Source: a virus (Duplodnaviria; Caudoviricetes). From it: 64,000 bases of DNA. This document shows, one piece after another, positions 1 through 64,000 of the stretch. The notes below the pieces were generated by a model. The model was not told where the DNA came from. It did not search any database and was given only the letters and a program-made list of their open reading frames with translations. The translations under genes were made by a program, and so were the position numbers. The stretch spans positions 32,001 to 96,000 of IMG/VR virus record IMGVR_UViG_3300033068_001704; one strand, 5' to 3'. The stretch's first letter is position 1, and each line of letters opens with the position of its first letter.

Positions 1-1323
1 ATGCCCCCCGCGAAGAAGCCCGCTCCTGCGACCGGATCGAAGACGACGAAGGCAGCCGCTGCTGCATCCACGAAGGGGCTCAGCCCCCTCGCACGAGCGA
101 GAGCTGCCCTGAAGGGCGTCCTCAAGGAGGATCCGACGGTCCCGCTGACGGACAGCGTACTTCGCAAGTCGATGGACCACCTGCCGACGGGCTCGATCGT
201 CGTGGACTACCTCATCGGGGGTCGGCCGAACAAGTTCGGTATCGCCCCGTGTCCGGGCATCCCTCGCGGTCGCATCACGAACGTCTACGGCAACGCGGGT
301 GCGGGCAAGACGACCCTCGCACTCACCGCCGCAGCAACCACCTGTGCCAACGGTGGGACCTGCGTGTACATCGACTGGGAGAACGAGGTGGATCCCCGGT
401 ACGCCGCAGCGCTCGGTGTACCGATTCACGATGCGTCGAGGTTCATCCTCATGCAGCCCGAGACCCTGGAACAGGGCATGAAGATCATGGTCCAGATGGC
501 GACGGAGGGCGTGGACCTCATCGTCGTGGACTCGGTCGCGGCAGGTGTCCCCGAGGACCTGTACAACCGTGCGATCGAGGAGGAAGGCAACCAGAGCCGC
601 ATCGGTCTGGTCGCGCAGAAGTGGTCCCAGTTCCTCCCGAAGTTCAAGACGCTCATCTCGAAGAGCGGGACGGCCGTGATCGGCATCTCGCAGCTTCGGA
701 AGAAGATCGCGACCGGCGGTGGTGGCCACGGCCCGGACACCGATGTCCAGGGAGGCGAGGCCTGGAAGTTCTACAGCGCCGTCCGCATGATGCTGCGCGT
801 CTTCCAGAAGGAGAAGGGCAAGAGCTTCAACGCGATGACCGGCAAGATCGAGGAGCAGGTCTCCGGCACGATCGTCATCGCCAAGCTCGACAAGTGCAAG
901 GTCTCGGACTCGGTTCACCACGAGCAGAAGTTCTACCTGGCTTCGGGCAGTGGCATCGACAACGCCCGCTCGGTCGTCGATCTCGCCATCAGCTACAAGA
1001 TCGTGATGAAGAACGGCTCGTGGCTGGAGTGGCCCGGTGCCCCTGACGGGCTGATGAAGGCTCAGGGCAAGGACGGTCTCCTCAAGATGATCGGCGGCCA
1101 CCCGTCGGCTCTGAGGAACCTGTTCGCACAGGTGGTCCCGAAGCTCGGGGCCCCCGGTGCCGAAGCGGTGGCGGAGGCCCAGTTCGCAGACGAGGACGAG
1201 GACGGGGCAGATGATCTGTTCGAGGGGATGGTGCCCTCCAGCGGTCCGGCGAAGAAGCAGGACGGCGAGGAAGAGCCGGACCTCTCCGACGTGGTCGTCG
1301 AGGACGAAGAAGAGAACGCCTGA
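1..1323 (+). CDS. recA: RecA/UvsX-family recombinase
   Basis: PTGS..VD..IGG, GIPRGRIT.VYG, Walker A GNAGAGKT, LIVVDSVA, ISQLR, GGEAWKFYSAVR; acidic C-tail. Confidence 0.95.
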   Translation: MPPAKKPAPATGSKTTKAAAAASTKGLSPLARARAALKGVLKEDPTVPLTDSVLRKSMDHLPTGSIVVDYLIGGRPNKFGIAPCPGIPRGRITNVYGNAGAGKTTLALTAAATTCANGGTCVYIDWENEVDPRYAAALGVPIHDASRFILMQPETLEQGMKIMVQMATEGVDLIVVDSVAAGVPEDLYNRAIEEEGNQSRIGLVAQKWSQFLPKFKTLISKSGTAVIGISQLRKKIATGGGGHGPDTDVQGGEAWKFYSAVRMMLRVFQKEKGKSFNAMTGKIEEQVSGTIVIAKLDKCKVSDSVHHEQKFYLASGSGIDNARSVVDLAISYKIVMKNGSWLEWPGAPDGLMKAQGKDGLLKMIGGHPSALRNLFAQVVPKLGAPGAEAVAEAQFADEDEDGADDLFEGMVPSSGPAKKQDGEEEPDLSDVVVEDEEENA

Positions 1324-1339
1324 CACACGGCGGCTGCTG

Positions 1340-1371
1340 AACGGGGGGCGAGAGCCCCCCGTTTTCGTTTT
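1340..1371 (+). terminator. Rho-independent terminator after recA
   Basis: AACGGGGGGC-GAGA-GCCCCCCGTT perfect stem, GNRA loop, followed by TTCGTTTT. Confidence 0.8.
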
Positions 1372-1385
1372 GGTGGAGGCGTGTG

Positions 1386-2738
1386 ATGTTCAAGGTACGT
1401 GTAGTCAACTTCCAGTCGATCAAAGACGCGACGGTCGAGGTTGACGGGTTCACCGTCATCACGGGCCCCAACAACTCGGGGAAGACCGCTCTTGTTCGGG
1501 CGGTCGCAGGGGCGTTCACCAACCCTCGTGGGCACAGCTTCGTGCGCAACGGGGAAGCTCACTCAACGGTTGAGATCGACTTCTCTGACGGGCACAGCCT
1601 CGTTTGGGAGAAGGGGGCCAAGGTCAACCGTTACGTGGTGGATGGGAAGGCCTTGGAAAAGGTCGGCCAGGGCGCCCCCCCTGAGATCCAAGCCCTCGGC
1701 ATGTGCTCGGTCGAGGCGGCGGGGCGAGAGCTGTGGCCTCAGATCGCCCAGCAGTTCGTGGGTCAGGTCTTCCTGATCGACCAGCCCGGTTCAGTCCTCG
1801 CTGAGGCGGTCGCGGACGTGAACAAGGTCGGGGTGCTCAACGAGTCCCTGCGCCTTTCGCAGTCGGATCGGAGGTCCGCGGCATCCGAGCTGAAGGTCCG
1901 CAAAGATGACGCGGCGAAACACGAAGAGGCGGTTCGGAAGTTCGATGGTCTGGACGAGGCCCTCCTCAAGGTTGAGAGGGCGAAGGAAGTCGCTCAACGG
2001 ATCACGGCGGACCGATCCCGGCTAGAGCAGCTCCGTGCTCTCCACACGAGAGTGTCAGCGGCGATGAACCTCGTGAAATCCATCGCTCCGGTGAGGGACC
2101 TCCCGAAGGTCAACGAGACGCTGGGGCCGAAGCTCTTGGTTGCTGAATCCAGGCTCGTTCAGCTCCGCTCTCTTCGAGGGCGTCTCGCAGATGCGGTCGG
2201 GATTCACGAGAAGCTGTCTCCGGTTCGAGGGCTGCCGGTCGTGGCGGAGGGGATGGGTTCGAAGCTCTCGAACACGCACGTGAAGCTGGATCAGCTCCGT
2301 TCGATGTCGAGACGTCTCCGGGACCTGACCGTCACGCACGAGCGTCTCGCACCTGCGCGAACCATCCCTGTGGTCGGGGATGCCATCGACGCACGCGTCA
2401 AGAAGATCGATGCGGCATTGAGCTGGGCGGGTGCGATGGAGGCGAAGATCAAGCGCGCGAAGGCCGAGTGCGCCACCGCCCGTCAGGCGGAGAAGGACCT
2501 TCGAGGCCTTTCACTCCCTGATCTCTCGGGTGTCGAGACGATCCAGGAACAGCTCGCGACCCTGATCCGCACCTGCCACGCCGTCCAGATCGCGAGGGTC
2601 TCGGTAGATACCCTAAGGGTGCGCCTGGGTAGCACCCGGGAAGATTACGAGAGCGCCGAACGTGGGGTTCGGTCCCTCCTGGGTGAAGCGGGCGAATGCC
2701 CGTTTTGTGGAGCGGACCATGAAAAGAGCGCTTGTTAG
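1386..2738 (+). CDS. sbcC: SbcC/Rad50-like ATPase, N-terminal half (Walker A, helical repeats, terminal CxxC hook)
   Basis: VVNFQSI...ITGPNNSGKTAL start; ends GECPFCG; no signature motif, Walker B or H-loop. Confidence 0.85.
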   Translation: MFKVRVVNFQSIKDATVEVDGFTVITGPNNSGKTALVRAVAGAFTNPRGHSFVRNGEAHSTVEIDFSDGHSLVWEKGAKVNRYVVDGKALEKVGQGAPPEIQALGMCSVEAAGRELWPQIAQQFVGQVFLIDQPGSVLAEAVADVNKVGVLNESLRLSQSDRRSAASELKVRKDDAAKHEEAVRKFDGLDEALLKVERAKEVAQRITADRSRLEQLRALHTRVSAAMNLVKSIAPVRDLPKVNETLGPKLLVAESRLVQLRSLRGRLADAVGIHEKLSPVRGLPVVAEGMGSKLSNTHVKLDQLRSMSRRLRDLTVTHERLAPARTIPVVGDAIDARVKKIDAALSWAGAMEAKIKRAKAECATARQAEKDLRGLSLPDLSGVETIQEQLATLIRTCHAVQIARVSVDTLRVRLGSTREDYESAERGVRSLLGEAGECPFCGADHEKSAC

Positions 2739-2970
2739 CTGCGGAATCCTGGTCGCCACGTTCCTGATGGCCGGGTGCCCTTCCCTGCCGCCGGTATCTG
2801 GATGTGCGATCCGCGCCTCGACGTGCATGGATGACCGTCCGTTCATCTGCTCCGGAACCGGGCGCTGGACTCCCGTTGGGGACGCGACCTGTCAGTCGGT
2901 GGGTGGGGTCTGCTGCATGACGGCAGACGGCGTCCACGCCTGTGTGACCCAGCCCTTCTGCATGGAGTGA
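2719..2970 (+). CDS. Small Cys-rich lipoprotein
   Basis: MKR + hydrophobic stretch + lipobox-like LMAG-C; many Cys in mature part. Confidence 0.6.
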   Translation: MKRALVSCGILVATFLMAGCPSLPPVSGCAIRASTCMDDRPFICSGTGRWTPVGDATCQSVGGVCCMTADGVHACVTQPFCME

Positions 2971-3573
2971 GTGATGACGGATCTCTCAGTAGTCGCCCGT
3001 GACTTCGCGGCCTTCGCTCGTTCGAACTTCGGTGCTGAAGTCGTCGAGAAGGAGAACGCGGTCGAGATGAAGATCGTCGCGTTCGGCATGGACATCGGAC
3101 GCCAGTTCGGGGCGGGCCTCGCCAAGAGCGAGGAGTTCATGACTCGCTTCACGACGACGTTGGGCACGCGCGTGTACATGCCCGCCGCGACCCGGAACAA
3201 CCCGCTCCGATTCATCAGCGTGCTCGTCCACGAGATCCAGCACGTCCTCCAGTTCAAGGAGTCAGCCGTGGAGTTCTCCTGGCTGTACCTGAACGAGCCT
3301 GAGGCGCGGGTGCGGTACGAGGCGGATGCGTACGCCGCAGGGATCGCGATCGATCAGTGGCTCACTGGCCGTCTCCCCACGGATGCAATCGAGTCGATCG
3401 TCGCTGGGCTCGTCGGGGCGTACCACGTCCGTCCAGAGGATGCTGACCTCGCAACCGACATCCTTCGGTCGCACATGGCTTCCCTCAAGTCCGGCATCGT
3501 GATGACGCGAGCGGCCCGGGAGTCGATCAAGTTCCTGGACTCGAAGTACCCCCAGCTCAAGGGGACGTTCTAG
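2971..3573 (+). CDS. Putative HEXXH zinc metallopeptidase
   Basis: LVHEIQHVLQ followed by RVRYEADAY (third-ligand Glu). Confidence 0.65.
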   Translation: MMTDLSVVARDFAAFARSNFGAEVVEKENAVEMKIVAFGMDIGRQFGAGLAKSEEFMTRFTTTLGTRVYMPAATRNNPLRFISVLVHEIQHVLQFKESAVEFSWLYLNEPEARVRYEADAYAAGIAIDQWLTGRLPTDAIESIVAGLVGAYHVRPEDADLATDILRSHMASLKSGIVMTRAARESIKFLDSKYPQLKGTF

Positions 3574-3611
3574 TAGGTCACCCGATACCAGACCGAGAGT
3601 AACGTCGCAGG

Positions 3612-4583
3612 ATGGCGATCTCTCTGGTTTGGCGGACGGATGTCCACCTTTCGGACCACACTCCTAGGTCTCGGAAGGATGAGTGGACCGACACGGTCCT
3701 GGGGAAACTGGTTCGAGTCGGGGAGATTGCTCGCGAACTCGGTGCGTCTGCCGTTCTGGACGGTGGGGACCTGTTCGACATCAAGTCTCCGACTCGGAAC
3801 TCCCATGCGCTCGTCCGAAGAGCGATCGAGGTGCACCGGGCCTATCCGTGCCCGACCTACGGGAACGTAGGGAACCACGATTGCGTCTACGGGGACTACT
3901 CGTTCCTCCCTCAGCAACCGCTAGGGGTTCTGTACGCGTCCGGCGCGATCGAGCGCTGCTACGACGAGTACGAGGCAGTGTTCGAGCGGGATGGGGTGAA
4001 GGTCCGGGTCGTCGGAGTTCCGTACCATGGGGTGAAGTACGACCTCACCCGGTTCTCCAGGATCAAGCGGGGGGATGAGACGCACCTCGTGGTGATCGCA
4101 CACGTCCTCGCCTCCCCAAGCGGGGGGACTCTCTTCGAGTCAGAGGATGTCATCCGCTACTCGGATCTCGATGCGTTCGAGGGGGATGTCTTCTGCTTCG
4201 GGCACTGGCACAAGGACCAGGGCATCGTTCAGACGCCGGGCGGCAAGACGATCGTCAACGTCGGATCTCTCACGAGAGGGTCGCTCTCACAGGACGATCG
4301 CGCACGCATCCCCTCTGTCGTTCACCTCAGCTTCACGGCCGAGTCCGTTTCGGCCACCAAGATCTCGGTGACCCACGCCCCCCCGGAAGAGGTCTTCGAC
4401 CTGGAGAAGCGTGATCACGTCGAGATGCGTGAGAACATGATCGAGGAGTTCGTCGGCCACATCCAGACGATCCTCGCAGGCAGTTCTGGGCGGTCCGTTC
4501 GCGACGCCCTGAGGGACATGCCGGACATCCCGGATGAGGTCCGGGAACAGGCGCTCCTCTACATCGAAAAGGCGGGGGGGTAG
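3612..4583 (+). CDS. sbcD: SbcD/Mre11 metallophosphoesterase nuclease
   Basis: TDVHL, GGDLFD, GNHD, AH, FGHWH, NVGSL motifs. Confidence 0.92.
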   Translation: MAISLVWRTDVHLSDHTPRSRKDEWTDTVLGKLVRVGEIARELGASAVLDGGDLFDIKSPTRNSHALVRRAIEVHRAYPCPTYGNVGNHDCVYGDYSFLPQQPLGVLYASGAIERCYDEYEAVFERDGVKVRVVGVPYHGVKYDLTRFSRIKRGDETHLVVIAHVLASPSGGTLFESEDVIRYSDLDAFEGDVFCFGHWHKDQGIVQTPGGKTIVNVGSLTRGSLSQDDRARIPSVVHLSFTAESVSATKISVTHAPPEEVFDLEKRDHVEMRENMIEEFVGHIQTILAGSSGRSVRDALRDMPDIPDEVREQALLYIEKAGG

Positions 4584-4590
4584 CGTTACC

Positions 4591-5595
4591 ATGGCGGCCC
4601 GAGACTTTCGACTGTTCTGGTCGAACATCGAGAACTACGAAGAGTGCCCACAGAAGTTCCTGTGGTCGCGCGGGTTCGGCATGATCAATCTGGGCAACGG
4701 CCCTGGTCGGCCGAAACCGGTCCTGGAACGCAAGTCGGAGCACCACGCCATCATGGGTTCGGTGCTCTCGTACGCGATCGAGCGGCTGTACAACGACGAG
4801 CTGTGGAAGGACCCGAAGGGTCTGGTCGGCCGCCTGATGACGATCGTCGAACGCGAGTTCACCGTCGAGATGGGCAAGCGCTACGTGAAGTGGAGCCCGA
4901 CCCCCACGAAGCCGAAGTGGGACGAGTCGCCTCCTCGGGGGGAGCTGCTTCAGACGTGCAAGGACGGGGTGCTCGGCTACCTCCGCACGATGAAGAAGAA
5001 CAAGCTGCTCGGGGCCTACGCGCGGTCGGAGGTGGACCTCACCACCTACGTCAACAAGTACACCCCGATCGGAGGCCGTCCCGACATCGTCATCCGCAGG
5101 GATGACACAGGACTGATGATTCTCGACGGGAAGAACTCCAAGAGCGTCGGGAAGTACACAAATCCGGACCAGCTCAAGTGGTACGCGCTCTGTTTCTACC
5201 TGGCGTACCACGCGATGCCTGACCGGCTCGCGTTCGTCTACTTCAGGTACCCCGAGGGACAGCCTCCGGAACCGGAGGAGAACAAGCCTCCGATCCCCCC
5301 GGAGGAATGGACCGGACTCGTAGATGTCCCGTTCGACAAGCACGACATCAAGCTCATGGCCCACAGAGCTGTCGAGACGCGCCGCGTCATCATGAAAGAG
5401 ATGTTCGACCCGACGCCTTCTACGAAGGCATGTCGGTTCTGTGACTACCAGAACGTGTGCCCGGTCCGAATCGAGGCGAAGCTGGCCAACATCCGCAAGC
5501 CCAAGGGCGAAGTCGAGAAGGTGTTGGCGGAATCGAATGGGTTCGTGGACCTGAGTGCTCTTTTCTCAGACCCGTTGAAGGACCCGAAGCCGTAA
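4591..5595 (+). CDS. PD-(D/E)XK nuclease, Cas4/RecB/AddB-like with Fe-S cysteines
   Basis: N-terminal ECP, GRPDIV...ILDGK, QLKWYA, C-terminal CRFCDYQNVC. Confidence 0.85.
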   Translation: MAARDFRLFWSNIENYEECPQKFLWSRGFGMINLGNGPGRPKPVLERKSEHHAIMGSVLSYAIERLYNDELWKDPKGLVGRLMTIVEREFTVEMGKRYVKWSPTPTKPKWDESPPRGELLQTCKDGVLGYLRTMKKNKLLGAYARSEVDLTTYVNKYTPIGGRPDIVIRRDDTGLMILDGKNSKSVGKYTNPDQLKWYALCFYLAYHAMPDRLAFVYFRYPEGQPPEPEENKPPIPPEEWTGLVDVPFDKHDIKLMAHRAVETRRVIMKEMFDPTPSTKACRFCDYQNVCPVRIEAKLANIRKPKGEVEKVLAESNGFVDLSALFSDPLKDPKP

Positions 5596-5861
5596 TGACC
5601 GACATCAAGACTCGCATCGAGGCGGTGGTGAAGCGCCGCGACGACCTCCGCTCCCAGACCGAACGCGTCCTCGGGAGGCTGGAGGAATCGGAGAAGAACC
5701 TGGAAGCGCTCCGTGACGAGTGCCGGGCGAAGAACGTCGATCCGGACACGTTGGAGGAGACGATCAAGAAGCTCGAACAGGCTCTTGCCACGTCGCTCGC
5801 TGACTACGAGTCGCAGATCTCTGAGGCCGAGCAGGCCATCAAGCCGTACATCCAGCCGTGA
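5595..5861 (+). CDS. Small coiled-coil protein
   Basis: 88 aa heptad-rich; ATG overlaps upstream TAA. Confidence 0.7.
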   Translation: MTDIKTRIEAVVKRRDDLRSQTERVLGRLEESEKNLEALRDECRAKNVDPDTLEETIKKLEQALATSLADYESQISEAEQAIKPYIQP

Positions 5862-5878
5862 AGAAGAGGGTTCCGTAG

Positions 5879-7027
5879 ATGCTCATCACTGTTTCGAAGC
5901 GTGATCTCCAAGACGCGCTCAAGGTCGTCTCCCACACCGTGGCCTCGGGGGGAAGCGACATCTCCGCCCACTACGTGTTCCGGCAGTCGGGGGCGGGTCT
6001 GGAGGTCCTCTCCTTCAACGGGCGGATCTTCTCGTCATGCCCGGTGAACGCCGCTCGCATCGAGGAGGAGGGGAAGGCCTTCACCATCGAAGCGAAGCGG
6101 ATGAACCTCCTTCTCGATGCCGTCGAGGATGACGTTGCCCTGAGGTTCGCAGCGACCGGGTCGGAGACCGTCGTGACCTCGCGTGGCAAGAACGTCTTCG
6201 CTGGACTCGACCCGGACCTCTTCCCGTACTGGGACGAGCTGCTCAAGTCGGCGGAGCTGACGGCAACGCTCCCGGCGAAGCGTCTCAGTGGCGCTCTCTC
6301 GCACGCGAAGGCGTTCACGTACGACCAGGAGGCGAAGGCCTCCCACCTCTGCGTGGCCGAGTTCCGCAACGGCTGTCTCTACTCGACCGACCAGATGGCT
6401 GTGTCCATCGTGAAGGTGGAGGGCATGGAGAAGAGCGCCCTCCGCATCTTCAACAAGGACATCGGGGCGGTCATCTCGTTCCTGTCTTCGTTCAAGGACA
6501 GCGGCAAGGCGGATGACCCCTCGGCCATCGTCGAGCTGTACGAGCACGATCGCGCGATGTTCCTCAAGCGGAACGATGGGGCGGTCTTCGGGGAGTCCAA
6601 GTACGGTTCGCGCTTCCCGGACCTCTCCGTGGACTGGACGCTGGAGGACGACCACATCGTCGAGGTCCGCAAGACCGAGGTGGCGAGCGCGGTGAAGTTC
6701 CTCGCGTCGGGCGCGCGCTGGGAGGACAACGCCATCAAGGTCGAGGTCCTGGAGGCGGCGATCAAGTTCTCGATGAGTTCGGCGAACGGCAAGCCGATCT
6801 CGCTGGAGGTCCCGGCGAAGGTCACCCAGAACGGTGCCGCGGTCGATCTTCCCGAGGGTGGTTTCCCGGTTCGGAACGACTACATCCTGAGTCTCCTGAA
6901 CCACTTCTCCCAGGACGTCATCCAGCTCGGCTTCTCCAAGAAGGGCAAGGGCGGATGGGTTCGCGTGAAGGACACGCGGGGCGAGGACACGTACCTCACG
7001 ACGGTCTCGTGGTTGAAGATCGCCTGA
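5879..7027 (+). CDS. dnaN: DNA polymerase III beta sliding clamp
   Basis: 382 aa; MLITVSKRDLQDALKVV start, DPDLFP, YSTDQ, SRFPD; three-domain length; DnaX nearby. Confidence 0.8.
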   Translation: MLITVSKRDLQDALKVVSHTVASGGSDISAHYVFRQSGAGLEVLSFNGRIFSSCPVNAARIEEEGKAFTIEAKRMNLLLDAVEDDVALRFAATGSETVVTSRGKNVFAGLDPDLFPYWDELLKSAELTATLPAKRLSGALSHAKAFTYDQEAKASHLCVAEFRNGCLYSTDQMAVSIVKVEGMEKSALRIFNKDIGAVISFLSSFKDSGKADDPSAIVELYEHDRAMFLKRNDGAVFGESKYGSRFPDLSVDWTLEDDHIVEVRKTEVASAVKFLASGARWEDNAIKVEVLEAAIKFSMSSANGKPISLEVPAKVTQNGAAVDLPEGGFPVRNDYILSLLNHFSQDVIQLGFSKKGKGGWVRVKDTRGEDTYLTTVSWLKIA

Positions 7028-7641
7028 GGTCTCTCGCGGAGCAGTCCGCGAAGATCGTCGGACGCCGAGAGGCGGCGAAGGACTCCCTGAAGGGATCCCT
7101 CGCCGCCGTCCGTGTTCTGGAGGGTCGGGTAGATCTCCTCGATCTCGTCGCCGCGCTGCTCCGGACGCTGATCGACTCCGAAATCACCGAGGGCGTGAAG
7201 GCCATCGAGGCTCTTCAGAGCGAGGGTGTGAGGGCCGTCTTCGACGACCAGGACATCAACGTCCGAGCCGAGGTGGAAGTCTCCCGAGGCAAGGTCAACG
7301 TTTCTCTCGTCACTTCTCAGAAGAAAGAGAACGGGGACGTGATCGAAGGCGTAAGTCTTGAAGGGTTCGGAGGTGCGGTCTCGACCGTACAGTCGATCCT
7401 ACTTCGGCTCGCCCTCATCTTCCGCCGGGGTCTCCGACCCATCCTCATGCTCGATGAGAGCCTGCCGGCGTTCGACGAGAGATACGTTCTGAACATGGCC
7501 GCCTTCCTCAAGTCTCTGTGCTCGAAGATGGGCGTGGACATCCTTCTCGTCACCCACAACCCCGCGCTCGTCGAAGCTGCCGACCGGGCGTACAGGATTC
7601 GTCGCGAAAACGGTCACGCGACGTTCCAGAAGATCCGGTAG
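7009..7641 (+). CDS. SbcC/Rad50-like ATPase, C-terminal head half
   Basis: Short coiled coil, degenerate signature GFGGA, Walker B ILMLDES, H-loop LLVTHN, ADRAYRI; GTG start at 7009 inferred. Confidence 0.85.
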   Translation: MVEDRLRSLAEQSAKIVGRREAAKDSLKGSLAAVRVLEGRVDLLDLVAALLRTLIDSEITEGVKAIEALQSEGVRAVFDDQDINVRAEVEVSRGKVNVSLVTSQKKENGDVIEGVSLEGFGGAVSTVQSILLRLALIFRRGLRPILMLDESLPAFDERYVLNMAAFLKSLCSKMGVDILLVTHNPALVEAADRAYRIRRENGHATFQKIR

Positions 7642-8229
7642 ATGAAGCCCGAGGGACAGGTCAAGCACAAGCTCGCGCAGGTGCGATTCAGACACCTGAA
7701 GCGGGAGATTCGGAACGGCCTGTCCCGAAGGTCTCTCAACTGCGTGCACAACGGTGCCGTCGAGATGCCTGGGGTCGGAGAGGTCGGGGTCTGCCTCAAG
7801 GGGGCAGAGAGTGGCAACTGGAACGGGGGGGTCTGCGACGAATCGGTCTCGGACCGGGCGGCACAGTGCCCCTTGTTCGAGCGCTGTCGGTCCAGAAACC
7901 AGATCGAGGACGACTTCAACGCGTTCCTTGGGAGTGCGGAGCGGGCGCTCATCGCTGAGCGCTATCCGGACATGGCGGCGTTGCTGTGGGTGCTCGATCT
8001 CGATCGCCCCGAAGAGATCGTCGATCTTGGGGACGAGGACATCCTCTCTCCGGAGTACACCCCGATCTCTGAGAGGGCTCTGGGGGCCGCGCAGGATCCC
8101 GCGCAGGACAGCTCCTACATCGTGCCGAGCGATGTTCTTCTCCCGGAGGCTGAGCCTGAATCGGGTCCTGCCTCCGCAGGGCCTGCCCCCAAGAAGAAGT
8201 CCCGAAAGCGGAAGCCTCGTCGTGTCTGA
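7642..8229 (+). CDS. Hypothetical Cys-containing protein
   Basis: Abuts previous stop; several Cys, acidic then basic tail. Confidence 0.6.
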   Translation: MKPEGQVKHKLAQVRFRHLKREIRNGLSRRSLNCVHNGAVEMPGVGEVGVCLKGAESGNWNGGVCDESVSDRAAQCPLFERCRSRNQIEDDFNAFLGSAERALIAERYPDMAALLWVLDLDRPEEIVDLGDEDILSPEYTPISERALGAAQDPAQDSSYIVPSDVLLPEAEPESGPASAGPAPKKKSRKRKPRRV

Positions 8230-8746
8230 TCTACTACAACGTGTCCCTCTCACGAAGCGGGGTCTCCCTCTGATGGTTGAGATCCCGGTTCACCCGGAGT
8301 CCGCCCCGTTCTTGGTGTCCGGAACGCTGGGGAAATGGGTCTGGATCTCGGAGTCGAAGAAGGGAGTCCTTCGCGCGGCTTTCCGAGATGGTTCGGTCCC
8401 TGAAGATCTGAACCTGAGTATCGCGAAAGTGGTCGCCCAGGAGAGTGCCCTGCGGAAGTGGGGGAACATCTCCTCGTTCAACGCCAAGGGCATTTTGGCT
8501 GCGGTCGAATACCTTCGGTTCTACGGCTTCGGTGCGGACGTTGAGGTTCTCGTACCGGTGGGGTGCCGCCTGAAGGCCCCGAAGGGGGTTTCTTTCGTGG
8601 AAGCTCCGTGGTTGCCTGCAAAGAAGGCCGTGGCGGTCCCTGCGGATCGGTCGTTCCTCGGAATCTTGGGCGCCATCGGGGGTGAGAGGTATGCCGTCGT
8701 GGTGCACAACCCGAGTCGAGGGATGGCGCTGATCGGAGGCTGGTGA
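8222..8746 (+). CDS. Hypothetical protein
   Basis: 3' part of ORF 7754-8746; GTG at 8222 overlaps upstream gene end. Confidence 0.55.
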   Translation: MSDLLQRVPLTKRGLPLMVEIPVHPESAPFLVSGTLGKWVWISESKKGVLRAAFRDGSVPEDLNLSIAKVVAQESALRKWGNISSFNAKGILAAVEYLRFYGFGADVEVLVPVGCRLKAPKGVSFVEAPWLPAKKAVAVPADRSFLGILGAIGGERYAVVVHNPSRGMALIGGW

Positions 8747-9480
8747 CCTCCTCCACCATCTCCGCCTGGCTCTCCGACCACTTCTCCTCGCTCTGTCTTT
8801 CGGAGGAAGCCGAGGGCTACCTCTACGGTAGGGCTGCGACCGCTGAGGCGATCGAACGGCTGGGGTTCGTTGTGTGGGACACGGCTTCGACACAGGCGCC
8901 GAGCAGTTCGTTTCGGGCTCGGTACGGAGATCGGGGCGAGAAGCTGAGCGGGATGCTCGCTTACCCGTTGCGGTCCCCGGCTGGGTCTCTCATCGGATTC
9001 GAGGCGCGGTCGATGACCGAGAAGCGCATCTCGGAATTTCGGACTCCGGAGGCGGGGTGGAACCCGGTCATGGTGGGAGCCCCCGAAGCAGCACAGAAAT
9101 TGTGGGCGGGGGGGTCTGGTTGGATCTGTGAAGGCGTATTTGATCAGCTCGCCTTGGAGCTAGTGGTGCCTGCTGAAGACGCGGTCATCTCTACGCTCCG
9201 AGCTGGATTGTCGAGGGCTCACGTGGAGTTCTTCGCGCGATTCTGTCGGGGTCGAGTCCACATGGTCTACGACAACGATGAGACCGGCCGGAAGATGACG
9301 CTCGGGTGGATCGACACGGCGACGGGGAAGCCAAGGCTTGGGGCCCTGGAACTCCTGACCCGAGCCGGCCTTCAGGCGGATGATTTCAGATACCCCAGCA
9401 AAGATCCTGGGGAGGTCTGGTCTAGGGGCGGGATTCGTAATCTGAGACGGGTTTTTCTAGGAGAGAAGACAGATGAGTGA
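8743..9480 (+). CDS. dnaG: DnaG-type primase catalytic core (TOPRIM), no Zn-binding domain
   Basis: YL.GR, LG, PL.S..G.LIGFEAR, ICEGVFD, YDNDETG, KDPGE. Confidence 0.8.
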   Translation: MTSSTISAWLSDHFSSLCLSEEAEGYLYGRAATAEAIERLGFVVWDTASTQAPSSSFRARYGDRGEKLSGMLAYPLRSPAGSLIGFEARSMTEKRISEFRTPEAGWNPVMVGAPEAAQKLWAGGSGWICEGVFDQLALELVVPAEDAVISTLRAGLSRAHVEFFARFCRGRVHMVYDNDETGRKMTLGWIDTATGKPRLGALELLTRAGLQADDFRYPSKDPGEVWSRGGIRNLRRVFLGEKTDE

Positions 9481-9985
9481 TAGCTGGGAAGCGGGCAAGG
9501 ACGTGATGGACATCATCCATCACTACATCAAGAACTACCACCCGAGCCTCGCGCTGGTGGATGACGAGATCGCCGTCATCTTCCGGGGCAAGGCATCGAA
9601 GCGGGGTGGCCAGGCCATCCTGGGGACGAGCAAGAAGGCCCCGTCGATCCTCGATGTCCTCGGGAAGGGCAAGTACAAGTTCGTCCTGGAGATCGCCGCG
9701 GACGAGTGGCAGACGCTGTCGAACTCGCAGCAGGGCGCGCTCATCGACCACCTCCTCTGCGCCTGCAAGGTCGAAGAGGATCCGGAGAGCGGGGACATCA
9801 AGTATTCCATCGCCCCCCCGGACGTCCAGTTCTACTGGGGTGAGCTGGAGCGCAACGGCGACTGGCGCCCCCGCCCGCAGCAGGAAGAGGGCGCGAGCAT
9901 GGATGTCGAGGGGATGCTTCGCGGAGCGTCGGCCACCACCGCGGGCGCGACCGTGGACGCGGACGAAGAGGCAGCCGAGGACTGA
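9473..9985 (+). CDS. Phage metallopeptidase-like protein (degenerate HExxH)
   Basis: F.LEI..D.W..L...QQ.ALIDHLLCAC...PPDV.F resembles the phage metallopeptidase family, but HExxH reads HLLCA. Confidence 0.55.
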   Translation: MSDSWEAGKDVMDIIHHYIKNYHPSLALVDDEIAVIFRGKASKRGGQAILGTSKKAPSILDVLGKGKYKFVLEIAADEWQTLSNSQQGALIDHLLCACKVEEDPESGDIKYSIAPPDVQFYWGELERNGDWRPRPQQEEGASMDVEGMLRGASATTAGATVDADEEAAED

Positions 9986-10018
9986 TCGCTCTCGGAGCGC
10001 ATTCGATGCGCTCCTGAT

Positions 10019-10084
10019 GGCTATCTCACCCCGGACACGGGGGGTGTACGTTGGTCGAACGGTCAGCGTACACCCGAGGTAGCC
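10019..10084 (+). ncRNA. Candidate structured element (three-way junction) upstream of dnaX
   Basis: P1 GGCTATCTC/GAGGTAGCC, P2 CCCCG-GACA-CGGGG, P3 GGTGTACGTTG/CAGCGTACACC; preceded by hairpin 9994-10014. Confidence 0.45.
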
Positions 10085-10120
10085 TGAAGCTCGTCATCGC
10101 ATCCCAAGGAGCTGTAGGAC

Positions 10121-11491
10121 GTGGCACTCGACACTCGTTACCGACCGCAGGTCTACGCCGACGTTCTTGGGCAAGAGGGTTCCGTTGAGGTCCTGCGCAG
10201 GTTCGTGCAGAACGGAGCCGGGTTCCATCAGTCCTACTTGTTCGCGGGTCCGTACGGGTCTGGCAAGACCACCTTGGGGAGGATCCTTGCCAGGTCGCTG
10301 CTCTGCGCCGCGCCGGTTGAAGGGGCGGCGTGCGACGCCTGCATCTCGTGCAAGTCGATCCTGATCGGGGGATCGAGCGAGAACTTCTTCGAGATCGATG
10401 CCGCAACGAACAGCGGCAAGGACTCGATCAGGAAGATCGTTGAGGAGCTTCAGTACGCGAGCTTCTCCGGGAAGCGGAAGATCTACCTCTTCGACGAGAG
10501 CCACCGGCTCTCGACCGACGCTCTGGACGCGCTCCTGAAGCCGATGGAGGACACCGTCCCCGGCACACAGGACAAGTCTCTCATCTGCATCTTCTGCACG
10601 ACCGAGCCCGAGCGGATGAGGGCCACGATCTTGTCCCGGTGTGCTCCGGCGTTCGTGATCAAGCCTGTGGGCCCCGAGAAGATCGGGAAGCGTCTGGCCT
10701 GGGTCGCGGACCAAGAGGGGATCCCGTACGACCTGGAAGCCCTGACTCTCATCGGAGAGCTGGTCGAGTGCCACATCCGCGATGCTTTGAAGGCGGTCGA
10801 GGGTGTTTCGATGCTCGGGGCGGTCAACAGGGAGAACGTCGCCAAGTACCTCCACCTCGATGCCGCGAACCTCGTGGTCGAGATCCTCGCTGCCATCTCC
10901 GACAACCCTTCGGAGGCGATGACGAAGGCCTCCGAACTCCTCTCTCGAACGAGTGCTGCCACGGTCTACGGGAAGCTGGCCGATGTGGCGATGCTTTCGT
11001 TCCGGGCTGGGATCGGACCCGTACACATCCCGTCCTACATGGACGCCAGCCTCATCCAGGATGTCGGGACCCGGCTCGGGACCCGACTCCTGGCGTATGC
11101 GAGCCGATTTGCGAGTCGTCCGGGGCGTCCGACCGACGCAATGTTGCTCTGCGACGTGGCTTCCCTGGCCCATGGGGTCGAACTTTCTTCTATTTCCACC
11201 CCTGCTCACCCGCCTCCCCCGCCCGTCGTGAAGAAGGTTGAGATCGTTGGTAAGGTAGAGGGCGACACGAAGCCCCGGATGGTGGACGACGTGTACGTAC
11301 ATCCGAGAGCCGTCAAGGCACCTCAGGATGGTGTGTCTCCGGCTCCGTCCTCTACCCCCCCTCCCTTCGAGCTTCAACCTCTTGAGTTCTTCCGTCTCGT
11401 AAGGATTCGAGCTGGAGAGCTGGAGCATTCGGGTGTTGGACGCGAGGGACAAACCGACATGGGTCGCGTTGGAGCTGACCAAGGCGGGTGA
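10121..11491 (+). CDS. dnaX: DNA polymerase III gamma/tau clamp-loader subunit
   Basis: RYRPQ...V.GQ, YLFAGPYGSGKTT, C4 Zn module, EIDAATNSG, FDESH.LS..A.DALLK, TILSRC. Confidence 0.93.
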   Translation: MALDTRYRPQVYADVLGQEGSVEVLRRFVQNGAGFHQSYLFAGPYGSGKTTLGRILARSLLCAAPVEGAACDACISCKSILIGGSSENFFEIDAATNSGKDSIRKIVEELQYASFSGKRKIYLFDESHRLSTDALDALLKPMEDTVPGTQDKSLICIFCTTEPERMRATILSRCAPAFVIKPVGPEKIGKRLAWVADQEGIPYDLEALTLIGELVECHIRDALKAVEGVSMLGAVNRENVAKYLHLDAANLVVEILAAISDNPSEAMTKASELLSRTSAATVYGKLADVAMLSFRAGIGPVHIPSYMDASLIQDVGTRLGTRLLAYASRFASRPGRPTDAMLLCDVASLAHGVELSSISTPAHPPPPPVVKKVEIVGKVEGDTKPRMVDDVYVHPRAVKAPQDGVSPAPSSTPPPFELQPLEFFRLVRIRAGELEHSGVGREGQTDMGRVGADQGG

Positions 11492-12041
11492 GGCGCGCGC
11501 TGTTGAGGGCGGGCTAGCGGCCTCCCTGCGATCGGAGATGGGGGTGACCGAAAGTCATCCCCTTTTCGTGCCTTATGCCACCTACTTGAAGGGTGGTCGC
11601 CGGGTCTCAATCAAGCTCATCGAGGGCTATGCCTTCGTGGGCTCTGGTTTGGCTGAGACGAGATACTTCGCTCTGGAACGTGGCTCGCTGGTCGAGCGGG
11701 TCATGTCTTCCAGGGGGGCTCATGGGATGAGGGTCCTTCAGACCATCCCGGAGGCGAAGATCCACGACATGATGGCGCAGCTTCGTACCCAGGTCTCCTC
11801 AGACCTGGAGATCGGGGCGCACGTCAAAGTCATCGGTGGAAACTACACGCATCTCGACGGCGAGATCGTGGATCTGCAAGGGGATCGGGCTGCCGTCCGG
11901 ATCACGATGCGATCCCTGGATGTTGTGGCCTTCCTCCCGAAGGTCTTCCTGGATTCCGTTACGAACCCTGCCGTCGAAGTCGGGTCCGAGCTGGACCCTC
12001 TGGATGTCGCAGTCGGTTCCGAATATCTCCCTGAGAAGTAG
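11433..12041 (+). CDS. nusG: NusG/RfaH-family transcription elongation/antitermination factor
   Basis: NGN features W.AL...G.E, KLIEGYAFV; KOW-like LEIGAHVKVIGGNY..LDGEI. Confidence 0.8.
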   Translation: MLDARDKPTWVALELTKAGEARAVEGGLAASLRSEMGVTESHPLFVPYATYLKGGRRVSIKLIEGYAFVGSGLAETRYFALERGSLVERVMSSRGAHGMRVLQTIPEAKIHDMMAQLRTQVSSDLEIGAHVKVIGGNYTHLDGEIVDLQGDRAAVRITMRSLDVVAFLPKVFLDSVTNPAVEVGSELDPLDVAVGSEYLPEK

Positions 12042-12059
12042 CCCCTTCGTGAGGTGTGT

Positions 12060-12671
12060 ATGACCAAGCCTTCCCGAGGGTTCTCCGGATCCTCTTTCTC
12101 CATCGACCCTGACTCGATCTTCTCGACCGAGGATTCCATCTCGTTCTTCGGTTCCGTCTTCACGGAGCCGGACGACGACGACCAGAAGATGATGGAGAAG
12201 GTCCGGACGATGCTCGACATGCTGCCTCCGGTGGAGGCCGACTTCGTCGAGATGTACTTCTTCAAGCACATCAAGCAGACGGACATCGCCTCGATCTTCG
12301 GGGTGAGCCAGCCGACCGTGTGCTACCGGCTCTACCGGGCCATCGACCGCATCAAGTTCCTTCTGGCTTTGCCCAAGGTGGATGTGGAGCAGATGCGGAA
12401 GGACCTGAGCAGGTTCATGTCGGATCCCATGGACATCGACATCATGATGTACATGTACGAGACCACCTGCCAGAGCGAGAGCGCGAAGCGGCTCGGGGTT
12501 TCCCAGGGGCTGGTGCGGCACCGCTTCATCCGTTCGATCAAGAAGATGCAGAAGATCGAGTCGATGCAGTTCTACTCGGAGATCTTCTCGATGATCGCGG
12601 CGAACCTCAACATCATGCGGGAGGTCCGGCGGAGCAGTGCAACGTCTCGGATCGACTGCGTGATCGACTGA
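12060..12671 (+). CDS. Sigma-70 region 4-like protein with two tandem HTH domains
   Basis: LPPVEADFVEMYFF..IKQTDIASIFGVSQPTV.YRL.RA and second ..QSESAKRLGVSQGLVRHRF.RS. Confidence 0.75.
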   Translation: MTKPSRGFSGSSFSIDPDSIFSTEDSISFFGSVFTEPDDDDQKMMEKVRTMLDMLPPVEADFVEMYFFKHIKQTDIASIFGVSQPTVCYRLYRAIDRIKFLLALPKVDVEQMRKDLSRFMSDPMDIDIMMYMYETTCQSESAKRLGVSQGLVRHRFIRSIKKMQKIESMQFYSEIFSMIAANLNIMREVRRSSATSRIDCVID

Positions 12672-12728
12672 CCGGATGGCCGGGAAGCGTCCGGGCCGAG
12701 CCAATAGGGCCTTTATCCTCCACCGCCG

Positions 12729-13064
12729 GTGAGGGCAACCCTGTTGAAGTCTGAGGTACGCATCGCGATGGCACGCCACCTGGCAGACAGGTGGCTCTGT
12801 GACGTCTCCCGCAGTGAGTACCGCTTCGCGGTGCTTTCGAGCCACGGGAAGTCCGAGGCGGACATGCGTCTTCTCGCTGGGTTTCTTCGGAACTGGCGCG
12901 ATGGGAAGGCGCGGATCGCGTCTCTCGCATCGATTCCGGACCTCGGGGTTCGGGAGATCGTAGGTACCAACACGATCGAGGTCTGGTCCTCGGAGTGCGA
13001 CACGCTCCGCAAGCTCGCCTCCTGGATGGAGTCGAGGGGGTTCGACACCAACTTCATCTGGTGA
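12729..13064 (+). CDS. Hypothetical protein
   Basis: ORF filling the gap at the start of the late region; start uncertain. Confidence 0.55.
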   Translation: MRATLLKSEVRIAMARHLADRWLCDVSRSEYRFAVLSSHGKSEADMRLLAGFLRNWRDGKARIASLASIPDLGVREIVGTNTIEVWSSECDTLRKLASWMESRGFDTNFIW

Positions 13065-13071
13065 CCAACCC

Positions 13072-13500
13072 ATGGCCCTCGAACGCACAGTCTTCGATTT
13101 CTCGTACCGATCCACGCAGGGTGGGTCGTCGTACTACTTCACCGTATCCCAGGATTCGGGCGGGCGGATCACCGTCAAGAACATCCAGACGCCGACTGGA
13201 CGGATCATTGATTCCCAGACGGGTCTCCCGCAGTGGGTCACCAACGACCTCCAGGACGCCATCGAGCAGGTGGAGAACTTCGTGGCCCAGACGAGTGCTG
13301 TGAACGGAAACCTGAGCTTCGTCGCCCAGGAGAGCATGAGCGTTGTGTTCGACACCCCGATGGCGGGGACGAACTACCGCGTCCAGCTCTCTCTCGCCGA
13401 CTTCATCCCGGCCCGCGTCATCACCAAGACGACGACCGGATTCACCGTTGAGGTCGGGGTGACCTACACGGGAACCGTCGGCTACGACGTGTTCGTGTGA
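13072..13500 (+). CDS. Putative virion structural protein
   Basis: Beta-rich; C-terminal F.TP...NY.V.L....V..KTTTGFTV module resembling the C-terminus of the next gene. Confidence 0.6.
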   Translation: MALERTVFDFSYRSTQGGSSYYFTVSQDSGGRITVKNIQTPTGRIIDSQTGLPQWVTNDLQDAIEQVENFVAQTSAVNGNLSFVAQESMSVVFDTPMAGTNYRVQLSLADFIPARVITKTTTGFTVEVGVTYTGTVGYDVFV

Positions 13501-13510
13501 GGAGACAGCG

Positions 13511-14695
13511 ATGAGCGGCCCCTTCAAGGCAGACGGTCTTCAGATCGAACCGGGTTCTGGTCAGACACTCACGATTCTTCGTGATGTCCCGACCGGTTCG
13601 CTTCGGTTTGTGGACACTGTCGTCCCTTCGGGGATCAATCTTTCTGACCTCGCGAACTTCTCGACGATCACGGGGGTTCTGGTTGTTGGGAGGGCGGGGA
13701 CCGGGGCGAAGTACACGACCCTTCAGTCCGCTCTCAACGCAGTTCCCCCGACATCGAGCGCGTCGGCTCCGACCGTGATCCTGGTGATGCCGGGCGTGTA
13801 CACCGAAAACCTTCTCGTCGAGAAGGACGGGGTCTCGGTCGTCGCTCTAGGGGCGGTGAGTGTGGTGGCCTCCGCGGCCTCCGCAACGGTGACGGTTCAG
13901 GAGTCGGTTGCGACCGTCCCTCAGTCGATTCTCTTCCACGGGATCCGGTTCGTGAATGCCAACGATGGCATCGAATGCGCCCTGGTCACTGGGGGGGCTT
14001 CCTCCACGGTGGGATCGGCGGGGATCGTCTTTCGGCAGTGCGAGTTCGCTGCCACGGGCGTGGGCGGGTACACGGTTCGAGCTGACGCCGTCAACAACGT
14101 CACGCTGCTGGACTGCATCTCGGATGAGAGCGCGGTCACGGCATCTCTTCGCGTGTCCCAGTGCGCGAAGGCGACGGTTTCAGGGGGCACCCATCGCCTC
14201 ATGCAGATGGACTACAGCACGGTCGGGGTGATCCCGTCGGTGTCCGGATCGACGTACCTGATCAACAGTTGCCGGTCGGTCGGGAACCTCCTGTCAACCC
14301 TGACGGGGGCGGGGTCCCTCACGGTTCAGAACTGCGTGACAGGGAACATCACCCAGAACGGCAATCGAACCGGTCTGGTTCAGTTCTCCACGGTCGGCAA
14401 TGTCACGGCAGGCGGTACAACCGCACTCGTCATCCGGCAGTCGAAGCGGGGGACCGTGGCTGGGTCCGGGACGATCGATGAGACGATCACCTCGGGGACA
14501 GTGGACTTCGTCGGGTCCCTGTCGGAGGCGGTGGCCTTCACGGTCCCGCGCTCGAACGCCACCTACACGGTGGTGCTGGACCCTGGGGTCGTGGCCTTCG
14601 CAGGGGTGACCGGGAAGTCGGCCGCCGGCTTCACCATCGAATTCGGCTCTATTCAGACCACTACGGTGAGCTGGTCCATTCTGGCGTCGGCGTAA
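13511..14695 (+). CDS. Pectin-lyase-like beta-helix virion protein (spike/fibre candidate)
   Basis: AKYTTLQSALNAV...VILVMPGVYTENL lead-in, parallel beta-helix composition. Confidence 0.65.
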   Translation: MSGPFKADGLQIEPGSGQTLTILRDVPTGSLRFVDTVVPSGINLSDLANFSTITGVLVVGRAGTGAKYTTLQSALNAVPPTSSASAPTVILVMPGVYTENLLVEKDGVSVVALGAVSVVASAASATVTVQESVATVPQSILFHGIRFVNANDGIECALVTGGASSTVGSAGIVFRQCEFAATGVGGYTVRADAVNNVTLLDCISDESAVTASLRVSQCAKATVSGGTHRLMQMDYSTVGVIPSVSGSTYLINSCRSVGNLLSTLTGAGSLTVQNCVTGNITQNGNRTGLVQFSTVGNVTAGGTTALVIRQSKRGTVAGSGTIDETITSGTVDFVGSLSEAVAFTVPRSNATYTVVLDPGVVAFAGVTGKSAAGFTIEFGSIQTTTVSWSILASA

Positions 14696-14720
14696 TCCGG
14701 CGGCGAGGCTCAAGGACGAG

Positions 14721-15491
14721 ATGGAAGACTGGGACGAGATCGCAAGCGGGATGTACAAGGAGGCGTCGTCTATCGACGATCATCTTGGCGCCCGTTTGTC
14801 CAATGCTTCCGTACAGTTGCTGACCGACAGGATGAGGGACCTCAACGCCCTTGAGGTCCCGGCCATGGCCGGCTCCAGGGTCGCCTTCGCGGACAACCTC
14901 GGCGCGGTGCTCAGCTATCCCGAGCCTCCGGTGGGAGGGTCTGAGGGGACCGTGGTGACCGTTCGGACGGCTTCCGGGGACGTCACGCATCTCGATGGGC
15001 TCGTGTTCGTGAAGTGGGATGACGGCCGCTTCCTTCCGGCGCACCGCGAACACCTGCGACTCGCAGCGTCTCAGGGGTCCAAGAAGACTGCCGCGGACCT
15101 CGCTGAGGTGAATGCCTCCCAGGTCGGCACCCTTCTCGTGACAGCGGATGGTCACATGGCCTGGCGGAGGGTCGCCCCCGGCAAGTCGGGGTGGGAGAAG
15201 CAGCGGCCTGTTGCCACTGGGGATGGGTGGGAGCCCACGCGTCCCAGTGAGTCAGGGCTTCACGTTTTCCAGAGCATCGTTCGGATGCTGGGACGCGAGA
15301 AGATGAAGCTGGTCCCCCCGACCTACGCGATGAGAGTCGCTTCGCTTCACGACCTGAGCGACTTCCTGAAGTCGGCCAAGGACGAACTGATCCACAAGGC
15401 CACCAAGGACCTGTGGAACGTGACTCTCGTGGACGGCGAGTACGTCATCGAGCGTCTCTTCGACGAGACGGGAAGCCCGTTGAAGGTATGA
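14721..15491 (+). CDS. Hypothetical head-module protein
   Basis: ORF in late cluster; SH3-like GTVVTV...VFVKWDDG; many [KR]xA motifs. Confidence 0.6.
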   Translation: MEDWDEIASGMYKEASSIDDHLGARLSNASVQLLTDRMRDLNALEVPAMAGSRVAFADNLGAVLSYPEPPVGGSEGTVVTVRTASGDVTHLDGLVFVKWDDGRFLPAHREHLRLAASQGSKKTAADLAEVNASQVGTLLVTADGHMAWRRVAPGKSGWEKQRPVATGDGWEPTRPSESGLHVFQSIVRMLGREKMKLVPPTYAMRVASLHDLSDFLKSAKDELIHKATKDLWNVTLVDGEYVIERLFDETGSPLKV

Positions 15492-16114
15492 CCAGCAAGA
15501 TCGACCGACCGGATCCGATTCGCGTGGCACGGCGAGCAATGGTTCGCCAGGCCTCGGAGCGTCGGATGACGCGTACCGCTGGTGAAGTCCGGTTCATCAA
15601 GGACAAGTCCGGTGACGCGAGTCAGTGGGCGTGGAACGACTCCGGTCCGCAGGAGCGCCACATCACCCCCGAGTTCGCGTTCGACCCGAAGAAGACGAAG
15701 CCGCTGGCTCGCGTGCTGAGAGCGACGAACGCGTCCCTTGGGCATGCGATGTCGGCTTACACGATCTTCACGAAGGTTCGGTCGGCGGAGATCTCTCCGG
15801 ACGGCTCGCTCGGCGGCAAGGGCTACATCCAGAAGATCACTGAGATGCGGCGAGCGTACATGAACGTGATCGAGGCGCTCTCGGCGCTGTCGGACACGAT
15901 GTACGACGAGATTCGGGCCCCGCACTGGGCTGCAATCTCTCGTCAGGAAGACCCTGAGGACCGGCAGGAGGTCGAACAGATTGTCGAGGATGCCCTCGAA
16001 ATCAAGAAGGACCCCGAAGGCTGGGCTGAGGAACAGGAAGAGCAGATGGACGAGGAGAACGACCTCTCCATGAAGACCGCGGCGCTCGTGCTCCGCATCC
16101 AGAGGGGTCGCTGA
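15488..16114 (+). CDS. Hypothetical head-module protein
   Basis: ATGA overlap with upstream stop; RVARR/RQAS/RTAG N-terminus. Confidence 0.65.
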   Translation: MTSKIDRPDPIRVARRAMVRQASERRMTRTAGEVRFIKDKSGDASQWAWNDSGPQERHITPEFAFDPKKTKPLARVLRATNASLGHAMSAYTIFTKVRSAEISPDGSLGGKGYIQKITEMRRAYMNVIEALSALSDTMYDEIRAPHWAAISRQEDPEDRQEVEQIVEDALEIKKDPEGWAEEQEEQMDEENDLSMKTAALVLRIQRGR

Positions 16115-18054
16115 TGTCGAAGTCCCAGATGCCCGACGGCGGATACAACCCGCAGCTCGGCTCCAACTACATGCTCGACGGGTTCGAGTTCGACTCCCCC
16201 TACGGTGAAGGCGTGGACGAGGCCCGGAAGGACCCCGACCCGGATCTCCCGCGTTCTCAGGCTGGCCTCTCCACGCTCCCCGACGGGTTCATGGGGGTCG
16301 AGGCGTCTGGGGAAGAGTTCGACTTCTCGATGGTCGAGGGCGGAGACGAGCGTGGTCTTGGCAACCTGGGGGAGATGGTCCGGCAGGCCGCCCCTCTCAT
16401 GGACCTCTCGTGGCTCGAAGGGGCAGAGCAGGACCCTGACCGCCTTCCGGAGGCCGTCAACCCGGTCGAGTACGACCTCAATGACCTGTACCAGACGACC
16501 GTCTCGGACGTTCCGGATACCGGAATGCGTTCGGAGCTGGAGCAGGCCTGGGGGGTGGATTCCCGTACGAACGGGCAGACCATCGTTCCGAACGTCGAGT
16601 ACGAGCCTGCACCCCGTGGACCCGAGTCGATGCTTCCCGGAGATCAGCTCCGAACCATCCTCGCCCATGCGATGCGGAAGTCTGCCTTCGGGGAGTCGCT
16701 CGACAACGTGGTTCGGGATGTCTCGACCTTCCTCGGTGAGGGGCTCAACCACATCAACGCGACGGCTGCCGGACGGAAGTTCGCTGCTGGCATGAGGACG
16801 GTCCGTGCGGAGCATGGGGTCGTCGGTCAGGTCTACGTTCGTGATTCTGCGTTCCCTGGTCTGCTGACTGGGAAGTGGGATGCGGCGATCAAGCGTCGGT
16901 GCGCCTCGGCCCGCTACTGGCTGACGACCCCCGGGTCGAAGCTCGCGGCGTATGACCGGTACCTCGGCATGCAGGTCGTCACGGAGATCCCGTGGCGTGA
17001 AGCGCTGGCGCACTACCGCCCGAGGCTCGAAGCTTCGGGGAAGAAGGTTGCCTCGGAAGGCGACCCGAAGCGTGCGCTTCTCGCGGCTCTCCGTGCGCAG
17101 GCCCCCAGTGCCAAGAAGGAGTCGTCCCTCCCGGTTCAGCCGATGGGGGAGACGGTGGCATCGGACGCAGCGTGGGCGATCTTCGCGAGCGCCCCGGCTC
17201 CGGAGCGTCAGGTCGTCCGGAAGGACGCAGAGGCGCACGTCCTGGCGACGAAGAAGGCGCGCATCCAGCTCGGACGCTGGGTCAAGGCCACCCTCATCAG
17301 CCTCGATGAAGCGAAGGCGCTCGCCAAGAAGCACGCAGATCCTCACGCTCTCGTCAAGGCGGGGGCAGAGCTGGTTTCGCAGCGGACCGCGAGCCAGAAG
17401 GAGTACGCAGGCAGCGCCTTCGTGGCGAACCAGCCGACGAAGAAGGCGGCCGAGACCCCCGAGATGCTCGGATGGTCGAACTCTCTGGAGGTTCGCAAGC
17501 TCCTCCGGTGGGCCTCGCTTCAGATGAACGAGGGCGCGGCAGGCAAGGACCTCGACTACCTGCTCGGAGCACGCTTCTCTGGCGTTCTGATGAAGCAGGC
17601 TTCGGAGCCCCTCGTCCAGCTTCGGAAGAAGCACGAGGGTCTCGCAGGCCACCTGTACGTGGATGCAAGCGCCTACGCGAGCCCTTCCGGGACGGCAGGC
17701 TGTGAGAAGGGCGCTCTCGTCCACCGGGCAAACGCGCTCAAGGCGGTGCTCGGGATGGATCGCTGCGGGTCGTGCGCGTCGAACGTCGATGACCACTGCC
17801 AGAAGTACAACAAGTCGATCGTGGCCTCAGCGCCCGTTCGGAATGCCGAGAAGTACCAGCGGGACATGATCCGGCTCGCGAACGGCAACGATGCTGAGCA
17901 GACGGCATCGTACTTCGCCCCCTCGTACGACGAGGGTGAGTTCGATCTCCAGAACGACTCCCTCGACAACTTCGACTACGCGGACGCTCCCTCGACCGAG
18001 GTGCTCGGCGAGGTGCTCTTCGAGGGACTGATCCTCGACAACGACGAGGAGTGA
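16114..18054 (+). CDS. Large hypothetical head-module protein with internal duplication
   Basis: EHGVVGQVYVRDSAF vs HEGLAGHLYVDASAY; C-terminal CxxC...C. Confidence 0.7.
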   Translation: MSKSQMPDGGYNPQLGSNYMLDGFEFDSPYGEGVDEARKDPDPDLPRSQAGLSTLPDGFMGVEASGEEFDFSMVEGGDERGLGNLGEMVRQAAPLMDLSWLEGAEQDPDRLPEAVNPVEYDLNDLYQTTVSDVPDTGMRSELEQAWGVDSRTNGQTIVPNVEYEPAPRGPESMLPGDQLRTILAHAMRKSAFGESLDNVVRDVSTFLGEGLNHINATAAGRKFAAGMRTVRAEHGVVGQVYVRDSAFPGLLTGKWDAAIKRRCASARYWLTTPGSKLAAYDRYLGMQVVTEIPWREALAHYRPRLEASGKKVASEGDPKRALLAALRAQAPSAKKESSLPVQPMGETVASDAAWAIFASAPAPERQVVRKDAEAHVLATKKARIQLGRWVKATLISLDEAKALAKKHADPHALVKAGAELVSQRTASQKEYAGSAFVANQPTKKAAETPEMLGWSNSLEVRKLLRWASLQMNEGAAGKDLDYLLGARFSGVLMKQASEPLVQLRKKHEGLAGHLYVDASAYASPSGTAGCEKGALVHRANALKAVLGMDRCGSCASNVDDHCQKYNKSIVASAPVRNAEKYQRDMIRLANGNDAEQTASYFAPSYDEGEFDLQNDSLDNFDYADAPSTEVLGEVLFEGLILDNDEE

Positions 18055-18671
18055 TCATGTTCCATCCTGCGACCCCCCCGAAGTTCAAGGTCCTGGTCGC
18101 GGCGATCACTTCGCCGTCCGATCCTAGCCGCGGGATCAACCCCACGATCGCGAGGACGGGGTTCACCCTCCAACAGGTCATCACGCAGAGTGGCGTGGGT
18201 CGCGTGGGGGGCCCGATCGTGGCTCGTGCTGCGACAGGCCCGTTGAACCACACCGCTGCGATCGTCGTCACCTCGAACGACTTCGCCAATTCCGACGGTG
18301 TGGCCCCGTTCCTACTGACCGAAGAGATCGCTCTGTTCGATCGGTATATCGTCGCGGGTCAGAACTTCTCCGTGGCTGGCGGTGGGGTCGCACCGCTCGA
18401 CGAAATCGCGGACGGGATCGCCGTATCGCTCAACGTGTATCCGGACATCGATGCCGTCTCGGACGGTGTGGATACGGTCTACATCACGTACCTCGGTCTC
18501 GAACCCTTCCTTCCGATCAAGGCAACGGGCGATGAGTCCGAGACCCTCGGAGACGCACCGTTCGAGATCACGGCAGGGGGCGTCACTCTCACGGTCTCTC
18601 CGGCTCTTCGGCAGACGTTCTACGTCTCGAATTCGGTGAAGACGCAGTCCCCTCCGGAAGCCCTGCCCTGA
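18051..18671 (+). CDS. Putative structural protein
   Basis: GTGA overlap; beta-rich composition. Confidence 0.55.
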   Translation: MIMFHPATPPKFKVLVAAITSPSDPSRGINPTIARTGFTLQQVITQSGVGRVGGPIVARAATGPLNHTAAIVVTSNDFANSDGVAPFLLTEEIALFDRYIVAGQNFSVAGGGVAPLDEIADGIAVSLNVYPDIDAVSDGVDTVYITYLGLEPFLPIKATGDESETLGDAPFEITAGGVTLTVSPALRQTFYVSNSVKTQSPPEALP

Positions 18672-18708
18672 TTCAGGGCGGTACCGTAGGCCAAGGGATT
18701 CTTGGCTC

Positions 18709-19467
18709 ATGACTGATTCGAACGATCCTTTCGACGCCACCAAGGCAATCGATCAGGCCCTCGACCTCTCGAATGACCCGGCCCTTGTGGTCGAGGTGGT
18801 ACCTTCCTCGACCCGCATGATCCAAGGATACCCCATCCCCGATGGGGCCCAGAGGGTCAGGGTCACGGACGAGAAGGGGAAGGCGTGCTGGAGAAGACTC
18901 GATGCAGTCCTCCCCACAGACACGATCGACCTGACGGGGAAGGGTCATCCCCAGTGGATGTACAACCAGGTTGGGCGTCCGAAGACTCAACAGCTCCATG
19001 AGATCGTCCCTCCTGCCACCGCGGTGATTGGGGACCTGATTCGGGCTCGACAGGCGCTCATGCGCTCGGACCCGGTCATCCTCGCGGCGGAATCGACCCC
19101 GGAGTCTCCGGAGGTCTTGAACCAGGTCCTCATCGCGCTCTCGGAAGAAGCTGCCTCTCTCAGGTTCGAGAGGCTCGAAGCAGAGCGCAATGGAAACGAC
19201 ACCTCTCCTTTCTCGGTGCGACGTGTCGCTGCCCTGAAGGCGATCGGTGACGCTTGGATCAAGCGCAAGGAGCAGATCCAGAGTCGCGAGATCGACCTCG
19301 AAAGCCCTGTCTTCGGGGAGCTGCTCAAGCTCATCTCGGAGACGTTCGCACGGTCCATGGTCGAGGCGGGCGTCCGCCAGGAGATGATGGACACGGTCTT
19401 CGCGAAGTTCACGCGTCAGCTCGATGACACGTGGAAGAACGAAGCGAAGTCACGGATGGCTAAGTGA
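18709..19467 (+). CDS. Probable terminase small subunit
   Basis: Directly upstream of and overlapping TerL; GRPK motif, helical C-terminal half. Confidence 0.5.
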   Translation: MTDSNDPFDATKAIDQALDLSNDPALVVEVVPSSTRMIQGYPIPDGAQRVRVTDEKGKACWRRLDAVLPTDTIDLTGKGHPQWMYNQVGRPKTQQLHEIVPPATAVIGDLIRARQALMRSDPVILAAESTPESPEVLNQVLIALSEEAASLRFERLEAERNGNDTSPFSVRRVAALKAIGDAWIKRKEQIQSREIDLESPVFGELLKLISETFARSMVEAGVRQEMMDTVFAKFTRQLDDTWKNEAKSRMAK

Positions 19468-21341
19468 GCCTCGGGAACTTCGTCCTCTCCGGCGCACGGG
19501 CGGTCTCTTCCGAGAAGACGAACAAGCCCGTCGCGAGCGCTGTCGAGTTCGTGGAGGAGCCCTGGGGCCTCGGGATGAAGCTCTTCCCGGTCCAGAGGGT
19601 CATCCTGAAGTGCCACTATGGGCTTGAGCTTGACGACAAGGACAAGTTCAAGATCTCCAACTGGCAGCGGGACAAGACCCTCGAATTCACAGAGCGGGAG
19701 TACCTGGAATACCTCTACAACGAGGGCCGCTCGAACATCAAGGAGATCGACCACGAGCGGCGAGAGATGATCCTCTCGATCGGTCGTCGTTCCGGCAAGA
19801 CCACGCTCTCTGCCTGCGTCGCAGCGTACGAGACGTACAAGCTCATCTCCAAGGGAGACCCCCAGGCGTACTACGGCCTCCCGCAGTCGAACATGATCCA
19901 GTTGATCTCGGTCGCTACCGACAAGGATCAGGCTGGACTCCTGTACCAGGAAGTCAGCGGACACTTCCGGAATTGCAGCTTCTTCGCCCCCTACACCGCG
20001 AACAACACGATGTCCTACGCCCGCTTCCAGACGCCCAAGGACGTCGAGAAGTACGGGGCATACATCGACGACCCGAGCGCGAAGGCGACCATCAAGGTCA
20101 CGTTCCGCTCGTGCGTGGCGAAGGGTCTTCGAGGCGCCGGCAACATCGTCGTCATCCTCGACGAGGTCGCCCACTTCACTGACGCTGGGCAGTCGTCGGC
20201 CGACTCGGTCTACAACGCTGTCGTTCCTTCGACCTCCGCCTACTCCCCGAAGGACCCGAACGATCGCCGGGTCCCGACGGGACAGGTTGAAGCCCGGGTG
20301 ATTCTGATCTCGTCCCCGCTCGGACGTCAGGGCTTGTTCTACAAGCTCTTCACGATGGGCATGAGCGGTGGGTCCGTCGGCAAGAACATGCTCTGCATCC
20401 AGGCCCCGACCTGGGAGGTGAACCCTACGGTTCCCGCGAGCGAGTTCGAGAAGAACTACCTCAAGGACCCTGCCGTCTTCTTCACGGAGTACGGCGGTGA
20501 GTTCACGGATCGAACGCGTGGTTGGATCGAGCGGGAGGAAGACCTCGTCGCCTGCATCAACAAGGACCTCCGACCGTTGGTTCGAGGGATCCCGCGCAAG
20601 CCCCACTTCCTCGGGCTCGACCTTGGTCTCGTGGGCGACGGGACGGCCATTGCCGTAGGCCACATCGAGGAAGGCGGCCTGATTCAGACCGACTACATCG
20701 ACCAGATCAAGGCGGGGGAGGGGAAGCACAAGGACAAGGAGCGCCTCGACTTCGACGATGTCGCGGACTGGATCAAAGAGGTCTGCAATCGCTTCTACAT
20801 CGTGGAAGGCATCTTCGATCAGTGGGCCGGCATCCCCTTGGAGCAGGCCCTCGCGAAGAGGGGTCTGGCACAGATGAAGGCGGTTCAGATGACCAAGAAT
20901 CTGACCTCTCAGATGTTCCAGAACTTCAAGGACATGATGTGGGACAAGAAGCTTGTCCTGTATGACTACCCGATCTTGCAGAACGAGCAGCACAGCGCCC
21001 ACATCACGGAGTTGCTCGAACTTCAGGCTCGTTTCCAGTCGAAGTACATCACGACCGTAGAAGCCCCGAACATCGAAGGGAAGCACGACGATCTCTCCGA
21101 CGCGATCGTCCGCATGGTCTGGGTCGCCTCGAATCGTCTCATGAAGCAACCGCACCTTGCGGGGTCTGGTGTCGCATCAGGGTTGACGATCGGGGGGACA
21201 GGGATCCCGCCCTCGGCTCGAAGGCGACTTCTTCAGAGCGGTAGCCACGAGTCCCGGATGGTTCCGAGAGGACCTGGGATGAGGGGCGGGGCGGGACGCG
21301 GGAGATCCCCGCTCGGTGGAAGACCTCTGCGCGGGAGGTAG
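19464..21341 (+). CDS. terL: Terminase large subunit
   Basis: Walker A GRRSGKT, Walker B VVILDE, coupling motif LISSP, EYGGEF, RNase H LGLDLG ... HDDLSDA. Confidence 0.93.
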   Translation: MSLGNFVLSGARAVSSEKTNKPVASAVEFVEEPWGLGMKLFPVQRVILKCHYGLELDDKDKFKISNWQRDKTLEFTEREYLEYLYNEGRSNIKEIDHERREMILSIGRRSGKTTLSACVAAYETYKLISKGDPQAYYGLPQSNMIQLISVATDKDQAGLLYQEVSGHFRNCSFFAPYTANNTMSYARFQTPKDVEKYGAYIDDPSAKATIKVTFRSCVAKGLRGAGNIVVILDEVAHFTDAGQSSADSVYNAVVPSTSAYSPKDPNDRRVPTGQVEARVILISSPLGRQGLFYKLFTMGMSGGSVGKNMLCIQAPTWEVNPTVPASEFEKNYLKDPAVFFTEYGGEFTDRTRGWIEREEDLVACINKDLRPLVRGIPRKPHFLGLDLGLVGDGTAIAVGHIEEGGLIQTDYIDQIKAGEGKHKDKERLDFDDVADWIKEVCNRFYIVEGIFDQWAGIPLEQALAKRGLAQMKAVQMTKNLTSQMFQNFKDMMWDKKLVLYDYPILQNEQHSAHITELLELQARFQSKYITTVEAPNIEGKHDDLSDAIVRMVWVASNRLMKQPHLAGSGVASGLTIGGTGIPPSARRRLLQSGSHESRMVPRGPGMRGGAGRGRSPLGGRPLRGR

Positions 21342-21348
21342 CGACACC

Positions 21349-21615
21349 ATGCGCAGGATCGAAGCAAAGGGCGACCCGCTCAAGCCGTCGAGGGCCGACT
21401 ACCGGATCATCCGGAAGATCCTCGAATCGACCTACAGCGGGAAGGTCTCCCACATCCCTGAGGAGTACGACCGCGTGATCGCCGTCTTCTCTCGGGCTGG
21501 GGGGTCGTGGGAACGCCTGTTCGGCGGGTCGATCGACGACATCCGCTTGCTGAAGATGACGCTGCGGGTCGCGTTCAAGAACGGTCACCTCACCCGTTCC
21601 CCTGAGTGGAAGTGA
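21349..21615 (+). CDS. Hypothetical protein
   Basis: ORF with GGAGG upstream, between terL and portal. Confidence 0.55.
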   Translation: MRRIEAKGDPLKPSRADYRIIRKILESTYSGKVSHIPEEYDRVIAVFSRAGGSWERLFGGSIDDIRLLKMTLRVAFKNGHLTRSPEWK

Positions 21616-21634
21616 TCCACCGGTACAGTGCCGG

Positions 21635-21946
21635 GTGAGAGGTCGTCTCCGTTCGCGCTTGTCCACCACCGAGATCGACCGTCAGGTCGGGGCTCGGATG
21701 ATTGATGCCGAGCGGGCAACCGTCGCGGCTTTGAGGGACGTCCAACAGCACCTGAAGACGGTGAAAGACCCGTTGGAAGTGACCCGATCGAAGCGGGTTT
21801 TCCGAGACCTCCAGGGTGTCCTCTCCGCGATTTCTAGGGTCCGTTCGGTTCGTTCCCTCTATGGCGTTGAGGATGACGTGGATCCCAAGACGCCTCCCGC
21901 CCCCAAAACCCCGCCGGTTGGGCCGGAAACACCCCCGACTACGTGA
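21635..21946 (+). CDS. Hypothetical protein
   Basis: ORF preceded by TACAGT -10-like box 5 nt before GTG. Confidence 0.5.
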   Translation: MRGRLRSRLSTTEIDRQVGARMIDAERATVAALRDVQQHLKTVKDPLEVTRSKRVFRDLQGVLSAISRVRSVRSLYGVEDDVDPKTPPAPKTPPVGPETPPTT

Positions 21947-21959
21947 TGAGTGAACGCGC

Positions 21960-23753
21960 ATGAAGACGAGTCGTCAGGACGACCCCCAGGGGCGTGAGGT
22001 CGGACGCATGAAGCGTGCGGGCCAGGGCGACAAGACCGCTCGCCCCGCGCCTTATGCGGGGCAGCGCTCGGAATCCGAGGGTCAGGGCGGCGTGGAGGTC
22101 AAGCGCGTCAACAAGCGCGCGAACGTCGAGGTGGGGAAGCCGACCCGCATTCTGACGAGCGCGATGCGCTCGAAGGTCGCGTTCCCCTCGGTGGGTGCGA
22201 CCTCGTCGGCAAGCGGCGGCAACTTCTACTCGCCGGAGCTTTCGACCGACTTCCTCGAACTGCCTCAGTCCGCCGATGAGAAGCGGAATTACTTCCGGTT
22301 CTTCTACGAGACTGACCCCTTCGTAGGTCAGGCCGTGGACCTGCACACGGAGCTTCCGCTGTCGAAGGTCCGTCTCGGGATGCCGGACGCGAAGAGCACA
22401 GCGCTCGCGAAGCGGTCGCTCGATTTCTGCTCTCGGTGGTCGAAGAAGATCGGCCTACTTCAGCACCTCCTCTCGATCGTCCACGATTACAACCTCCTCG
22501 GTGAGGTTTTCGTGTTCGCCGAGGACACCTCCCCCGACATGCCCGAGGAGGTGATGTACGACTACGAGCGGGAGATCGACTCGGACGGGAACGCAGTCGA
22601 GGCCAAGAAGAAGCGCCCTGATTGGGCGGAACGTGCCGAAGCCTGGCTGAAGAAGAACTACACGGGGTGGACGGCCATCCGAGTTCTTCCGCCCGAGCAG
22701 ATTCAGGTTGAGAGCTTCCCGTTCACCGACGAGAAGATGATCGAGCTGATCCCCGACTCCAAGACCAAGGACCTGATCGCAAGGGCCGAGGGGGGGGATG
22801 TCCGGGCGGCCAAGATCGTCAAGACGATGCCCAAGGACGTCGTCGAATCCATCCGTGAAGGGAACAACATCCCCCTGAACACGGACCCGGAGGCGGGAAG
22901 CTTCGTCAGCTACCTCGCCCGAAAGAAGTCGCAGTACGAGCCGCGTGGGCACTCGATCTTGGAGCGCTGTCTCCGGATCCTTGTCTACCGCGACAAGCTT
23001 CGTCAGGCCCAGACCTCCATCGCTTCCCGGCACATGACCCCGATCCGGGTTGTGTGGGCAGAGGATGCGGATGCCCCGAGCGTGGATGCGCTCCGTGAGC
23101 AGGTCGAGCTGGCTCTCATGGATCCGGACTACTCCATCGTCACGAACTTCCAGGTGAACTGGGAGGAGATGGGCAGCAACGGCCGTCTTCTCGAACTCTC
23201 CGGTGAGTACGAGATGACGGATCGGCAGATGTACGCCGGCCTCGGGGTCACCGAGAGCCTCCTGTCGGGTGAGTCGAGCTACTCAGGCGACCGGATCAAC
23301 CTGGAGGTCATCAACACCAGGTACATGCTCCTCCGAGAGATCCTCCAGGACTTCGTGGAGAACAACCTCTTCCGGCCGATGTGCCAGAGGATGGGCTTCG
23401 TCGAGACCGACGCGGAAGGCAACGAGGAAGTCATCGTCCCGAGCCTCTCGTTCACGCGGCTCGCTCTGCGCGACAACGCAGATACATTCGATGCCCTGTT
23501 CAACCTCTACCAGAAGGGCTCGTTGGACATCGATGTCATCCTGGAGCTGCTGAACATCGACCCGAACACGACGCGCGAGAAGCTCATCCGAGACCTCTTC
23601 ACCGTCAACGACGCGAAGTTCAACGACATGCTCGGGGGCATCTACGGGTCCGCGGGCCAGGCGCTGGTCGAGAACTCCGATGTCATCGAGAAGCTCGCCA
23701 AGTACCTCCACCTCAAATTCGAGAAGAAGAGCGAAGAGGGGGGTCGTTTCTAG
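21960..23753 (+). CDS. Portal protein
   Basis: 597 aa after TerL; FFYETDPFVGQAVDLHTELP, GEVFVF, RGHSILERCL, GLGV..SLL.G helical pattern typical of portals. Confidence 0.8.
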   Translation: MKTSRQDDPQGREVGRMKRAGQGDKTARPAPYAGQRSESEGQGGVEVKRVNKRANVEVGKPTRILTSAMRSKVAFPSVGATSSASGGNFYSPELSTDFLELPQSADEKRNYFRFFYETDPFVGQAVDLHTELPLSKVRLGMPDAKSTALAKRSLDFCSRWSKKIGLLQHLLSIVHDYNLLGEVFVFAEDTSPDMPEEVMYDYEREIDSDGNAVEAKKKRPDWAERAEAWLKKNYTGWTAIRVLPPEQIQVESFPFTDEKMIELIPDSKTKDLIARAEGGDVRAAKIVKTMPKDVVESIREGNNIPLNTDPEAGSFVSYLARKKSQYEPRGHSILERCLRILVYRDKLRQAQTSIASRHMTPIRVVWAEDADAPSVDALREQVELALMDPDYSIVTNFQVNWEEMGSNGRLLELSGEYEMTDRQMYAGLGVTESLLSGESSYSGDRINLEVINTRYMLLREILQDFVENNLFRPMCQRMGFVETDAEGNEEVIVPSLSFTRLALRDNADTFDALFNLYQKGSLDIDVILELLNIDPNTTREKLIRDLFTVNDAKFNDMLGGIYGSAGQALVENSDVIEKLAKYLHLKFEKKSEEGGRF

Positions 23754-23780
23754 GCTTATGCGGGTCGGGAGGTAGTACCC

Positions 23781-24194
23781 GTGGCGGACCTTCTCCCGAT
23801 CATGCACCCCCTCTACAACCTGAGGGAAATCTGCAAGCAGTCCGCGTTGTTGGAGGACCACCTCAACAACAAGCGCAAGCGCTGCGAGGACTGCATCAGG
23901 AAGCACTTCCTGACGATCGAGGCTCTGTTCGAAGAGGCTCTATCGCTCGACAGTGAGCAGAAGTGGTTCGAGCACCTGGATGGGAAGGCGGATGATGTCC
24001 GGCTCCTTCAGGAACGATGGCTCGACGGGGAAGACGAGCTGGACGTCGCCCAGGAACTGAGAGCGATGCGCAAGGAATTCGCACCCATCTGCTTCGATCT
24101 CCGTGAGATGACTGAAGAATCTCGCCTGGCTTCACTCGCCTCCCAAGTGGCTGACGTCTTCCTGGGACGCCGGGTAGCGCACACGGGAGGCTGA
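23781..24194 (+). CDS. Hypothetical protein (CxxC..KH)
   Basis: LLEDHL....KRCEDCIRKH; C-terminal RLAS/RRVA motifs. Confidence 0.65.
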   Translation: MADLLPIMHPLYNLREICKQSALLEDHLNNKRKRCEDCIRKHFLTIEALFEEALSLDSEQKWFEHLDGKADDVRLLQERWLDGEDELDVAQELRAMRKEFAPICFDLREMTEESRLASLASQVADVFLGRRVAHTGG

Positions 24195-24195
24195 G

Positions 24196-27100
24196 ATGGG
24201 GGCCACTAAGCTCCACGTCTTCGACTTCGACGGCACCCTCTTTCTCAGCCCTGACCCCCCTCCGGGTACGGCACATGAGGACTGGTGGTCTCGGTCGCCT
24301 TCTCTGTCGCCCCCGTGCGTCCCTGAGCGGCCGTCGCGGGACTGGTGGAACCAGTCTGTCGTCGATGCTGCGAAGGCGGCGATCCAGGACAGTGACGGGA
24401 TCGCAGTGCTCGTCTCGGGTCGGGAAGAGAAGTTCATGCTTCGGGTGAAGGACCTCCTGAGCCAGGCGGGCCTGCACTTCGCTGAGGTGTACCTGTCCCC
24501 CGGGAAGGTCACGACCGATCGCTTCAAGATGGACGTGATCTGGAAGCTCCTCGACAACAACGCGGGCATCCGAGGGGTCTCGATCTGGGAAGATCGTGAT
24601 GACCACCTGCGTGTGTTTGCCGATGCGATCGAGGCACGAGGCCGAGCTTGCTTCCCTCATCTGGTGACAGTCCCCCGGAAGGAAGCCGACTGCTCGGCGG
24701 TGCGTGTCGCAGCTCGCTACAAGTCGAAGAAGAAGGACGAAGACGGCAACGTCCACTACGAGTACAGCGAGCGCCAGGTCAAGAACCGGCACAACGAGAA
24801 GGCTGAGCGCGTCGAGAAGCTCAGGAAGAACCTGAACGACCTCCGCAAGAAGGTCCTCTCGGACCTGAAGGTGGAGGACCCGAAGACGAGTCTCGCGGCT
24901 CTCGCTGTGGCCCTCATGGATGAGACCATCGAGCGCGTCGGGAACGATGGCAGCGCTTCCGAGGGTCACTTCGGGGTCACGGGGTGGTGCAAGAAGCACC
25001 TCACCTTCCGAGGCAACAAGGCGATCTTCAAGTACGTCGGCAAGTCTGGCGTCGATCAGGAGAAGGAAGTCACGAAGGCCCCGGTCGTGAAGCTCCTTCG
25101 TGAGCTGGCGCGTGGGAAGGGGAAGAATGATCGGCTGCTCGAAAAGGACGGCGTCGAGGCGAAGCCCGAGTTGGTCAACGAGTACCTGAAGCACTTCGAC
25201 ATCACCGCGAAGGACATCCGTGGCCTCCGAGCCAATCAGGAGATGTGCGAGGCCCTGAAGCGGACCCGGAGCAACGGGTCGAAGCTTCCGAAGGACCGCA
25301 AGAAGCGCGATGGGATCCTGAAGAAGGAGTTCCAGAAGACGTTGGAGGAGGTCGCCGACATTGTCGGTCACGAGCCTGCGACGTTGAGGTCGGACTATCT
25401 CGTCCCCGGGCTGGAAGACACCTTCATGAAGGATGGGACAGTCGTCTCGTCCTTCAAGTCGGCCACCAAGACCGAGGGTGAGCGAGAGGATGAGGCCACG
25501 CAGGCGCTCATCAAACCCAGCCCGAAGAAGAAGCCCCCTCGGGACGATCTCCGCAAGCGGAGGATCGAAGTCGATGATTCGGACGTCGGGGGCAAGGACC
25601 CTGACCTCTCTCTCAACTACAAGAGGGTTGCATCGCGGATCGCGATGTCAGTCCGTGTCGCTTCGCGCTTCGCCGGGAGGATCCCGATCCTGGTGGACGT
25701 GGCCTCGACCATCGAGGTGCGCCGGAAGCACCCCTCTCACCCCGAGGCGGTCTCCGCGACGTTCACAGGTCCCGTGATCCTCTATCGCATCTTCGACGGG
25801 GAAGAGCTTTCCCGTGCCCTCAAGGCAGGGAAGATCACGGGCGGGACCTACGCTGTGAAGGCCGAACGAGAGGTCGGGGCCTCATGGGGCACCAACCTGT
25901 CGGAAATCGTCCGGTGGGGCAACTCTCAGCGTGGGAAGCGTCTGGGGGAAGACCTCTTCGTCGCACGGCTGAATGCAGCTCGGAAGCGCTTCCTGCATCT
26001 CAACCCTGAGATCGACCCGATCGATCCGACGGGTGCCGCGGAGCAGATCCGCAGCATGGATGCGAGCCGCATCAACCTTGGTCTCGGGGCCTCGGTGGCG
26101 GACGTCTCCATCCAGAACGTGGGCCTGTTCAAGGTCCAACTGGATGGTCGTGTGGATGCGATCTCCCCCATGGAGGCGCAGTCGTACGTGGGGCTCCGAT
26201 CGAAGTTGGAGGTGGATCTCCGAGCGGTCAATTCCCAGCTCTACCAGGGCTCCATCCTTGGGGTGGACGTGCGCATCTGGGACAAGGGGGGTCGGTGGGG
26301 GGCATACCTCAATGACGACCGCCAGATCGCAACGAACGCTGCGACGAAGGATGACGCCATCGAGCTGGCGAAGATGGCGATTCGGATGAACCCGTCTCGC
26401 CCGGTCCAGATGGATGGGGCCATCTTGGCTCAGCGCCGGAAGTACGATCAGAACTTCGTGGCGGACGAAGACCCGAAGAAGGTCCGTGGCAATTTCAAGG
26501 TGCGCCCCCGAGACCGGGTCGAGGTGGTGAAGGGCGCTCCTGGGGTTGGGATCAAGGCTCGCGAGAAGCTCACCGTCGCCGATGTCTATCAGCTTCAGGG
26601 GGAGCGTGAAGTCCGCGTGAAGCTGCTGGCCGGGAACCGGCCTGTCCTCCTGTACGCGATTCACCCGAACCGCCTCATGGATCCGGAGATCCCGCTGCTC
26701 GACAGCCGGGGTCACCGAGTCCTGGTTCGCCCTCTCATTGACTCCCACCGTGTCGCTATGGCGATGAGGATCGCGGACGCCGAGATGGAGTTCGAGGAGT
26801 TCGTATCAGGCAAGTCGTTCCCGCACCCGAAGACCAAGAACCAGGTCAAGTTCCCCTCTCTCCCCATGGAAGAGCAGGATCGAATTCGGAAGGAGTGGGC
26901 CAAGAAGAGTGGCCCGAACGTTCCGAAGAAGTCTCCGAAGAAGTCCCCGAAGGAGACTGAGGGCAAGACTCCGGAGAACGCTGAAGCCGAAGCCGCGGAG
27001 AACGCGAAGAAGCTCAAGGATGAGCTGCGCGGCAAGGCCAGGTCTCTGGGGGATTCCCCTGCCTTCTCGGGTCGAACCCAGAAGGTGGTGGATGACACTC

Positions 27101-28380
27101 TGGATGGCCTCCTCGATTCCATGTCGGTGGAAGAGGCCTCGGAATTCGTAGCGGCGATCGTCTCTTCCCGCGATGCGGGGATCTCAGCGGTGGTGCGCAC
27201 CAAGAACCTCTCGGGTGTCCCGCCGGCTCCCAACGAGAACCAGCTCGCAGAGCTTCGGACGGACTACCGGAACCTCTCGAAGAAGGTGTCCGAGATCGAG
27301 TCCGAACGGGATGGGGCGGAGGACGACGACCAACGGAAGAAGTTCGAGGAGCAGCTCAAGCCGCTTGCCGAAGAACTCTCCGCGGCCCGCGAGAAGCTCC
27401 AGAACGGCTTCTCGAAATTCTACACCCGGGAGGCCGTCTCCGCGGCGCTCATCAACCCGATGACATGGCTGAAGGACGACGCGTCCACCCCCCTCGACAA
27501 GAAGAACGTCGGCACCCGAATCGAGGGGACGGTCAGTCGTTATCGCGACCTGGATGAGAGGGGCCGGGAGCAGTCTGCTGAGGCACTCGGAGACGTGGAG
27601 GAGAAGACCCTGGGGCGGATCGAGGAGCTGGAGGAGACCCTCCGGTCAGGGGACGACGTCTCCCAGGATCGAGCCGCTCTCACCCGTGAGCTGGAGGACG
27701 CGAAGAACCTCCTGGAGTACGTGGCGGCAGACCGCCGCGCCCTGGAGATCTCGGCCGTGTTCGAAGGGGACCGTGACGCTGGGGAGGGGATCCCGAAGGG
27801 GACCCGAGCCATGCTCAAGGCGCTCAAGGGCAGCGGGGTCATGATCTCGGAGATGATGGAGGCAGGGCTGGGCGTCCCTGGCTCGGAGCCGGAGGTCGAG
27901 GCGATCTCCCACCTGGTCCGGAAGATGGACCCGGAGCAGATGGAGGAGACCCTCCGTGCGCTCGATCCGAAGCTCGCGGATGTCTGGAAGAAGCTCCAAG
28001 AGGCGGACGACGAGGACCCGAAGTATCGGTGGCCGTTCTCTGGGCTCAGCAAGCTCGACGAAGGGTCGAGACGCGAGAAGATCGAGAACGCCCACAAGAT
28101 CTTCGTGGACCTGCTGACCGGGGTCGCGGTTGAGGACCTGTCAACCGATCAGACCTTCACCCCTTCCGCCCCGAAGGGCGCCCCCAAGACGAAGTCCAAG
28201 ACGAAGTCGGAACCCAGCGACTTCGAGGAACGTGGTGGGGATGAGGACGAGGAGACGACCTATGAGTCGCCGTTCAGCACGGCGATCGAGGACCTCGTGA
28301 AGCTCGATATCCCTGTGGATTCCCCGGAGTCGGGAAAGACTGGGTCGTACCCGACCTGGCCGACCCCGATTCCCGTTTAG
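24196..28380 (+). CDS. Multidomain polyprotein: HAD phosphatase + DNA topoisomerase IB core + ART-like domain + coiled coil
   Basis: LHVFDFDGTLF/SGR/FK/WEDR (HAD); ERVGN, VGKSG, AKDIR, VGH, RSDYL (TopIB R-K-R-H-Y); ILYR...ASWG (ART-like, weaker). Confidence 0.85.
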   Translation: MGATKLHVFDFDGTLFLSPDPPPGTAHEDWWSRSPSLSPPCVPERPSRDWWNQSVVDAAKAAIQDSDGIAVLVSGREEKFMLRVKDLLSQAGLHFAEVYLSPGKVTTDRFKMDVIWKLLDNNAGIRGVSIWEDRDDHLRVFADAIEARGRACFPHLVTVPRKEADCSAVRVAARYKSKKKDEDGNVHYEYSERQVKNRHNEKAERVEKLRKNLNDLRKKVLSDLKVEDPKTSLAALAVALMDETIERVGNDGSASEGHFGVTGWCKKHLTFRGNKAIFKYVGKSGVDQEKEVTKAPVVKLLRELARGKGKNDRLLEKDGVEAKPELVNEYLKHFDITAKDIRGLRANQEMCEALKRTRSNGSKLPKDRKKRDGILKKEFQKTLEEVADIVGHEPATLRSDYLVPGLEDTFMKDGTVVSSFKSATKTEGEREDEATQALIKPSPKKKPPRDDLRKRRIEVDDSDVGGKDPDLSLNYKRVASRIAMSVRVASRFAGRIPILVDVASTIEVRRKHPSHPEAVSATFTGPVILYRIFDGEELSRALKAGKITGGTYAVKAEREVGASWGTNLSEIVRWGNSQRGKRLGEDLFVARLNAARKRFLHLNPEIDPIDPTGAAEQIRSMDASRINLGLGASVADVSIQNVGLFKVQLDGRVDAISPMEAQSYVGLRSKLEVDLRAVNSQLYQGSILGVDVRIWDKGGRWGAYLNDDRQIATNAATKDDAIELAKMAIRMNPSRPVQMDGAILAQRRKYDQNFVADEDPKKVRGNFKVRPRDRVEVVKGAPGVGIKAREKLTVADVYQLQGEREVRVKLLAGNRPVLLYAIHPNRLMDPEIPLLDSRGHRVLVRPLIDSHRVAMAMRIADAEMEFEEFVSGKSFPHPKTKNQVKFPSLPMEEQDRIRKEWAKKSGPNVPKKSPKKSPKETEGKTPENAEAEAAENAKKLKDELRGKARSLGDSPAFSGRTQKVVDDTLDGLLDSMSVEEASEFVAAIVSSRDAGISAVVRTKNLSGVPPAPNENQLAELRTDYRNLSKKVSEIESERDGAEDDDQRKKFEEQLKPLAEELSAAREKLQNGFSKFYTREAVSAALINPMTWLKDDASTPLDKKNVGTRIEGTVSRYRDLDERGREQSAEALGDVEEKTLGRIEELEETLRSGDDVSQDRAALTRELEDAKNLLEYVAADRRALEISAVFEGDRDAGEGIPKGTRAMLKALKGSGVMISEMMEAGLGVPGSEPEVEAISHLVRKMDPEQMEETLRALDPKLADVWKKLQEADDEDPKYRWPFSGLSKLDEGSRREKIENAHKIFVDLLTGVAVEDLSTDQTFTPSAPKGAPKTKSKTKSEPSDFEERGGDEDEETTYESPFSTAIEDLVKLDIPVDSPESGKTGSYPTWPTPIPV

Positions 28381-28473
28381 TTCATTATTTCAAGACCTCA
28401 CATAGGTAGGGTGCCCTTGCGGCACATTCATAGGCTCCAACCAATTGCGGGCCTTCACTGGAGGATTCCCCCG

Positions 28474-29040
28474 ATGACCGTCAAGAAGGCAACCGCAGCG
28501 GGCGCTCGTCGCGTGACCGCGAATCTCGACAACCTCGCGAACCTGTTCCAGAACCACGCGGAGGCGCTCGGCGTCCCGAAGAAGGTGGCGATGGACTTCG
28601 CCTTCCGCTGTGACCTCCTCTCGGACGCCATCGAGAAGACGGCAGGCTTCGATGCCGCGTCGATCGGCAAGGTCGTTCCGGGTCCCGTGGAGATGGACTC
28701 GAACAACGCCTTCATGAAGGGCGAGTTCACGCAGGAGGAGAACGAGCAGCTCTCGCAGAAGCAGGAGAGCGGCACGCTCGCCCAGGGCGACAAGCTCGCA
28801 TCGCTCATCGCGCGTGAGGCGACTCGCATCGCGCACGAGATCATCGCGAAGGGCAAGCCCTTCCCCGGCGCAGCCGCCCCCTTCGGCTCGAAGGACGACG
28901 ACGCGAAGGACGACGACGCGAAGGACGAGTCCAAGAAGGAGGCCAAGAAGGCCGAAGAGGACGAGGACGAGAAGGGTGAGGCAGACGCCGAGGCGGCGAA
29001 GAAGAGCGCCTCGATGTTCGGTCTCTACTCCGCGAAGTGA
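28474..29040 (+). CDS. Head assembly/core (scaffold-like) protein
   Basis: GGAGG RBS, strongly biased codons, acidic/Lys low-complexity tail, upstream of protease. Confidence 0.55.
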   Translation: MTVKKATAAGARRVTANLDNLANLFQNHAEALGVPKKVAMDFAFRCDLLSDAIEKTAGFDAASIGKVVPGPVEMDSNNAFMKGEFTQEENEQLSQKQESGTLAQGDKLASLIAREATRIAHEIIAKGKPFPGAAAPFGSKDDDAKDDDAKDESKKEAKKAEEDEDEKGEADAEAAKKSASMFGLYSAK

Positions 29041-29660
29041 GCAGTCCCGTGCCGGTTCGCAAGGGTCACTACGTTGATTACCAGGCTCGTGGGGCTGCCT
29101 TCAGGGTTGGCGACCACGTGTACCCCATCGTTGGCGGCAATCCCGCGACGGGTGGGACGGTGGTCGCGGTGTGGCCCGCGATCGGCATGGTGGACGTTCA
29201 GTTCCCCCATGGTGCGACCCGTTACGCAGTCGAGGAGCTGGTCATCGACAGAGACTCGTCCGTCGAGAACCTCGTCGATGTGATGTCGGACTCTGTGCCT
29301 GGTGGCACCCCGACCGTCTCGGTGCCCGGCGGCCCGAACGTTCTCCTCAAGGACGTTCGGGACGAGGATGTCGAGGAAGACCTCTTCCGAGAGGCGAGCA
29401 TGTCTCGCAAGGCCTCCTCGGGTCGCGTCATCGAGGCCTTCATCAAGAAGGCGATCTACTGGGATTCCCCCGGTAGGAAGTACCGGATGACCCGGTCGGA
29501 GATGGGTTCGATGTGCCCCTCGTGCCCCAGGTGTCCTGGGGTCGAGCTGCGCAAGACCATCTACAAGCGTGAGGACGCTCGGAACGAGCGCTTGTACGCG
29601 TGCCCCGACTGCCTGTTCATGATCCGCCGAGACGACATCATCGGATTCGGAGAGGTGTGA
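29037..29660 (+). CDS. Hypothetical head-module protein with C-terminal Zn ribbon
   Basis: SH3-like FRVGDHV...GTVVAVWP; CPRC...ACPDC. Confidence 0.65.
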   Translation: MSSPVPVRKGHYVDYQARGAAFRVGDHVYPIVGGNPATGGTVVAVWPAIGMVDVQFPHGATRYAVEELVIDRDSSVENLVDVMSDSVPGGTPTVSVPGGPNVLLKDVRDEDVEEDLFREASMSRKASSGRVIEAFIKKAIYWDSPGRKYRMTRSEMGSMCPSCPRCPGVELRKTIYKREDARNERLYACPDCLFMIRRDDIIGFGEV

Positions 29661-29663
29661 GCG

Positions 29664-31142
29664 ATGGCCTTTCTCCGGTACGCACGGGCACAGGTCACGC
29701 GCCCTCAGGTCCAGGGTCAGCTATGGGACAACGTTCGGGTTGCGTCTGGCGTGCGCCGGGCGGACCGGAACCTCGTCGATCAGGCCTCCAAGATCCTCCA
29801 GGATGATTTCGACCCCTCGAAGTACCTCCTGACCCACGCGACGATCGTCGCTTCGGTGGACACCGTCCCTGGCCCGAGCACGAAGCTCGGGAAGGTCACG
29901 GAGGAAGGCCGGAAGATCGTCCGCAAGACGGCGAACTACCGGGTCAAGGCCTCCTGCGACAAGTTCATCAACAACAACCTCGACTGCTGGGCGAGGCCTG
30001 TTCTGCTCAAGTCGTACCCGACGTTCGTCGGGGCGCACTCGTTCGTCGAGCACGTACAGATCGAGAACCTGTCCAAGGGCCGCATCATCGATGCGGTGGG
30101 TCGGGACATCGGCGACTCGATCTACGTGGACATCCTCGTTGCGAACGACCGCAAGCACGCAGAGCTGATCAAGGACATCGAGTCCGGCAAGCTTTCGACG
30201 CTGTCGATGGGTTGCTCGATCGATGGTTCGACCTGCACGAAGTGTGGTCACTGGGCGGCGGACGAGACCGAGTTCTGCGACCACATCAAGTACGAGAAGG
30301 GCAACATCTTCTACGACGACAACGGTCAGAAGTACCGGGTCGCCGAGCTGTGTGGAGATGAGTCCCTCGACCCCAGCGGAGGGGTGAAGTTCATCGAGGC
30401 GTCGTGGGTCGAGATCCCGGCGTTCACGGGGGCAGTCGCCCGGAACATCATCACCGTGAACTCCGAGAGCGGGAAGAAGAAGACTGCGCAGCAGATCCAG
30501 CGTGTCTTCGAGGGTTCGGAGCCGTTCTCGCCGGACCTGGGATCGATGCAGCGGGCTGCTTCGGACCTTGGTCTCGACCGGCAGGCAGACCTCTCGTACG
30601 TCGCTGGGATGTTCGATGAGGAAGAGGGGGGAGAGACTCCTCCCCCCTCGGAACCCGTCAAGTCTCCCCTCGACGACCTTCGTGGGAAGGTCAAGCAGCA
30701 CCTGCTCGACGACGTCCTCCAGGAGCTGGAGGACGAGATGTCCAAGAAGGATGTCGAAGACCAGGTGATCCCGAAGTCGGACGCCCCGAACGACAGCGTC
30801 GTCAAGCAGGCGAAGCATCGTTTCGTCAGGGCTGGGATGAAGCGCGTGTACGTCGCTTCGCTCCGAACCCTCGTCTCGACCGCCTCGAATGACGCCGCCC
30901 TCATGAACGGAATTGCGACCCTGAATGCCGAAATCGGAATTCAGGTTCCGGTTTCTGTCTATAGGGCTGCGCTAAAGGTCGGGGCCTACTCCCGATACGC
31001 AGGCCCTCAGCAATTCCTCAAGGCAGCCGGGGAAGCCCTCGGACATACGCCTTCCCACAGCGAAACGCGGACGCTCGCGCGCCTCGCGTATCTGCTGGAA
31101 GAACGATCGAACCACTCGGCGTCACGCCGAAACCGTTCCTGA
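29664..31142 (+). CDS. Prohead maturation protease (HK97/assemblin-like serine protease) with Zn-finger insert
   Basis: NNN.D.W, F.GAHSFVEH, GRIIDA, LSMGC (catalytic Ser), CTKC...CDH, FIEASWV..PA; position before scaffold and MCP. Confidence 0.8.
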   Translation: MAFLRYARAQVTRPQVQGQLWDNVRVASGVRRADRNLVDQASKILQDDFDPSKYLLTHATIVASVDTVPGPSTKLGKVTEEGRKIVRKTANYRVKASCDKFINNNLDCWARPVLLKSYPTFVGAHSFVEHVQIENLSKGRIIDAVGRDIGDSIYVDILVANDRKHAELIKDIESGKLSTLSMGCSIDGSTCTKCGHWAADETEFCDHIKYEKGNIFYDDNGQKYRVAELCGDESLDPSGGVKFIEASWVEIPAFTGAVARNIITVNSESGKKKTAQQIQRVFEGSEPFSPDLGSMQRAASDLGLDRQADLSYVAGMFDEEEGGETPPPSEPVKSPLDDLRGKVKQHLLDDVLQELEDEMSKKDVEDQVIPKSDAPNDSVVKQAKHRFVRAGMKRVYVASLRTLVSTASNDAALMNGIATLNAEIGIQVPVSVYRAALKVGAYSRYAGPQQFLKAAGEALGHTPSHSETRTLARLAYLLEERSNHSASRRNRS

Positions 31143-31154
31143 AGGAGAACACTC

Positions 31155-32453
31155 ATGACGCGCCGCCGACTGACTCAGCACCGCCAGGCATCCGCTGCAC
31201 CCGCCCTCCCCACCGAGGCAGGGGGACACCCGGCGTCCTACCCGGACCCCGACGAGAACGCCTACATGAACGGCGATCCGTCGTCGTGGGCGGAGGACCC
31301 GACGAGCGGTCCCTACCCGAACGGCGAAGCTCCCGCCCTCCCCACCGAGGCAGGCGGACACCCGGCTTCGAAGTCGGCTTCGCGCGAAGTGCGCGCGGCC
31401 ATGGAGCAGAAGGCTGCGCGCTGCATCCGCATCGCTCAGTCGATGCTCGGCCGCAAGGCTTCGGTCGAGTCCATCGAGGACCAGGCCCTGGAGCTGATGA
31501 GCCTTCCCGACCGTCAGATCGCGGCGACCCTCAGCCGCATCGCGGACGAGCGCTCGGCGTCGAGCCTCCGTGAGGCAGACGACCTGATCGCTGACGATCT
31601 CCTCGTCGATGAGGAGGACGTCGCTTCGGCATCGTCGCGTTCGGCCAAGAAGGCGGACGAGGACGAGCTGGAGGAGGTCGAGGTCGAGGAGGAGAAGGAC
31701 GCAGCGAAGAAGGCGGCTCACTACGCCCGTCTCGCCGCGCACTACGGCTCGATCGCCAGCAAGTCGGCCTCGAAGAAGTCCGAGGACGAGGAAGAGGAAG
31801 ACCTTCTCGCCGAGATGGAAGAGGAGGAGGCGAAGAAGTCCGCCGCCAAGAAGTCCGAGGACGACGAGGACACCGAGGCTCTTCTCGCAGAGATGCTGGA
31901 GGAAGAGGAGAAGAAGAAGTCTGCGTCGAAGAAGTCGGAAGACGAGACCGACGAGGACGAGGCGAAGAAGGAAGCCGCCAAGAAGTCGGAAGACGAGGCC
32001 GAGGACGAGGAGGCGAAGAAGGAAGCCGCCAAGAAGTCCGAGGACGAGGGCCAGGACGAGGCAGCGGACGCGGACGACGACGTCGAGGCCTCGAAGAAGG
32101 CGTGCGGCGAAGAGGACGGTCTGATGGCCGAGTTCGGCGACGACCTCGACCCGATGGCGTCGATGGACGACGTCCCGGGCATGGGCGACGACGAGATGGA
32201 GATGCTCTACGGCTCGCACTTCGCCTCGAAGAAGTCCGAGGACGAGGGTGACGAGGGTGACGAGCCCAAGGAGGAAGAGGAGGGGGTCAAGAAGGCCGCC
32301 GCCGTCCGCCCGCAGCCCCGTCGCGCCTCGACCGGCGTCCGCACCCTCGGTGCGGTGAGCAAGACCGCTTCGGCGGCGAGCGGTGGAACCGAGATCTCGG
32401 AGCTGTCGAAGCTCTGGGAGTCGGCCCCCGACGTCTCGAAGATCTTCGGCTGA
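31155..32453 (+). CDS. Capsid scaffolding protein
   Basis: Highly acidic with KKSED repeats, conserved-looking C-terminal LSKLWESAPDVSKIF; between protease and capsid genes. Confidence 0.75.
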   Translation: MTRRRLTQHRQASAAPALPTEAGGHPASYPDPDENAYMNGDPSSWAEDPTSGPYPNGEAPALPTEAGGHPASKSASREVRAAMEQKAARCIRIAQSMLGRKASVESIEDQALELMSLPDRQIAATLSRIADERSASSLREADDLIADDLLVDEEDVASASSRSAKKADEDELEEVEVEEEKDAAKKAAHYARLAAHYGSIASKSASKKSEDEEEEDLLAEMEEEEAKKSAAKKSEDDEDTEALLAEMLEEEEKKKSASKKSEDETDEDEAKKEAAKKSEDEAEDEEAKKEAAKKSEDEGQDEAADADDDVEASKKACGEEDGLMAEFGDDLDPMASMDDVPGMGDDEMEMLYGSHFASKKSEDEGDEGDEPKEEEEGVKKAAAVRPQPRRASTGVRTLGAVSKTASAASGGTEISELSKLWESAPDVSKIFG

Positions 32454-32477
32454 TCATCACCTGATCTGAACGAAGAG

Positions 32478-32518
32478 GAAGGCCTGAGTCGGACAACCGA
32501 CTCAGGCCTTCTGCGTTT
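32478..32518 (+). terminator. Strong hairpin/terminator after scaffold
   Basis: 15-bp perfect stem GAAGGCCTGAGTCGG-ACAA-CCGACTCAGGCCTTC then TGCGTTT. Confidence 0.7.
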
Positions 32519-32708
32519 CAGTCACTGCACAACGCGACTCGTATCTATCCCCCCCTAAAAAAACTTTCACTGGATTTCGTTTTCTGACTAATAGGGGCCG
32601 CTTAGGGTTGACGGGTCAACTGACCCACCCCGTTTCCATGGTGGGAATGGGTCCCCCCTCGAAGTAACCCCACTCCCCTGACAGGGAGCAGAGATAGGAG
32701 CCTAGGCT

Positions 32709-33389
32709 ATGCCTTTGCTTGGACAGGCGAGCGGTGGGTGGACTGAGAGCAGCTCGGCCCTGAGACTTCTCCACGTCGGTGTGCGCAACACCGTCGGAGT
32801 TCTCACGGACGACAGCTTCACGCAGTCCAACCCCCCGATCGTGACGACCGCAGGAACGATCTCCACCGCACCCGGCCTCCTCACCGAGGTTCACGGCGTG
32901 CTCTCGGGCTCCGTCGCGTTCGCCCGCCCCGATGGCGGATCGAACTTCATCGGAGGCCCCGTCACCGTCGCTGCGAGCGGCGTGACGGCAGCCCAGGCGC
33001 TTCGCACGCGTCCGGTCGGCTGCTTCATCAACAACGCGATGGGCAACGCGTACGAGAACCTTCCGGGGGTCGCCTCGAACAAGGGTCCGTACGTTTCGGC
33101 GCAGGGCACCTACGGCAACCGTCTCTACGAGACGGAGCTGCTCGCGGCTGCCGCACCGTTCGCTCAGGGTGCGTCGATGACGTTCATGGCGGGCATGGAG
33201 CTGGTCGCTTCGGTGAACGGCTACCTCATGCCTCGTGAACTCGACAACGCGGGTGCCTCGGTGTCGATCGACATCACGGGTGCGTCCCTCGAAGTCACGA
33301 ACGGGCGCGCGTCGAGCACGCTCATGGGCATCCTCAAGATGGTTCCGGACTCGGTCCAGACCGAGCTGGTCTACGACCAGCGCGTCTGA
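32709..33389 (+). CDS. Head decoration/capsid cement protein
   Basis: Immediately upstream of MCP; small beta-rich protein, highly expressed codon usage. Confidence 0.65.
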   Translation: MPLLGQASGGWTESSSALRLLHVGVRNTVGVLTDDSFTQSNPPIVTTAGTISTAPGLLTEVHGVLSGSVAFARPDGGSNFIGGPVTVAASGVTAAQALRTRPVGCFINNAMGNAYENLPGVASNKGPYVSAQGTYGNRLYETELLAAAAPFAQGASMTFMAGMELVASVNGYLMPRELDNAGASVSIDITGASLEVTNGRASSTLMGILKMVPDSVQTELVYDQRV

Positions 33390-33417
33390 GCGCGTCGCTG
33401 AAGGAAAGAGGAAAGCC

Positions 33418-34293
33418 ATGTCGAACGTCAGCAACGCGATCAAGCAGAAGATCATCAGCGACTACCTCAAGACCGCTTCGGGCCGTAACAAGCTCGCAGC
33501 GTCGATGACGCAGCCGCTCCGCACGCGCCGGGACTACATGTCCGTGGGCCGCAAGACCTTCCTGGTCGAGCAGCTCCCCGACGGCGCACTCCCGATCTAC
33601 GACAAGGACCCGGACGTCACGGCGTACGTGGTCGGCGAGGAGGGCGAGAACATCCTCGCCATCACCAAGCCGCGTCGTGTGATCTTCCCGCTGTTCGAGA
33701 TCGCCTCGAACCCGGAGATCCCCCTCACGCAGATCAAGGAGCGCCGCTTCGACCTCATCGAGCGCGCCCAGGATCTCGCGCGAGCCATGATCCAGGCCGC
33801 CGAGGACGAGCGCGTCTTCGCAGTCCTCGACGCCATCGCCGTGAACGGGTTCGACTCGATCCCCGGTGGCACCAACGCAGACATCCCGGTGATCGCGCCC
33901 ATCAACGGCGCAGTCCTCGCGGATGCCTTCGCGATGATCGAGCGTCATGACCTGCGCGTCGCGCGCGTGTACATGAACGCGCGGGACTACGCGGACATCC
34001 GCAAGTTCGGTCGCGACATCCTCGACATCGAGTCGCAGGCGACGCTGCTCAAGACCGGCCTCCAGGCAACCCTCTGGGGCGCCCAGGTCATCACGAGCCG
34101 TCTCGTCCCGGTCGGCACGGTGTACATCTGCTGCGAGCCCGAGATGTTCGGTCGGATCCCGGTCCGCACCGAGCTGACGGTCCTCTCGGCCGACGACCCG
34201 AAGGCCCGGACCATCGGCTTCAGCGTGTTCGAAAATCTCGGCATCGGCGCGTACAACCCGCGAGGCCTCACCCGCCTCACGGTCACCCGCTGA
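33418..34293 (+). CDS. Major capsid protein (HK97 fold, encapsulin-like size)
   Basis: 291 aa from ATG 33418; GR.KLAASM.QPLR...DY..VGRK.F.VEQLP.GALP.YD; AEDER.FA; MN.RDY.DI; followed by terminator. Confidence 0.85.
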   Translation: MSNVSNAIKQKIISDYLKTASGRNKLAASMTQPLRTRRDYMSVGRKTFLVEQLPDGALPIYDKDPDVTAYVVGEEGENILAITKPRRVIFPLFEIASNPEIPLTQIKERRFDLIERAQDLARAMIQAAEDERVFAVLDAIAVNGFDSIPGGTNADIPVIAPINGAVLADAFAMIERHDLRVARVYMNARDYADIRKFGRDILDIESQATLLKTGLQATLWGAQVITSRLVPVGTVYICCEPEMFGRIPVRTELTVLSADDPKARTIGFSVFENLGIGAYNPRGLTRLTVTR

Positions 34294-34329
34294 ACTAGCT
34301 GAGATCGCTGAGTAATCAGCGCCCAACAA

Positions 34330-34373
34330 CATCGAGCCCGGAGCCTGAAAAGGCCTCGGGCTCGATGCTTTTT
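34330..34373 (+). terminator. Rho-independent terminator after MCP
   Basis: CATCGAGCCCG..GCCT-GAAA-AGGC..CGGGCTCGATG followed by CTTTTT. Confidence 0.85.
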
Positions 34374-34412
34374 GCGGTGGCTTTCGGTGATATTTCGGGT
34401 ACTGTACCCTGA

Positions 34413-35357
34413 ATGAAAGCCATCCCTTGCCCTGTCTCCCAGGAAGAGCTTCGGGTCCTCGTGTGGGACGAGAAGCTCACAGACGAACAGATCGCGACTC
34501 GACTCCCAGATGGGACAGCGAAGCGTGTTCGGTCATGGCGCGAGCGGTATGGGATCGAGACGCACCCGAGATGGGCTCGGAACGAAGTCCCCCCGATCGA
34601 GGGGAAGCTCCATTCTCTCCTCGTCGGGTCGATGCTTGGAGATGGACGCATCGTCCACCGCACGAATGCAGCCCACTACAGCGAGAGCCACAGCGGCGCG
34701 CAGCGGTCCTACCTGGAGTGGAAGGCGGACCTCTGGGGGTCGTGGGCACGCCCGATTTTCAACGTTCCGGACAATCGTGGCTACGAGCAGGTCCGGATGA
34801 ACACGGTTGCCCATGGTGCCCTGGTTCCGTGGAGGGACATGTTCTACCCGAGTCGGGAGAAGGGCTGGAAGAGACTCGTCCCGAGCATCGTGGACCTCGT
34901 GGACGAGTTCGCGCTCGCGATCTGGTACCTGGATGATGGGTGCTCTTCGTGGTGGCCCACCATCACCTTCGGGATGGATGAGGGGAGCTGGAAGATCGCC
35001 GGGGCCATCTTCGAGAAGTTCGGCCTTCAAGTGAGGTGGGGGCCGAAGCGAGGTGCCACGGGGGAGTTCTACATGGAGAGGGAGGACACGGCTCACCGGT
35101 TCCTCGACCTCATCACCCCCCACGTCCCCGAGTGCATGAGCTACAAGCTCTCTGGGTTCGGGTTCCAGGGGCCCCACTACCACGTCCGAGGGAGCCTGAC
35201 GGAGGCTTCGCTCCGGGACTACGCGGCGCGTCAGGTCCCGATCCAGAAGATCGCCAGAGAGCTGGGCGTTGGGGCCACAACCGTGGACACCTACCTGAAG
35301 AAATTCGGGATCGAGCACGCAAGGAAGCGGGGTCGCCCCAGCGTCATGGGGGAGTAG
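34413..35357 (+). mobile_element. Free-standing LAGLIDADG homing endonuclease with flanking HTH domains
   Basis: LVGSMLGDGRI and ALAIWYLDDG motifs; N- and C-terminal HTH-like segments. Confidence 0.85.
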
Positions 35358-35364
35358 ATACAAG

Positions 35365-35757
35365 ATGTACCTGTCTCTCGTAGAGGAGATCCTCAACCCC
35401 ACCATCGATCGCTTGCATGTGGAGTGGTTGACGCTGAAGCGAACCGGACGCCGCCAGACACTTTCTTGGGTCGATTACCACAAGAAGCAGGGGGTACTGG
35501 CAGCTCTAAAGGCCAAATTCATCTACCTGTCAGATGTGCGGGATGGGTTCTGGGTGACCACAAACCCCACGGTTTACTCGATGAGGGGCATGCTCGGGGA
35601 TGCCAACTCAGACCTTCTCCGAGAGATGGTGAGGAAGGCTCTAGCCCCTCTTCTGGGGGAGGCTGAAGCAGAAATCGTGCGCCTCCAGAAGCTCGTGAAG
35701 GAGTTGGAGCGGGACCGGGAGCGGGCGATGTACCCGCGCGACTCGATCGACTCCTAG
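35365..35757 (+). CDS. Hypothetical protein
   Basis: ORF, C-terminal coiled coil. Confidence 0.55.
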   Translation: MYLSLVEEILNPTIDRLHVEWLTLKRTGRRQTLSWVDYHKKQGVLAALKAKFIYLSDVRDGFWVTTNPTVYSMRGMLGDANSDLLREMVRKALAPLLGEAEAEIVRLQKLVKELERDRERAMYPRDSIDS

Positions 35758-35815
35758 GTCATCTGGGGGTTCTTGGTGAGTAACGTCCTGGGCAACCCCC
35801 CAGGAGACGTTGACC

Positions 35816-36895
35816 ATGAGCAAGAACCACTACGAGAAGATCCGCAAGATCGTGGACGGATCGTTCTACTCCCCGAGTGTCGAGAAGGATGTCAGCAACT
35901 TCACGGACGTGAAGACCAGCCACATCCTTGATGCGATCCACCAGCTCGCTCGGGGTGCCCTGTACGAGATTTCGGAGAAGCTGAACGAGGGCCGTCTCCG
36001 GTGGCTCAAGTCTGGGATGACCGAGCACGCGGGCGTGCTTGCAGGTGCGATCAAGATCGTGGAGGCGAAGGCCAAGAACCTGGAGGTGGATGTCGATCTG
36101 ATCCAGTCCACCCTCGACGGCTCTCGTTACAGCCCGGGTGTCTGCGATGCGTCCCCGGATTCTGATGGTTTGAAGGCCCGTCACCTGTGCGCGTATGCGA
36201 GGGACGTAGTCTTCAAGACCCTGTATGACGTGTCGGGGGAGTTGAACGTCCGTCGTCTTGGTTGGCTCAAGGCAGGGATGTCAGAACAGGCTGGGGTTCT
36301 GGCATGGACCATCAAGCTCGTGGAGGGGGATGGTCGCCGCAGATCTGGGGAAGGTGATTCCGACGAGGATCTCGTTGACGAGGACTCCGAGGGCAATGAG
36401 AGGTTGGCGGACGTCGAACAGAACGTCGTCCAGAAGATCTCCAAGTACCTTCACCTGAAGGATGACGCTGAGGCGGAGGAGGAGGAGGAGGAGGCCCCCG
36501 CCGCCCCTGCCCCTGACCGAACGTGCCACGTCGTGCAGCTCTGCGAACTCTCAGCGGGGGTGCTGGCAAGCGTGGAGGCAGAGGAAGCGCAGGACCTCGT
36601 CTCGCAGATCGAGACGATGGTTCGTCTGACGAAGCAGCTTCCCGATGTGGTGAGAAACCACTTCAACACGTGGATGGATGCGGCGAAGGCAGATCAAGGC
36701 TCGCTCTTTCGACGGGAGTACAGGGGGTTCCTTCGGGTCGATGTCCCGAACCCGAACATCAAACACGAAATGGTTCAGCAGCTTTCCGACAAGGCGCGAG
36801 GCTTGATGAAGGACCTTCTGGAGCATGAGGGGTTCACCATCCAGAGCAGCTTCCACGTCAACACCAACCTTTCCCAGATCACGTTCTCATGGTGA
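35816..36895 (+). CDS. Hypothetical protein with ~35-aa internal duplication
   Basis: LYEISEKLNEGRLRWLKSGMTEHAGVLA vs LYDVSGELNVRRLGWLKAGMSEQAGVLA. Confidence 0.65.
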   Translation: MSKNHYEKIRKIVDGSFYSPSVEKDVSNFTDVKTSHILDAIHQLARGALYEISEKLNEGRLRWLKSGMTEHAGVLAGAIKIVEAKAKNLEVDVDLIQSTLDGSRYSPGVCDASPDSDGLKARHLCAYARDVVFKTLYDVSGELNVRRLGWLKAGMSEQAGVLAWTIKLVEGDGRRRSGEGDSDEDLVDEDSEGNERLADVEQNVVQKISKYLHLKDDAEAEEEEEEAPAAPAPDRTCHVVQLCELSAGVLASVEAEEAQDLVSQIETMVRLTKQLPDVVRNHFNTWMDAAKADQGSLFRREYRGFLRVDVPNPNIKHEMVQQLSDKARGLMKDLLEHEGFTIQSSFHVNTNLSQITFSW

Positions 36896-37188
36896 CCCCG
36901 CCGCGCCAGCTACGCCCCGTGGTCGTGTGCCCAGAGGTGTCCGAGCCCACGCTCTTCCTCTCGTTCTCGGACGCCGTGACGGCCCTCGGTGAGGGGTGGG
37001 GGGAGCATTTCCGCTCGGTCTTCATGTCTGGCGTCGGGGTCGCGGGCGTGTGGGCAGTCCCTCATCCGGATGCCGGCGCTCATCCTGACGCCGTCGCCTT
37101 CAGCGCCAAGAGCATTTGCGAGAAGATCGACGGAGAAATTCTCAACATGCTCACTGAAGCCGCGAAGCCGTACAAGGGGAAGTGGTGA
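36889..37188 (+). CDS. Hypothetical protein
   Basis: Overlap-coupled ORF. Confidence 0.5.
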   Translation: MVTPPRQLRPVVVCPEVSEPTLFLSFSDAVTALGEGWGEHFRSVFMSGVGVAGVWAVPHPDAGAHPDAVAFSAKSICEKIDGEILNMLTEAAKPYKGKW

Positions 37189-37442
37189 CCGATCTGGAGC
37201 ATGACGCGGAGTTCCCGTTCTCCGAAGCGCTAATTCGCATGCGCGAAGGAGGGAATGTGCGTCGAAAGGGGTGGGCCTCGACAGTCCGTCTCGACAGTGA
37301 TGGGGAGATCGTGTGGGCCGACCTGTCGGCCATAGAACGCCCGCTCGCCGAGGTGGGGTTGGGGTTCATCCTCACCCACAAGAAGGCCAACCTTCGCGAC
37401 ACTGATCTGCTCGCCACTGACTGGAGCGAGGTGAAGCCGTGA
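37182..37442 (+). CDS. DUF2829/Tad2-like (Thoeris anti-defence 2) nucleotide-sponge candidate
   Basis: FSEALIRMREGGNVRRKGW ... TDLLATDW matches the family's terminal motifs. Confidence 0.7.
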   Translation: MVTDLEHDAEFPFSEALIRMREGGNVRRKGWASTVRLDSDGEIVWADLSAIERPLAEVGLGFILTHKKANLRDTDLLATDWSEVKP

Positions 37443-37612
37443 CCAACAGCGAGATCTTCCGGCGTGTCGCAGAGCACCAGCTCACCCCGAGTGAAGGGGT
37501 GGCTCTGATGCTTCAGCAGGACCGGGAAGATCTCGCTCGTCTGCGCCCCACATGGGTTCCGACATGGATCTGGGGCCGATGCGTCTCCCTGGTGGTCGGC
37601 CCACAGGCGTAA
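37439..37612 (+). CDS. Small hypothetical protein (57 aa, below ORF-track cutoff)
   Basis: GTGA overlap with upstream stop; open to TAA 37610-37612. Confidence 0.45.
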   Translation: MTNSEIFRRVAEHQLTPSEGVALMLQQDREDLARLRPTWVPTWIWGRCVSLVVGPQA

Positions 37613-37620
37613 GATCTCAG

Positions 37621-37839
37621 ATGGACGACGAGGAGCGGGTCCCTCCCGCAACGAACGAGCTTTGCCCGGCGTGCCTCGGCTCGTTGGGTCGTTCCACCGT
37701 GACCATCTACGTCGCTGGCACGGATGACAAGGAGACGATCTCCTTGGACATCGGGTGCTGGGCGAAAGCCGGCATGCCGAAGTGGTGGACTGGCAGACCG
37801 TCGCAGATGAACCTTCCTCCCGGGCGTAAGAGTCGGTAG
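37621..37839 (+). CDS. Small hypothetical protein (CxxC)
   Basis: ATG 5 nt after TAAGAT box; LCPAC. Confidence 0.5.
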   Translation: MDDEERVPPATNELCPACLGSLGRSTVTIYVAGTDDKETISLDIGCWAKAGMPKWWTGRPSQMNLPPGRKSR

Positions 37840-38367
37840 ATGGATCAAGACAACGACGACGATCCGAGGATGCTCTCCCCCGAGCAGATGGAGGCCTTGA
37901 AGAGGGGCGAGCTGAGGTTCGAGGCGGTGGTCATCGCCAACCCCAGGAAGCTCGCATCCCAGGTGAAGCAAGTCCTCGTGGTCCGCAAGGACCTGAACAT
38001 GAGGAAGGGGAAGATCGCGGCGCAGTGCGGACATGCGGTCATGAAGGTGATCCTCGACCGGATGATCGTCCGGCCGGACACCGACAACGACGCAGCCACG
38101 GTGCGTGAGTTCCTCTTCAGCTACGCCCGTCCGAGCGCCTGGGCATCTTGGCTGGAGGGGAAGTACACGAAGATCTGCGTGTCCGTGAACTCCGAGGCCG
38201 AGCTGCTGGAGGTCTACGAGAAGGCGAAGCTGGTCGCCCCCGCATCCCTGATCCAAGACTCCGGACTCACTGAGTTCGGCGGCGTCCCCACCTACACGGT
38301 GGTCGCGGTCGGCCCCGCTTGGGCTGACGAGATCGACCCCATCACCGGTCATCTCCCTCTTCTCTGA
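37840..38367 (+). CDS. pth2: Peptidyl-tRNA hydrolase, Pth2 (archaeal/eukaryotic type)
   Basis: KQVLVVRKDLNMRKGKIAAQCGHA, KICVSV, IQDSGLTEF, TVVAVGP, IDPITGHLPLL. Confidence 0.93.
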   Translation: MDQDNDDDPRMLSPEQMEALKRGELRFEAVVIANPRKLASQVKQVLVVRKDLNMRKGKIAAQCGHAVMKVILDRMIVRPDTDNDAATVREFLFSYARPSAWASWLEGKYTKICVSVNSEAELLEVYEKAKLVAPASLIQDSGLTEFGGVPTYTVVAVGPAWADEIDPITGHLPLL

Positions 38368-38408
38368 GGCCTGGTATGACGCTCGATTCGACGAAGCAGG
38401 AGGCCGCC

Positions 38409-38417
38409 ATGATTTGA
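38409..38417 (+). other. Met-Ile-stop minigene with strong RBS
   Basis: AGGAGG-ccgcc-ATG ATT TGA, in frame with downstream ATG 38436. Confidence 0.5.
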
Positions 38418-38435
38418 ACCAAGGAGGTTCTCATC

Positions 38436-38642
38436 ATGTCGCGGTCGTTCAAGTCCTATCAGAAGCGCGATCCCAAGCGTACGGGAATCTTCTTGGGTGC
38501 CTACTTCAACACGTGGTGCGGGTTCACGTGCTGCGGGTTCAGAGGCCAGTCGAACCGCCCCTCAGCGAAGAGGGAGATCCGCGCCTGGAGACGGGCCCAA
38601 GACCGCGAGGCGGTCCGAGATGGGCTCGCGGATCGAGACTGA
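38436..38642 (+). CDS. Small basic protein (MSRSFK...)
   Basis: AAGGAGG RBS; Arg/Lys-rich 68 aa. Confidence 0.65.
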   Translation: MSRSFKSYQKRDPKRTGIFLGAYFNTWCGFTCCGFRGQSNRPSAKREIRAWRRAQDREAVRDGLADRD

Positions 38643-38653
38643 GGGTCATCAAG

Positions 38654-38965
38654 GTGAGAGTACACCCCCGAATCTGTGACGCGGCCGAGGCCATTCTCCG
38701 GGAGACCGACAACCCTGCGGTGATGTGGGGGGACTGCGGTCTCCTCGACATGATCGCCGTTCGGGCTGGTCTTGAGCGAGACGGGACGAAGTGGATGGGG
38801 GGCATCCCTCATCTTCACAGCCGGGTTCTCGACGCGTTGTCGAAGCAACCTGGGGGTCTGGTGGCCGGGACGACGCGCTGCGGGTCGAACCGTCGCGTGA
38901 GGATTTTCTGGCTTCCGGAGAAAGCTCCGAAGTGGGCGCGGCCCGAAGGCGTAAGAACCTCGTGA
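38654..38965 (+). CDS. Hypothetical protein
   Basis: 3' part of ORF 38414-38965; GAGGG RBS before GTG 38654. Confidence 0.55.
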   Translation: MRVHPRICDAAEAILRETDNPAVMWGDCGLLDMIAVRAGLERDGTKWMGGIPHLHSRVLDALSKQPGGLVAGTTRCGSNRRVRIFWLPEKAPKWARPEGVRTS

Positions 38966-46697: not shown

Positions 46698-48788
46698 ATG
46701 GGCGATCCCGTCTACGTGCTCTGCGACAGCACCTTCACATCACGAACTGCGATCGTGATGAAGCGCGCTGATGCCTCTCCTCCGCTTGGAAGCGGGGGCG
46801 GGGCCTGCCGTGTGGTGGAGCGCATCCTCCGCGAACGTCTCCCCCCGTCTCAGACGGAAGAGATGGTTCAGATCGTGGAGAGCGACGGGGACCTCTCGAA
46901 CGCTCAGGCGTCGAAGGTCTACGACTCGATCACCGAGTTCGGTCCCTCTCCCTTCGACCGCTTCGTTCTCACCCCTCACGCCCAGTACCGGATGGATCTC
47001 CGGAACATCCGGGTGAACGACCTCCGAGACGCCCTTCAGAGGTTCGTCAAGGAGATCGGGGAATGGAAGAAGCGTCGAGATCCGCGATACGAGCGCCTAC
47101 TCTCGAACACGCAGAAGGTGGAGTGGCTCGATCAGAAGTCGGGTCTGTTCTTCGTGTTCGGCCTCGGTCGGAATGGCGGGGCTCCCGCGATCATCACAAC
47201 CTACTGGAAGAACCGGGTCAACCCGCCGGCCCCGTCTGGGGGTTGCACCAAGAGGGTTGCGAACGACGCGGACCTGTTCGGGATCAGTACCTTCAGAGGC
47301 GAGAAGCCCTCGAAGGGGATTCTGAACGACACGAACCAGCCCGACAAGCTGTCGCCCGGCGAGTCTCCTCGATCGGATCGTGACCGCGCGCTCCCGCAGC
47401 GCCCGAGCACGAAGGAGAACCTCGAAGAGCACCGACCAGGGCCCCCGGTGTTCAACACCCCGGGACCTTCCTCGGGTCCGGGTGCAGAGGGGAAGCCGAT
47501 GAAGGTCCGTACCCCGGGGAAGCCGGGAGAGGAGTACGGCCACCCGTTCAAGAACGACATCGCCCCCCGTCGAACCACGGCATCGGATGACGATGAAGGG
47601 GACGAGGAGCGCGAGGTCGAGGCAGGCCTCGTCCCGACGTACTCCCAGCGTCAGCGCAAGCAGCGGGGCAAGGCGAAGCGGTACTACCAGAAGTATTACC
47701 GGCGTCACCGCAACAAGATCAAGATGCGGGCGAAGCGTCGCTACAAGCGCATCCGCCGCAACCCGACGTACAAGCGACGGCAGAAGATCCGCCGCGACCC
47801 GCGGTACATGAGCCGGTTCCGCCGGATCCCGAACGGTGGTCGGAGTGACCTGAGCGACCGGACGGCATCCATGTCGATCGGCTTCTTCCACATGACGTAC
47901 GGGTGGGGCGACGTCGTGGACTTCGCGGACGATGGTGTCGTCCTTCACCTCGACGGAGAGAGTGAAGAGTGCGCAGTCGTCCCGCTCCCGACCTTCATGC
48001 TCGGGGTCGTGTTCGATGGCGACGAGGACACCGAGGCGTTCTTCAACGCGATCGAGGAAGCGTACGGAGTCCCCGATCCTCGTTGGGTCGCAGCGGCGTA
48101 TCGCGAGGTCGAGGCAGGGACGTTCTACCGAGAGACGTTCACCCCCGGCCACAACATGGATGCGGGCCCTGGTGCGCAGGACCTTGGGGCCCCGGGACCC
48201 AACAACGTCAACGACTCTCTCCGGCTTCCCGATGACGAGCATGAGGATCGTCCGACCTCGCACAAGCTCGACATCAGCCCGACCACGAACAACCCCGGGT
48301 CTGCGAAGGTGATCCCTTCGGGCCATGGATTCGTGAACAAGGAGGCTTCAGGGCCTTCGGCGATCCGAGTCGCCAAGCGTCTCGCGGAGCTGCTCGACGA
48401 GACCTCTGGAGAGGTCAAGAAGCGGTCTAAGGGGCTCAAGCCGAAGGGGCGGAGGTTCAACCCGAAGACGTCGATGTTCACGTTCTCGGTGCCAGGGCAG
48501 ACCTCGGCCCAGACCTACGTGGTGCAGGCGAAGATTCTTCGGAAGGGGAACGCGACGAAGGTCTCGAAGATGGACCTTCTCGTCTCCTGCTCGTGCCCGT
48601 TCTGGCAGTGGCAGGGGCCTGAGCACTGGGCGAAGGTCGGGAATTACCTCTACGGGAAGGCCCGGGGGACGGCATCTCAGCCGGTCGTCAAGGACCCGAA
48701 GAACCATCACCGTGTCTGCAAGCATGTCGCGGCCTGTCTCGAATCCATTCGGAACTGGGAACTCGCCGCCGCTACCCCCACGAAGTAG
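46698..48788 (+). CDS. Multidomain protein: DUF4258/BECR-RNase-like domain, Arg/Lys-rich segment, SWIM Zn finger
   Basis: LTPHAQYRMDLRNI...IITTYW; RRHRNKIKMRAKRRYKRIRR; VSCSCPFW...VCKH; start may be 46758. Confidence 0.7.
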   Translation: MGDPVYVLCDSTFTSRTAIVMKRADASPPLGSGGGACRVVERILRERLPPSQTEEMVQIVESDGDLSNAQASKVYDSITEFGPSPFDRFVLTPHAQYRMDLRNIRVNDLRDALQRFVKEIGEWKKRRDPRYERLLSNTQKVEWLDQKSGLFFVFGLGRNGGAPAIITTYWKNRVNPPAPSGGCTKRVANDADLFGISTFRGEKPSKGILNDTNQPDKLSPGESPRSDRDRALPQRPSTKENLEEHRPGPPVFNTPGPSSGPGAEGKPMKVRTPGKPGEEYGHPFKNDIAPRRTTASDDDEGDEEREVEAGLVPTYSQRQRKQRGKAKRYYQKYYRRHRNKIKMRAKRRYKRIRRNPTYKRRQKIRRDPRYMSRFRRIPNGGRSDLSDRTASMSIGFFHMTYGWGDVVDFADDGVVLHLDGESEECAVVPLPTFMLGVVFDGDEDTEAFFNAIEEAYGVPDPRWVAAAYREVEAGTFYRETFTPGHNMDAGPGAQDLGAPGPNNVNDSLRLPDDEHEDRPTSHKLDISPTTNNPGSAKVIPSGHGFVNKEASGPSAIRVAKRLAELLDETSGEVKKRSKGLKPKGRRFNPKTSMFTFSVPGQTSAQTYVVQAKILRKGNATKVSKMDLLVSCSCPFWQWQGPEHWAKVGNYLYGKARGTASQPVVKDPKNHHRVCKHVAACLESIRNWELAAATPTK

Positions 48789-48821
48789 GCCTGAGGGTCG
48801 GTAGGGTTCCCCCAAGAACCG

Positions 48822-49205
48822 ATGCCGACCTACGACTACGAGTGCGAAGCTTGTGAAACGGCGTTCGAGAGGTACCTGCCCATGGCGGAGTACAACGCCC
48901 CGCAAACCTGCGAGAAGTGCGGGGCCACTGCGAAGAAGGTGATCTCGACGGTCTCCTTCGTTCTTGCGGGGGACGCCTGGCCTGGGAAGGCCAACAAGAT
49001 CAAGAACCAGATGGCCGCGAAGAACAAGCGGCTCGACAAGAAGCAGGCGGAGCAGAAGCGGGATCGACCCGGCATGACGCTCGCCCCGAACGTCAACGGG
49101 GAACGCGTGGACTCCTGGTCCGATGCGAAGAAGCTCGCCGAGTCGAAGGGCTTGAACACGGCTTCCTACGATCCGAAGGTCCGCCAAGAGGCGAAGAAGG
49201 ACTAG
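48822..49205 (+). CDS. FmdB-family zinc-ribbon protein
   Basis: MPTYDYECEAC...TCEKCG...KKVIS...F.L.G..W. Confidence 0.85.
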   Translation: MPTYDYECEACETAFERYLPMAEYNAPQTCEKCGATAKKVISTVSFVLAGDAWPGKANKIKNQMAAKNKRLDKKQAEQKRDRPGMTLAPNVNGERVDSWSDAKKLAESKGLNTASYDPKVRQEAKKD

Positions 49206-49249
49206 CGGGATCGGTGAACACACGATAACGCTAGAGAGGGGGAGAGCCT

Positions 49250-50008
49250 ATGACCCGTCAGCGTGACATCCCCTCCATTCAGTACCGCACCCCGAATCAG
49301 ATCAACATGACCCTCCCGGTTCGACCCGGGATCGACAGGTTCGAGATTCGAGGGGCAGCCAGACTCGTCGATGCGTATGGGACCGTCGCCGGCCTCACTG
49401 GAGGTGGGGCCCTCCCGATGTTCCAGATCACGAACGGTGGGGACTTCCGATCGAAGGGGATCCGCATGCGTCGGCTCCCTGCCATCGAGGAGTCGAGCCG
49501 CGGGCTGACCCGCATGGTGTTCGATCCGGACGACTTCGCGACCCCCGTCCAGGTGTCTGGGACGACCTATCTTCCGGGAGACGACCAGGTCTTGTTCCTG
49601 CGTGTCGCAGCGCACGACCAGGCCTCGAACACCTTCCTCCCGGAAGGCCCGATCATGATCGTGCCCTCGTACGACTTCTTCACGACGAAGGAGCCGACGC
49701 TCACGGTGACGGGGCAGGCTCCGAACCTCGCTGTGGGGGCGTTCCCCCCGAACATCCCGGACGCAATGCCTGCGGAGTCCTTGAACTTCCTCCTGCCGGC
49801 GTACTCAACGACCGTCTCGATCAAGAACCTCGAAGCGGCAGCCGGGCAGCCTCTGTTCGTCTCGTTCCATCCTGGGACGCCCCCGACCGTGCTCATGCCC
49901 GGAGATGACATCAGTCTGACGGGTGCAGGCATTCCCGAATTCTTCATCGGGAGCCCGAATGGGAACGCCTGGTTCTCCATTCGTATGGCTGTAGTCAACA
50001 GCGCGTGA
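49250..50008 (+). CDS. Putative structural protein
   Basis: Beta/Pro-rich ORF in virion cluster. Confidence 0.6.
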   Translation: MTRQRDIPSIQYRTPNQINMTLPVRPGIDRFEIRGAARLVDAYGTVAGLTGGGALPMFQITNGGDFRSKGIRMRRLPAIEESSRGLTRMVFDPDDFATPVQVSGTTYLPGDDQVLFLRVAAHDQASNTFLPEGPIMIVPSYDFFTTKEPTLTVTGQAPNLAVGAFPPNIPDAMPAESLNFLLPAYSTTVSIKNLEAAAGQPLFVSFHPGTPPTVLMPGDDISLTGAGIPEFFIGSPNGNAWFSIRMAVVNSA

Positions 50009-50118
50009 ACATGAAGGCGTTAGGGCTTCTATGCCCGAACGCTAACGGAAGGGAACATCCCGTTCCACAGAACTCAGCTCCCGTCAGTGCGGCGGGCCCC
50101 TCTTAGGGAGAAAACGAC

Positions 50119-50805
50119 ATGCCGTTCATCTGCCTCCGTCGCTCGGACATCCCCAACTCGACCCTTCAGGTCACCGACTTCTGGCCGAACAAGAGCCAGG
50201 CGAACCCCTCGATCGACCCGCAGCCTCAGGGCCCGCGGTACGTCAGCGCGCCCTCGACCTCGACGGTCACGCTCGCCAGCACCGGTGGCACTCAGCGCTA
50301 CTTCGCAGCCGCTCAGAGCGGTCTCGCGGCGTACCTGATCGCCAACGTGCAGGTCGGCGCAGCCGGCCCCGCGCTCACTCCGACGGAGGCCAACACGGCC
50401 GCCGCCGCGCTGATCGCGGCGATGCGCGCCGGGACTGCATCGGGCGCCACTCAGATCAACGCGATCCTCACCGCTGCGGCGACGGGCGCGAACCTGACGG
50501 CGAACACCTCGACCGGAACCGTCGCGGACGTGCTTCGCATCCTCGCGGGTGCGGTCTACACCGTGCCGGCAGCGACGATCGTGCAGGACGGCTCGGGTGA
50601 CTTCGTCGCCCAGGCAGGTCCGGCGGCGTGGAACGCGGCGAACTTCGACTACACGAAGTACAAGGACATCCTCGTCGCCGACGGATCGTTCTACATCTCG
50701 CTCGCAGAGGGCCAGCTCAACGGATTCACGTCCTCGACGTTCTCGTACGTCGGGACGACTGGCGCGGCTCTGGTCGTCTACGACGACGCTGGCGCCGTTC
50801 TCTGA
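50119..50805 (+). CDS. Virion structural protein, paralog A
   Basis: Near-identical termini to next gene; highly biased codons. Confidence 0.7.
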   Translation: MPFICLRRSDIPNSTLQVTDFWPNKSQANPSIDPQPQGPRYVSAPSTSTVTLASTGGTQRYFAAAQSGLAAYLIANVQVGAAGPALTPTEANTAAAALIAAMRAGTASGATQINAILTAAATGANLTANTSTGTVADVLRILAGAVYTVPAATIVQDGSGDFVAQAGPAAWNAANFDYTKYKDILVADGSFYISLAEGQLNGFTSSTFSYVGTTGAALVVYDDAGAVL

Positions 50806-50824
50806 ACCCTGACCGCTTCTAGGT

Positions 50825-50870
50825 GAAGGCGTCAAAACCCCTGATAACCCGGGGGGTTTGGCGCCTTCTT
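50825..50870 (+). terminator. Hairpin between paralogs
   Basis: GAAGGCGTCAAA...TTTGGCGCCTTC stem followed by TT. Confidence 0.5.
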
Positions 50871-50901
50871 CGTATTTCCCATGTTCCTGTAGGAGAGTGA
50901 G

Positions 50902-51942
50902 ATGCCGTTCATCTGTTTGAGTCGTTCTGACATCCCGAACGGGTCGCTTCAGGTGGGCGACCTGTGGCCGAACCGTTCCAAGTACAATCCGACGCTCGGG
51001 CCTCGCGCCCAGGGGCCTCGGTACCTGAGCGCGCCTTCGACCTCGACGGTCACCCTGTCCAGCACGGGGGCCACGCAGCGCTACTTCGCGACGGCCCAGT
51101 CGGGTCTCGCGGCGTACCTGATCGCCAACGTCGAGGGCGTCTCCGGGGCAGCTCTCACGCCGGCTCAGGCGGACACGATCGCGGCTTCCATCATCGAGGC
51201 GATGCGGGCGGGTGAAGACCTGGACACCGACGCCTTGAACGCCATCGTCGCGGCTGATGCAAGCGTGGCGGCAACGGGCGTCCTGACGCTCTCTGGGAAC
51301 GCGGCGAACACCAACACGGTGACGATCGGATCGAAGGTCTACACCTTCCAGACGGCCCTCACGAACGTGGATGGCAACGTGCTGATCGGTGGGAGCGCGA
51401 GCGCTTCGATCGACAACCTGGTCGCGGCGATCACCCTCGGGGCAGGTGCGGGCACCACTTACGCAGCGGCGATGACGCTTCATCCGACCGTCACGGCAGC
51501 AGCGGGTGCTGGCGACACGATGGATGCCACGGCGAAGACCGCCGGGACGGCGGGCAACGCCATCGCCACGACCGAGACGCTCGGGTCCGGGGTCTGGGGC
51601 GCGGTGACCTTGACCGGCGGCGTGGACGTGAGCCTGACGGGTGGGGATTCGACGGCCACGGTCCTCGACGTCCTGAGGATCCTCTCGGGGGTCACCTACA
51701 CCGTGCCGGCCGGCACGATCGTTCAGGTCGTCGTCTCGACCTTCAACCCCCAGGCAGATCCCGAGGCGTTCAACACGGCTGGGTTCGGCGACGGGGTGAA
51801 GGACATCCTCGACTCGGACGGGGCGTTCTACATCTCTCTCGCAGAGGGTCAGCTCGCCGGGTTCACGTCTTCGGCGTTCACGTACCTCGGGGTGACCGGT
51901 TCGGCCCTCGTCGTGTACGACAACGAGGGGCTCGTTCTCTGA
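50902..51942 (+). CDS. Virion structural protein, paralog B with ~115-aa inserted domain
   Basis: Aligns to paralog A except insert DASVAATG...LTGGVD. Confidence 0.7.
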   Translation: MPFICLSRSDIPNGSLQVGDLWPNRSKYNPTLGPRAQGPRYLSAPSTSTVTLSSTGATQRYFATAQSGLAAYLIANVEGVSGAALTPAQADTIAASIIEAMRAGEDLDTDALNAIVAADASVAATGVLTLSGNAANTNTVTIGSKVYTFQTALTNVDGNVLIGGSASASIDNLVAAITLGAGAGTTYAAAMTLHPTVTAAAGAGDTMDATAKTAGTAGNAIATTETLGSGVWGAVTLTGGVDVSLTGGDSTATVLDVLRILSGVTYTVPAGTIVQVVVSTFNPQADPEAFNTAGFGDGVKDILDSDGAFYISLAEGQLAGFTSSAFTYLGVTGSALVVYDNEGLVL

Positions 51943-52011
51943 TCGCTGTCTGATCGGGACAACCCCTTCGCGCGGTAGAGTTCAAGGCTACGCGAGAAGG
52001 GGTTGATTTCC

Positions 52012-52251
52012 GTGTCAGAAGAGAAGACCTACCGCACGTCAGATCTCTACTACGCGGCATACCTTCGGGTAGCCGGGGTGGTGTTCATCGATTCTGACCG
52101 AAGCGGGGGGCGGGTCTCGTTCATCTTCGAGAACACAGAGGCGATCCGGGAACTGAAGCGCGAATACTTCAACCGAACATCCAAGATCTGCGCCCTCAAC
52201 TACGCAGACGAGATTCGGAACATGAAGGCGCTGATCCACGGAACCTCGTAG
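52012..52251 (+). CDS. DUF5659-like small protein
   Basis: YRTSDLYYAAYL...G......RVSFIF. Confidence 0.6.
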   Translation: MSEEKTYRTSDLYYAAYLRVAGVVFIDSDRSGGRVSFIFENTEAIRELKREYFNRTSKICALNYADEIRNMKALIHGTS

Positions 52252-52305
52252 GTCGTCCCGCGGTAGGGATCGAATACGTCTTTCTCCCATAGGGAGAGGA
52301 AGACT

Positions 52306-52713
52306 ATGGCAAACGCACTCTACGACACCGGTCGCGCCGCGTTCTTGAACGGTGACGTCGATTGGACGGCGGACAACATCAAGGCGTGTCTCGTCGATAC
52401 GGCGAGCTACACGGTGAACCTCGCGACGGACGATTTCCTCGCGGACATCGCCGGAGGCGCGATCATCGCCACCTCGGGCAACTTCGCGTCCAAGACCAGC
52501 GCGGCTGGGGTGGCGGATGCGGCGGACATCACCTTCACGGCGGTGACCGGGGCAAGCTGTGAAGCTCTGGTGATCTACAAGGACACCGGCTCCGGCGCGA
52601 CGAGCCAGTTGATCGCCTACATCGACACGGCGACCGGTCTCCCGGTGACCCCGAGCGGAGGCGACATCACGGTCGTTTGGGACAACGGGGCGAACAAGAT
52701 CTTCAAGCTCTGA
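52306..52713 (+). CDS. Phage virion protein (tail/fibre-associated)
   Basis: MANALYD...FL.G.VDW..DNIK..LV...ADAADITF...LIAYID..GLPVT..GGDIT..W..G...IFKL. Confidence 0.75.
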   Translation: MANALYDTGRAAFLNGDVDWTADNIKACLVDTASYTVNLATDDFLADIAGGAIIATSGNFASKTSAAGVADAADITFTAVTGASCEALVIYKDTGSGATSQLIAYIDTATGLPVTPSGGDITVVWDNGANKIFKL

Positions 52714-52725
52714 TCGGGGAACCCC

Positions 52726-53763
52726 ATGGCACAGGAGCTGTGGACGAACAACGCCAAGAGCCTCCTTGCCTCGGGGATCACGAACAGCGCGACGTCGCTC
52801 ACGTGTACCACTGGTGAGGGGGCCCTCTTCCCTATCATCGGTTCGGGGACAGGGAATTTCTTCTTCGCAACACTGAGTGAGGGGTCCTCACTGGAGATCG
52901 TGCTGGTCGTCGCTCGAAGCAGCGACACGTTCACGATTCGCCGAGGTCAACAGGGGACCACCGGAACCACCTTCACTTCCGCTGCTCGCCTGGAGTTGCG
53001 TCCGACTGCGGGTTCGTTCGAGAATCTACAGCGGGAATCGAAGCTGGTGATGGTTTCCGGGTTCACCGGCTCGGATTACCTCAATGCGGCAGGGTTGAAT
53101 GGGAGTGCGACGACGACGATCAGCGCACTGGTCCGTCTCCCTACAGTTGCGGGGATCGTTACGAACAAGGCGATCGTTTCGAGCGGGTCCCTGTTCACCC
53201 AGGGGTACTTGATGACGGTCTCCGGAAACCGCCCTTTCGTGGAGTACGCAGACGGTTCGTTTTCCAAATTCTCCAGCGGTGGCGCTGATCCGAACTGGCC
53301 CGGCGTGGGTACGACTCCTTCGACGTCGGGGTTCGTGGATTGGAAGACGGCCGTTATGTCCCTTCGGTGGGATGGGACCTTGTTGTCCCTTTTCATCAAC
53401 GGGCTTCTGTTCCGTCAGACGAGTCCTGGATCAGGCGGCGCGGCGCCTGGGTCCAACGGCATGTTCATGGGGGTCAACGTAGACCTCAGCACTCCGTTCA
53501 CGGGTGGTGGTCTTGCGGGGGTCGCATACTGCGACAGCGTTGACTTCACCGACGATGAGGTCATCACCTGGCAGCGGGAGGTGATGGAGGCGAACGACGT
53601 GGTGGAGGGGGCCCTTGCGTGGGATGCCGTCTTCTCCTTCAAACAGTTGGGGTACAAGCACGGGGACTCGGTCCCTTCGTCCATGCCAGACATCCTTGGC
53701 AACGTGGACGTGGACCTCACTGGATCGCTCGTGTTTCGAGAAGAGCGGGCGCGTTGGCTATGA
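52726..53763 (+). CDS. Tail-associated protein with LamG/ConA-like domain
   Basis: WTNNAKSLLASGI..SATSL N-domain; W......WDG..L.LFING jelly-roll pattern. Confidence 0.65.
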   Translation: MAQELWTNNAKSLLASGITNSATSLTCTTGEGALFPIIGSGTGNFFFATLSEGSSLEIVLVVARSSDTFTIRRGQQGTTGTTFTSAARLELRPTAGSFENLQRESKLVMVSGFTGSDYLNAAGLNGSATTTISALVRLPTVAGIVTNKAIVSSGSLFTQGYLMTVSGNRPFVEYADGSFSKFSSGGADPNWPGVGTTPSTSGFVDWKTAVMSLRWDGTLLSLFINGLLFRQTSPGSGGAAPGSNGMFMGVNVDLSTPFTGGGLAGVAYCDSVDFTDDEVITWQREVMEANDVVEGALAWDAVFSFKQLGYKHGDSVPSSMPDILGNVDVDLTGSLVFREERARWL

Positions 53764-54047
53764 TCATGGCCCCGCCCAAGAACCTGCGACTGCACTGGGA
53801 TGCCGACCACGGTTGGATCGTCGATGTGCCGTGGGCGATGCCTGAGGAGATGCTGCGGCAGGTGGCCCGTGTGGCCCTGCCTCGACAGCTCGACCGGTGG
53901 CGTTCTCTCCCGCCCGGAGAGAAGAAGACCGAGCTGAAAGAGGCCCTCGTCAGCCTCCAGAGGCTTGAGGTCAGACAGAATGTCGTTGGCGTTCGTGGCG
54001 ACGGCAAGGGCGACATCATCCTGCACAGTGCTTCGAAGGGACGGTAA
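53760..54047 (+). CDS. Hypothetical protein
   Basis: ATGA overlap. Confidence 0.5.
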   Translation: MIMAPPKNLRLHWDADHGWIVDVPWAMPEEMLRQVARVALPRQLDRWRSLPPGEKKTELKEALVSLQRLEVRQNVVGVRGDGKGDIILHSASKGR

Positions 54048-54050
54048 GAA

Positions 54051-54566
54051 GTGGCAGCTACATGGAGGGCAACGTCCCAAGCAGTCGCGTTCGCGAGCGG
54101 CAAGTCGATGATCGACGTGTTCAACGCGACGGCATCGACGCGCGTCATCCGGGTGTATCGGATGTACCAGTTCAACAACGGTGTGTCGGCTGTGACCGGC
54201 GTGCTGACGACCATGCGTGTGAACCGAACTACCGCGGCCTCCGCGGGTACCACGGTTACACCCGTCAAGCATGACACCAACAGCTCTGCGCTCGCTGCGC
54301 AGACGACCTGTGGGACGGGTCGCACAATCACGCGTACGGACGTCTTCCGCCAGTATCTCTGGTCGAACGATGAGCCGGCTGTGTCGGGTGCCACACTCGA
54401 CGAGTGGGAGCTTCTGGTTCCGTTCGCTGAGGTGTGGAACGCGGGCTATGGCGACTCGGCTGTCGAGCCGCTGACGTGTCGTGCGGTCAACGGAGTGGAG
54501 ATTCAGCAGTCAGGTACCTCGGCGGTCGGAACGAACGACTTCGAGATCGAGTTCACCGACTCCTGA
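54051..54566 (+). CDS. Putative structural beta-sandwich protein
   Basis: Shares FN...S...IRV, PVK.DT.S..L, EPL..R...G pattern with both halves of next gene. Confidence 0.6.
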   Translation: MAATWRATSQAVAFASGKSMIDVFNATASTRVIRVYRMYQFNNGVSAVTGVLTTMRVNRTTAASAGTTVTPVKHDTNSSALAAQTTCGTGRTITRTDVFRQYLWSNDEPAVSGATLDEWELLVPFAEVWNAGYGDSAVEPLTCRAVNGVEIQQSGTSAVGTNDFEIEFTDS

Positions 54567-54575
54567 GGAACCTCT

Positions 54576-55793
54576 GTGGCGAACACGTACACGTGGAGGG
54601 TGCCTCGCGTTGACAGCAGTCCGCTGATCGACGGCATCGCCATGGTGTTCAACGAATCGGCTGGCGGGGAGATCGAGGTCATCGAGGTTCGGATCACTGA
54701 ACCTTCGGAGACCGCGCTGACCGGTGGCCTTTTCGGTGCAGGTGCTCACGAGCTGGAGACGATCAGCGCTTCTTCGGGGGGCGCTCTTGCCTCGGCGGTG
54801 AAATTCGACACGGATTCGGCCGACCTGCCTGCGGAGATCGAATTCGCAACTTCCCCCCTCAACATCACGGAGACAATCACGTTGCGTCGGCTGTCGGACT
54901 GCCCCCAGTTCAACAGCATCCCGGCCAACGCGATGAGAGCCACACGTTCCTACCTGAGGATGGGGGTCCCTACGGCACCTAGGGCAGACAGCATCTGGGA
55001 TAGCAACGTCACGTTCACCAGCAACGAGCACCTCGTGCTGCGCGAGGGGCAGGGCCTGGCGTTCATTCAGCGCAACGGAGTCCTGCCGCACTCGATGTAC
55101 GTGAATCTCACCGTGTGCGTTCAGAGCACGGGGGCCACGTACATGTTCCGGTCGCGGGACATCGGGACCATGGTCACCGATCGGGCGCTGTGGACGCTGA
55201 TGAATGGTGTGGGTTCGGGGGAAATCCTTGAGGTTTGCGGGATCCAGATGGGGGAAGACGGGGACATTGGCCTCGCTTCCACCATCCCCCAGCCGCCCAC
55301 CCTTCGGCTGATCCGCACGGAGGGGTACATCCCGACGGAGGGCTTGATCCCACACGAGGAGGAGTCGATCTCGCACGACCCTCTCCAGGCTGCGATGCCC
55401 CCGGGGGTAAAGCTGCTCACTGGAGCGTTCCGTACGGCTCTGCCTGGGTTCTGGAGCGGTGCCGTGTACACAGGGGACACCTCTGATCACTCGGTGGCCA
55501 ACATCGCGAAGGAGCAGCGTGCGGGAGTGGTGAGGCAGATCGTGCGCACCCCGCGACCCAACCGGATCACCGACGCGGTAACAACTCCGGACAACGGGTT
55601 CGAGATGTTCAAGGCGAAGGTCGGCCGCGGCATCGTTCTCCGCAACGGTCAGGGCTTGGCACTGGTTGGTGGGAGAGCCGGGATCCTGGACAACTCGCAG
55701 TTCAACTACTTCGACATGCGAGTGGTGTTCGTCCATAGACCTGCGGCGACTTACCCCGTCATCGGGAACAACCGAATCGTGAGGGTGCTGTGA
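54576..55793 (+). CDS. Putative structural protein with tandem beta-sandwich domains
   Basis: LVLREGQGLA and IVLRNGQGLA repeats. Confidence 0.6.
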   Translation: MANTYTWRVPRVDSSPLIDGIAMVFNESAGGEIEVIEVRITEPSETALTGGLFGAGAHELETISASSGGALASAVKFDTDSADLPAEIEFATSPLNITETITLRRLSDCPQFNSIPANAMRATRSYLRMGVPTAPRADSIWDSNVTFTSNEHLVLREGQGLAFIQRNGVLPHSMYVNLTVCVQSTGATYMFRSRDIGTMVTDRALWTLMNGVGSGEILEVCGIQMGEDGDIGLASTIPQPPTLRLIRTEGYIPTEGLIPHEEESISHDPLQAAMPPGVKLLTGAFRTALPGFWSGAVYTGDTSDHSVANIAKEQRAGVVRQIVRTPRPNRITDAVTTPDNGFEMFKAKVGRGIVLRNGQGLALVGGRAGILDNSQFNYFDMRVVFVHRPAATYPVIGNNRIVRVL

Positions 55794-56332
55794 CCGTTGA
55801 GCTAGGCACCACGATCGTTCGGGACTTCATGGTCACGGACCCGACCACGGGGGCAATGACGAACGCCGACTCGCTCCCCACCTGCGAGGTCTACGACTCG
55901 TCTGATACGGTGTTCATCGCACCTACGGTAGCGCTGCGTGACGCTGGTGTCCCTGGTCACTATCGGGTGCCTCTTGCTGTGACTGTCGGTAACGGCTTCG
56001 AGGAAGGACAGACCTACACGGCTTTTGTCACCGTGATTGTTGGGGGTGTGACTAGCAAGGCGGTGCTCGCTTCGTTCGAGGTCGCCCTTAGCATCCCGCG
56101 TGGGGCAGTGGTGGCCGACGGGTCAAACTCGGCGACCACGTTCGAGACCAATCTGACGGAGTCCACCGACGATCATTGGAAGGACGCGCTGCTGGTCTTC
56201 GTAACGGGTGCTCTGGCGGGACAGGTGAAGAAAGTCACCGGGTACAACGGAACGACCAAGTTCGTTACGGTCACCCCTGGCTTCACGGCAGCACCTGCGA
56301 CCGGAGTCCGTTTCATCCTGATCAACGCATAA
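55790..56332 (+). CDS. Ig-like tail/baseplate-associated protein
   Basis: G...NADSLPT..VYD...GHY N-domain; DHW......TGALAGQ...VT.Y.G.T...TV. Confidence 0.6.
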   Translation: MTVELGTTIVRDFMVTDPTTGAMTNADSLPTCEVYDSSDTVFIAPTVALRDAGVPGHYRVPLAVTVGNGFEEGQTYTAFVTVIVGGVTSKAVLASFEVALSIPRGAVVADGSNSATTFETNLTESTDDHWKDALLVFVTGALAGQVKKVTGYNGTTKFVTVTPGFTAAPATGVRFILINA

Positions 56333-56344
56333 GGGAGGGTCCTC

Positions 56345-59300
56345 GTGAGCAGGATCCTCTTCGAGTTCTTCGCCGAGGAAGGCGACGATCTTGTCATCAG
56401 CCTCGACGGGAGTGTCGATGCTGATGGCACACTCGCGGGTTCTGCCCTCAACACCCTCACTTTTGCGGGTGGGGAGGAGGTAAATCAGGGGGGAGGGATC
56501 GCGTCGGCTGAGGCCTTCGGCAGTCCCTCGTTGAGTCTCGGTCAAACGATCACGGTGTCCGCGATTGCCTCTGCTGAGGCGTTCGGGACAGCGGGGTTTG
56601 TTCAGGACCACTCTCTCACTGTGGCCTCGATCGCTTCTGCGGAAGCCTTTGGGTCCCCGGTCGTTTCCGCGGCTTCGCTGCCGACTCAGGTCATCGACCT
56701 CGGTGGGGTTTCTCAGGGGGCGCTCAACACGTTCGCCCTGAACGAACTCGCTCTTGATGATGGCGTTGTGGCGGTTGGGGGCGGGATCGCTTCCGCGGAG
56801 GCGTTCGGGACAGCGGCTGTCTCCCACACGTCCACGACTCAGACCGTGACCGTCACGGCAGGGGTCGCTTCTGCGGAGGCCTTCGGTTCCCCTGCGCTTC
56901 TAAGGACGGTCGCCCCGACCGGAATCGCGTCCGCAGAGGTCTTCGGTACGGCATCTCTCTCTCGGACGGTCGCCCCGACGGGGGTGTTGAGTGGGGAGGC
57001 GTTCGGTACCGCTGCGTTGTCTCGGACCGTTGCTCCGACTGGGATCGTCTCGGCGGAAGCCTTCGGTTCTGTTGCCCTGGCGATCTCCCCGACCGGAATC
57101 GCTTCGGCTGAGGCTTTTGGGGCTCCGGCACTTTCGAGGACCATCGCGCCGACGGGGGCCCTGAGTGCTGAGGCCTTCGGCACTGCGTCGTTTTCTCGGA
57201 CGGTCTCCCCGACCGGAATCGCTTCGGTTGAGGTCTTTGGGACCGCAGCTCTTCTGAGGACCGTTGCTCCGACGGGGGTTCTGAGCGCGGAAGCCTTCGG
57301 AACCCCGGCGCTTGCCGGGACGATCTTCCTGACGGGGATCGTCTCCACCGAGGCCTTCGGCACTGCGTCTCTGGGGAACTCCGTCCAGGCGACGGGGATC
57401 GCTTCCGCGGAGGTGTTCGGCACCGCGCAGTTGGCGCAGGTGGTTGCCCCGACTGGGGTCGTTTCGGGGGAATCGTTCGGCTCCCTCACGGTCCTTCTGG
57501 AGGCTCTCCTTCTCCCGACGGGGATTGCGTCTGGTGAAGCCTTCGGGACGGCGCAGCTCAATCGCACGCTGAGTGCGATCGGGATCGTGACTTCGGAGGC
57601 CTTCGGGTCGCCGTCTCTCCTCCAGCTCGTATCTACGACGGGGATCTCTTCGGCCGAAGCGTTCGGCACGTCCTCTCTTCGACAGACCCTCTCGGCTACC
57701 GGCATCGCGTCGGCTGAAGCGTTCGGGGGCGCGTCGTTGGCGCAGGGGGTCGAGCCTTCTGGGATCATCTCCCAGGAAGCGTTCGGGTCTCCTACTCTCC
57801 TACTGGTCCTCGAACCGACCGGGGTCGCGAGCGCGGAGGCTTTCGGGTCCGCTTCCCTTCGACAGTCCATCGAGACGACTGGCATTGCCTCGGGGGAGAC
57901 CTTCGGGACGGCGTCGTTCGACGTGGACTCCGTCATCGCCCCGGCGGGGGTGGTCTCGGCGGAGGCCTTTGGGGCACCTTCGATTGGGGGCGCTCTTCTC
58001 CCGACGGGGATCGTGTCGGCGGAAGCCTTCGGCGTCTTCACCACCATCCAGGAGGTGGTGACCGTAGGCATCCCGAGCGCGGAAGCGTTCGGCGCTCTGA
58101 CGTTGCCGATCCTGCCTCTTGGTGTTGCGAGCGCGGAAGCGTTCGGGTCCACCTCCCTCAGACAGAGTGTTGCAACAACGGGGATCGCTTCGAGCGAGGT
58201 GTTCGGGTCGGCCGACCTCCGACTGGATATCCTGCCGACCAGCATCCCCTCGTTGGAGGCGTTCGGGACCCCGGTCCTTGCCCTCCTTCTCCAGCCGGCC
58301 AGTGTTCCGAGCGGGGAGGTGTTCGGGGCCCCGAGCCTCAACCAGATCGTCTACGGGTCTGGGGTCCTCTCCCAGGAGGCGTTCGGTTCACCTTCGGTTG
58401 GCGGGGCGGTCGTACCTGCGGGGATCGCTTCGGCGGAGTCCTTCGGGTCCCCGACCCTCAACGCGACGGTGTACTTCACCGGGGTCGTCTCGGCTGAGGC
58501 TTTCGGGGCTCCGTCGATCGGAGGGGCGCTTCTCCCGACGGGGATCGCGTCCGGAGAGGCCTTCGGGGTCGCCCAGCTCGATGCCACGGTGTACTTCACC
58601 GGGCTGGCTTCTTCGGAAGCGTTCGGCACGCCCACGGTCGAGTTCCCGATCTACCCGGCGGGGGTCTCGTCTCAGGAGGCCTTCGGCTCCGCGACCCTCC
58701 TCCAGGAGTCGCTCCTACTCCCTGCGGGGATCTCGACCTCGGAAGCCTTCGGAGCCCCGTCGCTTCTTCGGACCCTCGCCCCCATCGGGGTGGTGAGCGC
58801 GGAGGCTTTCGGGTCCCCCCAGCTCAACGCGACGGTGTTCGGATCGGGGATCGCGTCGGGTGAGTTGGTCGGTATCCCGGTCGTCGGAGCCGGGGTGGTC
58901 ACGCCGGGGATCGCTTCCGCCGAAGCGTTCGGTGCCCTGACGCTCAACCAGACGGTGTACTTCACCGGTCTTTCCTCCGCAGAGGCCTTCGGGACCCCGT
59001 CGGTGGGGAGACCGATCTACGCAACGGGGATCTCTTCGGCCGAAGCGTTCGGTACGCCCTCGCTGCCTCGTTCGATCAGTCTCCCCTCGATCCCGAGCGC
59101 GGAGACCTTCGGCGTCACGTCGGTTCTTCAGTCGGTTCAGGTGACGGGGATCGCCTCGGCTGAGGCCCTCGGGGCACCCGCGGTTGTCCCCCTTGTTCGA
59201 CCGCTGGGGGTCGCTTCGGCTGAGGTCTTCGGGTCCACGACGGTGGCCACGAGGGTCAGTCTCCCCTCGATCCCGAGCGCGGAGATCTTCGGGACTCCGG

Positions 59301-60292
59301 GGATCGGGCGCCCTGTGTACCCGACGGGCATCCCGTCCACCGAGGCGTTCGGGACCCCTGCGCTGAGCGGGGCGGTTCAGGTGCCTTCGATCGCTTCTGC
59401 GGAAGCGTTCGGGTCCGTCGAGATCTCCAGGTCGATCGCGCTGACGGGAATCGCATCGGCCGAAGCTCTTGGTGCCCCGTCGGTCGGGCAGGCGGTGTAC
59501 CCGGCGGGGATCGTCTCCACGGAGGCCTTCGGGTCCACGACGTTCGACGTTGAACTCCTGGTCATCCCGGGGTCGATCAGTTCGGCGGAGGCCTTCGGTT
59601 CACCTGCTCTTGGGGGAGAGGTGGTCCCGACGGGGATCTCTTCCACCGAGGCCTTTGGAGCCCTCTCGGTCCAGAAGGTCGTCGGGCCGACGGGCATCGT
59701 CTCGGAAGAGGTCTTCGGTTCGTCCACGCTCGACCAGACGACCTACTCGATCGGCATCCCTTCCGACGAAGCCTTCGGAACGGTGTCGGTCGGACGTCCG
59801 TTCTACCCGACGGGCATCTCTTCGGCAGAGAGCTTCGGGGGACCTCAGGTTGACCTTTGGGTCGCGACCACAGGGATTGCATCTGGGGAAGCTTTCCCGG
59901 TCCCGGTCTTCGGAAGCGGCATCTTCCTCGACAGCATCCCTTCGGGGGAGGCGTTCGGGGCACCTCAGCTCGACAAGTACCCGATCGGGCCTTTCGTAGG
60001 CCAAGCAGGTCCTACTGCTCGGCCGAGGGTGTCTGGGGTTCGGATGGTCGAAGACCCGACCTTCTACCCTCACGCTCGAACCGTTCCGGACCTCGATCGC
60101 GATCGTACGGTGAGTGTACTGGGGATCGAGTCTGAGGAGACGTTCGGGATCCCCTACATGGAGAATGGGATCCAGAGCGCGGAGGCCTTCGGGGTCGCTA
60201 CGATCACGGTTTCCACCGGTCCGATGATCGTGAAGTTCATGCGGACCGGGGGGAACACGGGCGGGGGGATGGGCGCGAGCACGGTTCGGTAG
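56345..60292 (+). CDS. Giant repeat protein (~58 copies of a ~20-aa [TA]GI.S.EAFG unit); fibre candidate
   Basis: 60-nt periodicity visible in the DNA; hand count of ExFG-type units is about 58. Confidence 0.85.
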   Translation: MSRILFEFFAEEGDDLVISLDGSVDADGTLAGSALNTLTFAGGEEVNQGGGIASAEAFGSPSLSLGQTITVSAIASAEAFGTAGFVQDHSLTVASIASAEAFGSPVVSAASLPTQVIDLGGVSQGALNTFALNELALDDGVVAVGGGIASAEAFGTAAVSHTSTTQTVTVTAGVASAEAFGSPALLRTVAPTGIASAEVFGTASLSRTVAPTGVLSGEAFGTAALSRTVAPTGIVSAEAFGSVALAISPTGIASAEAFGAPALSRTIAPTGALSAEAFGTASFSRTVSPTGIASVEVFGTAALLRTVAPTGVLSAEAFGTPALAGTIFLTGIVSTEAFGTASLGNSVQATGIASAEVFGTAQLAQVVAPTGVVSGESFGSLTVLLEALLLPTGIASGEAFGTAQLNRTLSAIGIVTSEAFGSPSLLQLVSTTGISSAEAFGTSSLRQTLSATGIASAEAFGGASLAQGVEPSGIISQEAFGSPTLLLVLEPTGVASAEAFGSASLRQSIETTGIASGETFGTASFDVDSVIAPAGVVSAEAFGAPSIGGALLPTGIVSAEAFGVFTTIQEVVTVGIPSAEAFGALTLPILPLGVASAEAFGSTSLRQSVATTGIASSEVFGSADLRLDILPTSIPSLEAFGTPVLALLLQPASVPSGEVFGAPSLNQIVYGSGVLSQEAFGSPSVGGAVVPAGIASAESFGSPTLNATVYFTGVVSAEAFGAPSIGGALLPTGIASGEAFGVAQLDATVYFTGLASSEAFGTPTVEFPIYPAGVSSQEAFGSATLLQESLLLPAGISTSEAFGAPSLLRTLAPIGVVSAEAFGSPQLNATVFGSGIASGELVGIPVVGAGVVTPGIASAEAFGALTLNQTVYFTGLSSAEAFGTPSVGRPIYATGISSAEAFGTPSLPRSISLPSIPSAETFGVTSVLQSVQVTGIASAEALGAPAVVPLVRPLGVASAEVFGSTTVATRVSLPSIPSAEIFGTPGIGRPVYPTGIPSTEAFGTPALSGAVQVPSIASAEAFGSVEISRSIALTGIASAEALGAPSVGQAVYPAGIVSTEAFGSTTFDVELLVIPGSISSAEAFGSPALGGEVVPTGISSTEAFGALSVQKVVGPTGIVSEEVFGSSTLDQTTYSIGIPSDEAFGTVSVGRPFYPTGISSAESFGGPQVDLWVATTGIASGEAFPVPVFGSGIFLDSIPSGEAFGAPQLDKYPIGPFVGQAGPTARPRVSGVRMVEDPTFYPHARTVPDLDRDRTVSVLGIESEETFGIPYMENGIQSAEAFGVATITVSTGPMIVKFMRTGGNTGGGMGASTVR
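56490..60195 (+). repeat. Degenerate coding tandem repeat, ~60-bp unit
   Basis: GGGATCGC.TC.GC.GA.GC.TTCGG recurring at ~60-bp spacing. Confidence 0.85.
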
Positions 60293-60342
60293 CTCGTCCC
60301 TTTTCCGTTCGATAACCTCACGTATTTCGGGGAGTTGACACG

Positions 60343-61299
60343 ATGGCTGTAGCATTTCTACCGGGGACGACCCTCGGCCAGGGCGACCTGGACATCTTCC
60401 TGACGAATTCGGACGGGAACCCCTCGAACGCGTTCGAGATCACGTACGCGATCTACTACGTCGATCCGACCCCTCCGGAGACGGAGGTGCTCATCGGATC
60501 TCTGACCCGCATCCCGATCAATCCCAACGTCGGGGAATACTACGCATCGCTCCAGGTGCCGTCGAACGCGTCGCCGGGGACGTACCGAATCCGGTGGAGC
60601 TTCAAGCAGTTCGCCGGGTCCCCTGTCCAGCAGGTCGTACAGGAGTGGGCGGTGGTGGTTGCCGGGACGGTCACGGGTCCTGCGACCTACTCGACCGAAG
60701 CTCAGCAGATGATCGGCAAGCTGAGGATGCTTCTGCGCGATCAGAACCCGGACAAGTTCTACCACTTCCGACCGCCGGAGGCGGAGGGGAACATCGGGTC
60801 CTACAACCAGGTCTTCGGTCAGATCTGGGAAGATGCGGAGCTGTACGAGTACATCGAGCGCGGGCTCGACTGGTGGAACATGTTCCCCCCCGCGACCGAG
60901 TCCCTCAACACGATCGAGAGACTAGTGAGGGAGAAGCCGGCATGGAGGACGGCCATCCTCTGGTCGGCCATCACCCACGCGTGCTTCGCGCTCGCGATCA
61001 ACTGGGTCGCGGACGAGTTCGACTACAGCATCGGGGGGATCTCGCTCTCGATCGAGAAGTCGTCGAAGTACGAGTCCCTCAAGAGCAACGCGGAGTCTCA
61101 GTTCGACAAGGCGACCGAGGCGAAGGCCCGGACCGTGAAGTTCATCCGAGGCCTCCAGCAGCCGAAGTACGGCATCGGCATCCGCAGCGCCTTCGGTCCG
61201 AACGTGGGTCGGGGCGTCCTCTCGCCCCGGAATTTCTTGGCCTGGGGCTTTTTCTTCAGTGTTTTCGAGGTGTTGACCCAGGCATCGAGCATCGTCTGA
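60343..61299 (+). CDS. Probable neck/head-tail adaptor protein with N-terminal Ig-like domain
   Basis: GTYRIRW Ig strand; LRMLLRD, W.D.EL..Y......N..PP, FDYSIGGISLSI.KS adaptor-like pattern. Confidence 0.6.
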   Translation: MAVAFLPGTTLGQGDLDIFLTNSDGNPSNAFEITYAIYYVDPTPPETEVLIGSLTRIPINPNVGEYYASLQVPSNASPGTYRIRWSFKQFAGSPVQQVVQEWAVVVAGTVTGPATYSTEAQQMIGKLRMLLRDQNPDKFYHFRPPEAEGNIGSYNQVFGQIWEDAELYEYIERGLDWWNMFPPATESLNTIERLVREKPAWRTAILWSAITHACFALAINWVADEFDYSIGGISLSIEKSSKYESLKSNAESQFDKATEAKARTVKFIRGLQQPKYGIGIRSAFGPNVGRGVLSPRNFLAWGFFFSVFEVLTQASSIV

Positions 61300-61407
61300 G
61301 AGATTCGGACCGGATATAGGAAGGGGTATCCTATCCCCAGGACCATGGTTCTCGGTTGGTCTTCGGGAAATCTAAGGTGCAGTGGGGGTGAGGGCGTAAT
61401 AGGCCTG

Positions 61408-61896
61408 GTGGAAGCACCTACCCCTGAAGATCTCCGCCGATTCGAACTCAACCTCATCGCCGTGAAGGACTGGGGTGAGGCCCCGGAAGAAGCCCGTCTC
61501 ATCGCCGAGCGGGAGTCCAAGCAGGGCGTGCCCACCGGCATCTCTCACGATGAGAAGTTCGGTTGGGTCGTCCTTCAATCCTCCGGGCAGGGCCCGTACC
61601 TGATCTGGTGGGCGGGGGATCCCACCCTGAGCGACCTTCCGACCAACCGCGCCACGAACATCGACATCTCACTCTTCGAGAGCCGAGACTATCCTGGGAT
61701 GTTCTGGGCCCGAGCGACGGGGCGGGGTGCCGATGGGGGGGTCGTCTCAGTGGATACCCGCCAGTTCCTGGACCGCCCCACGAGTGAGAGCAAGGCGGCT
61801 GGGGATGCCGTTTACCTCTTCTTGCTCGTGAGGGGAGGCGTCGATCCGCGTCAGAGGACGGCCCAGCTCAGGCAGGCACTGGGGCGCGAGGCGTAA
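61408..61896 (+). CDS. Hypothetical protein
   Basis: GTG 61408 follows GGCGTAA box; ORF open from 61345. Confidence 0.55.
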   Translation: MEAPTPEDLRRFELNLIAVKDWGEAPEEARLIAERESKQGVPTGISHDEKFGWVVLQSSGQGPYLIWWAGDPTLSDLPTNRATNIDISLFESRDYPGMFWARATGRGADGGVVSVDTRQFLDRPTSESKAAGDAVYLFLLVRGGVDPRQRTAQLRQALGREA

Positions 61897-61903
61897 CACC
61901 CTG

Positions 61904-62929
61904 GTGTCCTCCGCAGCCAACTTCCAGAAGGCCTTCGACCAGTTCTCCGCGATCGTCGCCATGGAGAAGCAGGAGAGGTCCCGATCTCGGGAGAACCGGC
62001 TCTCCGCTCTGGAAGAGAAGAAGCTCCGGCGTGCCCTCTACGTCACCTTCACCTCGCTGATCGCGACGGGGAGGAAGTTGGCGACGTGGGGGGTCGATAC
62101 GCGTGACATCCCTCGCGGGGAAGAGAAGTTCTTCGAGATCGCGGCCAGGACGTTCCTCACGATCCGAAAGATGCCTACGGATCCACTCGTGTGGTTCGAG
62201 CGTCATCGTGGGTGGGCGGAGTACCTCCTCAAGGTGGCGGGTTGGCCGGAGAGAGTCATCGGGACCTCGCAGGTCGAGGCCGTGGGTCCGCTCCGGGTCC
62301 ACAACACGATCGGGGCTGACGCTCAGAGGTTCTCTGAGATCCTTGCTCTCGTTGGAGAGGCGAATCGCGTTCTCTCGGAGACCCTCGACTTCTCCAAGAC
62401 GTTGTACGGGGACGTCTACTTCGTGGGCCAGCTCCAGAAGGCTTCAGCGGTTGCCTGGTACTCCCTGAAGGAGGACAAGGTCTACGTCCGGCCCTTGGAG
62501 AGGAAGGGTCTCGATGACCTGGAGAGTCTTCTCCATGAGCTGGGGCACCGGTACTGGTACCGCGTCATGGACAAGACGCGACGTGAGGCGATCTCTCAGA
62601 TCTGGTTCGACCTAAGGAGCGGGTCGAAGGTCGTGGTCCCTCCGATCCGAGTCGGAGACCCGTTCCCGATCCCAGTACAAGGGCATCGGGTTCGACCTCA
62701 TGTCGTTGGAGTCGATGCGATGAACTACCGGCTGTCCACCGGTGGCCTGGTCTCACGTCGGTCTGCTGACGAGGTGGTGAAGCGGAACCTGGTGAGAGGA
62801 AGGTTCCCCTCCCTCTACTCGATGAAGGACATCACGGAGTTCTTCGCGGAGTGCTTCGCGTTCTTCGTCCTCAACCGGAAGCTGTCCCCCGAGCTGTCCG
62901 GGAGGTTTCGTTCTGCGTTGAAGGCGTAA
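61904..62929 (+). CDS. Zincin-like metallopeptidase
   Basis: LLHELGHRYW ... PSLYS....EFFAECF. Confidence 0.75.
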   Translation: MSSAANFQKAFDQFSAIVAMEKQERSRSRENRLSALEEKKLRRALYVTFTSLIATGRKLATWGVDTRDIPRGEEKFFEIAARTFLTIRKMPTDPLVWFERHRGWAEYLLKVAGWPERVIGTSQVEAVGPLRVHNTIGADAQRFSEILALVGEANRVLSETLDFSKTLYGDVYFVGQLQKASAVAWYSLKEDKVYVRPLERKGLDDLESLLHELGHRYWYRVMDKTRREAISQIWFDLRSGSKVVVPPIRVGDPFPIPVQGHRVRPHVVGVDAMNYRLSTGGLVSRRSADEVVKRNLVRGRFPSLYSMKDITEFFAECFAFFVLNRKLSPELSGRFRSALKA

Positions 62930-62936
62930 GGGGCGA

Positions 62937-63302
62937 ATGAACATACGCAAGGACTGGTTCTTCGAGGAAGAGGATCAGGCCCCTCCCCCGGTAGCGACCC
63001 GCAGGAACCTTCACACGGAAGGTGTGAAGCGGGATGCGGCCCTCGACCTACTCAAGGCGGCCAGGGCCGAGCTTATCTCCGCTGCGACCAAGATCGCTCA
63101 CCTGATCTGCGCGACGACGGGACGCGTGACTTCGGTGGAGGTCCTGGCTGAGATGGAGAAGGACCCCCGTTACGCCCAGCGCCTCAAGGAGGTCGATCCT
63201 CGTTGGATCGGGGCGGTCTTCAGGTCTGGGTGGACTCAGGTCGGGCAGGAGGCGAAGGGGTCCCATAAGCGCAAGGTCGCGATCTGGACGGTAGAGAAGT
63301 GA
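62937..63302 (+). CDS. Hypothetical (winged-helix-like) protein
   Basis: VTS.EV...DPRWIGAVF...SH.R.V..W. Confidence 0.6.
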   Translation: MNIRKDWFFEEEDQAPPPVATRRNLHTEGVKRDAALDLLKAARAELISAATKIAHLICATTGRVTSVEVLAEMEKDPRYAQRLKEVDPRWIGAVFRSGWTQVGQEAKGSHKRKVAIWTVEK

Positions 63303-63961
63303 CCAAGAGGCAGAGTCATAGCGTAGGTGGTCTCACCTTCGCGACGAAGAAGGCTCTTCTGGCTCACATCCAGTCGATTCTGTACACGTACAATACGACG
63401 GATGCTGTCAGCCAAGAGCACCAGGAGTTCCTCGTCGATCTTCTTGGTAGACACCCCAATGTGGGCGAGAAGATCGGGGTGGGGGTCCGGTCGATGCACG
63501 TTCGATCTGATGGTCATGGCGGGCAGTGTTTCGAGCTGGTTAGACACGACGGTTCGAGCACTGACTGGTCTTTCATGGTCTGTCTTCGACCCCCGCCTCT
63601 TGGGGCCGATTTCTACGCTGCTTGCCGTTGTGCGGTCAGAGATCAGGTCGAGGCATACAAGGCATCCAGGTTTGGGCGTTTCGCTACGGCGATCTGCGAC
63701 ATCTCCGGTGAAGAAGTTCTGAGAGAGTCGAGTCACGTGGACCATGTCCCTCCTCTCACGTTTCGAAAACTCGCGGACGATTTCTCCGTAGTTCACGGGA
63801 TCGATCCCGCAACGGAGCCGGTTCTCGGAATGGGTGATGGGGATACCCAGAAGTACCTGGCCAACGAGCGCACACGTTCACTCTGGAGTGCGTACCACAG
63901 GACGAACGCTCGACTTCGATTGCTGGATGCACACGTCCATCGCACTCAACCTCGGGCGTAG
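63299..63961 (+). CDS. DUF3223 (DCL-like) domain + HNH-like C-terminus
   Basis: LL.RHP...EKIG.G...QCF.L.R.DGS..DWSF..CL; C.ISG...HVDH. Confidence 0.75.
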   Translation: MTKRQSHSVGGLTFATKKALLAHIQSILYTYNTTDAVSQEHQEFLVDLLGRHPNVGEKIGVGVRSMHVRSDGHGGQCFELVRHDGSSTDWSFMVCLRPPPLGADFYAACRCAVRDQVEAYKASRFGRFATAICDISGEEVLRESSHVDHVPPLTFRKLADDFSVVHGIDPATEPVLGMGDGDTQKYLANERTRSLWSAYHRTNARLRLLDAHVHRTQPRA

Positions 63962-64000
63962 TGTAACAAGTGAGTCTCCTGCCTGACCTTCTCGAAGCGC

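Follow-up and report, generated by a model that had tools for sequence, protein, structure and literature searches.

An open, intact reading frame at 24196-28380 (+) of the window (the whole stretch of 64,000 nucleotides that was analysed, taken from a 222-kb record with a CheckV completeness of 50%) encodes a protein of 1394 aa, designated P0001. Judging from its sequence and that of its relatives, P0001, from an uncultured giant phage, is probably a capsid-loaded enzyme kit, because a phosphatase, a poxvirus-like topoisomerase IB (TopIB) and an ART-shaped domain are strung on a head protein that is itself conserved, and each joint bears a short, portable peptide tag. The modules follow the order HAD_SAK_1 phosphatase, tag, minimal TopIB, charged leader, tandem tag, ART-fold/SH3-like cassette, tag and E/K-rich tail. 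At least two unrelated effector-type domains (HAD, TopIB, ART-fold cassette) thus share one polypeptide, as is characteristic of polyvalent proteins. The domain parse proposed in an earlier note on this DNA was correct, as judged by the Pfam matches of HAD and TopIB, AF2 models and a comparison of modules among homologues.

The gene lies in a head module with the order TerL, portal, 137 aa, P0001, 209 aa, 207 aa, protease, scaffold, MCP:

19464..21341, + strand: large terminase (phrog_2, 5.8e-30)
21960..23753, + strand: portal protein (phrog_16240, 2.2e-38)
23781..24194, + strand: conserved 137-aa post-portal protein (p137), with a tag-like C-terminus where relatives have true tags
24196..28380, + strand: P0001, whole ORF (1394 aa), post-portal polyvalent head-module protein
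28411..29660, + strand: head-module ORFs of 209 and 207 aa, both conserved, between P0001 and the protease
29664..31142, + strand: prohead protease-like protein, 492 aa (phrog_18299)
31155..32453, + strand: acidic repeat protein, probably the scaffold (sequence and synteny)
33418..34293, + strand: major capsid protein (MCP; phrog_2522, 9.5e-49)

The previously reported position between the portal (21960-23753) and the prohead protease (29664-31142) is accurate, with the 137-aa ORF intervening on one side and the 209- and 207-aa ORFs on the other. The MCP ORF itself opens at 33235; its start is taken to be an internal Met, and its homologues have 291-293 aa.

The location of the P0001 gene, after the portal and before the prohead protease, is conserved in relatives. 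TopIB was found inside the head module in 69 of the 80 related loci from IMG/VR. The TopIB ORF is preceded by the portal and followed by the protease in 43 of the 80, a further 12 have the protease downstream of the TopIB ORF and the portal off the locus, and another 14 show the order TerL, TopIB, portal, leader-led protein, protease. LR745208.1 and three further homologue loci repeat the head-gene order of the window.

Modules of P0001

The following features were delimited within the protein:

24196..24675, + strand: HAD_SAK_1 phosphatase module, aa 1-160 (Pfam 3.6e-18; phrog_415 2.2e-4; AF2)
24703..24720, + strand: tag 1, RVAARY, aa 170-175, in a disordered linker directly before the TopIB hairpin
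24721..25440, + strand: minimal TopIB, aa 176-415 (Pfam, PDB alignments, 36 homologues, AF2)
25456..25623, + strand: conserved charged leader, aa 421-476 (homologue alignment; pLDDT 42-58)
25624..25671, + strand: tag 2, tandem RVASRI-AMSV-RVASRF, aa 477-492, with its end 3 aa short of the cassette's first strand
25672..26745, + strand: cassette of 358 aa, an insertion at aa 493-850 (its family has no Pfam model)
25747..26172, + strand: domain with a probable ART-superfamily fold, aa 518-659 (structure matches of the AF2 model and family alignment)
26488..26742, + strand: SH3/Tudor/KOW-like small barrel, aa 765-849 (VIA-align Z 5-6.5; a common fold, weak evidence)
26749..26775, + strand: tag 3, RVAMAMRIA, aa 852-860, beginning 5 aa past the last strand of the cassette
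26776..28380, + strand: E/K/D-rich tail, aa 861-1394, common to P0002-P0015

The N-terminal HAD of the RNA-repair type, as suggested earlier, is present. The HAD_SAK_1 profile (PF10307) matches aa 28-150 with 66.5 bits (Pfam cut-off 25.6), and motif I (DxDxT) reads DFDGT at aa 10-14 (D10-F-D12-G-T14) and is kept in 18/18 HAD-bearing homologues. The region, whose AF2 model has a pLDDT >90 over aa 1-156, is matched in addition by phrog_415 (2.2e-4), whose annotation is polynucleotide kinase. HAD occurs alongside TopIB in only ~1/5 of the 80 loci.

The next module matches Topoisom_I (PF01028) at aa 197-396 (76.5 bits against a Pfam cut-off of 23.7), as well as the PDB entries 2f4q, 2h7f and 1a41. 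The claim of a TopIB core with all five catalytic residues was confirmed by alignment to 2f4q (Deinococcus radiodurans) and 2h7f (variola), which placed the pentad at R247, K283, R342, H392 and Y401, all five being invariant among 36 homologues. The counterparts in 2f4q we take to be, in the same order, R137, K174, R239, N280 and Y289. The full N-terminal DNA-binding domain is not present in the TopIB of P0001: the alignments begin at reference residue 62-67, and of the usual N-terminal domain only the last hairpin is retained (aa 177-189, before the core). In relatives, the partner modules of TopIB include a 2H phosphoesterase (LigT/2H), a PolyA_pol/CCA-type nucleotidyltransferase, PAP2, Ham1, PRTase and the ART-fold module.

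The cassette belongs to an enzyme-like family with ~100 representatives at 50% identity, a probable ART-type fold and 14 nearly invariant residues (R531, D534, E537, G549, G550, E557, R558, G561, W564, R582, F599, H601, G631 and S633). Its only other fusion is in P0028; the remaining ~98 relatives are mostly free-standing. In the AF2 model of the cassette (pLDDT 96.3), aa 518-659 (model residues 26-167) match almost exclusively chains of the ART superfamily, namely Tpt1 (7yw2, Z 6.7), CC0527, EcPltA, TreX, LT, scabin, DarT and pertussis toxin. Among the top 25 VIA-align matches, 17 cover this segment and 15 of those 17 are ART-superfamily chains, with Z values of only 5.1-6.7; a DUF952 cluster also matches it (TM 0.62), and the E-values of all Foldseek matches of the cassette model exceed 0.03. 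The small barrel matches the RecD2 C-terminus, FeoA, CarD, the NusG KOW domain and the UvrD/PcrA Tudor domain (VIA-align).

The earlier description of an ART-like LYR...SW region is supported at the level of the fold only, not of the catalytic motifs. The LYR Arg (R531) and the GASW Ser (S563) are conserved in the family. However, judged from sequence and predicted strands, neither ExE nor QxE is conserved, there being only Q617 (45/71) with a hydrophobic residue two positions on, and an R-S-E (or H-Y-E) catalytic triad is not found. None of the 76 family members examined matched a Pfam ART family, even at E up to 5. The two conserved Cys of the family correspond to I626 and A632 in P0001. With no conserved catalytic Glu and these Cys missing, the ART-fold module may be something other than an ART, or have no activity in P0001.

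The junction tag, leader and tail

The tags conform to the consensus [AS]x-R-V-A-[AS]-R-[YFW]. The motif positions given previously (VRVAARY from nt 24700, KRVASRIAMSVRVASRF from 25621 and HRVAMAMRIA from 26746) are exact. The possibility, raised at the time, that the motifs fall inside folded domains is not borne out by the structure models, which place them in predicted flexible linkers; the surroundings of tag 1 (aa 164-175) have a pLDDT <50, and the model of the tag 2 region shows a weak predicted helix (aa 475-493). Their interpretation as domain boundaries needs qualification. All of them lie at module joints, and the BLAST-defined module boundaries coincide with tags, but the tag also occurs at protein termini, and homologue comparison indicates that aa 421-492 is the conserved leader of a post-portal head protein, not a mere boundary.

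The leader, with the consensus ATKT..E.EDE..KP.PK.KPPR.DL..DLSLNYK, moves independently of TopIB and opens the post-portal protein in another subgroup, the 'type B' phages. Since aa 421-492 start the post-portal protein there, P0001 is read as a conserved head protein onto which enzymes have been grafted. The tail, a putative coiled coil according to the earlier note, is E/K-rich in composition and has weak FlxA-type matches; it was not found as a separate gene.

Further tags occur in the genome of P0001, on an InPase protein, on a HEFGH zincin-like protein and, within the same window, on the following:

45366..46121, + strand: 251-aa protein with a tandem tag (RVASRALAVRVALRY, about aa 130-145)

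InPase is a Pfam family that was built from polyvalent proteins. A PSSM trained without P0001 found 4-5 sites in this genome, compared to 0.2-0.45 in shuffles. Among homologues, 47 distinct instances were identified in 41 proteins, at junctions and termini, and in the 80 related loci the tag density was 0.74 per 1000 aa in polyvalent ORFs versus 0.036 in other head genes (~20-fold). No match was obtained in 59,131 aa of protease homologues. Many free-standing cassette proteins have the tag at the N-terminus, as do stand-alone TopIB proteins, and in some relatives it lies 8-25 aa from the C-terminus. A tag-like helix (RV..[FY][IL]K.A.YW) characterizes the 207-aa family (p207), and similar helices are present in p137 and in the relatives of both these small head-module proteins.

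A short peptide is thus shared by unrelated putative cargo proteins (P0001, the InPase, zincin-like and 251-aa proteins, and the cassette and TopIB proteins of relatives). It is conserved across proteins of 50-60% identity, and different codons encode its different copies, so homology at the DNA level is not what is kept. By this distribution the tag is portable; it is conserved as a peptide and strongly enriched in the P0001 family and other effector-like proteins of the genome. Because it also stands close to C-termini and, in stand-alone relatives, at the N-terminus, it is presumably more than a cutting site; cleavage is not required to explain it, since stand-alone relatives keep terminal tags and have no modules needing separation. 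A tag for addressing or docking, which may be cut as well, accounts for this placement better than a site used purely for cutting between domains. The strict tag was not found in the scaffold or MCP, the classical protease substrates, which counts against the cleavage reading. The protease itself has an N-terminal R25-V-A27-[SA], kept in 37/37 relatives and compatible with an autoprocessing site.

Proposed role and alternatives

On balance, we lean towards P0001 being a conserved post-portal head-module protein of a huge phage, with grafted enzyme modules, that is built into the procapsid, addressed by its tags, freed and delivered with the DNA. It would enter the procapsid through leader, tail and tags. 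The tags would provide the address or docking signal and probably double as sites at which the prohead protease frees the modules, and the freed enzymes would exit with the DNA. In the cell, TopIB might relax the incoming genome for early transcription, like the virion TopIB of poxviruses, while HAD could dephosphorylate nucleic-acid ends and the ART-fold cassette modify a host target. We propose more tentatively that a peptide code (R-V-A-[AS]-R-[YFW], often after a KPPR/DLSLNYK leader) marks enzymes for capsid loading and release across a whole clade of huge phages.

The tag could instead serve for docking only, for example as a short amphipathic helix that binds a common partner in the head, such as the scaffold, the portal or the inner capsid face, in the manner of encapsulin cargo-loading peptides, P0001 then being loaded and delivered uncut, or cut at other sites. 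The terminal tags, with nothing there to separate, the tag-like helices of p137, p207 and their relatives, and the weak helix at aa 475-493 all suit such a role; we nevertheless regard it as doubtful, given that several tags per protein, located exactly at each joint and often in tandem, exceed the need of one address, and that the protease has its own conserved RVA[SA]. It is harder still to accept that the joints have no biochemical role and are leftover hinge sequences easing module shuffling by recombination: the tags do coincide with module boundaries and with the gene boundaries of split forms, but their divergent codons, the conservation of the peptide even in unrelated proteins and its retention at free termini make this very improbable.

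Two other alternatives concern the enzymes. P0001 may not be cargo, but work inside the infected cell while heads are assembled or DNA is packaged, its place in the head operon reflecting co-expression; TopIB could, for instance, relieve torsional stress while a >400-kb genome is pumped in, and in 14 related loci a stand-alone TopIB gene directly follows that of the large terminase. We consider this unlikely, as TopIB is fused to 2H, CCA-type, PAP2, PRTase and ART-fold modules without an obvious packaging role, and the fusion to a conserved E/K-rich head protein, together with the shared tags, points to a common location. The kit might also be directed at nucleic-acid end repair rather than at topology or host takeover, with TopIB as a strand transferase on 5'-OH ends, HAD as a 3'-phosphatase and, in relatives, 2H, PAP2 and CCA enzymes in addition, the target being damage by host anticodon nucleases or other RNA/DNA-nicking defences. 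The HAD family is named for RNA-repair proteins and matches the polynucleotide kinase PHROG, relatives do add LigT/2H, PolyA_pol/CCA-type and PAP2 modules, and the RNA 2'-phosphotransferase Tpt1 tops the structural matches of the ART-fold domain. On the other side, neither a kinase nor a ligase module was seen, HAD is present with TopIB in so few of the loci, the Tpt1 match is weak (Z 6.7) and at fold level, and an RNA activity of TopIB would be pure inference; we therefore give this reading a low probability.

If the tag is a loading and release signal, the injected proteins of huge phages could be predicted from metagenomes by sequence alone, and the tag would offer a means of bringing foreign proteins into large capsids. 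Were the peptide code true, TopIB would be the commonest member of the injected proteome and the bacterial-virus counterpart of the poxvirus virion topoisomerase.

Relation to known systems

A capsid-borne TopIB in a tailed phage was earlier expected to be unusual, and indeed no description of one was found in the searched literature. A 'phage-specific topoisomerase I' is known from the jumbo phages PaBG, Lu11 and phiRSL1 (Iyer et al. 2021, PMC7824862). PaBG gp084, the nearest cultured-phage match to the TopIB of P0001 (28% identity, E 4e-5), is encoded ~4 kb upstream of the major head gene, near HAD-like and SprT-like genes, whose products showed no BLAST similarity to proteins of the P0001 genome. 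Unlike P0001, it is a stand-alone protein of 562 aa and is treated as a DNA-topology enzyme (PMC7824862). It is not mentioned in the PaBG virion proteome paper (14 proteins, Coomassie-stained gel bands), which counts against packaging.

P0001 resembles the polyvalent proteins of phages and conjugative elements (Iyer, Burroughs, Anand, de Souza and Aravind 2017, PMC5512222) in carrying several unrelated effector-type enzyme domains per polypeptide and in its location in a head block with the portal-terminase system; both also share the notion of a protein that is processed and delivered along with the DNA. ART, 2H, PRTase and InPase belong to the polyvalent repertoire (PMC5512222), and a tagged InPase protein is encoded in the P0001 genome. 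TopIB, in contrast, is not part of polyvalent proteins in the searched literature, the word occurring in PMC5512222 only in a reference title, and in the text of that paper covered by our searches no description of the junction tag or the conserved leader was found. P0001 also differs in having no MuF or zincin domain. Its domain content suggests a variant of the polyvalent proteins in which TopIB, the junction tag and the conserved leader are new.

The poxvirus and bacterial TopIB enzymes (variola 2h7f, vaccinia 1a41, D. radiodurans 2f4q) share the catalytic core and the R-K-R-H-Y pentad with P0001, which has the His of poxviruses where D. radiodurans has Asn. P0001 differs in that most of the N-terminal DNA-binding domain is missing, the enzyme is embedded in a 1394-aa head protein and the host is bacterial. 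Poxvirus TopIB is carried in the virion, and a tailed phage with TopIB in its particle would, if the proposal is true, parallel the poxvirus strategy of starting transcription on incoming DNA.

In phage T4, Alt (an ART) and the internal proteins are loaded via a short terminal targeting peptide and trimmed by gp21, a prohead protease of the assemblin fold; the T4 motif is L/I-x-E. The motif of P0001, a putative loading and cutting signal, is instead R-V-A-[AS]-R-[YFW], with several tags per protein. In herpesviruses, cleavage at the assemblin M-site, a few residues from the C-terminus, releases a head-bound protein, which provides a parallel to the C-terminal tags in the relatives of P0001.

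Genomic context of the multi-enzyme gene

The earlier note had described a multi-enzyme ORF between the portal and prohead protease genes, and this was confirmed by Pfam matches of its product, P0001, to HAD and type IB topoisomerase (TopIB) domains and by the identity of the neighbouring head genes:

19464-21341, large terminase (PHROG match)
21960-23753, portal (PHROG match)
between portal and P0001, ORF of 137 aa
24196-28380, + strand, P0001 ORF, uninterrupted, 1394 codons
between P0001 and protease, ORFs of 209 and 207 aa
29664-31142, 492-aa protein (PHROG match to head-maturation protease)
between protease and major capsid protein, acidic repeat protein, scaffold-like in appearance
downstream of the acidic repeat protein, major capsid protein (PHROG match)

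The window, with ∼63% G+C all along it, corresponds to positions 32001-96000 of an IMG/VR virus record; this record is 222 kb in size and was rated 50% complete by CheckV. The nearest public phage record is LR745208.1, an unannotated 485-kb 'uncultured phage'; a megablast search of phage records with the P0001 gene gave zero matches.

A common gene order was found in three contigs carrying P0001 homologues and in LR745208.1: terminase, portal, a protein of ∼135 aa, a variable polyvalent protein, proteins of ∼200 and ∼195 aa, protease, scaffold, a protein of ∼226 aa, and capsid protein. Among 80 related IMG/VR loci, the TopIB ORF lies between portal and protease in 43, while in another 12 the protease is downstream and the portal would fall past the end of the locus. 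Fourteen loci are of a second type (type B), in which TopIB is a gene of its own directly after the terminase gene; the remainder comprise one short contig and 10 loci with no recognisable head genes. Relatives carry partner modules such as 2H/LigT, PolyA_pol (CCA-type), PAP2, Ham1 and PRTase. We consider P0001 very probably to be a head-associated polyvalent protein.

Several neighbours have features of their own. The 207-aa protein (29037-29660; L001:11159-11740 and L020:13243-13791 in relatives) contains a tag-like helix, GRVIEAFIKKAIYW in this genome and RVASAYIKQAVYW and RVASKFLKQAVYW in relatives, and a CxxC...CxxC motif close to its C-terminus. The prohead protease (29664-31142) belongs to a family whose relatives number more than 1294 and lie on contigs of up to 518 kb. 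This family carries an insert with four invariant cysteines (C184, C191, C194, C205), followed by a fifth, C230; the four-Cys insert resembles a zinc ribbon set within the catalytic domain. An N-terminal W..RVA[SA] element is nearly invariant in the family. Immediately 3' of the capsid gene, a 314-aa ORF (34413-35357) with LAGLIDADG-like features (LGDG, YLDDG) may encode a homing endonuclease within the head module.

Modular structure of P0001

The N-terminal module matched Pfam HAD_SAK_1 at aa 28-150 (66.5 bits; cut-off 25.6), with a DFDGT motif at aa 10-14, and aa 4-143 matched a PHROG annotated as polynucleotide kinase. Topoisom_I was matched at aa 197-396 (76.5 bits; cut-off 23.7). Alignment with the TopIB enzymes of D. 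radiodurans (2f4q) and variola (2h7f) assigned the catalytic positions to R247, K283, R342, H392 and Y401, none of which varies across 36 aligned homologues; judged by these residues, the TopIB site is intact. Since the alignments start only at reference residue 62-67, and one hairpin alone (aa 177-189) precedes the core in the AF2 model, this TopIB is a minimal one that lacks the greater part of the N-terminal domain usually present.

BLAST comparison with 41 homologues divided P0001 as follows, with the module boundaries coinciding with the positions of RVA motifs:

aa 1-170, HAD
aa 170-420, TopIB
aa 421-492, separately travelling segment (the leader)
aa 493-850, cassette, common to homologue P0028 only
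aa 852-1384, tail, common to homologues P0002-P0015

The motifs were located at nt 24700, 25621 and 26746, exactly where the earlier note had placed them, and they fall outside folded domains. When aa 1-500 were modelled with AF2, residues 164-175 had pLDDT < 50 and were flanked by confident HAD (aa 1-156) and TopIB (aa 177-413) folds, while aa 422-500 had pLDDT 42-58, with a weak helix at aa 475-493 only. The modelled cassette fold begins 3 aa past RVASRF and stops 5 aa ahead of RVAMAM.

The leader consensus, ATKT..E.EDE..L.KP.PK.KPPR.DL...D.DLSLNYKKVA..RVA, is kept family-wide. It stands directly behind HAD in homologue P0042 and behind inserted domains in P0009, P0019 and P0023, and the protein encoded after the portal starts with it in the three type B loci read, of the 14. 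Because the leader travels separately and starts type B post-portal proteins, P0001 is best read as the conserved post-portal protein of this clade (leader and tail), with HAD-TopIB added ahead of the leader and the cassette inserted after it. In none of the other loci among the 80 does the cassette occupy this position. A search for the tail as a gene of its own, which may have been saturated by low-complexity words, found none and returned only P0013; the tail is also missing from loci L001, L005 and L006. The type B post-portal proteins (L033, L062, L066) share a C-terminus, GKST.G.PLAP, similar to SGKTGSYPTWPTPIPV, which ends P0001; the shared sequence may represent an element conserved at the C-terminus of the post-portal protein.

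The cassette gave zero sequence matches in Pfam, PHROG or PDB, and phmmer and profile searches of PDB sequences with aa 470-1394 and the cassette alignment likewise returned nothing. Among 1.8 billion cluster representatives, 99 relatives were detected at E ≤ 0.001, mostly free-standing proteins of 250-400 aa. With an alignment of 76 relatives as input, AF2 produced a model with pLDDT 96.3, of which residues 26-167 (aa 518-659) matched almost exclusively ART-superfamily chains in a VIA-align comparison with 48,161 PDB representatives. These included Tpt1 (7yw2; Z 6.7, rmsd 2.7, 95 residues aligned), CC0527, EcPltA, TreX, heat-labile enterotoxin, scabin and DarT, as well as TreTu, Tne2, pertussis toxin and pierisin. 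An ESM-Atlas shape search added a DUF952 cluster (TM 0.62 in that match, 100 residues aligned). The scores are modest, and the argument for an ART-type fold is the consistency among the matches. Foldseek against PDB and BFVD gave no match at E ≤ 0.001, its sole hint of the fold being a cholera-toxin A row (probability 0.84), and the language-model atlas gave sub-threshold leads only (Tox-ART-HYD1 and PARP, at 0.86). The C-terminal part of the model (residues 273-357) is a small SH3/Tudor/KOW-type barrel (Z 5-6.5), a widespread fold.

Residues conserved in the cassette family are R531 (in LYR), D534, E537, GG549-550, E557-R558, G561, W564 (in GASW), R582, F599, H601, G631 and S633; at the positions of two cysteines found in ∼87% of members, P0001 has I626 and A632. 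No ExE or QxE is conserved in the family, and Pfam ART families were matched by none of its members at E values up to 5. The label 'ART-like' given earlier to this region is thus probably right for the fold; as to function, an ART is a candidate only.

Distribution and possible roles of the RVA tag

The R-[VI]-A-[ASGT]-[RK]-[aromatic] tag occurs in 47 distinct instances among the homologues, usually with [AS]-[SM]-A-[SV] ahead of it, and is located near N-termini, at inter-module joints, or 8-25 residues from C-termini. Codons differ among the tag copies of this genome, and selection therefore acts on the peptide. A PSSM trained without P0001 found 4-5 sites in the 222-kb record, compared to 0.2-0.45 in shuffled proteomes. 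In the 80 related loci, the density of a looser form, [VI]A[ASTG][RK][YFW], was 0.74 per 1000 aa in TopIB or post-portal ORFs, compared to 0.036 in other recognisable head genes and 0.075 in the remaining ORFs.

Within the window, a further tag carrier is a 251-aa protein (45366-46121). Two others lie elsewhere in the full record (G000:C1). A 363-aa protein (104748-105839; L003:749-1837) carries a pair of tags at its N-terminus (SRVASEY, ARVASRF), ahead of a domain that contains a HEFGH zincin-type motif; it matched no significant Pfam or PHROG family, with only a sub-threshold ATLF match (E 0.2), and could be a processing peptidase or an effector. A 223-aa protein (191312-191983; L004:813-1481) contains a polyvalent-type InPase domain (PF18823, 2.2e-8), which Pfam built from polyvalent proteins; the N-terminus of the 223-aa protein carries a tag-like RVARVASLKM, and KTASRVASRF, at aa 153, lies ahead of a small C-terminal domain.

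The earlier note had interpreted P0001 as a virion-packaged enzyme set cut into separate effectors at these motifs. Their position at module joints and outside folds, in a head-module gene, supports part of this interpretation. Many free-standing cassette proteins, however, start with the tag or a variant, 5-8 residues ahead of the first strand, as do the stand-alone TopIB proteins of related phages, and in LR745208.1 the 508-aa HAD-TopIB protein stops 8 residues past TVASRW. The strict back-translated tag occurs once in the 485 kb of that record, which uses the variants NVAAKY and TVASRW. Retention of the tag at places with nothing to separate indicates that its role goes beyond that of a cutting site.

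The possibility that the tag marks where the head protease generally cuts during maturation was rejected: the strict motif is missing from scaffold and major capsid protein, which counts against such a simple reading, and SERVAEG upstream of the latter falls within a likely non-coding extension of its ORF. The protease N-terminus, W21...R25-V-A27-[SA], is kept in 37/37 relatives; this is circumstantial for a link between tag and protease and could equally be a structural element. The looser tag was absent from homologues of the protease totalling 59,131 residues. When the catalytic part of the protease (aa 35-290) was modelled in complex with the junction peptide (aa 460-500), the score was 0.02, uninformative either way.

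We propose that P0001 would enter the procapsid by means of its tags and leader, that its modules may be freed by the prohead protease at or near the tags, and that the enzymes would then exit along with the DNA. Packaging and delivery are slightly favoured, while cutting at the tags is held only tentatively and is somewhat doubtful.

Comparison with published systems

Full-text literature searches for RVAARY, RVASRF, RVAARF and RVASRY found no paper, nor was one found on a capsid-borne phage TopIB in the literature searched. The phage-specific topoisomerase I of PaBG, Lu11 and phiRSL1 was treated as a DNA-topology enzyme in a jumbo-phage survey (PMC7824862), and TopIB goes unmentioned in the paper on the PaBG virion proteome. 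The PaBG enzyme is 28% identical to P0001 over the core, and its gene precedes the major head gene by ∼4 kb. In that region (NC_022096.1, 48353-64880), genes for TopIB (gp084), a HAD-like protein (gp090), a SprT-like protein (gp089) and an MmcB-like protein are grouped between the tail sheath and major head genes. This grouping echoes the HAD/zincin/TopIB association by annotation only; no homology was detectable between the zincin-like and HAD proteins of this genome and the SprT-like and HAD-like neighbours of PaBG TopIB.

The general theme is given by the published account of polyvalent proteins (PMC5512222), in which the domains include ART, 2H, PRTase and InPase and processing is ascribed to zincins or assemblin-like peptidases; TopIB is absent from it except in a reference title. 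P0001 very probably belongs to this theme, and its inclusion of TopIB goes beyond the repertoire described there.

What the first reader, a model, noticed from the sequence alone, without database searches (positions are those of the whole stretch)
38398..38642. bar-like Met-Ile-stop minigene directly behind the Pth2 gene and in frame with a small basic protein
Seen: AGGAGG-5nt-ATG ATT TGA, then a second RBS (AAGGAGG 38421) and ATG 38436, 27 nt downstream in the same frame. Established: lambda bar minigenes encode fMet-Ile-stop, cause peptidyl-tRNA drop-off and create dependence on Pth. Inference: a ribosome on this minigene would cover the next RBS, so expression of the 68-aa basic protein would report UGA termination/recycling. 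This parallels the UAG leader at 39886, suggesting paired RF2/RF1 sensors.
Basis: partly seen in the sequence, partly recalled or inferred. Interest (0 to 1): 0.7.

Follow-up and report, generated by a model that had tools for sequence, protein, structure and literature searches.

The report
Two-codon upstream mini-ORF before phage gene
A giant phage has a ribosome-binding site, start codon, one Ile codon and a stop just ahead of a small orphan gene; it is real and kept in the two close relatives, and looks like an ordinary short upstream ORF plus hairpin tuning that gene, not a proven sensor of translation termination.

Summary

The 68-aa ORF is a real gene: all 6 changes against its relative L001 are at third codon positions. 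It is an orphan with only two near-identical relatives.

Both relatives keep 38398-38433 unchanged. The 30 nt just upstream changed at 9 sites (Fisher P 0.003 for the 23-nt minigene block). Against the third-codon-position rate the block's invariance is only marginal (P 0.02-0.06).

One such element per genome is near chance for a loose SD (0.37 expected) and rare only for the full AGGAGG (0.007).

A 17-bp hairpin (-23.9 kcal/mol) pairs the minigene AUG with the gene's own AUG. An in-frame 13-codon ORF from ATG 38376 ends at the same TGA.

None of 134 other distinct Pth2 loci has a comparable minigene. The Ile codon is AUU, read by a common tRNA the phage itself encodes, not bar's AUA.

Best reading (0.4): a cis-acting upstream RBS/mini-ORF gating or coupling translation of the small gene. 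The RF2/Pth sensor idea is unsupported. The scan's earlier minigene notes on other phages describe a different device.

The parts
37840..38367 (+). Pth2 (peptidyl-tRNA hydrolase 2) gene, 175 aa, stop TGA at 38365-38367.
   Evidence: PF01981, E 3.1e-30 and 3.2e-31. Changes against L001 fall mostly at third codon positions (8 of 11).
38368..38397 (+). Fast-changing first part of the spacer. It holds the start and first 7 codons of a possible 13-codon ORF (ATG 38376; GTG in both relatives).
   Evidence: 9 of 30 sites changed across L001 and run X2. The frame stays open in all three lineages.
38376..38417 (+). Alternative 13-codon upstream ORF MTLDSTKQEAAMI*, ending at the same TGA. GAGG 38366-38369 lies 6 nt upstream of its start.
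   Evidence: Read. In the relatives it shows 3 replacement and 2 silent changes plus ATG>GTG. There is no sign of peptide constraint.
38398..38403 (+). SD1, AGGAGG, 5 nt before ATG 38409.
   Evidence: Invariant in L001 and X2, although the two bases directly 5' of it changed.
38409..38417 (+). Two-codon mini-ORF ATG ATT TGA (fMet-Ile-stop).
   Evidence: Invariant in three lineages. It is the only mini-ORF of at most 2 codons led by a strong (5-mer) SD in the genome's spacers, and the only one ending within 30 nt of a gene start.
38402..38446 (+). Hairpin of 17 bp in three stems (6+6+5) with loop AAGGA. The 5' arm holds the end of SD1 and the mini-ORF. The 3' arm holds the p68 AUG and codons 2-4.
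   Evidence: Energy is -23.9 kcal/mol with z -3.55 and 0 of 200 shuffles as stable. It persists in 131- and 151-nt contexts. In all three lineages both AUGs have P(unpaired) of at most 0.03, and SD2 about 0.7. It ranks 12th of 257 gene-start folds. Each relative has one uncompensated disruptive change (38434 T>A in L001; 38442 C>A in X2).
38421..38427 (+). SD2, AAGGAGG, 8 nt before ATG 38436. Mostly in the hairpin loop.
   Evidence: Invariant in the relatives.
38436..38642 (+). p68, a 68-aa basic orphan protein (MSRSFK...).
   Evidence: Crude coding score 19.3. All 6 changes against L001 are at third codon positions. No Pfam family. The only relative in 5.8 and 1.84 billion proteins is P0001 at 99% identity. 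The fold model is low-confidence with two helices.

Best explanation
The element is a cis-acting upstream ribosome-binding site with a two-codon ORF. It belongs to the translation-initiation region of the orphan gene p68.

On the Pth2-p68 mRNA, the p68 start codon is locked in a hairpin whose other arm is the mini-ORF itself. Ribosomes can arrive in two ways. They can load at SD1, which lies at the foot of the hairpin. Or they can restart at ATG/GTG 38376 after finishing Pth2 and read the 13-codon ORF. Either way they must melt the 5' arm and terminate at UGA 38415-38417, 18 nt before the p68 AUG.

While such a ribosome is there, SD2 is covered. When it leaves, the p68 site is transiently single-stranded, and the same or a new small subunit can start at AUG 38436.

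The net effect is that p68 output is set by traffic on the upstream site. I think positive coupling by hairpin opening is somewhat more likely than pure occlusion.

Shown: the anatomy, its conservation in three close lineages, the predicted hairpin, and that p68 is a real gene. Inferred: that ribosomes use SD1/AUG1, the direction of the effect, and co-transcription with Pth2.
For: - Anatomy.
- p68 is under purifying selection, with 6 of 6 changes at third positions.
- 38398-38433 has no change in L001 or in the X2 contig. The preceding 30 nt changed at 9 sites. Fisher P is 0.0034 for the 23-nt SD1-minigene block and 0.0004 for all 36 nt.
- The boundary is sharp. 38396 and 38397 changed, while AGGAGG starting at 38398 did not.
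- The hairpin is stable (-23.9 kcal/mol, z -3.55). It is retained at -19.9 and -18.7 kcal/mol in the relatives, with both AUGs paired.
- No promoter-like or terminator-like site lies between Pth2 and p68.
- 165 of 257 crude gene starts have an SD-like motif, so SD-led initiation is the norm here.
- Precedent: in S. meliloti, close upstream-RBS/main-RBS pairs and 4-aa uORFs changed downstream expression in 9 of 15 tested cases, by coupling or by occlusion (PMC13285730). E. coli start-stops bind ribosomes and modulate the host gene (bioRxiv 10.1101/520783).
Against: - Only three very close lineages exist. Against the third-codon-position rate (11.6%, perhaps 15% neutral), zero changes in 23 nt has P 0.06-0.02.
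- The contrast with the upstream 30 nt may reflect an unusually fast or replaced patch rather than a constrained block.
- The two changes inside the hairpin are both disruptive and uncompensated, so there is no covariation support.
- The hairpin ranks only 12th of 257 among gene-start folds in this GC-rich genome.
- Occurrence of one such element per genome is near chance for loose SD definitions.
- AUG1 is as buried as AUG2 in the fold.
- No expression or ribosome-occupancy data exist.
Confidence: 0.4

Rival explanations
1. Incidental element with no selected role. The ATG arises because any arm that pairs with the p68 start context AUCAUG must read CAUGAU. The nearby AGGAGG and the TGA are chance in a purine-rich, GAG-rich genome. 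The block looks conserved only because the lineages are so close.
For: - CATGAT and ATCATG are reverse complements.
- AGGAGG occurs about 230 times, 25 of them in spacers, and is rarely used as a start signal.
- Tiny SD-led ORFs occur at shuffle level (2 against 1.39; 1 against 0.37).
- The conservation P against third-position sites is only 0.02-0.06.
- No comparable element lies behind 134 other distinct Pth2 genes.
Against: - With the full AGGAGG, optimal 5-nt spacing and an immediate stop within 30 nt of a gene start, the expectation is 0.007 per genome.
- Changes stop exactly at the 5' edge of SD1 in two relatives.
- A strong exposed SD with an AUG so close to a main RBS will almost unavoidably bind ribosomes and affect the neighbour (PMC13285730).
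Confidence: 0.3
2. Pure occlusion. The upstream site acts only as a brake. Ribosomes held at SD1/AUG1 or terminating at UGA block SD2 and lower p68 synthesis, with no coupling.
For: - Geometry: the UGA ends 3 nt before SD2 and the starts are 27 nt apart, within one ribosome footprint (established knowledge).
- Occlusion by close upstream RBSs was shown experimentally in S. meliloti (PMC13285730).
- The E. coli yecJ start-stop lowers host-gene output by about 16% (bioRxiv 10.1101/520783).
Against: - The p68 AUG is already sequestered by pairing with the minigene arm. A ribosome on that arm should free it rather than only block it.
- The uORF stop lies upstream of the main start, a layout that gave coupling for glnK in PMC13285730.
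Confidence: 0.15
3. One reading: a bar-like minigene that produces fMet-Ile-tRNA drop-off. It makes p68 expression report UGA termination (RF2), recycling or Pth capacity, and is functionally tied to the adjacent phage Pth2 and paired with a UAG leader at 39886.
For: - Formal identity of the layout with bar, SD-AUG-Ile-stop (PMC8012679).
- Two-codon ORFs have the highest drop-off and slowest termination (PMC2490762).
- The phage invests heavily in translation rescue: two Pth2 hits, a tmRNA, an RF-1-domain ORF and 38 tRNAs.
- The element is conserved in both relatives.
Against: - AUU is read by the abundant tRNA-Ile(GAU), also phage-encoded, not by a scarce tRNA as for AUA in bar or CreT (PMC8501985).
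- No minigene follows Pth2 in 134 other distinct loci.
- The 39886 leader lacks an SD and differs in architecture.
- p68 has no recognisable link to translation.
- Adjacency to 1 of about 257 genes is a post-hoc coincidence.
Confidence: 0.05
4. The ATG at 38409 is the old or alternative start of p68. The in-frame TGA is either a fixed nonsense change, after which the internal ATG 38436 took over, or a leaky or gated stop giving a 9-residue longer isoform. The second case would resemble the stop-gated Pth2-like genes noted elsewhere in this scan.
For: - Same frame, 27 nt apart, with an ideal SD in front of the first ATG.
- Earlier scan notes (e1-3754323 and others) describe phage genes opening ATG-NNN-TAG next to suppressor tRNAs.
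Against: - No tRNA with anticodon UCA is among the 38 tRNAs.
- TGA is the commonest stop: 170 of 257 crude genes.
- A strong SD2 plus ATG follows the stop, so p68 needs no readthrough. The gated genes in those notes are described as translatable only when the suppressor tRNA reads the stop.
- The single change in 38418-38435 would be a replacement (ATC>AAC) if that stretch were coding.
- Being in frame has a 1 in 3 prior.
Confidence: 0.07

Closest known systems
Phage lambda bar minigenes (AUG AUA UAA; PMC8012679, citing Ontiveros 1997 and Hernandez-Sanchez 1998).
   Same: A phage-borne SD, AUG, one Ile codon and a stop, encoding fMet-Ile. A two-codon length is the class with the most peptidyl-tRNA drop-off (PMC2490762).
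   Different: The codon is AUU (common tRNA-Ile GAU, also phage-encoded), not the rare AUA. The element sits inside the initiation region of a downstream gene and pairs with its start codon. Its toxicity and Pth dependence are untested. The role of bar for lambda itself is, to my knowledge, unknown.
Closely spaced upstream-RBS/main-RBS pairs and very short uORFs in bacterial leaders (Dietz et al. 2026, PMC13285730).
   Same: A strong SD plus start a few tens of nt before the main start. The two sites exclude each other sterically. Both coupling (the 4-aa glnK uORF) and occlusion outcomes are documented.
   Different: The start-to-start distance is 27 nt, just outside their 3-25 nt screen. This uORF ends before the main start rather than overlapping it. 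It lies between two genes of a phage operon rather than in a 5' leader. Nothing here has been tested experimentally.
E. coli 'start-stop' sites (Meydan et al., bioRxiv 10.1101/520783).
   Same: Minimal ORFs that cannot make a functional product but bind ribosomes and modulate a neighbouring ORF.
   Different: Those are AUG-stop with no sense codon, and lie out of frame inside genes. This one has one sense codon and lies upstream of the gene and in frame with it.
CreT tRNA-sequestering RNA toxins (PMC8501985).
   Same: Natural mini-ORFs whose effect comes from being translated. One CreT acts through Ile codons.
   Different: CreT is a stand-alone, strongly transcribed RNA of six codons with two AUA. 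It is repressed by CreA and Cascade and acts in trans by starving a rare tRNA. None of these features is seen here.
Stop-gated Pth2-like phage genes beside suppressor tRNAs
   Same: A start, one to three codons, then an in-frame stop ahead of a phage gene, in a phage rich in translation genes.
   Different: There the gated gene is the Pth2-like gene itself, the stop is UAG, and a matching suppressor tRNA lies nearby. Those genes are described as translatable only when that tRNA reads the stop. Here the stop is UGA, no opal suppressor is encoded, the gene is an orphan, and it has its own SD and ATG.

Membership tests
lambda bar-type toxic minigene | SD, AUG, one sense codon, stop. | tested here: met
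   AGGAGG-5 nt-ATG ATT TGA.
lambda bar-type toxic minigene | The last sense codon is read by a scarce tRNA (AUA / tRNA-Ile2), so that drop-off starves the cell. | tested here: not met
   The codon is ATT. It shares tRNA-Ile(GAU) with ATC, which accounts for 2877 of 3069 Ile codons. The phage carries this tRNA at G000 11342-11415.
lambda bar-type toxic minigene | Expression is toxic or inhibitory when Pth is limiting, with peptidyl-tRNA accumulation. | not testable with these tools
   Needs pth(rap) or pth-ts host assays.
regulatory upstream RBS / short uORF next to a main RBS | A functional-looking SD plus start close enough to the main RBS for steric conflict or coupling. | tested here: met
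   The starts are 27 nt apart. The UGA is 3 nt before SD2 and 18 nt before AUG2.
regulatory upstream RBS / short uORF next to a main RBS | Conserved in relatives beyond the neutral expectation. | tested here: inconclusive
   0 of 23 sites changed, against 9 of 30 in the adjacent spacer (P 0.003). Against third-position sites the P is only 0.02-0.06, and there are only three close lineages.
regulatory upstream RBS / short uORF next to a main RBS | Ribosome occupancy, and an effect of start-codon mutation on the main ORF. | not testable with these tools
   No RNA or ribosome-profiling data are available. Reporter assays are needed.
translational coupling by uORF-driven hairpin opening | The main start site is sequestered in a stable hairpin whose 5' arm is traversed by the upstream ORF. 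| tested here: met
   The hairpin spans 38402-38446 at -23.9 kcal/mol (z -3.55). AUG2 P(unpaired) is at most 0.03 in three lineages. The mini-ORF and the 13-codon ORF lie in or run through the 5' arm.
translational coupling by uORF-driven hairpin opening | Pairing maintained by compensatory change. | tested here: not met
   Only two changes lie inside the hairpin (38434 in L001; 38442 in X2). Both break a pair and neither is compensated. There are too few changes to count as strong evidence against.
E. coli-type start-stop | [quoted passage not shown] | tested here: not met
   One sense codon (ATT) intervenes.
stop-gated gene with phage suppressor tRNA | A cognate suppressor tRNA is encoded by the phage. 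| tested here: not met
   ARAGORN finds 38 tRNAs and none with anticodon UCA. The record is about 50% complete, so absence is not proven.
stop-gated gene with phage suppressor tRNA | The gene can be translated only by reading through the early stop, with no start signals of its own after it. | tested here: not met
   AAGGAGG-8 nt-ATG follows the stop.
selenocysteine recoding (UGA plus SECIS) | tRNA-Sec and a SECIS hairpin just 3' of the UGA. | tested here: not met
   No tRNA-Sec was found. Rfam gives no hit in the spacer. The UGA lies inside the hairpin, not 5' of it.

The most novel reading that the evidence does not exclude
A giant phage deliberately places a two-codon fMet-Ile-UGA minigene directly behind its own Pth2 gene. 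The minigene acts as a cis sensor. The rate at which ribosomes clear it (RF2 termination against dipeptidyl-tRNA drop-off and Pth recycling) decides whether the hairpin-locked start of the small basic protein p68 opens. p68 would then be an effector switched by the state of the host's termination and rescue machinery during infection.
Probability: 0.05. Interest if true: 0.65.

Novelty: new member of a known kind. Interest (0 to 1): 0.28.

Why it matters
If the upstream site is used, it is a compact natural example of a two-codon ORF embedded in the hairpin that locks the next gene's start. That layout could be tested cleanly for coupling against occlusion. It sits in a phage that carries an unusually full translation-rescue kit: two Pth2 hits, a tmRNA, an RF-1-domain ORF and 38 tRNAs.

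As it stands it adds one more candidate to the growing list of very short bacterial and phage uORFs. It does not open a new question. The main value of this check is negative: the attractive link between a bar-like minigene and Pth2, read as RF sensing, has no support beyond adjacency.

Tried and rejected
- Homologues of p68. tblastn against 50,697 phage records found none. IMG/VR contigs: none. JGI metagenome contigs: none. 5.8 billion proteins: only P0001 at 99% identity. An exhaustive HMMER search of 1.84 billion representatives found only P0001 plus a 20-residue chance-level match.
- Intermediate relatives through Pth2. The next-best Pth2 proteins are at most 64% identical and sit in unrelated contexts. 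None carries p68.
- Relatives of the downstream 103-aa gene (L082-L085) are at about 50% identity. No p68 or Pth2 match was found in any of them, and the ORF layout of L082, the one inspected, is unrelated.
- RNA evidence: no RNA holder listed.
- Rfam: only the tmRNA and a tRNA in the window, nothing in the spacer.
- Promoter and terminator consensus scan of 36800-40600: nothing between Pth2 and p68.
- The block is not repeated elsewhere in the genome, allowing up to 6 mismatches.
- p68 function: no Pfam family. The protein atlas gives only unnamed viral small proteins at chance-prone scores. The AlphaFold model has pLDDT 60 and two helices. The hydrophobic stretch is too weak for a clear membrane helix (Kyte-Doolittle maximum 0.87). 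I did not run fold searches on so poor a model.
- Alternative genetic code, an opal suppressor and selenocysteine were rejected.
- An overlapping ORF as the cause of conservation was rejected. The +2 frame (38414-38965) and the minus-strand ORF (38342-38452) are not supported by the third-position pattern, which fits only the p68 frame.

Full report
**Setting.** The window is bases 32001-96000 of a single 222,154-bp virus record. It is linear and CheckV rates it about 50% complete. GC is 63%. A crude codon-usage gene call gives 257 genes, 225 on the + strand, covering 90% of the sequence. The record carries 37 tRNA genes in one array, a 38th tRNA, a tmRNA, two PF01981 (Pth2) hits and one RF-1-domain ORF. 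It is therefore a giant phage with a large translation toolkit.

**Observation.** One search confirms every coordinate:
- Pth2 occupies 37840-38367 (PF01981, E 3e-30).
- AGGAGG lies at 38398-38403, followed by 5 nt.
- ATG ATT TGA lies at 38409-38417.
- AAGGAGG lies at 38421-38427.
- ATG 38436, in the same frame, opens a 68-aa ORF (net charge about +9).

First, ATG 38376 is also in frame. It gives a 13-codon ORF that ends at the same TGA, and a GAGG overlapping the Pth2 stop lies 6 nt upstream of it. Second, 38402-38446 is an imperfect inverted repeat.

**Is p68 a gene?** Yes. The only relative in the protein collections is P0001 at 99% identity, on a 4.8-kb Logan contig, L001. L001 is not a trivial copy. 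Elsewhere it is only 77-90% identical to the window, and 95% identical over 37965-38883. All 6 differences inside p68 fall at third codon positions. This fits only the p68 frame, not the overlapping 183-aa frame. p68 has no Pfam family and no informative look-alikes, and its fold model is poor. Its function is unknown.

**Is the minigene more than chance?**

By occurrence alone, hardly.
- A 4-mer SD core followed by ATG-NNN-stop occurs at about 11 places in the genome.
- In the 138 spacers, SD-led ORFs of at most 2 codons number 2, against 1.39 expected.
- With the stop required within 30 nt of a gene start, the expectation per genome is 0.37 (4-mer SD), 0.083 (5-mer) or 0.007 (full AGGAGG), against 1 observed.
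- AGGAGG is common here, at about 230 copies, and is used by only 7 of 257 starts.
- Over a scan of very many windows, such a hit is expected somewhere.

By conservation, the case is moderately positive.
- L001 and a third lineage seen in run X2 (a 3082-nt contig) both keep 38398-38433 unchanged.
- The 30 nt immediately upstream changed at 9 sites. The last changed bases, 38396 and 38397, abut AGGAGG.
- Fisher's test gives P 0.0034 for the 23-nt SD1-minigene block against the adjacent 30 nt.
- Against the third-codon-position rate of the flanking genes (27 of 233 sites = 11.6%), zero changes in 23 nt has P 0.06. With a 15% neutral rate it is 0.02.
- The evidence is suggestive, not decisive. 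No deeper comparison is possible, because no other relative of p68 exists in any collection searched.

**The hairpin.**
- Folding 38395-38450 gives a 17-bp, three-stem hairpin of -23.9 kcal/mol (z -3.55; 0 of 200 shuffles as stable).
- It persists in 131- and 151-nt contexts.
- C38408-U38413 (CAUGAU, containing the minigene AUG) pairs with A38433-G38438 (AUCAUG, containing the p68 AUG).
- GGCCGC pairs with p68 codons 2-4, and GAACC pairs with GGUUC.
- The loop AAGGA exposes most of SD2.
- In all three lineages both AUGs have P(unpaired) of at most 0.03, and SD2 about 0.7.
- Each relative has one disruptive, uncompensated change (38434 T>A; 38442 C>A, silent in p68). These lower the energy to -19.9 and -18.7 kcal/mol.
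- There is therefore no covariation support. The structure ranks only 12th of 257 gene-start folds in this GC-rich genome.
- The hairpin explains why an ATG stands where it does: CATGAT is the complement of ATCATG. It does not explain the perfect SD 5 nt upstream or the immediate stop.

**Link to Pth2.** Among 135 distinct Pth2 loci from viral and metagenome contigs with at least 100 nt downstream, an SD-led ATG-NNN-stop within 100 nt of the stop occurs in three. One is L001, the close relative. The other two are unrelated hits 63 and 89 nt downstream, and I judge them to be chance. A minigene behind Pth2 is thus not a feature of Pth2 loci. Adjacency here is one gene in about 257.

**Comparison with bar.** Lambda bar is AUG AUA UAA, encodes fMet-Ile, and is toxic when Pth is deficient (PMC8012679). 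The shortest minigenes give the most peptidyl-tRNA (PMC2490762). Here the codon is AUU. It is rare as a codon (188 ATT against 2877 ATC), but it is read by the same tRNA-Ile(GAU), which the phage encodes itself. A defining feature of bar and CreT action, starvation of a scarce tRNA (PMC8501985), is therefore not met.

**Mechanism.** By the known ribosome footprint (established knowledge), a ribosome with AUU in the P site covers SD2. The two starts, 27 nt apart, cannot be occupied together.

However, the p68 start is already locked by pairing with the minigene arm. A ribosome that initiates at AUG 38409 from the hairpin-foot SD1 must hold that arm and free the p68 AUG. So must one that reads the 13-codon ORF after terminating Pth2. 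It then terminates 18 nt upstream of the p68 AUG. This is the layout of translational coupling or re-initiation.

Experimental precedent exists for both signs of effect with such close upstream RBSs (PMC13285730), and for ribosome binding at minimal ORFs (bioRxiv 10.1101/520783).

My readings and odds:
- A cis-acting gate or coupler for p68: 0.4.
- An incidental element: 0.3.
- Pure occlusion: 0.15.
- An old or readthrough start: 0.07.
- A bar-like RF2/Pth sensor: 0.05.

**The claimed partner at 39886.** ATG 39886 has no SD. It opens 10 codons ending in TAG, with a second in-frame TAG after it. It precedes gene 40006, which has its own GAGGAG SD. It does not share the architecture of the 38409 element. 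'Paired RF2/RF1 sensors' is not supported.

**Earlier scan notes.** These describe phage Pth2-like genes that open with ATG-NNN-TAG beside suppressor tRNAs. I tested that reading here. The stop is TGA, no UCA-anticodon tRNA is present, TGA is the main stop, and p68 has its own SD and ATG. It is therefore a different device. The same notes pointed me to the CreT literature, which I checked.

**Verdict.** The sequence feature is real and locally conserved. It is best filed as a new member of the known class of very short upstream ORFs or upstream RBSs that tune a neighbouring gene. It has a neat start-to-start hairpin. The termination and Pth sensor story remains speculation.

Noticed in passing
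G000:C1:9273-20013 (outside the window) and window 42149-42224, 42947-43329: The phage record carries 37 tRNA genes in one array, a 38th tRNA and a tmRNA (tag ANDNSYAQAIAA). No tRNA-Trp, tRNA-Cys or UCA-anticodon tRNA was listed.
   Followed up: partly
G000:C1:187671-188000 (locus L166), outside the window: An RF-1/GGQ-domain ORF with a 196-aa open frame (PF00472, E 9e-33). It is sized more like ArfB than a full release factor. It adds to the rescue toolkit of two Pth2 hits and a tmRNA.
   Followed up: no
window 37840-37965: The N-terminal 40 or so residues of Pth2 precede the Pfam domain and are not shared with L001, whose gene is called at 138 aa. Run X2 has an in-frame 3-nt deletion at 37861. 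The extension is variable but apparently coding.
   Followed up: partly
window 38928-38960: The X2 contig has 269 extra letters between 38928 and 38960, at the junction of the 103-aa gene and the Nudix gene. This suggests a mosaic insertion in a close relative.
   Followed up: no
window 38352-38369 with 38366-38403: The CT-rich end of Pth2 (CTCCCTCTTCTC) is complementary to the GAGG/AGGAGG motifs downstream. It pairs with SD0 or SD1 in the longer folds, most strongly in the X2 variant, where SD1 P(unpaired) is 0.05.
   Followed up: partly
window 39826-40005: This is a 180-nt spacer. ATG 39886 has no SD and is followed by two in-frame TAGs before gene 40006. One terminator-like hairpin lies at 39945-39966. 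The stretch GGGGGATTCGAACC at 39826 resembles a tRNA T-arm, but neither ARAGORN nor Rfam calls a tRNA there.
   Followed up: partly
window 42149-42224: This tRNA is called Arg(CCT) by ARAGORN, with a weak Rfam score (37.7 bits). It has G instead of U at position 33 of the anticodon loop CGCCUAA. It duplicates the anticodon of the array's tRNA-Arg(CCT).
   Followed up: no
loci L018, L021, L035, L036, L039-L044, L047 (just after the Pth2 stop); L045, L075: In many unrelated phages the Pth2 gene is followed within a few bases by sequence that looks like a tRNA gene (GGTTCGAATCC-type T arms). In two loci it is followed by an ORF starting MKRVIEIR..EGGEDSKLF, which looks like a release-factor-type N-terminus. 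These were not verified with a tRNA or Pfam scan.
   Followed up: no
window 38654-38965: The 103-aa gene after p68 has relatives at about 50% identity in four viral contigs (L082-L085). None of them holds a p68 or Pth2 match, and the ORF layout of L082, the one inspected, is unrelated. It has no Pfam family.
   Followed up: partly
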